DNA of 38,702 bases from Candidatus Methylomirabilis sp. bin48 (GCA_031838355.1 JANGEZ010000081.1:1-38702), one strand, 5' to 3'; positions 1 through 38,702 are shown, counted from the stretch's first letter. A program made the numbers and translations. Notes: generated by a model not told the origin, from the letters alone.

Positions 1-1
1 C

Positions 2-343
2 TACCGTTATTTCGATTGCACGGAAGAGGCGGAGTTTCTGTATGCATGCGTTGCACGCACCGTCGAGCACGATCTGCCGCGCGAGATCGACTATCTGCGC
101 CGTCACGACGAAGCGACCCGCCGGATCATGGACGCGGTCGAAATGCCGGACCGGGTTGCTGAAAACCTAGTACTGTTCATCAGGCAGAACAATGGCACTC
201 TGTCCAAGAAGCGCCGTGAGAGCGACTTCAAGAAGCTGCGCGAGAAGGAAGTGACTTTAATCGAAGGCATCGTTCACGAGGCCTTCGAGGGCTTCGATCA
301 GGGTTCCAGCCGTCATGGCATCGGGGCTGACACGAAGTCGTAG
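2..343 (+). CDS. C-terminal part of a probable Fic-family (cell filamentation) protein; 5' end outside the window
   Basis: The frame is open from base 2 (YRYFDCTEEAEFLYACVARTVEHDLPREIDYL...MPDRVAENLVLFIRQNNGTLSKKRR), which resembles the conserved C-terminal tail of long Fic-family proteins. The Fic motif itself is not in the window. Confidence 0.55.
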   Translation, partial: YRYFDCTEEAEFLYACVARTVEHDLPREIDYLRRHDEATRRIMDAVEMPDRVAENLVLFIRQNNGTLSKKRRESDFKKLREKEVTLIEGIVHEAFEGFDQGSSRHGIGADTKS

Positions 344-368
344 AGACCAACCTCATGGTAGTGACGAT

Positions 369-707
369 CTATCGACGTGGTTTTCCTGCTACGCGTATTT
401 TATGGGTTGGTGGGGATGGCTGCTTGGGCCCACGTCCTAAGATGAGCCAATCGAGAATCACCTTGTAGCACTTGGCGATGGTGGCGAGCGTATCCACCCG
501 AGGGAGTATGCCATTGAAATATCGCGAGATACCTCCTTGTCTGATTTTTAGTCGTAGCGCGATTGCTTCCTGAGTCTCGTCTGCAAACAGCAGGCGCAAA
601 CGCCTGGTGAACGCCTTGTGTTTGAAGCGTTGTGATTTGGACGATCGTAGGCGTGTATCGCCCTTTGGACGGCGAGTCTTGGTAGTTGGTTGTGAGCGGG
701 TAGGCAT
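369..707 (-). CDS. XRE/Cro-CI-type helix-turn-helix transcriptional regulator
   Basis: TQEAIALRLKIRQGGISRYFNG...PRVDTLATIA...LDWLILGRG is a typical XRE HTH. ATG at 707 has an AGGAG RBS. Confidence 0.8.
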   Translation of the reverse strand: MPTRSQPTTKTRRPKGDTRLRSSKSQRFKHKAFTRRLRLLFADETQEAIALRLKIRQGGISRYFNGILPRVDTLATIAKCYKVILDWLILGRGPKQPSPPTHKIRVAGKPRR

Positions 708-813
708 TGTGTAACTCCTACTATGAGGTTTGGTTGTCTCTTTGAGCGGCAGCAAGTTTCACCCACAACGATACAACGGAGGGCGCGAGGGAGAGCCACC
801 TTCCCCCACGCCG

Positions 814-1410
814 TTAATACAGAAACAGCCAATCGGCGAGCCGATTCCGAATATCGGGGCGCTGTTTCTCCGCCAGCACGCCCTTCCCTTCGAGGACGAT
901 CTCCGCGTCGGCGACCTGCGTTGACAGGATCGTGTTGTTCGAGGTGATATCCTCGGGGCGGACGACCCCGCTGATGGCCAGGTACTGGGTCTCGTCATTG
1001 GTCTGGATGGCCCTGCGCCCCTCGATGAGCAGGTTGCCACTCGGCAGCGCCTTGACCACCCGGGCCGCCACCTTGGCCGTCACCTCGTCGCTCCTGGTGA
1101 TAGAGCCAGATCCCTTGTGCTCGCTGCCGCCTTCGAAGGCGTTTTTCGTCCTCTCCCCCAATGGCAGACCGAAGAGGCTGGACAGATTGGCGGAGTTGGC
1201 GGACTCCTTCTTGGTGTTGGTTGCAGCCTGGCGATTGAGAGCGCTCGATTCCGTCACCAGGACCGTGACAATGTCGCCCACATGCCGAGCCTTGGCATCG
1301 ATGAAGAGGAACCCATGTCCGATATCCCGCCATAGCGACTCCCCGGAAGACTCCCCAACTAGCGCGAGAATCAGAAGTCCGCTCGCAGAGGCCGCGATCC
1401 ACTTGTTCAT
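814..1410 (-). CDS. flgH: Flagellar L-ring protein FlgH
   Basis: SLW...D.KAR.VGDIVTV.V.E, V..V..LPSGNL.IEG.R....NDE.Q...ISGVVRP.DI...NTI.STQVADA.I are FlgH signatures. There is an N-terminal signal peptide but no lipobox Cys. Confidence 0.9.
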   Translation of the reverse strand: MNKWIAASASGLLILALVGESSGESLWRDIGHGFLFIDAKARHVGDIVTVLVTESSALNRQAATNTKKESANSANLSSLFGLPLGERTKNAFEGGSEHKGSGSITRSDEVTAKVAARVVKALPSGNLLIEGRRAIQTNDETQYLAISGVVRPEDITSNNTILSTQVADAEIVLEGKGVLAEKQRPDIRNRLADWLFLY

Positions 1411-1455
1411 GCCGATTGCGACTCCCTTAGGCCATAGCCAGGGCTCGATGTTGTC

Positions 1456-1770
1456 TCATTTTACGTCCACCTCTCTCTGCACCACCTCGTACCCGCGTCC
1501 GATCATGCAGTCCGCGTAGGCCCTCACATACTCTCGATGAGCGTCGAACATAGCCCGTGTCACAATGACACTTTCCAACATCACGTCCGGGTCGTGCCCA
1601 GCTTCCTTTTCCGCCAACGTCCAACACTCTCCCCGATCGCGGAGCACCTGTTCTGCTGGCTGCTTGTGCTGCGGAGCGACATTCACCTCTGGCCACGTCG
1701 CGGGCCACATCGTAGTACAGCCGGTGAGCGCTAACACTGTCGTGATCGATACTACACTCGAACTCTTCAT
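1456..1770 (-). CDS. Small lipoprotein, unknown function
   Basis: AAGGAGGT RBS before ATG 1770; lipobox LALTGC; paired-Cys pattern DRGEC...YADCMIGRGY. Confidence 0.7.
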   Translation of the reverse strand: MKSSSVVSITTVLALTGCTTMWPATWPEVNVAPQHKQPAEQVLRDRGECWTLAEKEAGHDPDVMLESVIVTRAMFDAHREYVRAYADCMIGRGYEVVQREVDVK

Positions 1771-1834
1771 TCTGTACCTCCTTGTCTTGTGAATGCCCAC
1801 CACAGAGCACACTAGAGAAAGAATGGGAGTCACC

Positions 1835-2188
1835 TTACACCTCGGCCTTGAACAGCAAGCCAAAGAGGTCCCGCATGGCGGCCCCAAGCTTCCTCATCTC
1901 CTCCGACGGGACCTCTCTCAGGACCTCGTCCGTGTCCCGGTCGATGACCTTGATGGTGACGCTGTGAGTCTCGCGGTCGATGACGTAGGTGAGCCCAATA
2001 TTGCTGTGCGCGCTGAGATCCTCCAGCAGCTTCCTCAGATCGGGGAGGGCGACCTCCGCCGCTGTGCTCTCCGATCCGGTCGGCAGTCGCCTGGCTCCTC
2101 CCGGCGGTAACGGGATGCCGGCCTTGCCTCCAGATACTCCTACCCCAGCCTCTATCGACGTGGTCTCGTGACTGATCTCTGCCATCAC
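1835..2188 (-). CDS. flaG: Flagellar protein FlaG
   Basis: C-terminal L.Y.IDRET..V.IKVID.DT.EVLREVPSEEM..L...M....GLLF is the FlaG signature. Confidence 0.88.
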   Translation of the reverse strand: MMAEISHETTSIEAGVGVSGGKAGIPLPPGGARRLPTGSESTAAEVALPDLRKLLEDLSAHSNIGLTYVIDRETHSVTIKVIDRDTDEVLREVPSEEMRKLGAAMRDLFGLLFKAEV

Positions 2189-2222
2189 CTTCCCCCTTTT
2201 TCAGGTTCGCGTTGGCTACAAA

Positions 2223-2705
2223 TTAATCCGGCTGCAACAGCCCGCCATCGATCACCCTGGCGTCTGTCGGCAGACGCGGGACGAGCGAGTGAATCTCAGC
2301 GTCGAGCGTGTCCGCCTTGCTGACGTCCGGGCACTCCCCCGGGCCCATGATCTTCCGGGCGCGCTCCTCGATGCGCGTCATGAGCCCTCGGAGCGTCGCC
2401 AGCGCCTGACGAGCCGAGGGATCGGCCATGACCCACGAGTTCCGCGTCAATAGCTGCAGATGCCACTTCATGGCGACCAGACCCCTCGCGCTTGCGTCCA
2501 CGACATCGACGAGTCGCAGCGAGAGCTGCTCGGTCGTCTGAAGGTGAAGCATCGTCTGGTTGAGATAGTGCGCGAGTTGGCCGAGCTCGCCCTCGGCCTC
2601 GATCGGCACGAAGTGCTGACAGTCCCCCTCGGCCAGGCGCCGAGCCGCCTCGATGGGTGCAGAGAGATCCTGAGCCTGGTCCTGCGTGCGTAGCTGTGCG
2701 TCCAA
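2223..2705 (-). CDS. Degenerate CheZ-like helical protein
   Basis: GELGQLAHYLNQT (HAMP-like), TEQLSLRLVDVVD and IMGPGECPDVS loosely follow the CheZ pattern TE.AT..I.D...IM.A..FQDLT.Q, but the catalytic Gln is absent. GAGGAGGA RBS before a TTG start. Confidence 0.45.
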   Translation of the reverse strand: MDAQLRTQDQAQDLSAPIEAARRLAEGDCQHFVPIEAEGELGQLAHYLNQTMLHLQTTEQLSLRLVDVVDASARGLVAMKWHLQLLTRNSWVMADPSARQALATLRGLMTRIEERARKIMGPGECPDVSKADTLDAEIHSLVPRLPTDARVIDGGLLQPD

Positions 2706-2720
2706 AGCATCCTCCTCTCG

Positions 2721-3404
2721 TTACGTGTGTATCAGTACGTGTACTTCCACCCGGCGATTGCGCGGATTGCCCTGCACCGGGTCGTTGGGTTCCAGAGGCT
2801 GGGTATCCGCCAGCCCCCGGGCTGACAGCCGCGCCGGGGGAAATCGATGGGCCTCTACCAGATACCGGATCACCGCCGTGGCGCGCCCCACCGAGAGGTC
2901 CCAGTTGCTCGGGAAGCTGGGTGACCGGATCGGGAGCGTGTCGGTGTGCCCCTCGACCTCGATGGCGTTCGGGAGAGTGAGCAGGGCAGGGGCGACCGTG
3001 TCCAGGATCCTCTTGGCCTCGCTGGAGAGGGTCGCGTTACCCACGTCAAAGAGGACGGCGCCCTGTAGGCGGAGGACGACCCCCGTGTCGGTTTGCTCGA
3101 TCTCCACGCTGCCCGCCGTGATCTCTTCCTCCAGGTGTGCGCTTAACTGCTGCGCCAGCCTGCCCACCATGTCCGGGAACGGCAGCAGCGTCTCTCCACC
3201 ATCCCCCACTCGTACAATCGGTCGCGGCGACAGCGGGACGCCAAAGGCGACTCTGATCGATGAGACCGTATCGGTGTACTTCTTGGCGTCCGTCTTGGAC
3301 GACGCATACAGGATGATAAAGAAGACCAGGAGCAGGGTGATCATGTCCGCATAGGTCAGCAGCCACCGCAGCCCTCCGCCTCCATCATGCCCGTGTCCTG
3401 CCAT
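2721..3404 (-). CDS. motB: Flagellar stator protein MotB (OmpA-like peptidoglycan-binding domain)
   Basis: WLLTYADMITLLLVFFIILY membrane segment with the conserved Asp; VEGHTD...SNWDLS..RA..V...L...NRRVE OmpA/MotB domain. Confidence 0.93.
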   Translation of the reverse strand: MAGHGHDGGGGLRWLLTYADMITLLLVFFIILYASSKTDAKKYTDTVSSIRVAFGVPLSPRPIVRVGDGGETLLPFPDMVGRLAQQLSAHLEEEITAGSVEIEQTDTGVVLRLQGAVLFDVGNATLSSEAKRILDTVAPALLTLPNAIEVEGHTDTLPIRSPSFPSNWDLSVGRATAVIRYLVEAHRFPPARLSARGLADTQPLEPNDPVQGNPRNRRVEVHVLIHT

Positions 3405-3428
3405 CGTGTCCTCCTCGTCTCTTTGCCC

Positions 3429-3902
3429 TCAGAGCACGTTCCGAATGCCCTCGCTGAATGGGGAGGCCTCGAACGCGTAGCGGAGATGCGAGTCAAGACT
3501 GATGACGGTCATCGCGCCGTCAGGGTGGACCGCCAGCAGCTCGCCGCGAAGGTCTGCGAGCGTTTCCAGAAGGTTGACGTGGAGCTCTGTGACGTTCGTG
3601 AGGTCCACGACGATCGCCTTCTTGCCAGCTCCGCTCATGACGCTGATCTTCCGTCGCATGTCGTGCATTTTCTCAAGGGTCGCCGTGCCTGGCGGCCAGA
3701 CGTAGAGCCCGACGGCGCTCCAGTCGGAGAATTGGAGGGGTTGCTTCTCGCACTTCTGGTGCTCCGCCCCGTTGAGCATGAGCCAGGTCCCCCGAAAGGC
3801 ACACGGGCCCTCATAGACACAGTATCGCCCGCGCGAGTACGGTCTGGCATACATGCAGCGCTCGGTCAGCGTAGCTTCGATGTGGTCGGCCGCGTGTGGC
3901 AT
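3429..3902 (-). CDS. Hypothetical protein with degenerate C-terminal STAS-like (anti-anti-sigma) domain
   Basis: IVVDLTNVTELHVNLLETLADLRGEL...MTVISLDSHLRYAFEASPF follows the STAS pattern but lacks the DSSG phospho-Ser. GAGGAG RBS before ATG 3902. Confidence 0.45.
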   Translation of the reverse strand: MPHAADHIEATLTERCMYARPYSRGRYCVYEGPCAFRGTWLMLNGAEHQKCEKQPLQFSDWSAVGLYVWPPGTATLEKMHDMRRKISVMSGAGKKAIVVDLTNVTELHVNLLETLADLRGELLAVHPDGAMTVISLDSHLRYAFEASPFSEGIRNVL

Positions 3903-3924
3903 GATGTCGCTCCTCCTCGCAGAC

Positions 3925-4899
3925 TCAGCTGCCTGGTGGCCGGAAACCGTAGCGCTCCGGGTTCGCGGCAATGATCGTCATCGCCATAACGGCCGGGACG
4001 TACCGCCTAGTCTCCTCCGGGAGCCGTAGCGCCCAGACATCCCGCGTTCGCTGCCGGTCGATGGCCCGCTGCACGCACTGCTCGCCACAGTTGTACGCGG
4101 CCATAGCGAGGGGCCAGGACCGAAATTGGCGGTGCAGGTCCCTGAGGTAGTGGGCTGCCGCTCGAGTTGATTTGATGGGATGGCGGCGATCGTCGATTCG
4201 CCGTGTCACAGCGAGTCCGTAGCGCCTGGCGGTGGGTTCGATGAACTGCCAGATGCCGACCGCCTGGCGCGGTGACACTGCCTGCGGATTCCAGCCCGAC
4301 TCGATATGGGCCATGTTGACGAGCTCTGGCGGCACCCCATGGGCTGTGAACATCGCCTTGGCGAACGGCAGGTAGCGGCCCGCTCGATCGAAGCCCTGCT
4401 GGATGACGTCGCGTCGATGGCGGGTCATGTGGGCCACGTAGGCCTGCACAGAGCGGTTGACAGGAATGCGCAGGCCTGGAAGGGCGGATGTATCCGGGAG
4501 CGTGGCGTCGTCACGCTCGTCGGGTTCCCCGAGGTCCGGAGGCGGGTCGTCCTGCGCGTCTGCCGGGGCCAGCGCGTCGTAGAGCAGGGAGAGCCGATCG
4601 ACCAGGTCATAGTATTGGTCCGATCGCCGTGGCGATATACGCCCGATGAGAGCCATGGCCTCGTCGAGTTCGATGCGGGCGGCCGTCAGCGCACCGCGAT
4701 GGGCCAGGGCGAGGCCGATGTTCGCGTGGCGTACGGCGGTGTCGAGCGCCTCCTGCGGGCGCTCGGCTGCCCCGGCGATGTGAGCTTCGCTCCCCTTCGG
4801 GTGATCTGCGCTCCCCTTCGCGTGAGCTTCGCTCCACTGCGTGCGGGGGAGCGCGAGCAGAGCGATGACGACGACCACACGACTGGCTCTACGCTGCAT
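3925..4899 (-). CDS. Lytic transglycosylase (SLT domain, MltD-like)
   Basis: IESGWNPQAVS...AVGIWQFI..TA..YGL...D.R..P..ST.AA..YL..L...F.SW.LA.AAYN.G...LP.ET..YVP motifs; signal-like N-terminus from ATG 4899. Confidence 0.92.
   Translation of the reverse strand: MQRRASRVVVVIALLALPRTQWSEAHAKGSADHPKGSEAHIAGAAERPQEALDTAVRHANIGLALAHRGALTAARIELDEAMALIGRISPRRSDQYYDLVDRLSLLYDALAPADAQDDPPPDLGEPDERDDATLPDTSALPGLRIPVNRSVQAYVAHMTRHRRDVIQQGFDRAGRYLPFAKAMFTAHGVPPELVNMAHIESGWNPQAVSPRQAVGIWQFIEPTARRYGLAVTRRIDDRRHPIKSTRAAAHYLRDLHRQFRSWPLAMAAYNCGEQCVQRAIDRQRTRDVWALRLPEETRRYVPAVMAMTIIAANPERYGFRPPGS
4780..4835. repeat. Tandem array of a 21-nt unit (about 2.7 copies) inside the transglycosylase gene
   Basis: gtgagcttcgctccccttcgg / gtgatctgcgctccccttcgc / gtgagcttcgctcc. 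Confidence 0.85.
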
Positions 4900-6301
4900 G
4901 GACAGGGGCCATGGACATGGAAAGTTCTCGACCAATGATCGGCAAAGTGTGGCTCTCTTCTCGATAGTCCCGCAGCTTATTTCGAATCGTCCGTACGCTA
5001 ATGCCAAGCATCTCCGCTGCCTGTTTTTGATGGCCGCCGACCGTGGCGAGCGTCTCCAGAATCAGCTGCTTCTCCATCGCGTAGACGGATCTGCCGGCTG
5101 TTCCATGGGTCTGCTGCGTCTGTGTGATCTCCGATCCCCTTCGGGTGGCGCTGGTTAACTCACTGAGCGTGTCCAGCCTCAGATCGTCAGGTTCTAGACA
5201 CGTCCGGTCGCACAGCAGGATCGACCGATGGAGGCAGCTCTCCAGCTCGCGCACGTTGCCCGGCCACGACCAGTCCTGCAGTCGCCTGATCGCCGCTGGC
5301 GAGATCACTTGTACCGGGCTGCCCGTGGCGCTCGCATAGCGCGTCAGGAAATGCTGGGCGAGTAGCGGGATGTCGACTGTCCGCTCGCGAAGAGGCGGTA
5401 GGGTCAGCGGAACGACCGCCAGCCGGTAGTAGAGATCCTGGCGAAACCGGCCCTGACGCATCTCATCCTTGAGATCTCGATTAGTGGTCGCCACGACGCG
5501 AATATCGATCTCGACCGGCCGGGAGCCGCCAATTCGGTCGATGGTCCGTTCTTGCAGCGCCCGGAGGAGTTTCGCCTGTAGCATCACCGGCATCTCACTG
5601 ATCTCATCGAGCAGCAGCGTACCGCCATCAGCCGCCTCGAACTTCCCCACGCGACGAGTGTTTGCGCCCGTGAAGGCGCCTTTCTCGTAACCGAACAGCT
5701 CACTCTCCAAGAGCGTCTCGGGGATTGCCGCGCAGTTGATCGCAACAAAGGGGCCCTGGCGTCTCCCGCTCCAGAGATGGGCCTGACGGGCGAAGAGTTC
5801 CTTGCCTGTGCCGCTCTCACCCTGGAGCAGGATCGACGCCGAGTCATTCGCCACTCGCTTGAGCGAGTTGAGCAGATTGAGGATCTGGGGGTCACGGCTG
5901 ACGATGGTCGATGCTGGGCCGACGGCTGGAGGAGCCGTCTCAGCCCCCAGCGCCCGCTCCAGGATCGCTTCGACCTGTTTCGCGGAAAACGGCTTCATGA
6001 GGAAGTCAAAGGCTCCCGCCTTCATCGCCTCGACGGCCGTCTGCACCGATCCGTACGCCGTGATCAAGACAACACGGGGAGGAGGCTCGATCGCCGTGAT
6101 CTGCTTGAGGAGCTCCAGCCCATCCATCCTGGGCATTCGGATATCCGCGAAGATCAGCGGGGTAGGAGATCGCTTGAATTGCAGCAGCGCATCCTCTCCA
6201 TCACAGGCCATGATGCTGTCAAACCCCTTCCGCCGGATCGTCTCCGAGAGGGCGATCCGCACCAATGGCTCATCGTCCACGACCAGGACACGAGGCTTCA
6301 T
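4889..6301 (-). CDS. Sigma54-dependent response regulator, FleR/FlrC/FlgR-like (REC-AAA-HTH)
   Basis: Intact REC (VVDDE, ADIRMP), Walker A GESGTGKE, ESELFGYEKGAFTGA, LLDEI, DLYYRL; the HTH GISVRTIRNKL is typical of flagellar enhancer-binding proteins. Confidence 0.92.
   Translation of the reverse strand: MKPRVLVVDDEPLVRIALSETIRRKGFDSIMACDGEDALLQFKRSPTPLIFADIRMPRMDGLELLKQITAIEPPPRVVLITAYGSVQTAVEAMKAGAFDFLMKPFSAKQVEAILERALGAETAPPAVGPASTIVSRDPQILNLLNSLKRVANDSASILLQGESGTGKELFARQAHLWSGRRQGPFVAINCAAIPETLLESELFGYEKGAFTGANTRRVGKFEAADGGTLLLDEISEMPVMLQAKLLRALQERTIDRIGGSRPVEIDIRVVATTNRDLKDEMRQGRFRQDLYYRLAVVPLTLPPLRERTVDIPLLAQHFLTRYASATGSPVQVISPAAIRRLQDWSWPGNVRELESCLHRSILLCDRTCLEPDDLRLDTLSELTSATRRGSEITQTQQTHGTAGRSVYAMEKQLILETLATVGGHQKQAAEMLGISVRTIRNKLRDYREESHTLPIIGRELSMSMAPVHAA
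5125..5147. repeat. 23-nt motif identical to 6357-6379 and related to the 21-nt unit at 4780-4835
   Basis: tgatctccgatccccttcgggtg. Confidence 0.85.
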
Positions 6302-6303
6302 CG

Positions 6304-8070
6304 CTAAAACTCCTCATAGGCATCGGCCGTCTGGACGACCGCCACGCGAGAGCCGATGATCTCCGATCCCCTTCGGGTGCTGTTGTGCTGACCCCGAACT
6401 GACACCGGATGGCGCGATAATCTTCCAGATGCTGTCGCTGTCGCGAGACGTGGCGCCTGCCGCGCCTGTATACGGGGCCGGTCTGCCGCCATGCGAGCCA
6501 GCCGCTGCGGCTTTTGCTCCAGGGTGAACTGCCCGACGAGGGCCGACAGCTCCTCCGCCTGGGCGGCAAGGGCCTGGGCGGTGGAGGAGAGCCCCTCAGT
6601 GTGGGCGGCGTTCTGTTGGGTGATGCTGTCCATCTGAGTCGCAGCCGCATTCATCTGCTCGATCCCCTGGGCCTGCTCCCGGGAGGCCGCACTGATCTCG
6701 GCGATCAGGTCGGCCACCTGCTTGACGGAGGCGACGATCTCAGCCAGGATCTCGCCGGACTTCGTGACCTGATGCGCCCCATCCTCGACTGTTGCTACGG
6801 AGTTCGTGATGAGGGCTTTGATCTCCTTCGAGGCGGCAGCCGACCGCTGGGCCAGGGCCCGGACTTCCGAAGCGACGACCGCAAAGCCGCGTCCCTGCTC
6901 CCCGGCTCTGGCGGCTTCCACGGCGGCATTCAGGGCCAGGATGTTGATCTGGAAAGCGATCTCGTCAACCATCGTGATGATCTCGCTGATCTGCTTGGAG
7001 GACTGAGTGATCGCCTCCATGGAGGAGATCGCAGCGTTCACCACCGCATCGCCTTTCTCTGCCTCGCCCCGCGCTGAGATCGCGAGCTGGTTCGCCAGCC
7101 GGGCGTGCTCCGCGTTCTGCTTCACGGTGCAGGTCATCTGCTCCAGTGAGGCCGCCGTCTCCTCGAGGGAGGCCGCCTGCTCCTGAGCGCCGGAGGAGAG
7201 CTGCTCGCTGCCAGCGGCCAGTTGCTCGGACGCGCTCGCAGTCTGGTCGGCAGCTTGCTTCACTTGGGCGATGAGGCTGTGGAGCGTGTCCATGACGCAG
7301 TTGAACCAGCGGGCCAACTCGCCCACTTCGTCCGTGGTCGTCGCGTCCAGACGCTGCGTAAGATCGCCCTCGCCCTGGGCCATGTCCCGGAGGAGCGCCA
7401 CGGCCTGGCGGAGCGGCCGCACCGTGAGGGTCGTGATGAGATAGCCCAGAGCCAGGCTGACAGCGAGGCCGACAACGAGGAAAGCCAGCATCACGGCACG
7501 GGAGTGGGCGTAGGTTGCCTGGGCCGCGTCGTAGCGCTCTCTGGCATGTGCGTCCTTGAGGTCGATCATCGCGTTGACCGCGGCCACGGCAGCCTGATAG
7601 CGCACTCGCCCTACATTGAGCACGAGCGTGTAGGCCATCTCCTTCTTGCCCTGACTGCTTGCGGGAAGGAACTCGGTCGTGAAGTAGGTCTGATAGGCGG
7701 CTACCACGCCTCTGAGCTGGCCCAGCGCCTCCCGCTCGTCCGTTGGCAGTTCTTCCTTCTCGACCCGTGCGATCCGCCCCTCAATGTCGCCGAAGCGGGT
7801 CCGAATCTCTGTCGCGAGTTGCGTCATGTTGTCGGTATTGCGCTCAATGGCGTGCTGGAGGATGAACCCACGAATCTGATAGATCCGTCCCCGAGCCTCG
7901 GCCAGCACCTTAAGGCCGAGCAGATGGCGCTCATAGATCTCCAGCGACCCCGCGTTGATCTGACGCATACTGCTGATGCCGACATAGCCGATGCCAGTCA
8001 TGCTCGCCCCGAGCGCGGCACACAAGATGATGAGCTTCGTTGCCATCGCGCGATTCCGGAACCACTGCAT
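6304..8070 (-). CDS. Methyl-accepting chemotaxis protein (periplasmic four-helix sensor, HAMP, signalling domain)
   Basis: Two membrane helices, HAMP GDLTQRL...DEVGELA, hairpin tip [41 protein letters not shown]-terminal pentapeptide AYEEF. ATG 8070 has a GGAGGG RBS. Confidence 0.95.
6357..6379. repeat. 23-nt motif identical to 5125-5147
   Basis: tgatctccgatccccttcgggtg. Confidence 0.85.
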
Positions 8071-8143
8071 GGTCTTTCCCTCCAGTGTGATGAACCTGCT
8101 GTCTCTGACGCGAGTGACACTTGTGAGAAGACGCGTCACGTAA

Positions 8144-8875
8144 TCAGGTGATTGCCCCAAGGGCCGTACTGGAGCGAGCGATCGACAGCCATCCCCATTG
8201 ATGGTGATGACTGGAGGACTCTCTACGCCCCTGTATTAGACTCTCGACGAGTCTGCGTACCGCGATGCGAGTCGCACGCTCAAACGACCATCCCGCCGTA
8301 CCGGCGCTTCCCGGAGCGATCTTTCCGGCCCACAGCACAACCCCAGACGGCAGGGCGATGAGTCTGGCCTCCACCCCAACTCTTGTCACCCTGGTCGTTC
8401 CCTCCCAATGCTGATCAACGCCGTACACATTGACCACCAGGGCCCGTCTCACCCCCAGGGCCGTCCAATCGACTGTTGATCGGTTCGACTCTGTGTCTTG
8501 GATAGACACCCCTTCCTGGAGCCACGATAGCGACGTATCCCATCCACGAGCGCGAGCCTCCTCCCGCACCCAGTCCAGACCTCGGATGTCCATGCCGGCG
8601 TGCGACAGCTCAAGGATGAACAATCTGGCGACCGCCTCAACTAACGGCCGATCCTCCGTAGGCGCTCGCGCCGGGATCACCACGGTTCGGCCTTCCCTGG
8701 TGATGACGACCGGCTGGAGCGTGGGGGGAGCAGCCGGACCCGCGCACCCGCCGACCAGCAGACCCAGGCTGACGAACCCCACCAGCACCAGCTTACGCAG
8801 GTCGTCCCGCTGGAGGCTGGCTCCCATCCGGAGGATACGAGTCATCACGTCACATCTCCTGGATAGGTGACTCAT
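8144..8875 (-). CDS. Hypothetical lipoprotein
   Basis: Hydrophobic stretch plus lipobox LVGGC; [19 protein letters not shown] beta-strand pattern. ATG 8875 overlaps the fliH stop (ATGA); the true start may be further downstream. Confidence 0.6.
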
Positions 8876-9516
8876 GCGTTCTGGTTTCTCCCGAGGAGGC
8901 GGGCCGCCTCCTGGAGTTGGCTCTCCAGGCGCACGTCGACGAGACCGGTCTCGACCTCTATCAGACATCCGCCGAAGGAGATCGCGGGATCCGAGACGAG
9001 CCGCGCCGACTCCAGCGAGTCCAGCAAGTCCCCTCGATGCTCCGCCAGCAGTTCGTAGTCGCCAGGATTGACCCGGATGGCCATGACCTTTCGGCTTCCA
9101 GCGGCCTCCAGGGCGGTCTTGACAATGAGGACCATCGCGTCCGGACGCGCCTCGATCTCAGACTGCACCACCTGCTTGGCGACCGCAATGGCGAGCTCGA
9201 TCAACTCGCCCTCTGTTTGTGTGGCGACGGCCTGGTGAGCTGCCGCGACCTGCCGGCAGGCCTCCCGCAGCAGGGCATCGAGCTGCTCGATCTGACGCCG
9301 CATGTCGCCGATCGCTTCGGTGTGGCCCCTTGTGAAGCCCTCCCGATGGGCCTCTCGCTCGATCTGCTGCGTGCTCTCACGGGCAGATAGCACAATCGCC
9401 TCGGCCTCACGCTCAGCGGCCAGGATCGACTCATAGCCCGATACGGCCGCATGGGGGAGCTCCTCAAAGGAGGCTGACGCCCAGCCGTCCTCTCCGTTCG
9501 TGACGATTTTAGTCAA
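8872..9516 (-). CDS. fliH: Flagellar assembly protein FliH
   Basis: AHREGFTRG (AxxxGxxxG), LIELAIAVAKQVV, IRVNPGD, DPAISFGGCLIE.ETG.VD. TTG start at 9516 with a GGAGGAG RBS, overlapping the fliG stop. Confidence 0.88.
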   Translation of the reverse strand: MTKIVTNGEDGWASASFEELPHAAVSGYESILAAEREAEAIVLSARESTQQIEREAHREGFTRGHTEAIGDMRRQIEQLDALLREACRQVAAAHQAVATQTEGELIELAIAVAKQVVQSEIEARPDAMVLIVKTALEAAGSRKVMAIRVNPGDYELLAEHRGDLLDSLESARLVSDPAISFGGCLIEVETGLVDVRLESQLQEAARLLGRNQNA

Positions 9517-10528
9517 TGATCTCCTCCTGCGCGCCGCCACCGCGCCCCTGGACGATGATCTCGCCAGCCTCCTCGAGGCGGCGCACGATGCCGACGATCT
9601 TCTGCTGTGCCGACTCCACATCCCGGAGCTTGACCGGCCCCAGATAGCTGATTTCCTCTTTGAGTAGGGCGCCCGCCCGCTCAGACATATTCGTGAAGAT
9701 CTTCTCCGCCACCTCCGAGTCTATCGCCTTCATCGCAAGGGCCAACTCCTTCTGATCCACCTCCTTGAGGACGCGCTGGATGCCACGGTCATCCACCCGC
9801 ACCACATCATCGAAGGTGAACATCAGTTTGCGGATCTCGTCCGCCATAGAGGGATCGCTCTCCTGTATGGCCTGGAACACGCCGCGTTCACTGTTCCGAT
9901 CCATGGCGTTCAGAATCTCCGCCGCCCGCGGGATCCCGCCGCTGATGGAGACCTCCTGGTTGACCACGGAAGCGAGGCGGTGGTTCAGAATCTGCTCGAT
10001 CTCGCCGATCACCTCGGGGTGTGTCTTGTCCATGTTGGCGATCCGCATGACCACGTCCGCTCTGATCTCCTGCGGCAGGCCTACCAGCACGCTGGCCGAC
10101 GCCTTCGGATCCAGGTGGGAGAGGACAACCGCGATGGTTTGCGGGTGCTCCTGCCGGACTGAGTCAAGCAGGAACCGGGGATCCACCGGTTTGAGGGCGG
10201 TGAAAAAGCTGGCGCCCCTCAGGCCTTGCAGGCGCCCGATCATCTCGGTCGCCCTCGTTTTGCCGAGGGCCTTTTCGAGGACCTCCTGCGCGTAGCGGAT
10301 CCCGCCACTGGACAGCGACGCCTGCGCGTGGGCCATCTGCCGGAACTCATCGATCACCGCGGTGGACGCATTCACAGAGACGGTCTTCATCCGGGTGAGC
10401 TCGGCGGTGATGGTCTCGATCTCCTCGTCGTCGAGATGCTTGAAGATCTGGGCGGCGGGCTCAACCCCAAGCGTCAGCAGCAGCACGGCGGCCTTCTGGG
10501 GACCAGTGAGCGTCTCGATGGTCGTCAT
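9509..10528 (-). CDS. fliG: Flagellar motor switch protein FliG
   Basis: LTGPQKAAVLLL, GGIRYA, EHPQ motif, GG linker, MFTFDD motif, NMSERA...GPVKLRDVE.AQ. Full length. Confidence 0.97.
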   Translation of the reverse strand: MTTIETLTGPQKAAVLLLTLGVEPAAQIFKHLDDEEIETITAELTRMKTVSVNASTAVIDEFRQMAHAQASLSSGGIRYAQEVLEKALGKTRATEMIGRLQGLRGASFFTALKPVDPRFLLDSVRQEHPQTIAVVLSHLDPKASASVLVGLPQEIRADVVMRIANMDKTHPEVIGEIEQILNHRLASVVNQEVSISGGIPRAAEILNAMDRNSERGVFQAIQESDPSMADEIRKLMFTFDDVVRVDDRGIQRVLKEVDQKELALAMKAIDSEVAEKIFTNMSERAGALLKEEISYLGPVKLRDVESAQQKIVGIVRRLEEAGEIIVQGRGGGAQEEIID

Positions 10529-11370
10529 GATCCTCTGTGCACACGCCGAGACGGTGCCCACGCGGCGCGCTCGTCTCCAATCAGATCGTCCCGCGTGAGT
10601 CGTCTCCGCTGGAGCCTCTCCAGCATCCGTGTCAGGCCGGAGGTGTGAATCTGCGACACACGCCCTTCGGACACCCCCATTCGCACGCTGATGGGCTTGA
10701 TGCTGACACCCTGCACGTAGTACAGTGTCAGCACCAATCGCTCCTGAGGCGGGAGTGTGCCAATCATGGCCCTCAGTACCCTCGCGTGCTCACACACGAC
10801 GGCCTCGCTGAACGGATCTCGACACGCCCTGTCTGCCGGCTCTGTCGTCCAGCACTCGTCATCACGCAGATCCTCCGTCGGCTTCTCCGGCACCCCCTCA
10901 CTGAGTTCATCAAGCGAGAGGAAGACTGGAGGGACGATCTGACTCGCACGTCGGCAGTAGGCGGCCAGCGACATCCCAAATGCACACGCCAGTTCCTCAT
11001 CGGTCGGCTCTCGTCTCAGACGCGACTGCAATGAGGCTCTGGCGCACGTGATCTTCTGCGCCTGCGCCCGGAACCAGCGGGGCATGAAATCCTGCCTCCT
11101 CAGATCATCGAGCATTGCCCCACGAATCCGATACTGCGCATACGTGGCGAACTCCGCCAGCTGTTCCGGGTCGTAGCTCTCGACGGCACTGAGCAGACCG
11201 ACCGCGCCGGCACTTTCCAGATCGCCCAACTCGACACACGAGGGCAGTTGTAGCGATAGCCGCCCGGCGATCTTCCGCACGAGGACGATGTTGGCCGTGA
11301 TCAGCAGGTCCCTCAACCGTGGATCCCTCGTCCGTCGGTAGGCGTTCCAATCTTCTCGCGTGATCTCCAT
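10525..11370 (-). CDS. fliA: RNA polymerase sigma28 factor (FliA/WhiG family)
   Basis: DLESAG.VGL..AV..YDP....F.TYA..RIRGAMLD.LR..D..PR; region 3 L.REPTDEELA; region 4 LP.QERLVL.LYY...MGVSEGRVSQIH. Confidence 0.93.
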   Translation of the reverse strand: MEITREDWNAYRRTRDPRLRDLLITANIVLVRKIAGRLSLQLPSCVELGDLESAGAVGLLSAVESYDPEQLAEFATYAQYRIRGAMLDDLRRQDFMPRWFRAQAQKITCARASLQSRLRREPTDEELACAFGMSLAAYCRRASQIVPPVFLSLDELSEGVPEKPTEDLRDDECWTTEPADRACRDPFSEAVVCEHARVLRAMIGTLPPQERLVLTLYYVQGVSIKPISVRMGVSEGRVSQIHTSGLTRMLERLQRRRLTRDDLIGDERAAWAPSRRVHRGS

Positions 11371-11377
11371 GTGCTCT

Positions 11378-11566
11378 CTACACCTTCACGTCAACAATCG
11401 ACCCCGGCTCGTCCGGCAGACGTTGCGGCTGGAGTGGTTTCATGGTGTCGAGAGCCTTCGTGCGCACGCGGATCGCATTGAGCGCCGCGCGCTCAGCAGG
11501 ACTCAGGAGGTGTCTGAGCCCTGCGGCCTGAGTGGACTGGGAATGATCGACTGGCTGGATTGACAT
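11378..11566 (-). CDS. Small protein ending in GSIVDVKV (YjfB-like, motility-associated C-terminus)
   Basis: AAGGAG RBS; 62 aa; ends 7 nt before fliA; G..(I/V)D..V terminus. Confidence 0.5.
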   Translation of the reverse strand: MSIQPVDHSQSTQAAGLRHLLSPAERAALNAIRVRTKALDTMKPLQPQRLPDEPGSIVDVKV

Positions 11567-11628
11567 TGTCGGCTCCTTGTTGCCAAGCCGCTACCAACGG
11601 TACGTAGCGTGATTGATGGCGATGATGA

Positions 11629-12795
11629 TCATGCCGGCGCGTGTGCCGCGTCGATGTCTTCTTGACGCAGGGAGCCGAGACCGGTGCACTCGTCGCGCCG
11701 CGTGGCGCACGCCTGCTTGATCGCCACGCGCAACTCGTGGGGGTTGAAGGGCACCTGGAGGACGACGGTGCTGTCGGTGGCCACGAGGTCCGAGTCGGTG
11801 GTGATAAGGATGATCGGGAGGTCCGGCTGGCGCTGCCTCAGGCACTCCTCGAGCTGATCGGTGATGACGAGGTCGCACGCCTTGAGCGCCAGGGCTTCGA
11901 TGCTGAGGCCGTCCGTGACGGCGGCCACGCCGGTTGGGCGATGGCCTATCGCCTCAAGCAGCTCACACAGCAGCTCGCGCATGGGTGTGTTGCGGTGAAT
12001 GACGAGGATTGACTTCGACGAGCAGAGGCACGGGGACGGGGTGAGAGACACGTGAGGTGACGCAGGCGGCGCCTGGCCTACCGCGGCGGGGAAGCGCATG
12101 GTGACTGTTGTGCCCCGCCCTGGCTCGCTGTCAATGCGCAGCGTGCCCCCGTGGGCGTCGACGATCGATGTGACAATGGCGAGCCCCAGGCCGCTGCCGT
12201 TGGCCTTCGTGGTGAAGCCGTCCTTGCAGCAGTGGGCGAGGACCTCGGGGGGCATGCCCGGACCCGCATCCGACACGGCCAGGTCCACCCAGGAGTCGGT
12301 CGAGGAGGCCGACAGGTGGATACGATCACCCGGTCTTACGGCGGCGAGGGCATTGAGGAGGAGGTTGATGAGCGCCTGGCACAGATGCTGGCGATCACCG
12401 AGGATGACCCGGGCTGGAAGCACTTCGAGCTCTAGGCTCACAGGGTTATCGCGCACCGTGGCTTCGATGGCGGTCCACGCCTCGAGGACGAGCCCCATCG
12501 GTGGTACTGGATGGCGACTCGGAAGCCGGCTGCCACCGTTCAGAGACTGCCGCAGGGCGCTCAGGATGGCGCTCGCGTGCACCGTGGCGTGTGTGACGGC
12601 TTGGGCGCACTCGGACATCGGCCCGTTCACGCCGTCGAGGAGCGCGAGGCGCTGCGCATGGTTCGACACGATCGTCAGGGCGTTCGCGATTTCATGCGCG
12701 GCCCGGCGAGCGACATGAACGGAGGGGCAGTCATGAGGGGATGAGCCATGGGATGAGGGTGTGCTCGTGGTGTGTACGACATCGTTGTGCATCAT
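11629..12795 (-). CDS. Cytoplasmic sensor-less histidine kinase with degenerate C-terminal receiver domain
   Basis: H-box AAHEIANAL, N-box QALINLLLNA, D.GPGM, FTTK..GSGLGL, G.GT. The REC keeps DLVITD but lacks the N-terminal acidic pair and is shortened. Confidence 0.85.
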   Translation of the reverse strand: MMHNDVVHTTSTPSSHGSSPHDCPSVHVARRAAHEIANALTIVSNHAQRLALLDGVNGPMSECAQAVTHATVHASAILSALRQSLNGGSRLPSRHPVPPMGLVLEAWTAIEATVRDNPVSLELEVLPARVILGDRQHLCQALINLLLNALAAVRPGDRIHLSASSTDSWVDLAVSDAGPGMPPEVLAHCCKDGFTTKANGSGLGLAIVTSIVDAHGGTLRIDSEPGRGTTVTMRFPAAVGQAPPASPHVSLTPSPCLCSSKSILVIHRNTPMRELLCELLEAIGHRPTGVAAVTDGLSIEALALKACDLVITDQLEECLRQRQPDLPIILITTDSDLVATDSTVVLQVPFNPHELRVAIKQACATRRDECTGLGSLRQEDIDAAHAPA

Positions 12796-12828
12796 TACGA
12801 CCTCCTGATTTCCGGTTCTTGGATAATT

Positions 12829-13293
12829 TCACACAGCAGCGGCGCCGGGCTGCACTGGACTCTTGTCCTGTGCGCTCGGCCGACGCAGCCACGCCAGGGC
12901 GCGATCGAGTACTGTGGGCTCACGGAGGGAGTCCGGTTCCTCAGGCTGAGAAGGCCAGATCGTCCCCCCGCGCTCTGATTCGCGAATGCACATGACCCGC
13001 CTTGCGGACACGATGAGCCTTTGTCTGCCAGCGCCGTCCTTGCCGATCCAGCGGTCTTGGTGGAGGCTGCCGTCAACCGCGACGATATCGCCCTTGCGGA
13101 GCAAGGCGCAGGAATCCGCGACGGCGTCGAAGCCTGTGACGTCAATGAAGGAGGTGATGGACTCGCCAGCCAGGGTGCGGCGTGACACCGCCACCCGGAA
13201 GCTCACGACAGGCCGGCCCTTGTGGGTATGGCGGCGCTCCGGCTCCGTGCTGATGCGACCGGAGAGCGTGACGCGATTCACAGAGAGAGACAT
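12829..13293 (-). CDS. ssb: Single-stranded DNA-binding protein
   Basis: VNRVTLSGRI..EPE.R.T..G..V..F.VAV.R...FIDV..F...LRKG..V.V.GSL....W OB-fold; no acidic C-terminal tail. Confidence 0.9.
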   Translation of the reverse strand: MSLSVNRVTLSGRISTEPERRHTHKGRPVVSFRVAVSRRTLAGESITSFIDVTGFDAVADSCALLRKGDIVAVDGSLHQDRWIGKDGAGRQRLIVSARRVMCIRESERGGTIWPSQPEEPDSLREPTVLDRALAWLRRPSAQDKSPVQPGAAAV

Positions 13294-13313
13294 AATAGTG
13301 GACTCCTTTCTGA

Positions 13314-13928
13314 CTAGGGTTGGCGGGGCAGGGCGGCCGAGCCTGGCCGCGCGGCCCGAACCTGCTCCTCAGCTCCTACGAGGAGCTTCTGGTTGATCCG
13401 GATAGGCTTCAACGCCAGCCCGACAAAGTACACGCAGGTCGCGTCGGCCCCCTCGGTCGGTGAGAAGATCTGCACACCCTCAGAGTTGCTCAGCAGGTCC
13501 TGGTTGAGATGGGTCTGCCCACTCTGGCGAATGAGATCACTGATCGGCGTCAGCATCGACCGCTCCATGGTCATCGTCGCCCTGAGACAGCGCTTGCCAG
13601 AATCCGCCTGTGGACATCGCAGCAGACGATTCAGCCTGGGCGCCCGTGAGAACTCAATGGTGTACTGTCGCGGCTGTTGGCCCTCGACGAGCGTTAGGCC
13701 GAACTCGCTGGCCTTCTGGGCCACACAGCTGATGATTGGCTTCAACTGCGGGTCTTCCAGCGTCTGCTTGTCTCCGCCGATCCACACGCGAGGAGTGCCG
13801 GCGAGGCTGGACGTGGACGCCGAGGGTGTCGACTGCGAGGGGCTGGATTGCGCCGGGGAGACGGCAGGGGCCATGGAGAGCACCAGGCACGTGACGATCG
13901 AGACGATGGTCGGAGTGAATACGTTCAT
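13314..13928 (-). CDS. Hypothetical secreted protein
   Basis: AAAGGGAG RBS before ATG 13928; signal peptide followed by a Ser/Pro-rich linker. Confidence 0.6.
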   Translation of the reverse strand: MNVFTPTIVSIVTCLVLSMAPAVSPAQSSPSQSTPSASTSSLAGTPRVWIGGDKQTLEDPQLKPIISCVAQKASEFGLTLVEGQQPRQYTIEFSRAPRLNRLLRCPQADSGKRCLRATMTMERSMLTPISDLIRQSGQTHLNQDLLSNSEGVQIFSPTEGADATCVYFVGLALKPIRINQKLLVGAEEQVRAARPGSAALPRQP

Positions 13929-14268
13929 CAGGCATCTCCCTTTCACGGGTGCGGGATCACACTCTTCAAGAGATCTATACGATGTGCTCGTCGAAATGAC
14001 CGGGCTTACACTTGAGACACAGGCTGCGTGCCTCGGCAGGTTGCCGTCCACAGCTTTTCCTCAAGTGTGAGCACTTCGCCGTCCCCGCTATTTCGCAGGC
14101 TTTGCGGCTTGAGGGCCTGGTGTGTCTGAGCCGTCCGTGATAGTCTGCGCGCTCCGCTCCTTGTGATCCGATACACCCTCACGCTGTCGGCACGTGATGT
14201 ACAGGCTGCCCTGCTGGGGGATCTCGGCGGTGGCGACCGATTTCCATTCGCAGGCAACTGTGTTGCGG

Positions 14269-17200
14269 TTATCTCGCCGTTACCGTGACAGCCGTGGGCG
14301 GAAGCACCGCGACGCCTGATGGATCTGTGACATAGGCGCTGAATGCCATGCTGCCCGCCGTCTGCAGCTGATAGCGCCACTGGATTGACTTGGAACCCAT
14401 GCCTGGGATGCTGACTAACGCTGGAGTTGGTCCATAGAACTGCGCGAGCCGCACACAGCCCTCGGTCGTCATCGGCCCGGCGGTGACCGTGATCGCCTGC
14501 GTGGTCTGGTTCGCCACGGTGAGCGTGATGGTGACGCCCTGGCCCTTGGATATGGCCGTCGATGAGGCTGTCAGGGTGGCGTTGAGGGCGTATTTCACGA
14601 AGGTTGCGGTGGCTGACTTATCGGCATCCATGGACAGGGTGCAGGTGCCGCCAGTGCTCCCTTTGCAGGCGCCACCCCAGGCGCTGAAGAGCCACCCTGT
14701 GGCGGGAGTCGCCGTCAGCACAACGCCAGACTGCTGGGGGATACGTGCGGAGCAGGTTGGGCCGCATGAAATACCGGTCGGACTGCTTGTGACCGTGCCG
14801 CTGCCGGTCGTACTGACGGTGAGCGTCCGGAGCGGGACGAAGGTGGCCGTCACGCTCGCGTTGGCGTTCAGCGTCAGCGAACATCCTGGACTGACACCGC
14901 TGCACGCCCCGTCCCAACGTCCGAAGGTCCAACTAAGAGCGGGCGTGGCCGTCAGGGTCACTGACGCGCCTTTTGGGAAGGCAGCGGAGCACGTCGGGCC
15001 GCAGGCGAGGCCGGCAGGGGCGCTCGTGACCGATCCCTGGCCGATGACGGATGCCGTCAGCGTCGCCGTGGGCGGCGGGGAGGATCCTGTCGTCCAGAGG
15101 AGGGATAGCCCATTGGTCAGAGGCGTGATGGTGGTGTTGTACAGGGTCGCCTGGTCAGGCGAAAACTGGATCCCGACTGTAGCGGAGCGGCCGCCGTTGG
15201 CGACAGCGCAGGCGCCGTCAAACGTTGTGTCGCCGTAGTTGAAGAGGATGTCGCTCTTGCCCTCGGAGAAGACGGCCTGGAACGTCACGGTTGCGCTCGT
15301 ATCGTCCGGACAGGCCTGCTGCTGCACATCGCGCCATTCGACGACCAGCTCTCGGTTCGGCGCGGCCCCGAGGGTCTGAACATAGACGTTGTGCGTGGTG
15401 CCCCGGGTGGATCGCAGCGCGTCCCACCAGGGCGCGATGACGGTGGTGGCAGCGGGCAGCGGCAGGGGCTGATTAGACTCGGTGAGCCAATACGGGTCGT
15501 TGGTGAAGGAGATTGTTCCGTTGGAGCCAATCGTCATGGTCGAGAACGTCCCATCTCCGAATGTGAAGGAGAACCGGGAGGGACCATAGGCGGAGCCACC
15601 GGTACTATTAAGATTCAGACTGCTCCCGGTGATCGTCCGCCAGGCTGACGGGACGGGTGTGACAGAATAGGGCCGTAACACTTGAAAAGAAATGATCTGG
15701 CTGTTGGGGAGCGTGAGGGTGAACGTGCCTGTGGTCGTGGGGGTCCACGTGGCCGTATAGATGCCGTCCCCGGCAATCTGGTCCGGACCATTGCCGTCGT
15801 CATGGAGCGTGACGACCTCCGAGGAGCCATCGACGGTCAGCTGTACGTCCCCCGCTGGTCGGTCGCAGGCGATGTGCAGGACTGAGATCGTGACGGGATG
15901 GTTGAGGGAGGCCGTGTAGGGGGTCTGCTGTGGCGACAGGGGCGCGAGGACTTCGGTGTTGGCGCAGGTCATGGCTCCGTAGACGTTCAGCCGGCGTCCG
16001 GTGACGGTCGCGCTCATCGATGGGATCGGGTTACCTCCCGCGAGGATCAGGTTTTTGATGGCCCGCCAGTCCCGCGTCGGGTCTTGCGCTTGGAGGAGAG
16101 CGACAGCCCCGGTGACGTGTGGCGTCGCCATGGATGTGCCACTCCACGTGACAACGGGGGAGGCGCTGCCGCTCAAGGCCGTACTCGTGATGGCGACGCC
16201 TGGCGCGCCCAGGTGGACGGTGCGGGAGCCAGTAGATGACCAGGACGGCTTCGCGTCGCTGGCATCAGTCGCGGCGACGCAGAGGATATTCGGCAGGTCG
16301 TAACTGCACGGATACATGGGACGGCGGTTGTTATCGCTGCCAGAGTTGCCGGCGGCGGCGACGAACAGGATACCCCTGTCGAGGTGGGTTTGAATGGCGT
16401 CCCGGAGGGCCTGCGAGTACGCCCCGCCGCCCCAGGAGTTATTCGTGGCGATGATATTGACGCCCCGGTCCTTGAGCTGAGCGATGTAGTGCAGGCAGGC
16501 GATCGCCCCGGAATCGGTCCCCATACCATCACGATCCAGGAACTTGCAGGCGACTATGCCGACGCGCCAGGCGATCCCGGCGGTGCCGACTCCATTGTTG
16601 GCCGAGGCCCCAATGGTCCCGGCAACGTGCGTCCCGTGGCCGTGGTCGTCCATGGGGTCCCCGGTGTGCGTGAGGACATTGATGCCGTGGCAGTCATCGG
16701 CGACGCCATCGGCATCGTTGTCCACGCGGTTAGTGTCGCAGTCGAGGGGATTGCGCCATGTGTTCGGGACGAGGTCTGGGGTGGTGTAGTCGATGCCCGT
16801 GTCGATCGTTGCCACCACCACGTTCGGATCCCCGGTGGTCACATCCCACGCCCGGAGTATGCCGATGTCGGCGCCTGGCGTCCCACCCGTCTGGCCGGTA
16901 TTCGCCAGGTCCCACTGCAGGGGGAAGGAGGGATCGGTTGGTGGGGAGCTGAAGAACCGGCGATAGTAGTTCGGCTCAGCGGACAGGACATCCGGGTGCC
17001 GCCGGTAGGAGGCCAGGGCGTGCTTCACCGTCACGCCCTTTGGGAGCCGCACGTGGTGGACTCCCGCGCCGAGGTGACGCATGGTCGCACGGGTTCCCGA
17101 GAGGGCTTCCACCGCGCGCTTTGCCACGGCATCCGGCTTGAGCCGAAGGAGGACCTCACCTTCAACGTAGGCGGCGGACTTCACGGGCTGAGGAGTATTC

Positions 17201-17283
17201 GCAGGGGTGGCTTCAGCCCGTACAGAGCACGCGAGGAGAATCGCGACGAGAAGGGCACGCAAACTGCTGTGGCGAAGCGTCAC
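14269..17283 (-). CDS. Secreted S8 (subtilisin-family) serine protease with C-terminal accessory beta domains
   Basis: Catalytic triad IDTGID / HGHGTHVAG / GTSMATPHV; oxyanion AAAGN; LHDDG.GPD.IAGDGIY (choice-of-anchor X-like); two G.G.VTS.P.G..CGPTCSA...W.GAC repeats. GTG 17283 with AAGGAGGT RBS. Confidence 0.95.
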   Translation of the reverse strand: MTLRHSSLRALLVAILLACSVRAEATPANTPQPVKSAAYVEGEVLLRLKPDAVAKRAVEALSGTRATMRHLGAGVHHVRLPKGVTVKHALASYRRHPDVLSAEPNYYRRFFSSPPTDPSFPLQWDLANTGQTGGTPGADIGILRAWDVTTGDPNVVVATIDTGIDYTTPDLVPNTWRNPLDCDTNRVDNDADGVADDCHGINVLTHTGDPMDDHGHGTHVAGTIGASANNGVGTAGIAWRVGIVACKFLDRDGMGTDSGAIACLHYIAQLKDRGVNIIATNNSWGGGAYSQALRDAIQTHLDRGILFVAAAGNSGSDNNRRPMYPCSYDLPNILCVAATDASDAKPSWSSTGSRTVHLGAPGVAITSTALSGSASPVVTWSGTSMATPHVTGAVALLQAQDPTRDWRAIKNLILAGGNPIPSMSATVTGRRLNVYGAMTCANTEVLAPLSPQQTPYTASLNHPVTISVLHIACDRPAGDVQLTVDGSSEVVTLHDDGNGPDQIAGDGIYTATWTPTTTGTFTLTLPNSQIISFQVLRPYSVTPVPSAWRTITGSSLNLNSTGGSAYGPSRFSFTFGDGTFSTMTIGSNGTISFTNDPYWLTESNQPLPLPAATTVIAPWWDALRSTRGTTHNVYVQTLGAAPNRELVVEWRDVQQQACPDDTSATVTFQAVFSEGKSDILFNYGDTTFDGACAVANGGRSATVGIQFSPDQATLYNTTITPLTNGLSLLWTTGSSPPPTATLTASVIGQGSVTSAPAGLACGPTCSAAFPKGASVTLTATPALSWTFGRWDGACSGVSPGCSLTLNANASVTATFVPLRTLTVSTTGSGTVTSSPTGISCGPTCSARIPQQSGVVLTATPATGWLFSAWGGACKGSTGGTCTLSMDADKSATATFVKYALNATLTASSTAISKGQGVTITLTVANQTTQAITVTAGPMTTEGCVRLAQFYGPTPALVSIPGMGSKSIQWRYQLQTAGSMAFSAYVTDPSGVAVLPPTAVTVTAR

Positions 17284-17807
17284 CGGAGACCTCCTTTTGT
17301 TGTGAGGATGCAATTGGTTGTCTGGAAATCACCGTTCGGCTTCAGACGTACGATTTCCCAGGGCGACGTCATCACTTGAGCCGCGTGCGCTCCTGGCTTC
17401 GGCGCGGTGTCCGCTACGTCCACCAGCAGCGAGGCGGTCGCCGGATCCTCCTCGACCGACCGAATCGAGATGCTGTAGCCCGCCGTAGGCCGTTCTCCAG
17501 CGAAGATGGCGACGAGCGGGGAACGCGGGTCGATGTCTGTGGGTAGTCGCACCGAGCCGGGAAGCAACCCCGTGATGCGGGCGAGGTCCTCCAGGCGGGA
17601 CACGATGGAGCACCCTCGGCCCACCGCTGAGGCCTCAGTCCCAGCGGCGACCAGCATAAACTCACGCTGGACTCTTGTTGCCGTGACGTGCGGTGTTGCC
17701 GCGGAGGCGACGACTGTGGGGGTCGTCATGGCGGACAGGTGTGCTGGGGAGGGTGGAACTCCAAGGGCGAGAAAGAGGATAAAGATAAACTGGGACGGGG
17801 TGAGCAT
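17280..17807 (-). CDS. PrcB C-terminal-domain protein (protease complex subunit)
   Basis: VAIFAGERPTAGYSISIRSV...P.PG...AQVMTSPW.IV matches the PrcB_C pattern; GTGA-coupled to the subtilase. Confidence 0.8.
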   Translation of the reverse strand: MLTPSQFIFILFLALGVPPSPAHLSAMTTPTVVASAATPHVTATRVQREFMLVAAGTEASAVGRGCSIVSRLEDLARITGLLPGSVRLPTDIDPRSPLVAIFAGERPTAGYSISIRSVEEDPATASLLVDVADTAPKPGAHAAQVMTSPWEIVRLKPNGDFQTTNCILTTKGGLR

Positions 17808-17941
17808 TCAATACTCTCCTTTTGGGCCTTCACTGTTCGTGTCAGGGGACGCGTGATCTGGCCTGATGCCACCGAGGGCGGCAGGGGATCCTGGACATCT
17901 TCTTGCTCGTGTCGGTCTACGTACTGAGCGCGCGATCGTGC

Positions 17942-19291
17942 TCATGAGACCAGCCGGAGAGCGGCGCCGTTGCCGTCACGGAGCTTCACGCGAAGCGTCT
18001 GGCGTGAGATGCCCAGGAGGTGGGCCGCCTGGGTCTTGTTGCCGTGGACTCGGGCTAGGACGCGATCGATATGGACCCGCTCTGCTGATGCCAGCGATTG
18101 ACACGACTCCGGGGTGGACATGATGGTATGCGTGGTCCGAAGGGCGTCGGGCAGGTGCTCAAGGCAGACCTCAGCCTGTCCTTGGGGGAGGACAATCAGC
18201 ATCGCCTCCGCAAGATGCTTCAACTCGCGCACGTTACCCGGCCAGGGGTAGCGTTGCAGCGCGTCAATGGCCTGGCGAGACATCTGCGGTGCCGGCACGC
18301 CAGCGGCGACAGCCGCCTGGCTGAGGAAGCGCTGCATCAGGGGTAGGATCTCCGCTGGTCGCTCGCGGAGCGGAGGCACCGTGAGGGGCACGGACCGCAG
18401 CCGGTAGTACAGATCGGCCCGGAAGCGGCCCCCCGCAACGTCTTGCTCAAGGGGGCGATTGGTGGCCGCGACGATCCGCACGTTGACCTGTGTTTCGCGG
18501 GTCGCTCCCACCCGGCGGAATGTCCCTGTTTCCAGGAATCGGAGCAGCTTGGCTTGGAGGGAGAGCGGCATATCGCCGATCTCGTCGAGGAAGAGTGTGC
18601 CTCGGTCGGCGAGCTCACAGAGGCCCGACTTCGCAGCCTTGGCGTCCGTAAACGCCCCTCGCTCGTGGCCGAACAGCTCGCTCTCGAAGAGATGATCCGA
18701 CAGGGCGGCGGCGTTGAGAGGAATGAACGGGTGGGCACAGCGCGGCGAGCCGTCATGCAGGGCCTTCGCCACCAGTTCCTTCCCGGTCCCGGTTTCACCT
18801 TGGATGAGGATGGTCTTGATGAGCGGGGACTTGGCGATCCGGACGATCATCTGCCACAGGCTGGCAGTCTGGGCGCTGACAATTACCTCTGGTGGAATCT
18901 TGGCATCGCGATCGGGCAGCGCGTGGACGTCGCCGGTGTGGGGCTGCCCCAGCGCCTGACGGACAGCCGCCAGCAGATCGGCCTCGTCGCACGGCCAGGC
19001 GAGGTAGTCTCTCGCCCCGGCTTTCATCGCTTCGACGGCGCTCCGATGCTCGGGATAGCGTGTGAGGATGATCACAGGAGTCGGCGAGGGCAGACGCTTC
19101 AGGAGCTCGATGCCGTTCAGGTCGGGAAGGATGAGCTCGGTGATCATAAGGTCGATCTGGGTGTTGCCGCAGAGTCCGAGGGCCGCGGCGGCCGTAGTGA
19201 CGGTGTGGACAAGGTGGCCTGAGTGCATGAGGAGAGTCCGCAATGGCTCGTGGGTGGACGCGTCGTCGAAGACAATCAGCATGCGGGCCAT
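17942..19291 (-). CDS. Sigma54-dependent NtrC/AtoC-type regulator with Asp-to-Glu at the receiver phosphoacceptor position
   Basis: REC DLMITELILPD, Walker A GETGTGKE, GAFTDA, FLDEIG, DLYYRL, Fis-type HTH GNKTQAAHLLGISRQTL. Confidence 0.92.
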   Translation of the reverse strand: MARMLIVFDDASTHEPLRTLLMHSGHLVHTVTTAAAALGLCGNTQIDLMITELILPDLNGIELLKRLPSPTPVIILTRYPEHRSAVEAMKAGARDYLAWPCDEADLLAAVRQALGQPHTGDVHALPDRDAKIPPEVIVSAQTASLWQMIVRIAKSPLIKTILIQGETGTGKELVAKALHDGSPRCAHPFIPLNAAALSDHLFESELFGHERGAFTDAKAAKSGLCELADRGTLFLDEIGDMPLSLQAKLLRFLETGTFRRVGATRETQVNVRIVAATNRPLEQDVAGGRFRADLYYRLRSVPLTVPPLRERPAEILPLMQRFLSQAAVAAGVPAPQMSRQAIDALQRYPWPGNVRELKHLAEAMLIVLPQGQAEVCLEHLPDALRTTHTIMSTPESCQSLASAERVHIDRVLARVHGNKTQAAHLLGISRQTLRVKLRDGNGAALRLVS

Positions 19292-19527
19292 CAGTGAGCG
19301 GCCTCCGGGATGCCGATCGGCCAATTTCTGGTGCGAGGGCGCGAGGCGGGGAGGGGGCTGAGGAGCGTCAGGAGCGGAATGCGCTGCTCTACGCGGCCAT
19401 ACCTGCGGCGGATTGAGACAGAGGCGTCGGGATGGAGGGTGACGATCACTGGGATGGGCTCGCCCTGCTCAGGCTGCAGCTGAAAAGCGCGTGTCACAGG
19501 TCGTGTGCTGGGTTGCCTAGTGGACAT
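19291..19527 (-). CDS. Small hypothetical protein
   Basis: 78 aa; start and stop overlap both neighbours by 1 nt (TAATG / TGATG); GGAGG RBS. Confidence 0.6.
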   Translation of the reverse strand: MSTRQPSTRPVTRAFQLQPEQGEPIPVIVTLHPDASVSIRRRYGRVEQRIPLLTLLSPLPASRPRTRNWPIGIPEAAH

Positions 19528-20096
19528 TAGACCTCCCGGGAATTGAGGCGAAACTGGCGCGAGAAAAAAAACGAGAGCACATCAGAAGACCACTCCCGGA
19601 GGGGCGGTAGGACGATGTGATTGCCTTTTAGACGGTAATAGAGACCAGTATGGAGCTGGCCGGCTTTTCGCCACTCCTCGACAGACCGGCTGCTTGTGGC
19701 TACCACACGTAGATCCACCCGAGTTTCCCGGATGGCTCCCGTACGCCGGTAGCACCCTTCTTCGATTGCGCCTAACAACTTGGCTTGGCAGGACAATGGC
19801 AAGCCTTCGATCTCCTCGATGAACAGCGTGCCCCCGTCGGCCATCCGGCATAGGCCTGGCGCGGGACTACAAGCTCGGCCGAACAGCTTTTGATGGACGA
19901 TCGCCTCAGGGCGGGTGACCGCGCGCAACGCGACGAACGGATACGTGTGTCTGAGCGATGTCGCATGGATCGCGTAGGCCACGAGTTCTGTGTTGATACC
20001 AGGCTCAGCGCAGATCACCATGGCCTTGATTTGGCTGGCGGCCATCAGTTTTATCCGGCTGATGGCGTTGTCTGGGGTGACGTGTACACGCACCAT
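19527..20096 (-). CDS. Stand-alone, catalytically degenerate sigma54-activator AAA domain
   Basis: Keeps ADGGTLF.EEI..LPL..QAKLL and LYYRL...LPPLRE, but Walker A reads AEPGINTE, the GAFTGA loop is absent, and there is no REC or HTH. Confidence 0.75.
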   Translation of the reverse strand: MVRVHVTPDNAISRIKLMAASQIKAMVICAEPGINTELVAYAIHATSLRHTYPFVALRAVTRPEAIVHQKLFGRACSPAPGLCRMADGGTLFIEEIEGLPLSCQAKLLGAIEEGCYRRTGAIRETRVDLRVVATSSRSVEEWRKAGQLHTGLYYRLKGNHIVLPPLREWSSDVLSFFFSRQFRLNSREV

Positions 20097-20605
20097 TAGG
20101 CCTCCTTCCGGAGAGCGTGGAACTGAGTCATCACACGCTGCGTCGCCAGAGCACCGGTCAGGTAGCGCAGGTTGTGCGCCGTCGCCTCATCGTCTAGATA
20201 GATCTGCCGGTCGACCTCGGTGTAGTTCGCGATCGTGACTACGGCATGGATTTCTTTGGTTTTACAGCTGCGGCAGCTCTCGTCGATCCGTTCTCCGGTG
20301 GGGCTCACGCCCCAGACGTGGCGCAAGATCTTCCCGTCGGCGCGTTCTGCAAAACCGATCACGAGTTGGCCGTCTGGGCCGAGGGCCCTGACGTTCTTGA
20401 CCCGGCAATCGCCAATGCCTGGCAGGTCGCGGTTCGTGACGTGTTCGAGGACGGCAACGGCTTCAGGAGCGAGGGCGTACAACGAGCCGAACGCCGAGAT
20501 TGAGGTGTACGCTTCGACGGCCCGTAGCGGCAGGGACTGGACACCGAGGAGGGCAAACGGGCGAAACGTGAGCGTGAGCAGCAAAAACATGATCATTCGA
20601 AGCAT
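20096..20605 (-). CDS. Hypothetical exported or membrane protein
   Basis: GGAGGT RBS before ATG 20605; hydrophobic N-terminus; TAATG coupling to the next gene. Confidence 0.6.
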   Translation of the reverse strand: MLRMIMFLLLTLTFRPFALLGVQSLPLRAVEAYTSISAFGSLYALAPEAVAVLEHVTNRDLPGIGDCRVKNVRALGPDGQLVIGFAERADGKILRHVWGVSPTGERIDESCRSCKTKEIHAVVTIANYTEVDRQIYLDDEATAHNLRYLTGALATQRVMTQFHALRKEA

Positions 20606-20637
20606 GGTGTACCTCCGGATAGGGTGTTGTTGAGTAG

Positions 20638-20775
20638 CCTCTGCATAAGAGGTCGTGTGCATTGTGTGCGGCGTCTCAGCGCATCCTCACTACATGTACG
20701 ACACGAGGCCGACGACTGCCCGGCGTGTGGTCGCAACTACGACAGTTCCGGCGGCGGTCCGGGTGGCTCCTGGGC
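20638..20775. repeat. Copy A of a diverged about 135 bp direct repeat (copy B at 29282-29413)
   Basis: The 40-nt block 20736-20775 matches 29374-29413 at 38/40; the block 20645-20666 matches 29289-29310 at 21/22. Confidence 0.9.
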
Positions 20776-22314
20776 GTCTCCGCCGCTCCAGGGGATGTCG
20801 GCGTTGGGTTGGCGGCGGCCCCTGCCGCGCTTACCCTGTGCGGGATTGAGAAATTCTTCACGGCCGACCGGGAGCGTGTGCAGGTGCAGCGGCTCGGGCA
20901 CAGGAATGGGATCATAGTGTGTTGGAGGGCGAGGAATGTCGATGCCAGGCCGGATCTGCTCGCGCTTGCGGCCGGCGGGGACTTTGACTCGGTAAATCTC
21001 TCCGTCGATCTTCGCGATCAGCTCCCCCACGCCGAGGCCTTCTTCGTACAGCTCATTTTTGCCCATCAGGATGTCAGGCTGGACCAGGTAGCGAGCCGGC
21101 ATGATGCGACTGACAAAGGGCATGGGAGGATACTCTCCAATAATCTTGGCCAGCGATTCCGCCGTGTCTTTGGATTTGACTTGCATGATGATTTTGGAGG
21201 CGGTGTTGTCGAGGAGGGCTGCTCCGAAGGCCGCCGTTCTCATCTGGAATTCCAGGTCGGCGAGCGTCTGGTGGGAGACGACGAGAGAGACACCGGCAGA
21301 GCGAGCTTTATTGAAGAGGTCAAGGACCGATGGGAAGGCGAGCTCCTGAAATTCATCGATTACGATCGCAAATTTAGCTGGCTTGGCCTGGAAGGCCTGG
21401 ATGTCGGCGAAGATGTGTTTGAGCTCGGCCAGAAGGAGCCGGCCGATCCAGCGCATAGCGTCCTTGGCGTACATGGAAGGAAGGAAGCAGTAGATCACCT
21501 TCCGGCTTTCGACGGCGTGCGCGAGATCGAGCGTCGGCTGCGTGGCATTGCAAATGGATTCTGGGAGTCCTGAGGAGAGACTCTGGAAGGCGACTTTGGT
21601 GCCTTTAACATACGCTGTGTAGACTCGGGGATTACTCTGCCATTCAGAGATGATATTCTCGATCATCGCCCTTCCACGGCCATTGGGCGGCGTGATAGCG
21701 GCCAGCTGCTTGAGCGTGTTCGGTGAGGAGAGTGCGTACGACAGATCCCTGAACGTCGTGACGCGGCCTGTATCCTTGCAAGCGCTCATGAGCGACATAA
21801 TGATGTCGGCTTTGACCTTCTCCCAAAATTCAGCTTCTGGCGAGGGGTTGTAGAAGGCGTCGGCGAGGCGCGCCGTCACGAGTGAGGCGTCCCCGCTCAA
21901 CAGGGGATTCCAGGTGGCGGTGTGCGTGCAAAACTTGTCGGACAGAATCGGGCTGAGATAAACAAAATCCTTTTCCCGTCCTGACGCCACGCAGGCCCTC
22001 CACAGATCCCACATCAGCTCCGGCTCACCCTTGAGATCGATGAGGAGCACCCCGTAGCCGGCCTTGACGAACTGATAGCCGACATGGCGTTGCAAGACCG
22101 TCTTGCCGGAGCCAGTGGAGCCCAAGATGTAGGCGTGCCTATTCAGCGTGGACCAGGGAATCACGACGGCAGCATCTGCTATATCGTCGAAGATCGAATG
22201 GCCCATGCCCAGGATCAGACCGGGCGCAGTGGAACGCCGGGGAGAAGCTGGGGTAGACGGAGACGGCGGCGGAAGCAAGTGGCGGCCAATATTGAACAGG
22301 CTAGGCCAGATCAT
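20737..22314 (-). CDS. Type IV coupling protein (TraD/VirD4-like ATPase) without N-terminal membrane helices
   Basis: HAYILGSTGSGKT Walker A, IDLKG, WNPL, IDEF Walker B, KARSAGV...HQTLADL, DNT...DTAE.LA. Confidence 0.88.
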   Translation of the reverse strand: MIWPSLFNIGRHLLPPPSPSTPASPRRSTAPGLILGMGHSIFDDIADAAVVIPWSTLNRHAYILGSTGSGKTVLQRHVGYQFVKAGYGVLLIDLKGEPELMWDLWRACVASGREKDFVYLSPILSDKFCTHTATWNPLLSGDASLVTARLADAFYNPSPEAEFWEKVKADIIMSLMSACKDTGRVTTFRDLSYALSSPNTLKQLAAITPPNGRGRAMIENIISEWQSNPRVYTAYVKGTKVAFQSLSSGLPESICNATQPTLDLAHAVESRKVIYCFLPSMYAKDAMRWIGRLLLAELKHIFADIQAFQAKPAKFAIVIDEFQELAFPSVLDLFNKARSAGVSLVVSHQTLADLEFQMRTAAFGAALLDNTASKIIMQVKSKDTAESLAKIIGEYPPMPFVSRIMPARYLVQPDILMGKNELYEEGLGVGELIAKIDGEIYRVKVPAGRKREQIRPGIDIPRPPTHYDPIPVPEPLHLHTLPVGREEFLNPAQGKRGRGRRQPNADIPWSGGDAQEPPGPPPELS

Positions 22315-23017
22315 CGAGTTCCTCCTCGACCCGGCGTTGCGTCTGAGCGGTCTTCAGCATCCGCTGCCGGCGACGCCACCACCAGAGCCAGAACAGCGTG
22401 CCAACGATGGAGCCCACGAGCGGGATCACTCGGGCATGCCACAGGAAGTTCCAGAGCCCAACGTAGTAGCCTTTAGAATATTGCTCCGCGACAAAGGCAA
22501 CAGGCGGATTCGGCACGGGTGAGACCAAGCTCCGCTCCTCGTAGCGTTTGTACTCTGGATCTCCTTCTGGCGGCTCGACAGGCGCAGCAGGACGGGCCGC
22601 ATGTGAGGGCGGGGTTCGGTGCGTCGGCACTTTCACCTGCATGCGCCGACGGGCAGCCTGGATTTCGCTATCGAAATCCTGCCACTGCTCACTAAAGCGA
22701 CGGTCAAAGTCGTCATCGCTCGCACGGGGGATGTCGTCCAAGGGCGAGGCGGGCGACTCCTGGGGGCGGCGATCCGGTGGGCGAGCACGTTCGTCTCGAT
22801 GGAAGTTGCGGTCGAACGTGTCCCATTCGCGGTCGAATTCGCGTGAGACGCTATCGTTTTCGAAAAAGCCGCGGATGATGTGGACCCCGAGGGCCGTATG
22901 GTAAAAATCGTTCCACTTGTCAACGACTGCGTCGACTCGCCGAAAGGCGGTCCAGGCCATAAGTACGAGACCCGCGATCACGGCCATCCGCCACATCATG
23001 CGACGAGAGAGAAACAT
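22301..23017 (-). CDS. Two-TM membrane protein between relaxase and coupling protein
   Basis: Hydrophobic helices at both termini; overlaps the coupling protein start; GAGGAGG RBS. Confidence 0.65.
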   Translation of the reverse strand: MFLSRRMMWRMAVIAGLVLMAWTAFRRVDAVVDKWNDFYHTALGVHIIRGFFENDSVSREFDREWDTFDRNFHRDERARPPDRRPQESPASPLDDIPRASDDDFDRRFSEQWQDFDSEIQAARRRMQVKVPTHRTPPSHAARPAAPVEPPEGDPEYKRYEERSLVSPVPNPPVAFVAEQYSKGYYVGLWNFLWHARVIPLVGSIVGTLFWLWWWRRRQRMLKTAQTQRRVEEELDDLA

Positions 23018-23019
23018 CG

Positions 23020-24348
23020 CTACACCTCCTCGAGTACGTAGGTGGCTGGCGTCCTCGGAACCGATACGACAGGCGACTCCGAGACCAGGCTTCCCGTGAC
23101 GTTCAACGCGACAGCGCCGCCCTTAAAAGACGGTTGAGTCCCTGGGAAGAGACGAGAAAGTCTGAAGCAGAGGCAGTTCAGGTGCCGGGGGTGTGGGTCT
23201 TGCGGAAACCGGATATCCATCGTCACAAAATGCTTCCGGCCGTCGTCGGCTTTCAGGGCCACAAGGTTCGCCCTGTCGAGGGCCTCCATGAAGATGGCCT
23301 CCGGGACATCCCGGCCCAGACGACGAGTGACGAGTGCGAGCAGATCCATCGTGAAGCGTGGGTTGACGACGCAGATGGTGTCGGAGGCGGCAAACACAAA
23401 GAAGCAAAAGTTCTCCTGCCATTCTTTGGTGATTTTGAAGCGTAGGCAGTCGAGGTAGACCCCCAGGAAATCCTGATGTGGGGGTGAGGGGATGACGAGT
23501 GATTGAGCCGCAGAGGCAGGATCCTGGGAGAACATCTGACGAGGAGCAGGGATGACTGTTGCGACCCGATGGGACGCCTGGTGAGGAACGGCAATGGCTC
23601 CTGGAGCTGGCACTGCGACGGGGGCAGGGGCCGTCATGGCGTCGAGGGAGGCCTTCGTCGAGAGCCCGTCGGCGTCACGGAGCGCTAGGAGCATGGGATT
23701 GGAGCTTGTTGTCTGGGTGACATGGGAGAGGGCGAGGGCTTCCACGATCTCACCCAGCAGGGCCGGGCCGAGCTTGATGATCAACTCCTCCCCGAGGAGA
23801 GGATAGATCAGCAGGGTGGAGAGGAAGTGGTGGCGATACGAGCCCCCCTCCGGGGCCTTCCCGGTGATCTTATAGCCGTCCGTGAGAGGCTGGAGGAGCA
23901 GGGGGTGGAAGTCGTACCCGGCTGTTTCCACTCGGAACTGCGCAATCTTTCCCACGTCGTGCAACAATCCAACCAAGAAGGACCCGATTCTATAGGGTTT
24001 GTCTTGGGAGTATTTGGCGATGTGGGTCACGCAGGAGGCCGCCACGTCGAACGAGTGACGCCAGAGGCCTCCAGGGTCGGAATCGTGATGCTTGACGGAC
24101 GCGGGATATCGGTTGGTGAGCTGATAGATCCGGCGCACAACTGGCAGGACCATCTGAGCCTCGTACCCCACCAAGCGCTGGACCTCCCGGGAGATCTCTT
24201 GAGCGCCATTGGCGAATGGCTTGTCAGAAATCTTAAGAGATGTATTGTCTTTCCTGATTTGGTCCGCTGTTTCGCCAGTGGCGAACTCGCGGCGAGCCGC
24301 TTCAGATGATTTCTGTCTCTTAGTTTTGTCGCTGAACCAGAGTCCCAT
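23020..24348 (-). CDS. HD-domain conjugative relaxase (MOBH / TraI_2 family)
   Basis: PASVKHHDSDPGGLWRHS.DVA and LLHDVGKI are MOBH motifs; downstream H...LRDAD. Confidence 0.85.
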   Translation of the reverse strand: MGLWFSDKTKRQKSSEAARREFATGETADQIRKDNTSLKISDKPFANGAQEISREVQRLVGYEAQMVLPVVRRIYQLTNRYPASVKHHDSDPGGLWRHSFDVAASCVTHIAKYSQDKPYRIGSFLVGLLHDVGKIAQFRVETAGYDFHPLLLQPLTDGYKITGKAPEGGSYRHHFLSTLLIYPLLGEELIIKLGPALLGEIVEALALSHVTQTTSSNPMLLALRDADGLSTKASLDAMTAPAPVAVPAPGAIAVPHQASHRVATVIPAPRQMFSQDPASAAQSLVIPSPPHQDFLGVYLDCLRFKITKEWQENFCFFVFAASDTICVVNPRFTMDLLALVTRRLGRDVPEAIFMEALDRANLVALKADDGRKHFVTMDIRFPQDPHPRHLNCLCFRLSRLFPGTQPSFKGGAVALNVTGSLVSESPVVSVPRTPATYVLEEV

Positions 24349-24358
24349 TATGATGCTC

Positions 24359-24416
24359 CGATTTTTAGGGTACCTTTAAATCGAGATGGTCAAATCGATT
24401 TTTAGGTACCCTTTTA
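24359..24416. promoter_or_regulatory. AT-rich imperfect inverted repeat upstream of the relaxase (candidate oriT or operator)
   Basis: agggtacctttaaatcga - gatggtcaaa - tcgatttttaggtaccct; each arm contains the GGTACC palindrome. Confidence 0.5.
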
Positions 24417-24656
24417 ATACTCACACTGGCCGTAGTCAGCGAGCGACGACCCACGTCCTGCCGATGGTTTGTTCCGCTTGACCGGGCTGACGGGGTTGTT
24501 TCCACGAAGCACCGCCTTGATCCAGGCAGCCCGAGCACCTCGCGGACACTCTTCAAATGCACGGATGAGGTCTGCATCGCGCTCCGGGTGTAAGATAAAC
24601 TTTACGTGCACGATGTGCGGCGTCATGGAACGCTGTGGGCGGCCACGCTTAGGCAT
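24414..24656 (-). CDS. ParR-like (ribbon-helix-helix) partition adaptor
   Basis: 80 aa starting MPKRGRP; V.F.LHPERDADLI..FE..PRG.RAAWIK..LR; overlaps the parM stop. Confidence 0.65.
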   Translation of the reverse strand: MPKRGRPQRSMTPHIVHVKFILHPERDADLIRAFEECPRGARAAWIKAVLRGNNPVSPVKRNKPSAGRGSSLADYGQCEY

Positions 24657-25632
24657 CACCCGCTCCGCGATGCGCCTGATGCAGCGCATACTTGAACAAC
24701 CCGCGCGCCGTGGCAATGACCGGATCATCAGGCACCAACAACAAATCGCCAAAGAGACCCCGCAAGGACTCTTCCAACAGCACCGCCCCACCTCCAACAG
24801 CAACGACGCGGGCAAATCGCTGCCACGACAGACCCCAGACAGACTCAATGACCCCCAGCACCTCTCGCGCCCAGACGCCCTTCTTGGCGCCGAGGTCAAG
24901 ATCGCCTTCTCGCAGGGCCTGATCGAGCTCCGGGATTGTCGAGAGGCCATCGCGATTGCATAGCGACAGCAGGCGGCGAACGCCTCCCTGGCTGCCGCCG
25001 CTCAGCCCCTCGATCAGCTCACCTTTGCGGGCCACGAGAACATCGACGGTGTTCATCCCGATGTTGACCACCCCAATCCTGCGCTTCTGCGCTATCTTAC
25101 CCAGCGGCGACACGTCACCATCCGAGTCGAACAGACTATCCAGTAGCGCGCCAACCGGCTGCGCCAGAATACGAACGTGCGAAACCGTGACCGTCTGGGG
25201 CGCTCCATCCACGCTCCACCGATGTTCTCCCTCGAGCCATCTGCGGACATCGCGTACCATCGCCTGTACGCGCTCAACCTCTCCTTGGAGTACCGCGAGT
25301 GGTAATCCGACCACCAGGTGGATGGGATCTGCGGGCAACCCGAGCCGGCTGAATGCTCCATAGGTCGCAGCCCGCAGTTCAGGCGAGCCAGTTAGACGGT
25401 CAAAATCGAGCGTGGCAACCGCCCGCCCCCAATCGCACGAGCGATCCCCGACATAGAATGCCCCGTCGCTGGTCTCCACCAACATTGGAGGTTTGCTCTG
25501 TTTCAGGCCGGCCCCCTGGATCTGGCCCAATCGAATAGGCGTGGCGACTGACGAGGGCACGACGAGACAGCCCTTCTCGCAAAACAACTTGATCGCCCCG
25601 AATCCTGGGTCCAGCGCAATGATCGTCTTCAT
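24649..25632 (-). CDS. parM: ParM/StbA-family actin-like partition ATPase
   Basis: ALDPGFGAIK (phosphate 1), LVVGLP, AQPVGA, NIGMNTVD (phosphate 2), AVGGGA (adenosine). Confidence 0.88.
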   Translation of the reverse strand: MKTIIALDPGFGAIKLFCEKGCLVVPSSVATPIRLGQIQGAGLKQSKPPMLVETSDGAFYVGDRSCDWGRAVATLDFDRLTGSPELRAATYGAFSRLGLPADPIHLVVGLPLAVLQGEVERVQAMVRDVRRWLEGEHRWSVDGAPQTVTVSHVRILAQPVGALLDSLFDSDGDVSPLGKIAQKRRIGVVNIGMNTVDVLVARKGELIEGLSGGSQGGVRRLLSLCNRDGLSTIPELDQALREGDLDLGAKKGVWAREVLGVIESVWGLSWQRFARVVAVGGGAVLLEESLRGLFGDLLLVPDDPVIATARGLFKYALHQAHRGAGDA

Positions 25633-26003
25633 GCCCTCGCCCTCCCTTTGTTGAGAAGGGACGCCATCTCCCGCCCAGCATCACTGTCGCTGCCTGCGCC
25701 AAGTGCCCGTTCCGTCCGGCGGCGCTCTTTGACGATACCGACGGCCTGGGCGTAGTACCGATCCAACGTCCGGCTTGAGCGGCGCCGGCCGAATTCTTCT
25801 TGGCAGGCGGCACGATCGAACACCCCGCTCAGCAAATCACTGACCATTCGCTGGACGATGCTCTGGCGGAAATCTACCTGGTCGGAGATCAGCGGGACGT
25901 AGACCGTCCGGCCCCCAAGCCCCATGGCGTTTAAGCGCTGCACGATATCACCCGGTAGCGTGTGTCCCCTCTGCCGGCCGTTCTTGCTTGGTGCGGTCTT
26001 CAT
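25629..26003 (-). CDS. Mor/C-like transcription activator (tentative)
   Basis: LGGRTVYVP matches the Mor-family GG..(I/V)Y(I/V)P motif, followed by a possible HTH (SSRTLDRYY). ATGA-coupled on both sides. Confidence 0.5.
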   Translation of the reverse strand: MKTAPSKNGRQRGHTLPGDIVQRLNAMGLGGRTVYVPLISDQVDFRQSIVQRMVSDLLSGVFDRAACQEEFGRRRSSRTLDRYYAQAVGIVKERRRTERALGAGSDSDAGREMASLLNKGRARA

Positions 26004-26404
26004 TTCAGCTCTACCCCCTCTGCCGGCCGTGAAGCCGGGGCGGGCTGTCTTTTCCTCGCCGGTCGCCCCAGCACTCGATTTGCGTTCTCAATGATCGCCT
26101 CGATCTGCTTCAGCACCTCGCCCACCCTCTGGGCATGCGCGGCGTAGTCCTGCGGTGCTGAGAGCACCCAGGCTTGGCGAGTGAAGAGTTGCTCGTCGAG
26201 CGCGTTGAGGCGCCGCCAGGCTAAGAGCATTTTCCGGCTCATCAGCGTGCCGGGCGCCACCCCCTCGAATCCTATCTGCGTCACTTGCCGCGCCGCCTTC
26301 TGGCTCATGACGGCGGCAAATTCGGTGGTAATACTCGGCGTGCGTCCACGGCTATTTCCGTCGCTAGTTGTCGCTGTTGCCCCCTCGTTGTTCGCTTCGT
26401 TCAT
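26000..26404 (-). CDS. Hypothetical helical protein of the plasmid backbone
   Basis: Strong AAGGAGGGAG RBS; coupled to the downstream gene. Confidence 0.65.
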   Translation of the reverse strand: MNEANNEGATATTSDGNSRGRTPSITTEFAAVMSQKAARQVTQIGFEGVAPGTLMSRKMLLAWRRLNALDEQLFTRQAWVLSAPQDYAAHAQRVGEVLKQIEAIIENANRVLGRPARKRQPAPASRPAEGVELK

Positions 26405-26449
26405 CTTCTCCCTCCTTACTTGGCTTAGTGGTTCACTATGGTTACACGG

Positions 26450-26869
26450 TTAGTTCAGTACACTGTCGTCCCACGGGCCTGCGAAAGTAACCTTGTCCGC
26501 CTCGCGCTGCCGCTCTTGGACAACTCGCTCAACTGCGTCCTGGATCGCTTTGGCGCTCACACCTGCGCGCTCCAATAAGGCCGGACATGACTCTGCCCAG
26601 ATGCCTGGCTCGTACCCAAAGCTGCTCGACGCGTCTGATACCACCAGGCCGACGGGCAGACGGCCCGCTGTGAATTCTTGCCACATTGTCGGCAGGTAGT
26701 GTTGCTCCCACAGTTCCCCCGGCGGCATCTCCGACGCGCCGTGGGAGAGCAGGACGGCGATGTGGCCGGCATAGACCATCACGATGCCGACAGGGCAGAT
26801 GCCGTCTTTAAGTGCGAGCGTTTTCCACGCCGCGAGTGCCTGCTCAATGTCACATTCAACCTTGTTCAT
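26450..26869 (-). CDS. Hypothetical protein
   Basis: CAGGAG RBS before ATG 26869; co-oriented with the backbone. Confidence 0.55.
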   Translation of the reverse strand: MNKVECDIEQALAAWKTLALKDGICPVGIVMVYAGHIAVLLSHGASEMPPGELWEQHYLPTMWQEFTAGRLPVGLVVSDASSSFGYEPGIWAESCPALLERAGVSAKAIQDAVERVVQERQREADKVTFAGPWDDSVLN

Positions 26870-27088
26870 GGTGATCTCCTGGTGTTGAGGCCAATGTCTC
26901 CGTCTGCTCACAAGATGAATACGATAAGAGAGCGGTATTGACCGGGGCTGAGGTGCCTAGAGCTAGACACTAGAGTAGAAACTTGGGGCATGTGCCTGCG
27001 TCGCCTCCCGACGCGTGAGGGAACGAGGCGGCTCTTGACGATGAGGAGTAACCCAGCCTTTCCACTTTCCTTTTCAAGTGTGGTCTCG

Positions 27089-27264
27089 GCGGTGCGCTGC
27101 TCTATAGCGCACCGCATTAGTAACTTATAGTTACTATTAGTACGCGCCCCACAAAATACGACTCTGACCTGTAGAAACGCGATGTTACGATCCATAGCGT
27201 GTGACCGTTAGTTCACTATTGCGTGACCGATAGTTCACTAGTCCGTGACCGTTAGTTCACTATT
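27089..27264. other. Iteron-containing replication origin (oriV), IncQ-like
   Basis: Three 20-bp direct repeats with 22-bp period: gtgaccgttagttcactatt (27201-27220), gtgaccgatagttcactagt (27223-27242), gtgaccgttagttcactatt (27245-27264). Also an AT-rich palindrome tagtaact-tat-agttacta (27118-27136) and a 10-bp-stem hairpin gcggtgcgct-gctctat-agcgcaccgc (27089-27115). Confidence 0.85.
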
Positions 27265-28092
27265 TGTAGTAGCAACTTGTTGCACTACGGATCTAAGGAT
27301 CGATACGGTGTTGTGGCGGATGGTTACTCGCCAGCCAGGCAGTCGATCGATTTCTTGAAGGGCGGCAAGCAGCCGCTGCTTGCGTTTGCGAGCACAGGTG
27401 CGATTGGTGGTTGGACCCCAGACGTGCTGGGCGAGTTTGTCGAGGCAACTTGTTTGGGTGGAGCCTTGATGTATGGTTGTGCTTAGCCAGGAGTGGAGCG
27501 CCTTCGCGCTGTCTGAGGTTAAGGTGCGACGCTCGTGTAAGCTGACGATGACGTACTGATGCCCGAGGATAGCCGAGGCAAGGGCTTGATTAACTGCGAT
27601 GCGCAGCGTGCCGTCGCTATGTTCCATCCAGGCTAAGAGATTCTCTTGCGCCGACCCGTCTACTGTGGTGATCACCATCTGGAAATTAGCGAGTCGGACG
27701 AGACTAGCCTTGACGTGACGATGATTCGTTCCAGCTTGGGCCAGTCCAATGTTGCGCATGAGCCGGTAGACGGTGGTGCTGACCATGATCCGTCTGGCTG
27801 ACCTCGCTGTGCCCGTCGGCTTGAGAGCCTGAACCAGTGCCTGTCCGACCGGACCGCTTGGACTGGGATCCAGCGTTTTGCCGTCGAGGCCAGCCTCAGC
27901 CATCACAGCGAGGAGCACATCCTCGTCATCGGTGCCGAGGGGCTCGAACCCGATAAAGCGCAGGGTGACGCCCTTGAATGTGACGCAGACATCGAGCTTG
28001 GCTTCTCGTCGCTCCCCGCGTCTCAGGGGTCGAAAAAGGCCTGCGATGGCCGTCGCGGGATCAGTCTTGGCGTAGCTGGCAGGTTTATTCAT
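27238..28092 (-). CDS. repC: IncQ-type replication initiator RepC
   Basis: DPA.A.AGLFR.L.RGER...KLDV......LRF.GFEPLG.DD..VL...L.SD.A..LH.WL resembles RSF1010-type RepC; lies between repA and the iterons. Confidence 0.85.
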   Translation of the reverse strand: MNKPASYAKTDPATAIAGLFRPLRRGERREAKLDVCVTFKGVTLRFIGFEPLGTDDEDVLLAVMAEAGLDGKTLDPSPSGPVGQALVQALKPTGTARSARRIMVSTTVYRLMRNIGLAQAGTNHRHVKASLVRLANFQMVITTVDGSAQENLLAWMEHSDGTLRIAVNQALASAILGHQYVIVSLHERRTLTSDSAKALHSWLSTTIHQGSTQTSCLDKLAQHVWGPTTNRTCARKRKQRLLAALQEIDRLPGWRVTIRHNTVSILRSVVQQVATTNSELTVTD

Positions 28093-29002
28093 CGTAGATT
28101 TGCCGCCGGGAGTGCACTCCTCCTGGCGTTTTGTTGGGTAGGTCGGCGCGGACCAGCACCCCTCCGGCCGTACGGTGTAGCCATGTCTCCGGGGGTACCG
28201 GGGCGTAATTGCATTTTGGATGGGTCAGGCGGACGAATCGCCAGCGTTCACTCGGCTCAATGCCACATTTCTCGGCATCCTTCTGCGTCATACCAACCAG
28301 AGCCGCCTGCCATCGCGGGTGATCGACGAATACCGACGACCCGCGGCTGGCCGCCGCCTCGTCCGTCCTGCCGTTCAGGATCGCGAATTTGGACGAATGA
28401 TGCAGGTAGAGGATCGTGGTGCCAGTGGTCGCCGCTATCTCTTCTAGGATGAGCATAAGTGCGCTAGCGGCGGTAGAGTCATTTTCATCGGCGGCGTGAA
28501 AGCGTCGCAGGGTGTCGATGAGCAGCAGCCTCTGGCCGTCGGCCCAGTGAAGCATCTTTTCACGGCTCAGGGGATTCACGCGGCCCTGAGGCGTGAGGAG
28601 CTGCGGCGGCGCTCCAACGAGTGGCACAATGGTCAGCCCATCGGCCACTGCCTCGCGGGCTTCCGGCGGCAGGTATTGTCCAATCGAGTGTAGGCGGTGG
28701 AGGAGCACCGGGTGTGGATCCTCCGCGGCCAGGTAGGCCACTGGACCTGATGCTGCCATAGCGAAAGCCCCGTTGGTCAGATCGACTCCCCCTGCGATGG
28801 CGACGGCGATCTCGAGCGCGAGCATAGATTTGCCCGTGCCTCCTGGGCTGACGATGGCGCCGACCGTTGATGCGAGCAACCCTGGCAGGACGTAGTTCAG
28901 CGGCGGCGGTGGGGTGGTAAAGGCGTCACGGATCTCTTGCGATGACAGTGCGGGAGTGCCGGTTAACTGGGGGCTTGGAGTGTGAAGGGGGTGGATGTGC
29001 AC
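28085..29002 (-). CDS. repA: IncQ-type replicative helicase RepA (AAA_25)
   Basis: PPPLNYVLPG...TVGAIVSPGGTGKSMLAL, YLAAEDP, IDTLRRFH..DEN, LHHSSK, SRGSSV.VD..RWQ. GTG start with GGAGGAG RBS. Confidence 0.92.
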   Translation of the reverse strand: MHIHPLHTPSPQLTGTPALSSQEIRDAFTTPPPPLNYVLPGLLASTVGAIVSPGGTGKSMLALEIAVAIAGGVDLTNGAFAMAASGPVAYLAAEDPHPVLLHRLHSIGQYLPPEAREAVADGLTIVPLVGAPPQLLTPQGRVNPLSREKMLHWADGQRLLLIDTLRRFHAADENDSTAASALMLILEEIAATTGTTILYLHHSSKFAILNGRTDEAAASRGSSVFVDHPRWQAALVGMTQKDAEKCGIEPSERWRFVRLTHPKCNYAPVPPETWLHRTAGGVLVRADLPNKTPGGVHSRRQIYDE

Positions 29003-29281
29003 GTTGACTCCTCCGATGCGGCTGATCGGCCGTGGTTAGTTGGTAATTCAAACAAACCCAATACTGTATTATTACGAGCCAACTCGCAGAGGTGACGCCG
29101 TGGAGGGCGCTCATTTCACTGAGTTGAAAGCGGCTTGTGCCTCTAAGTCTGTACTCGCCAGATTCAGTCATGCTTTTCCTCAAGTGTGTTCTTTCCCTTC
29201 TGGGGGCTCAGTCGTGGAGCTCGGGGGTCTGACGGATTACTACTGTCAGAGACGCTCTTTGGCCCGATGCGTGGAGCGGCA

Positions 29282-29413
29282 CCTCTCTATAAGAGGTCGT
29301 GTGCGTTGTGAGTAGGGCGTCTGACCGCCTCCTCAATACATGTTTACGACGCGATGGGGCAGTGTGATCAGGCACTACGACAGTTCCGTCGGCAGTCCGG
29401 GTGGCTCCTGGGC
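29282..29413. repeat. Copy B of the diverged direct repeat (copy A at 20638-20775)
   Basis: Same blocks as copy A, including the small hairpin cctct-N5-agagg. Confidence 0.9.
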
Positions 29414-29631
29414 TCCGTCAAAGGTCTAACGGACGACGAGGTGGCGAGAAAAAAGGGGCGTGAGGTAAGCTTTGGAATGGAGTGCGAGGTAGGGACGGGC
29501 TGAAGGGGGTAAGCTTACGAGCTGAGGCGTGAGGGGGCAGGTGACCGCTCCCTAGAATGGCAGTGGAGGCTTTAGAAATACGGATATCCGGAGGCAGATG
29601 CAGAGGGGAGGGGGCGTCTACGTGACTGGAA

Positions 29632-30327
29632 CTACGAGCTCAAAATAGCGTGGTTCGTAACTGGTCCGTTCTTTAGGATGTTGTGACCGCCGGCAGCCGC
29701 CACCTCAAGCGCCCTTTTCGCGTGGGCCTGCCCTTTCACGTCGGCCAAATCGACCCCGTATCTGGCGTGCTGGGCGAAGACCTCCTGCAGGTCGATGCGC
29801 GTAGGCGGAATCTCCTGTGCGCCGTTCAGAAACTGTACCACTTGCGGAAGCGTCTCGACACCATAGACCTGAATCCCCTCCACGACGGCCGCTTCAGCGG
29901 CGTTTTCCGCCGGGAGGACCATCCCGGCAAGCCCCCTCTCTGCGGCAGAAACAGCCATCGGCAGGGCGCCTTTCACCCCACGGAGGCCGCCGTCCAGCGA
30001 GAGCTCGCCCAGGAGCAGATGGGTCTTGAGTCGGTCCGGCTTGATCAGGCCCATTGCCGCCAGGATGCCGCAGGCCATGGGGAGATCGAAGCAAGCCCCT
30101 TCCTTTTTGATGTCGGCCGGCGCCAGGTTCACGGTGATCCGTCGGGAGGGAAAGTCGAACCCGCAGTTCTTGATGGCTGCCTTCACCCGATCGCGGCTTT
30201 CCTTGACCGAGGTATCCGGCAGGCCAACGGTATTGAAGATGGGAAGCCCAAGGGCGATGTCGACCTCCACCTCAACCAGGTAGGCATCGACCCCTAGAAC
30301 CGCGCTGGATAACACCTTGGCCAGCAT
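29632..30327 (-). pseudogene. comM: 5' fragment of comM (YifB-family Mg-chelatase-like ATPase), interrupted before Walker A
   Basis: VGLPDTSVKESRDRV...TVNLAPAD..KEG..FDLP.A...DVKGQ..AKRALEVAAAGGHNIL is followed by KNGPVTNHAILSS* instead of the expected ..GPPGSGK. Confidence 0.92.
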
Positions 30328-30337
30328 CGTGACTCCA

Positions 30338-30727
30338 TCAAAAGAGGGCGATCCCCTCGCTGCTGAAGGCGTCCCGGATCAGGAGGACATTGGGCTGCCC
30401 CGCCTGGCCTCCTGCAAACATCACCGCCACAACGTCAAAGCGGCAGGCTACCTCGGCGAGTCTCTCCCGCTGCAAATATAGCCGCGCCACCTTGACGATC
30501 TGCCGCTGTTTTGCCAGCGTCACCGAGGCCTGCGGTGGACCGAACTTGCCTGACGTACGGGCCTTCACCTCTACGAAGACCACCACACCACTCTCCTTGG
30601 CGATCAGGTCGATCTCGCCGAGCGGGGTCGAATAGTTCTCGTGGAGGATCCGGAACCCTTTGGTCTGCAGATATGCTTTTGCTACGCGCTCCCCTTCCGC
30701 TCCCAGACCTAACCGTCCTGCTTTCAT
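30338..30727 (-). CDS. yraN: YraN (UPF0102) endonuclease-like protein
   Basis: LG.EGE..A..YL...G..IL..N.....GEIDLIA......VFVEVKAR...CRFDVV. Confidence 0.93.
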   Translation of the reverse strand: MKAGRLGLGAEGERVAKAYLQTKGFRILHENYSTPLGEIDLIAKESGVVVFVEVKARTSGKFGPPQASVTLAKQRQIVKVARLYLQRERLAEVACRFDVVAVMFAGGQAGQPNVLLIRDAFSSEGIALF

Positions 30728-30739
30728 AGATAGACCCCG

Positions 30740-31342
30740 TTATACGTATTCCCGGACACCTCTGAAGCTCTTTCGGTGGATAGGGCTCGCCCCGAACCGC
30801 GCAATAGCCGACAGATGTTCCGGGGTCCCATACCCTTTGTGTCGGCCGAAGCCGTACTGCGGGAGGGCCAGATCATACGCTTGCATGATCCGATCCCGGC
30901 CAACCTTCGCCAGGATTGAAGCCGCAGAGATGGAGAAGCAGAGACGATCCCCTGAAGGGATCAGTCGATGGGGGCTGGAACAGTTGGGGGATCGATTACC
31001 GTCGATCAGAACGAAATCAGGGGGTGGGTTCAAAGCCTCGATGGCTCGCCGCATGGCGAGCATGGTCGCCTGGAGAATATTGATGGCATCGACGACCTCC
31101 TCCTGGATCACACCGAAGCCGATGGCCATCGCTTCGGTCCTGATCGCCAGGTCGAGCTGCTCCCGCCGGTGTGCGCTGAGCGCCTTGGAGTCATCGACTC
31201 CATCGATCACACACGTCGGCGGAAGGATTACGGCGGCAGCCACTACCGGCCCGGCCAGGGATCCTCGCCCGGCCTCATCAACACCGGCAATGAGGTGATA
31301 CCCCGCGGCATGGAGGCAGGTCTCCACCTCTTCAGGACGCAA
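30740..31342 (-). CDS. rnhB: Ribonuclease HII
   Basis: IAGVDEAGRG.LAGPVVAAAV, DDSK.L, DGN, ISAASILAKV.RD, HKGYGT..H. Probable TTG start at 31342 after AAAGAGGA. Confidence 0.95.
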   Translation of the reverse strand: MRPEEVETCLHAAGYHLIAGVDEAGRGSLAGPVVAAAVILPPTCVIDGVDDSKALSAHRREQLDLAIRTEAMAIGFGVIQEEVVDAINILQATMLAMRRAIEALNPPPDFVLIDGNRSPNCSSPHRLIPSGDRLCFSISAASILAKVGRDRIMQAYDLALPQYGFGRHKGYGTPEHLSAIARFGASPIHRKSFRGVREYV

Positions 31343-31356
31343 AGCAGCGATCCTCT

Positions 31357-31704
31357 TTACGTCAGCTTGCGCTCCGAGATCCGAGCAGCCTTTCCCTTCA
31401 ACTTTCGCAGGTAGTAGAGTTTCGCCCGACGGACATGACCCCGTCTTGTGCACTCGATCGTCTCAATCATGGGGGAATGGATGGGGAAGATGCGCTCCAC
31501 ACCGACGCCGTACGTGACCTTGCGCACCGTAAAGGTCTCACGAAGGCCGTCGCCGCGCTTACGGATGACCACCCCTTCGAATACCTGGAATCTTTCCTTA
31601 TCCCCTTCACGGACCTTCACCTGTACCTTCACCGTGTCGCCGGGCGAGAAGTCCGGGATCTGTGCCTTCAGCGAGGGCGCTTCGACGCTCCTGATAACAT
31701 CCAT
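31357..31704 (-). CDS. rplS: 50S ribosomal protein L19
   Basis: [11 protein letters not shown]...[14 protein letters not shown]...[18 protein letters not shown]...[10 protein letters not shown]. Confidence 0.98.
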
Positions 31705-31770
31705 GATTCAGCCTCCAACATGCAAAAAGTATGAGGTGCGAAGCACCTCGCCCCTTGAACATCAAATCGT

Positions 31771-32511
31771 TTAACCGGCCCCTTGCTCACCTTCGATCTC
31801 CCCCAGGAGATCAAGGTCTTCTTTGCTCAGGAAAGCCTGCTGCAGGAGATCCGGCCGACGCACCTTCGTGCGCCGCAAGGCCTCCTTTCGGCGCCAGCGC
31901 CTGATCCGCTCATGGTCACCCGACAGCAACACGTCTGGAACCCCAAGCCCCTGAATGCTCTGTGGCCGCGTATAGTGGGGGAAGTCCAGTAACGCGTCTA
32001 CAAAAGAGTCGTACCGGGCTGAGTCTTCATCGCCCAGCACGCCAGGAATAAGTCGGATGACGGCATCCAGGAGCACGAGGGCCGGCAGCTCACCCCCAGT
32101 CAGGACGTAGTCCCCGATGGAGATCTCATCGGGCGCCAGGAGGTCTCTCACCCGTTCGTCGAACCCCTCGTACCGGCCGCAGACGCACAGCAGGTGTTGG
32201 TGCTCGACAAGCTCCTGGGCAATCGCCTGTTTGAACGGTCGACCCTGAGGGGTCAAGAGGACCAGATGAGTTTCTTGCCCCTGACGGAGGCTCGTGACCG
32301 CCTCGAGGATCGGCTCGGGCTTAAGCACCATTCCGGCGCCACCCCCGTACGGCCGATCGTCCACGATGGCATGGCGATCATGGGCATAGCTCCGAAGATC
32401 ATGGACCGTGATTTGCACGATGCCCCGCTGCTGGGCTCGCTTGAGGATGCTTTCCGAGAGAGGTCCCTGAAAGAACCCAGGGAAGAGGCTGAGAATGTTA
32501 TACCGCCTCAG
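31771..32511 (-). CDS. trmD: tRNA (guanine-N1)-methyltransferase TrmD
   Basis: VDDRPYGGGAGMV, CGRYEG.DER, SIGDYVLTGGE, PHYTRP. The frame stays open upstream of the listed ORF (RYNILSLFPGFF) to a CTG at 32511. Confidence 0.95.
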   Translation of the reverse strand: MRRYNILSLFPGFFQGPLSESILKRAQQRGIVQITVHDLRSYAHDRHAIVDDRPYGGGAGMVLKPEPILEAVTSLRQGQETHLVLLTPQGRPFKQAIAQELVEHQHLLCVCGRYEGFDERVRDLLAPDEISIGDYVLTGGELPALVLLDAVIRLIPGVLGDEDSARYDSFVDALLDFPHYTRPQSIQGLGVPDVLLSGDHERIRRWRRKEALRRTKVRRPDLLQQAFLSKEDLDLLGEIEGEQGAG

Positions 32512-33022
32512 TTTCGATCATCCCTTTCAGCAGGCGGACCAGCATGACCCCCCCTGCAAGATCGACCCTTCTCACGACCTCTCGGGTTGCCGGCAGCAAC
32601 CATTCCGAACCTTCACCGTGGACCACGTAGACATCGTTGGCGCCCGTTTCCAGGATTCCGAAAATTCGCCCGAGCTCTCGTCCCTCTTCAGTCACGACCT
32701 TAAGACCGATGAGGTCAGCATGGTAATACGTTCCCTCCGGAAGCGTTGGGGCAGCCGATCTGGGAATGAGCAGCTCATGGTCAATCAGACGTTCGGCCTG
32801 TTCAATGGTTCCCACGCCCTGAAATTGCATGATCCAGGCTGAGCCCGCCGGCCGAACCCGCTCCACGACGTACTCGGCAAGGTCGCCCCCGGCCCCCCTG
32901 AGGTACACGGTTGCCGACCCCGCTGCAATCGCTATCGAGTCAGCGGAGGGCTGTACTTTCACTTCTCCCTTCAGCCCCCAAGCCTTGACAGCCCTACCCA
33001 GTACAAGGAATGGCGAGGGCAT
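32498..33022 (-). CDS. rimM: 16S rRNA processing protein RimM
   Basis: WGLKGEVKV, EGTYYHADLIGL.V, ETGANDVYVV, LLP; position in the operon. Confidence 0.95.
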   Translation of the reverse strand: MPSPFLVLGRAVKAWGLKGEVKVQPSADSIAIAAGSATVYLRGAGGDLAEYVVERVRPAGSAWIMQFQGVGTIEQAERLIDHELLIPRSAAPTLPEGTYYHADLIGLKVVTEEGRELGRIFGILETGANDVYVVHGEGSEWLLPATREVVRRVDLAGGVMLVRLLKGMIETEAV

Positions 33023-33026
33023 TCAC

Positions 33027-33311
33027 CTATTCCAGAATCTCCAGGACGGCCCGACGCTTCGACCTGGCTGCGATGGCGTGCAGCACGGTGCGCATTGCCT
33101 TGGCCGTCCGGCCCTGCTTTCCGATCACTCTGCCGACATCGGGAGGGGCCACTCGCAGGCGGAGGACGAACGCCTTATCTTCCTCTGCCGCATCGACGGT
33201 CACCTGGTCCGGGCTGTCCACCAGCGCCATGGCCATTCGTTCTACTAGTGCCTTGAGCGCCCTTACTTCCTCCATGGTATCCTGACTCGGAACCGACGGA
33301 CCGCCTTCCAT
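33027..33311 (-). CDS. khpA: KH-domain RNA-binding protein KhpA (YlqC)
   Basis: LVD.PD.V.V...L.V...DVGRVIGKQGRTAKAMRT; lies between rpsP and rimM. Confidence 0.92.
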   Translation of the reverse strand: MEGGPSVPSQDTMEEVRALKALVERMAMALVDSPDQVTVDAAEEDKAFVLRLRVAPPDVGRVIGKQGRTAKAMRTVLHAIAARSKRRAVLEILE

Positions 33312-33350
33312 CTTTCCTCCTCCCGGTACCTTGGCCCAACAATCCCAGGG

Positions 33351-33632
33351 TTACTGACCCTTTCCTGCGGCTCTCAGTTCAGCGAATTGCCGCATGACGC
33401 CTGCCCGCCGCAAAAGCTGCCGGGCGCTGTCGGTAGGCTCAGCACCGCGTTGCAACCAATGCAATGCACGCTCCGCCTGTACGGAAAGTGCAGGCGGCTC
33501 CCCATGGGGATCGTAGGTACCCAGGGACTCCAGCACCTTACCGCCTCCAGCGGCCAGTGAGTCTCCCACAACCAAGCGATAGAAGGCGTGCTGTTTCGCC
33601 CCTATCCGCCGCAATTTGATCTTCACAGCCAT
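33351..33632 (-). CDS. rpsP: 30S ribosomal protein S16
   Basis: MAVKIKLRRIGAK..AFYR.VV.DS.....G...E.LGTYDP...WL..GA.PTD. Confidence 0.97.
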   Translation of the reverse strand: MAVKIKLRRIGAKQHAFYRLVVGDSLAAGGGKVLESLGTYDPHGEPPALSVQAERALHWLQRGAEPTDSARQLLRRAGVMRQFAELRAAGKGQ

Positions 33633-33659
33633 CTTTATCTCCCCCTCATCCGTCCGGCG

Positions 33660-35003
33660 TCACACTCCCATCAAGGACCGAAGGCGATTTGCCATTTTTC
33701 CCCTCGCCCCGCTACCCCCAGGAATGAACTGTTTCATCAGTTTCCGGGCCTGGATAAACTGTTTGAGCAGACGATTCACGTCTGCCACAGATGTGCCGCT
33801 TCCGGCGGCGACTCGCCGGCGTCGGCTACCATTGATAATCTCGGGAACCTCCCGTTCCTTCCGGGTCATCGAATTAATAATCGCCCCGGCTTGCTTGAAA
33901 TCCCGCTCCGCTGAAATGGTGTCAGCCAAGCCCTTCTGCCGTGACAACCCAGGGATCATCTCCATCACCTGATCGAGGGGCCCAAGGTCCTTCAGTTGCT
34001 GGAGCTGTAAGCGAAAATCCTCCAGCGTAAAGCCCTCGGAGCGAACCTTCTTCACAAGGTCCAGGGCTTGCTTCTGATCCACCCTCGCCTGTACCTTTTC
34101 CACGAGGGTTAGGATATCGCCCATCCCAAGGATCCGAGAAGCCAGTCGTTCAGGGTGGAAAGGCTCGAGGGCATCAGTCTTCTCGCCTACACCGATGAAC
34201 TTGATCGGCTTTCCCGTCACCGACCTGATTGAGAGGGCCGCTCCGCCTCGGGAATCCCCATCCAGCTTGGTAAGGATGAATCCCGTCAGGTCAAGATCCG
34301 CATTGAACCGAAGCGCGGAATTCACCGCATCCTGTCCGGTCATGGCGTCGGCGACCATCAACCGCTCGGTCGGGGAGGTTGCCCCAGCAATTGCTACCAA
34401 CTCTTGCATGAGCGGCTCGTCGATATGGAGTCGCCCGGAGGTGTCGAGAATTACCGGATTCTGTCCGCGCTCTTTTGCCAGCCTCCTTGCCTCCTGGCAG
34501 ACTTGCAGCGCAGAACCCGTCCCAGCGTACACAGGAACCCCGAGGGCCAGCCCCAGCGTCTGGAGCTGCTCCCTGGCCGCCGGCCTGGTCGTATCGGCCG
34601 CCACCAGGAGCGGTGACCGTCCTTCAGACACGAACCACCGGGCCAACTTTGCCGACGTAGTCGTCTTGCCTGCTCCGTGCAGGCCGACCAGCATGACGAC
34701 CGTAGGATGATCCGGCGCATAGGTCAGTGGGGCGCGCGTCTTGCCCAGCACCTCTACCAGTTCTTCGTAGACAACCTTGACAACCTGCTGGCCAGGCGTT
34801 AGGCTCTCTAATACCTCACGGCCCACTGCCCGTTCGCGTACGCGCTCGATGAACCCTTTCACGACCTTAAAATTGACATCCGCTTCGAGCAGAGCAAGCC
34901 GAACCTCACGAAGCGCCTCGGCGACGTTCTCCTCGGTGAGCCGCCCGTGGCCACGAAGCTTTTTCAGGACCAAGCTTAATCGTTCTGTGAGTCCTTCAAA
35001 CAC
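33660..35003 (-). CDS. ffh: Signal recognition particle protein Ffh
   Basis: ALLEADV, GLHGAGKTTT, DTSGR, TKLDGD.RGGAALS, FHPERLASRILGMGD, M-domain SRRRRVA.GSG. GTG start at 35003. Confidence 0.97.
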   Translation of the reverse strand: MFEGLTERLSLVLKKLRGHGRLTEENVAEALREVRLALLEADVNFKVVKGFIERVRERAVGREVLESLTPGQQVVKVVYEELVEVLGKTRAPLTYAPDHPTVVMLVGLHGAGKTTTSAKLARWFVSEGRSPLLVAADTTRPAAREQLQTLGLALGVPVYAGTGSALQVCQEARRLAKERGQNPVILDTSGRLHIDEPLMQELVAIAGATSPTERLMVADAMTGQDAVNSALRFNADLDLTGFILTKLDGDSRGGAALSIRSVTGKPIKFIGVGEKTDALEPFHPERLASRILGMGDILTLVEKVQARVDQKQALDLVKKVRSEGFTLEDFRLQLQQLKDLGPLDQVMEMIPGLSRQKGLADTISAERDFKQAGAIINSMTRKEREVPEIINGSRRRRVAAGSGTSVADVNRLLKQFIQARKLMKQFIPGGSGARGKMANRLRSLMGV

Positions 35004-35029
35004 CTCCCATGCTCCCTCCGAAGTGCCTA

Positions 35030-35058
35030 AAAATAGCCTCCTCAGCGCCACTTGTCAA
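35030..35058 (-). promoter_or_regulatory. Sigma70-type promoter of the ffh-rpsP operon
   Basis: Minus strand TTGACA-N17-TATTTT, ending about 27 nt before the ffh start. Confidence 0.6.
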
Positions 35059-35086
35059 GGTCAAACTGCACAGGGGTACAGGTCTA

Positions 35087-35602
35087 TCAAGGCGAGCGTT
35101 GGAGGCGGATCACGGACGTGCCTGCCAGCATGTCGTGCAGACCGCGTTTTTGCCGGGTACACGCGATCATCAGAAAGCCACTGCTAAAAAGCAGGAGCGA
35201 GAGTATCCAACACAGCGAGCGAAGCAATGCCCTGCCATACGTCATCTCCTGACCGTCAACTCGGACAACCTTCAGGTGGAGGAGCATCTTTCCCGGGGTC
35301 TGCCCACACGAGCCGACAAAAATGGTGAAATATACCACACCACTCAACATGACGATGGCAGTGCTTGAATACCCAGCCAACGCCATCACCTGATCATTGA
35401 TCTCGCCGCCCAACTGGCCCCCAACATAAATGGTTGTCAGTACGACAAGGGTGAGAGCCATGGTGACGAGAAAGAGGCAAGCGAGATCGACGACCCAGGC
35501 CGCCAGTCGAATCCAGAATCCGGCCTTACGGGCCTGAGGCCTCGCGATAATAAGCACACTGTTGATCGACTCGGTAGGGTGGCAGCACTCGACTCTACGC
35601 AC
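35087..35602 (-). CDS. RDD-family membrane protein
   Basis: AGFWIRLAA..VD, GQTPGK....LKVV..DG, R.....GLHD.LAGT.V. Confidence 0.88.
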   Translation of the reverse strand: MRRVECCHPTESINSVLIIARPQARKAGFWIRLAAWVVDLACLFLVTMALTLVVLTTIYVGGQLGGEINDQVMALAGYSSTAIVMLSGVVYFTIFVGSCGQTPGKMLLHLKVVRVDGQEMTYGRALLRSLCWILSLLLFSSGFLMIACTRQKRGLHDMLAGTSVIRLQRSP

Positions 35603-35789
35603 TGCCCCCCTGTCTGTTTGCCGCTGCCAGTGCGTCCGTGAACCGAAATTTGCAAACTTCGCACCGGCGGAAGAGGGGTTTGAGCATGTCACCAACGAGT
35701 CCCGCGGTGACGATATAATAGATGAATGACGTCTTCGGAGGAAACTCCCGTTCTTGGTTACACTTGGGGCAGTGAATAGACATGAGCAT
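35595..35789 (-). CDS. Small zinc-ribbon protein
   Basis: CPKC...CEVC pairs; GAGGAG RBS; overlaps the RDD start. Confidence 0.6.
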   Translation of the reverse strand: MLMSIHCPKCNQEREFPPKTSFIYYIVTAGLVGDMLKPLFRRCEVCKFRFTDALAAANRQGGSA

Positions 35790-35906
35790 CTCCTCAAAAT
35801 GCGTCGGCCGAACGCTTCAGACCAAGAGTCTATTAATTTTCATGGTACCGTAAAATATACCCAGTACGTCAATCTGCTTCTTGCGCAAAAACCTTCAACG
35901 TTCGCG

Positions 35907-35985
35907 GCGATTCTCTCGTCTTTACAAGAAATTGTCAAGGTTCGCCATGACCCGCCGTTGGTCGACAAGCGCTGGAACTCCGATC
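35907..35985. repeat. Diverged direct repeat (partner at 38458-38532) containing a minus-strand sigma70-like promoter
   Basis: gcgattctc.cg.cttt...ttgtcaaggttcgc.atga.c.gc.gttg..cg.ca occurs in both copies; both read TTGACA-N17-GAGAAT on the minus strand. Confidence 0.7.
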
Positions 35986-36282
35986 AGCCTGATCCTGATG
36001 GCGTAGCCAGTTTCCAGATCGGCGTTTGGGCGGACGGGCGGCGGCGTAGTAACTCTGGGCGGGACTATAGCGGCCCATCTCACCGCCAGGGCTCCATCAT
36101 CCAGGCCGACCCTGCCGGCCATTCACCCGTTTACGTCCGACCATATTCACCCTCAGTGATACCGTATCTGGGTATTCGGCCAATGGTGCATGTCAGCCGC
36201 GAGCGCCGCCCCCTCCGAGTTTTGTACTTCCTGCTCGCTCCTGGGGGCATCTGTCGGCTGGAAGCGGCTAACGGCGTGTAAC

Positions 36283-36690
36283 TCAAATGAACACGGCGGG
36301 TGACACATGAAACCGCTTTGCCAAAAGACGAACCTGGCGAACATTCAATTCCCGCTTGCCATTTAGGATTTCGGACACGACGCCCTGAGATCCGATGTCT
36401 GGCAAGTCCGATTGATTCAAACCATGCTCTTCCATAAAAAACTGAAGCATGTCGGCTCCAGCGCATCCAGGCATGGGATGATGTTTTTCCTCGTAAACGT
36501 GCATCAACGTGCCTAGCGTATCTAACAGGCCATACAGGGGATGGCGCTCGTTATCACCGATTTCATCCAACAACTCATTGAGCCGCTTAATCGCCGAGTC
36601 ATATTCGCGCTCATTGTGAATCGTGAGGATGGGGCGAATATTGGCCCAATGACTTTGGAGGTCTTTCGTGAGAGTGCTCATACCTGACAT
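36283..36690 (-). CDS. HigA-like antitoxin / XRE HTH protein
   Basis: I.NEREY..A...L..L.D...L.TL...YE..H...L.F.ME.HGL.QSDL.DIGSQGVVSEILNGKRELN. Confidence 0.88.
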   Translation of the reverse strand: MSGMSTLTKDLQSHWANIRPILTIHNEREYDSAIKRLNELLDEIGDNERHPLYGLLDTLGTLMHVYEEKHHPMPGCAGADMLQFFMEEHGLNQSDLPDIGSQGVVSEILNGKRELNVRQVRLLAKRFHVSPAVFI

Positions 36691-36713
36691 GCTGGCGTCA
36701 AATGTTTTAGGGA

Positions 36714-37121
36714 TTATCCGCCTTGAAAGCCCCGAAGTGTAAGCTTTCGTAAAACGAAATCTTTTACTTGTCTCGCAGTCTCAATGGCCTCTGTCGTTTC
36801 CTGGTCGGATGGAAGATAGAACTCGTCGCCATAGCGGATATCAACGGCAAAATCGGTAAGCTTATCAGCGCCTATCTCACCAAGCGCCTGAAAGTCGCCG
36901 TCGATCTCGATGCATTCGCTCAGCAACGCGGCAATACTGTGTGTTCGAGGTACTTCTTTTCCGTGAAAGATGAGGAAAGCCTTCAGATATTTCTCGCCAC
37001 ACTGCTGCATATGGAAGCATACGGCGTCGGTAGCGGGTGCTGTGGTTTCCATCTCGTCTTGGCCGATTTTGAGGTCGCTTTCTGCTTTCCGTATCCAGTT
37101 GCCAACAGCCTCTTCGTTCAT
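36714..37121 (-). CDS. HEPN-domain protein
   Basis: W..KAE.DL...CFH.QQ..EKYLKAFL......PRTH....L...RY. Confidence 0.88.
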   Translation of the reverse strand: MNEEAVGNWIRKAESDLKIGQDEMETTAPATDAVCFHMQQCGEKYLKAFLIFHGKEVPRTHSIAALLSECIEIDGDFQALGEIGADKLTDFAVDIRYGDEFYLPSDQETTEAIETARQVKDFVLRKLTLRGFQGG

Positions 37122-37438
37122 AGTTCAATTCCCTCTTTGAAGACGTAGTAGGCGAGGCAGCCGGTATTTTGCCGCGCCTTGCTGACGGCACTCGCTGAAC
37201 GGATGATCACATCGCTTGCGAGTCCAGCCGCTGCAAGACGCCACCGAATTCGTTCGGCAATCTTCCTTCGTTCATCGAACGACAGATCTCTGTCGGCTGT
37301 GACGAAGAAATCCCAGTCGCTGCGGTTATCGAAATCGCCCCTGGCCCTGCTGCCAAACAGTAGTATGTGGAGGGCGTTGAGTCCGCTCCTCCGGATCTCT
37401 TCAGTAATGATGTCCTTGGCCGCGCTTAATGTTTCCAT
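37118..37438 (-). CDS. Minimal nucleotidyltransferase (MNT)
   Basis: LFGSRARGD....SDWD motif; ATGA-coupled to the HEPN gene. Confidence 0.9.
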   Translation of the reverse strand: METLSAAKDIITEEIRRSGLNALHILLFGSRARGDFDNRSDWDFFVTADRDLSFDERRKIAERIRWRLAAAGLASDVIIRSASAVSKARQNTGCLAYYVFKEGIEL

Positions 37439-37830
37439 TGCGTCACCACCATGTCAAAGACTCGATTTGCTTCCAGTCCAGATTATTCGCATCCATATCT
37501 TGCCGTCGTCACACTCGACTGAAGCGGCGCGTGAAAACGTACTGAACACCGTTCAGGCACAGTAGCGCCGCTCCCAGAAGTGGCCTCGGCGTCCCCGGAG
37601 CCGGTGGAACGTCTTGGCGGTCTGCGTCATGAACCAACGGGGGGGCGTCCGGGGTGCAGCATCGCGACCCCCAGGATGGAGCAAGGGCGCTCATCGGTCC
37701 GCAAATAGGGCTTCATTCTCCTGCCTGCCCAGGATATTGCCTACGAAGAATTACAACGCGACTTCACGAACATCGCCTACTTACGGCTCGATAGGTGTCC
37801 GGTACCTTTTCGCAGTATTGCAGTAGATAT

Positions 37831-38400
37831 TTATAAGAATTCCCTCAACTCGGAATGTAGGTGGTCAAGAATCTGATTCCGCTCCTCACGGGACACGTGA
37901 GTAAAATCAGGGTGAGTACTACCTTTCGTCACTCCGTCCCACCTCATTGTGTAAATCTGCTGGTACCTTCTGTCGAGAATTGGATCGCGGTAAGTAATCC
38001 CAAGAACGATGAACTGAGGCGGTACGTCTGTGGCCATCTTCAAGCTGTCGTTATACCATGGCGTTGGCGAATCTGTTGGTATTTCATTGCCAATCGAAAA
38101 GGCTATCTGGAGCGTAGGTGGGCGATCCGGTGATTGATCGGTGATAATAAGTTTGGCCACTAGTTCGTCAGCCGGGTGCATGCCGGCGTTAATCATAGTG
38201 ATCTGTATACGGTATGGTGGGCTCGTTGGGAGTGGCTTGATTCCTGGTTCCTTTACACTGATGTATGGTCGTTTAGCCGCAAGATCGTTTTTTCGGCTCT
38301 CGCTCGCTTGATAGACCGCAAAACAAGCGGCAAGCGCTGCCAGCAGTGCTGACACTGCGGATACTGCAGACCAAAAACCATCGCGCGTCCACTCGACCAT
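37831..38400 (-). CDS. Hypothetical membrane-anchored protein
   Basis: N-terminal TM helix followed by RPYI; AT-richer sequence than the flanks; AGAGG RBS. Confidence 0.7.
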   Translation of the reverse strand: MVEWTRDGFWSAVSAVSALLAALAACFAVYQASESRKNDLAAKRPYISVKEPGIKPLPTSPPYRIQITMINAGMHPADELVAKLIITDQSPDRPPTLQIAFSIGNEIPTDSPTPWYNDSLKMATDVPPQFIVLGITYRDPILDRRYQQIYTMRWDGVTKGSTHPDFTHVSREERNQILDHLHSELREFL

Positions 38401-38457
38401 ATCGTCTGATACCTCTATCGCCTAACGGCGCCACATGTGTAAATGTTAATGGTTGCA

Positions 38458-38532
38458 GCGATTCTCCCGCCTTTGTAGGGACTTGTCAAGGTTCGCTATG
38501 ATCTGCTGTTGACCGGCACACATTGCTCCGAG
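38458..38532. repeat. Second copy of the promoter-containing direct repeat (partner at 35907-35985)
   Basis: gcgattctcccgcctttgtagggacttgtcaaggttcgctatgatctgctgttgaccggca. Confidence 0.7.
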
Positions 38533-38534
38533 AT

Positions 38535-38627
38535 TTCCCCCTCACCCTCGCCCTCTCCCCCAAATGGGGGCGAGGGGAATAGTTTATCAAAAACGGTGAG
38601 ATTGCTTCGCCTTTGGCTCGCAATGAC
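38535..38627. repeat. Two REP-like intergenic elements
   Basis: ccctcaccctcgccctctcccc-caaat-gggggcgagggg hairpin and gagattgcttcg...ctcgcaatgac; both resemble widespread dispersed intergenic repeat types. Confidence 0.55.
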
Positions 38628-38702
38628 GCAACCCCGGGAAGCCGTCTGCGCTTGACAGGGGCGGAGTGATCTGATAACTGCTTACGTTAGATGACAGCAA
38701 GC

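What the first reader, a model, noticed from the sequence alone, without database searches (positions are those of the whole stretch)
814..12795. Mobile-element 'flagellar collage' operon: isolated genes from many flagellar/chemotaxis operons, partners missing
Seen: one co-oriented run of kinase, small protein, fliA, fliG, fliH, lipoprotein, MCP, FleR-like regulator, transglycosylase, STAS-like, motB, CheZ-like, flaG, lipoprotein and flgH. Established: these genes normally sit in different operons with obligate partners, namely fliF (for fliG), fliI (fliH), motA (motB), flgI (flgH), fliC/fliD (flaG), flgM (fliA) and cheA/cheW/cheY (MCP, CheZ). None of these partners or their remnants is visible here. 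The genes remain full length, with strong RBSs and tight junctions at non-native joins (fliA-fliG ATGA overlap, fliH-lipoprotein ATGA, MCP-regulator 2 nt gap, regulator-transglycosylase overlap), which does not look like random decay of a flagellar cluster. Inference: this cannot build a flagellum and may be an undescribed element-borne module that rewires or sabotages host motility (extra sigma28 and activator plus titrating or dominant-negative rotor, stator, export and L-ring subunits), or a repurposed envelope complex.
Basis: partly seen in the sequence, partly recalled or inferred. Interest (0 to 1): 0.9.

Follow-up and report, generated by a model that had tools for sequence, protein, structure and literature searches.

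The report
Mobile element's edited flagellar gene kit
A mobile DNA element in a methane-oxidising bacterium carries a reshuffled and trimmed set of copies of its host's own flagellum and chemotaxis genes, kept under selection in several samples; the set cannot build a flagellum alone and likely works on the host's flagellum, probably switching swimming on and retuning it outside normal control.

Summary
The 15-gene run lies on a comM-integrated mobilizable element (IncQ-like RepA/RepC with iterons, MobH relaxase, TraD) in Ca. Methylomirabilis. The missing partners are absent from the window but present in the host's own flagellar cluster. Eleven run genes are paralogs of host flagellar/chemotaxis genes in a shuffled order. 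It is not an assembly chimera: contigs from two other studies bridge 10 of 14 junctions. It is not simple decay: dN/dS is 0.19-0.48 against host copies and 0.35 for FliG between element copies. New here is a pattern of editing. FliA has lost a membrane/lipoprotein tail that host FliA carries and has remodelled sigma3/sigma4. CheZ lost its catalytic motif, the STAS protein its receiver, the kinase its sensor. A further activator upstream has Glu at its phospho-site. FliG, FliH, MotB, FlgH and FlaG stay whole. The element has no host-type sigma28 or sigma54 promoter, so its regulators most likely act on host genes. Best reading: override and retune host motility (0.45); brake (0.25). No function was tested. 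The scan's earlier notes hold nothing like it.

The parts
814..1410 (-). flgH, L-ring protein, full length, 85% aa to host copy
1456..1770 (-). small lipoprotein (lipo1), 42% over 55 aa to a non-flagellar host lipoprotein; apparently absent from the copy in run X4
   Evidence: joint 1425-1829
1835..2185 (-). flaG, full length, 61-65% to host copies
2223..2705 (-). HAMP + truncated pseudo-CheZ: host FQDxxxQ motif and C-terminal tail lost in 4 of 4 element versions; fastest-evolving gene
2721..3404 (-). motB, paralog of the host's second stator MotB; TM Asp, plug and OmpA domain intact; motA deleted from between STAS and motB
3429..3902 (-). STAS-fold protein = C-terminal 151 aa of a 404-aa host receiver-STAS protein; new RBS and start inside the ancestral coding DNA
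3925..4899 (-). lytic transglycosylase, MltD-like without the C-terminal repeats; N-terminus encoded by DNA aligning to the host flgB sigma54 promoter region
4889..6301 (-). FleR-like sigma54 activator; phospho-Asp, GAFTGA and recognition helix kept; 74-79% to host copies
6304..8070 (-). MCP with four-helix sensor, HAMP and signalling domain
8872..9516 (-). fliH, whole except a 15-aa linker deletion
9509..10528 (-). fliG, intact, 79-84% to host copies
10525..11370 (-). FliA*, soluble sigma28 ending just before the host membrane helix; sigma2 conserved, sigma3/sigma4 remodelled
11378..11566 (-). 62-aa orphan protein, conserved in other element copies, no match in the other 19 genus genomes
11612..11639 (-). 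28-nt fossil of flhA
11629..12795 (-). histidine kinase with only about 30 residues before the H-box (no sensor) and a degenerate receiver
12829..13293 (-). SSB (element backbone)
17942..19291 (-). second sigma54 activator, 44% to a host flagellar-cluster activator; Glu at the phospho-Asp position, receiver Lys lost, AAA motifs and recognition helix kept
19527..20096 (-). AAA-only fragment of a sigma54 activator, Walker A and GAFTxA loop degenerate
20737..22314 (-). TraD-like coupling protein
23020..24348 (-). MobH/TraI_2-like relaxase (below the NCBIfam MobH cut-off)
24367..24412 (.). 18-bp inverted repeat upstream of the relaxase, oriT or operator candidate (inference)
24649..25632 (-). ParM-like actin
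27201..27264 (.). three 20-bp repeats at 22-bp spacing, IncQ-type iterons (type recalled)
27238..28092 (-). RepC
28085..29002 (-). RepA-like helicase (AAA_25)
29632..30327 (-). 5' part of comM, broken at its Walker A; element junction at about 29675

Best explanation
The run is cargo of a comM-integrated mobilizable element, built from captured and reshuffled copies of Methylomirabilis flagellar and chemotaxis genes and kept under selection, and it likely acts in trans on the host's own flagellar system, probably forcing flagellar genes on outside host control while adding its own motor and signalling parts. Shown: element context, host origin, shuffling, domain trimming, selection, recurrence, and no host-type sigma28 or sigma54 promoter on the element. 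Inferred steps: (1) The co-oriented genes are co-transcribed from an upstream element promoter. (2) The Asp-to-Glu activator, and the sensorless kinase with FleR, drive the host's sigma54 promoters (flgB, flgF, fliM, cheY-fleS) without the normal signal. (3) FliA*, freed of the membrane tether and altered in sigma3/sigma4 where FlgM binds (recalled), drives late genes before or without the host checkpoint. (4) Intact FliG, FliH, MotB, FlgH, FlaG and the transglycosylase co-assemble with host FliF/FliM, FliI, MotA and FlgI and change output, export or filament length. (5) The MCP, the dead CheZ and the receiver-less STAS protein shift the chemotactic bias. The likely gain is dispersal of carriers, or contact with a helper element or recipients.
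For: Host partners are all present elsewhere. Element genes group with the G000/G011 lineage in most gene trees, and the two element MotBs form one clade inside the Methylomirabilis set. Element-branch dN/dS is 0.19-0.48 for 9 genes; FliG between copies is 0.35, p=0.003. New RBS/start sites arose inside ancestral coding DNA for STAS and lipo2. FliA has a stem of about 1.0 changes per column, then tips of 0.06-0.08, with changes concentrated in sigma3/sigma4 (49 of 175 host-invariant columns), and still passes TIGR02479. All 20 non-element relatives are 429-466 aa against 281 and 261 for the two element copies. Both activators keep the host recognition helix. No sigma54 or sigma28 site on the element reaches the lowest host training score. 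FliG residues 232-328 are unchanged between copies and MotB keeps its Asp; a pure poison would not need these.
Against: There are no expression or function data. The direction of effect is not shown: the Asp-to-Glu activator has also lost its receiver Lys and could be inactive, and FliA* could be a sink for core polymerase. FlaG is an export antagonist (PMC11536152) and the FliH2FliI complex inhibits ATPase ring formation (PMC7911332), which points to braking. dN/dS is 2-3 times the host value for most genes, CheZ* may be near neutral (22% aa difference between copies), and both lipoproteins vary between copies, so parts may be passengers. Why extra structural parts are needed if host genes are merely switched on is not explained. 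The link between element and a flagellated host rests on binning in G000 (68% complete); its closest relative G002 (99% complete) has no fliG or fliC.
Confidence: 0.45

Rival explanations
1. Brake or decoy kit: partner-less halves (FliG, FliH, MotB, FlgH) titrate host partners, FlaG limits flagellin export, dead CheZ and the dead AAA fragment poison host oligomers, and FliA* soaks up core polymerase. Carriers would become sessile, which favours mating or escape from flagellum-binding phages.
For: Each structural gene is one half of an obligate pair. CheZ* and the 19527-20096 fragment have lost catalytic motifs. FlaG is an antagonist (PMC11536152, passages read). FliH2FliI inhibits FliI ring formation (PMC7911332, passages read). 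Plasmid RsmQ switches its host from motile to sessile (PMC9928087, abstract read).
Against: One repressor would suffice, yet 15-17 genes are kept. The FliG torque domain and the MotB Asp are conserved. FleR is fully intact and an MCP with a sensor domain is retained.
Confidence: 0.25
2. Condensing relic: a large captured flagellar island is being whittled down under weak selection and the run has no coherent joint function.
For: Fossils of flhA and of the flgB promoter, and loss of motA in place. Raised dN/dS. Fast change in CheZ* and MotB between copies. Variable lipoproteins.
Against: The order needs about six relocations relative to the host cluster, all co-oriented. New ribosome sites and starts arose. 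Nine genes (2,136 codons) stay open in a second copy where 9-18 stops are expected if neutral (biased, since only intact proteins are seen). FliG dN/dS is 0.35 between copies.
Confidence: 0.1
3. Repurposed envelope or transfer module: FlgH, the CsgG/PelC-fold lipoprotein, the transglycosylase and MotB form a channel, or adapt the host basal body, for the element's own DNA export, standing in for a mating-pair system.
For: Relaxase, coupling protein and SSB lie in the same gene train; no VirB4-family hit in G000; lipo2 has a fold shared with ring-forming outer-membrane lipoproteins; the transglycosylase is among the best conserved genes (3% aa difference).
Against: G000 is 68% complete and the element's other end is missing. 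A related relaxase/TraD element in G015 has no flagellar cargo in the 40 kb examined. It does not explain the MCP, CheZ*, FlaG or the sigma factor.
Confidence: 0.08
4. Orthogonal regulators: FliA* and the activators were co-opted to control the element's own genes through new promoters, as SetCD and AcaCD were from FlhDC, and the structural genes ride along.
For: Burst of change in sigma4, then conservation. Precedent in SXT and IncA/C elements (PMC4542580, passages read).
Against: No sigma54 site on the element, and the few good sigma28 -10 boxes lie in coding DNA. The activator recognition helices match the host's. The structural genes are under selection too.
Confidence: 0.1

Closest known systems
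Plasmid-borne host-regulator homologues that change behaviour, e.g. RsmQ of pQBR103 (PMC9928087, abstract read)
   Same: A mobile element carries homologues of host regulators and is inferred to alter motility in trans.
   Different: RsmQ is one translational regulator. Here there are 15-17 genes spanning three transcription tiers, chemotaxis and structural motor, export and L-ring subunits, with inputs trimmed off; the direction is untested.
SetCD/AcaCD, FlhDC-like activators of SXT/R391 ICEs and IncA/C plasmids (PMC4542580, passages read)
   Same: Flagellar-type regulators on a conjugation-related element.
   Different: Those are distant relatives that drive the element's own transfer genes. 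These are recent captures (44-85% aa to host copies) with no host-type target promoters on the element.
Whole flagellar clusters on plasmids, megaplasmids and chromids (205 PLSDB records with FliG; e.g. Komagataeibacter p92689)
   Same: Flagellar genes on a mobile replicon.
   Different: The one record opened has fliF, fliN, fliP, fliI, motA, rod genes and flagellin beside fliG. Here all such partners are missing and the order is shuffled.
Partial flagellar gene sets in genomes (bioRxiv 10.1101/2024.12.05.626484, passages read)
   Same: An incomplete set including a rotor protein without filament.
   Different: Those are genome-level remnants or losses. This is a second, element-borne set beside a full host cluster, under selection.
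comM-disrupting islands such as AbaR (PMC11441513, abstract read) and integrative mobilizable elements generally
   Same: Insertion breaks comM; relaxase and coupling protein without a visible mating-pair system.
   Different: IncQ-like RepA/RepC/iteron plus MobH backbone rather than Tn7-like; cargo is motility, not resistance; integrase not seen.
Phage auxiliary metabolic genes (recalled)
   Same: Selected single subunits of a host machine carried without the rest of the pathway.
   Different: The carrier is a mobilizable island and the target is the flagellar system.

Membership tests
Self-sufficient flagellar gene cluster on a mobile replicon | MS ring, export gate, ATPase, rod/hook, flagellin and complete stator present | tested here: not met
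   None of fliF, fliI, flhA, fliM, motA, flgI, flgB/E/F/G/K, fliC, fliD hits the window; DNA beyond the left contig end not seen.
Decaying flagellar relic | Collinear deletion of an ancestral cluster | tested here: not met
   Order against the G011 cluster jumps 84 kb > 63 > 85 > MCP > 58.6 > 4 > 48.6 > 11.9 kb; local deletions do occur (motA, flhA fossil).
Decaying flagellar relic | dN/dS near 1, stops and frameshifts | tested here: not met
   0.19-0.48 on the element branch for 9 genes; CheZ* unresolved; FliG 0.35 between copies.
Integrative mobilizable element | Relaxase and coupling protein | tested here: met
   TraI_2 and TrwB/TraG-D Pfam hits above cut-off; NCBIfam MobH and TraD hits below cut-off.
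Integrative mobilizable element | Site-specific insertion in a host gene | tested here: met
   comM homology ends at about 29675; of 18 relatives' loci, 15 show a 507-510 aa ComM and 3 are shorter, at least 2 of them cut by the locus or contig end.
Integrative mobilizable element | Integrase and second attachment site | tested here: inconclusive
   No serine recombinase, no comM 3' half and only a chromosomal-context tyrosine recombinase in the 68%-complete G000.
Integrative mobilizable element | No own mating-pair system | tested here: inconclusive
   None in the window and no PF03135 hit in G000, but the element's far end is missing.
MGE-borne regulator homologue that manipulates host behaviour (RsmQ-like kind) | Homologue of a host regulator carried on the element | tested here: met
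   FliA, FleR, second activator, kinase, CheZ.
MGE-borne regulator homologue that manipulates host behaviour (RsmQ-like kind) | Demonstrated change of host gene expression or motility | not testable with these tools
   No RNA holder listed; needs experiments.
SetCD/AcaCD-type co-opted activators | FlhC/FlhD-like proteins | tested here: not met
   No such Pfam hit among 48 window proteins.
SetCD/AcaCD-type co-opted activators | Target promoters on the element | tested here: inconclusive
   No host-type sigma54 or sigma28 sites; a novel FliA* motif cannot be excluded.
CheZ phosphatase | Catalytic DxxxQ motif and C-terminal CheY-binding tail (features recalled) | tested here: not met
   Present in host copies (Pfam CheZ); lost in 4 of 4 element versions.
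FliA/WhiG sigma28 | Regions 2, 3, 4 and family score | tested here: met
   TIGR02479 193.7 against cut-off 189.6; below the PRK06986 cut-off.

The most novel reading that the evidence does not exclude
An 'auxiliary motility kit': a mobile element that has taken apart its host's flagellar island, cut the sensory leashes off every regulatory tier (untethered FlgM-evading sigma28, phosphorylation-independent activator, sensorless kinase, dead CheZ) and supplies its own rotor, stator, export and L-ring subunits that build into the host motor, so that the element decides when and how the cell swims.
Probability: 0.35. Interest if true: 0.92.

Novelty: new variant of a known kind. Interest (0 to 1): 0.8.

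Why it matters
The cases I read of mobile elements steering motility use single regulators, or carry a whole flagellar system. This element carries selected halves of obligate complexes plus regulators with their input domains removed. If it works as inferred, it is the motility counterpart of phage auxiliary genes and a natural experiment on which flagellar parts are enough to seize control of the motor. [quoted passage not shown] It exposes a host feature not found in my searches, a sigma28 fused to a membrane helix and lipoprotein, whose tether the element has cut. The host genus performs nitrite-dependent methane oxidation (recalled), so control of its swimming bears on where that process happens.

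Tried and rejected
Chimeric assembly: rejected. Element genes are only 68-88% nt identical to the host copies and other studies' contigs bridge 10 of 14 junctions.

Partners just left of the window: an HTH gene and a Fic-like 3' end (label recalled) lie there. The partners sit on C28, C46, C66, C122, C90, C199 and C264 beside the host's own copies. The roughly 27 kb extra of a 65,531-bp assembly of the same element could not be read.

Searches for further whole copies: viral contigs with FliG, none. Metagenome contigs with lipo2, 2 loci, both chromosomal type. Genome contigs with a TraD alignment, 1 related element. 251 class/phylum genomes with lipo2, the 62-aa protein and RepC, no second element seen (the more distant lipo2 loci were not inspected for gene context). 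Phage FliG hits (5) were not opened.

No RNA holder listed, which is no evidence on expression. No Rfam match, no tRNA, no sigma70 excess. The 62-aa protein has one credible outside relative (P0097); its Atlas hits are unnamed.

Complex prediction of the 62-aa protein with FliA* was not available, so binding is untested. MCP dropped from dN/dS because of a frame error; SLT, kinase, small protein and lipo1 have no host flagellar orthologs to test; CheZ* dS saturated.

Literature: 10 searches found no description of such a module; three returned nothing, and three papers on FlgM-insensitive FliA were not held, so that point is recalled. Supplements were not consulted.


Full report
**Setting.** The window is all of contig C81 of a 68%-complete genome bin, G000. 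A same-genus record is titled Ca. Methylomirabilis. Bases 29.7-38.7 kb are ordinary chromosome (ffh to rplS, rnhB, comM) and match genus relatives like other G000 contigs: 93-96% to G002 and 87% to G011, against 91-96% and mostly 84-89% for two other contigs (a third contig gave no match). comM stops matching relatives at about 29675, inside its Walker A. Left of that point the main ORFs run on the minus strand: RepA-like helicase, RepC with three 22-bp-period repeats, ParM-like actin, TraI_2/MobH-like relaxase, TraD-like coupling protein, two sigma54-activator derivatives, a PrcB lipoprotein, a subtilase, SSB and then the 15-gene run. This is an integrative mobilizable element; its integrase and far end are not in the bin.

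**Observation.** Of 20 partner and neighbour proteins taken from the complete genome G005, none hits the window beyond generic domains. Eighteen have orthologs of 63-89% identity elsewhere in G000; flgG gave only a weak paralog hit and flgF none. The host therefore has a nearly complete flagellar and chemotaxis system in the bin. FliG and flagellin occur in the same 5 of 20 genus genomes, 3 of the 8 high-quality ones.

**Origin.** Ten run genes have a paralog inside the host flagellar cluster (flgH 85%, fliG 81%, fleR 77%, motB 76%, lipo2 72%, fliH 65%, flaG 61%, fliA 60%, STAS 59%, cheZ 33% aa). The MCP matches host chemotaxis MCPs at 57-67%. SLT and lipo1 derive from non-flagellar host genes, the kinase has only 27-43% relatives, and the 62-aa protein has no genus match outside the element. 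In 7 of 10 nucleotide gene trees the element copy groups with G000 and G011 at support 0.99-1.0; flaG, cheZ and STAS are the weaker or discordant cases, with STAS in that group at 0.989. The order is not collinear with the host cluster, yet fossils show capture of larger blocks: 28 nt of flhA at 11612-11639 (E 0.006-0.07 in four genomes; best reversed-control hit 0.25), the degenerate flgB sigma54 promoter now encoding the SLT N-terminus, and loss of motA from between STAS and motB.

**It is real and recurs.** Runs X1 and X2 hold 97% of its words but may be the source. X3 and X4 (groundwater, one study) and X5 (lake water, another study) hold copies about 89-96% identical. Among the listed pieces (the table was cut), their contigs bridge 10 of 14 junctions. 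Not bridged are fliH-lipo2, fleR-SLT, flaG-lipo1 and lipo1-flgH; X4 joins flaG to the flgH leader without lipo1, and X5 has no cover over lipo2. One 33,953-bp ENA contig carries FlaG, CheZ*, MotB, STAS, SLT, FleR, FliG, FliA, the small protein, SSB, PrcB, TraD, ParM and RepA; FliH, lipo2, MCP, kinase, lipo1 and FlgH from it did not appear in the 90% clusters. Its FliG has all 20 amino-acid changes seen in X5, so I count it as the same strain. In X1 the element lies at 46-50x while pieces matching G000's chromosomal paralogs (12 of 12 letters checked) lie at 244-337x, and an 11,136-bp piece ends at 29701, beside the comM junction. I infer the element is in a minority of cells; mis-binning of the flagellar contigs is the alternative.

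**Selection.** Against five host genomes the element branch has dN/dS 0.19-0.48 for nine genes, with upper bootstrap bounds 0.32-0.75, versus 0.09-0.28 between hosts; CheZ* was unresolved. Part of that branch may predate capture, so I also compared copies. Forty of 45 tabulated FliG differences in X5 give 18.5 synonymous and 21.5 non-synonymous changes, dN/dS 0.35, p=0.003. Twelve of the 20 amino-acid changes lie in residues 30-60, and the full proteins are identical in 232-328. A rough figure for 1836-4778 is 0.25-0.39. Nine genes stay open where 9-18 stops would be expected, a test biased towards intact genes. Amino-acid differences between copies range from 3% (SLT) to 13% (MotB) and 22% (CheZ*). 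Selection is real but looser than in the host.

**Editing.** Host FliA is one ORF of 455-459 aa: sigma28, a hydrophobic helix ending in a lipobox-like LLVGGC, and a domain predicted to fold like GNA1162/PelC/CsgG lipoproteins. All 20 non-element hits are 429-466 aa (search limited to 154-492 aa). The element splits it: FliA* ends just before the helix, fliG-fliH is inserted, and the lipoprotein restarts from a new RBS and ATG. FliA* differs at 49 of 175 host-invariant columns, nearly all beyond residue 95; both copies share the remodelled region 4, on a stem of about 1.0 against tips of 0.06-0.08, whereas the MotB stem is 0.09. CheZ* lacks the FQDxxxQ motif and the C-terminal tail in 4 of 4 versions. 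STAS lacks its receiver, SLT its C-terminal half, and the kinase a sensor. The activator at 17942-19291 has Glu for the phospho-Asp and no receiver Lys, seen in this copy only, and 19527-20096 is an AAA fragment without working motifs. FliG, MotB, FlgH, FlaG, FleR and FliH (15-aa linker deletion) are whole.

**Targets.** Host clusters have clear sigma54 and sigma28 promoters. Matrices built from 14 and 12 sites that I picked find no sigma54 site above 9 bits on the element (training 18.6-26.3) and a best sigma28 score of 13.7 (training 16.3-22.1). With recognition helices like the host's, the activators most likely act on the chromosome.

**Mechanism.** Action in trans on the host flagellar system is the shared core of my two leading readings (about 0.7 together). 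I favour override and retuning (0.45), because the regulators have lost inputs rather than outputs and the motor parts keep their working residues. That Asp-to-Glu can lock such activators on, that FlgM binds sigma4, and the CheZ catalytic motif are recalled, not checked. A brake (0.25) is supported by the half-pair pattern, the two dead proteins, and papers on FlaG (PMC11536152) and FliH2FliI (PMC7911332), of which I read passages. Relic, own-regulon and envelope-channel readings get about 0.1 each. Nothing here was shown to be expressed or to bind.

**Comparison and verdict.** The backbone is a known kind; breaking comM is a known strategy (PMC11441513, abstract read). The cargo fails the tests for a mobile whole flagellar cluster and for a decaying relic. 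It works like RsmQ-type host manipulation (PMC9928087, abstract read) but on a much larger and partly structural scale, and unlike SetCD/AcaCD (PMC4542580, passages read) it has no evident targets on the element. Ten literature searches and four look-ups in earlier scan notes found no such module, which is limited evidence. Verdict: real, selected, undescribed in what I could search, function inferred; interest 0.8.

Noticed in passing
G000:C66:5419-6786; L038:2103-3473; L041-L045; P0021-P0040: Chromosomal Methylomirabilis FliA is fused in frame to a membrane helix, lipobox-like motif and PelC/CsgG-fold lipoprotein domain, a candidate pro-sigma28 released by cleavage (inference).
   Followed up: partly
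window 14269-17807: A 1004-aa subtilase with InlB-type repeats and a PrcB-like lipoprotein sit between the backbone and the flagellar run; the DNA is conserved in X3-X5. Role unknown; it could process surface or flagellar proteins.
   Followed up: no
   Followed up: yes
G015:C1:57000-77000 (L029, L030, L073): A related relaxase/TraD element (40% and 60% aa) with different cargo; G015 also has the fliA-lipoprotein fusion but no fliG or fliC hit at 87% completeness.
   Followed up: partly
G005:C1 about 1562890-1563562: The second motB of G005 appears frameshifted near codon 198, while a full-length protein that the tree places at zero distance exists (P0076); possibly an assembly error.
   Followed up: no
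G002: The closest relative (91-96% nt, 99% complete) has no fliG or flagellin hit; flagella are patchy in the genus (5 of 20).
   Followed up: partly
window 314-718: In X1 a second 2,964-bp contig at 11.7x matches the HTH region at 98%, suggesting another related element in that sample.
   Followed up: no
L104:2046-2204, L102:13708-13888 and 14376-14600: Short repeats of about 150-230 bp occur in dozens of copies across G002 and other genus genomes, probably MITE-like.
   Followed up: no
window 36283-37438: Chromosomal HTH antitoxin-like gene and an MNT-HEPN pair beside the ffh operon.
   Followed up: no
window 1-343: 3' end of a plus-strand gene resembling a Fic-family protein (label recalled), cut by the contig end.
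   Followed up: no
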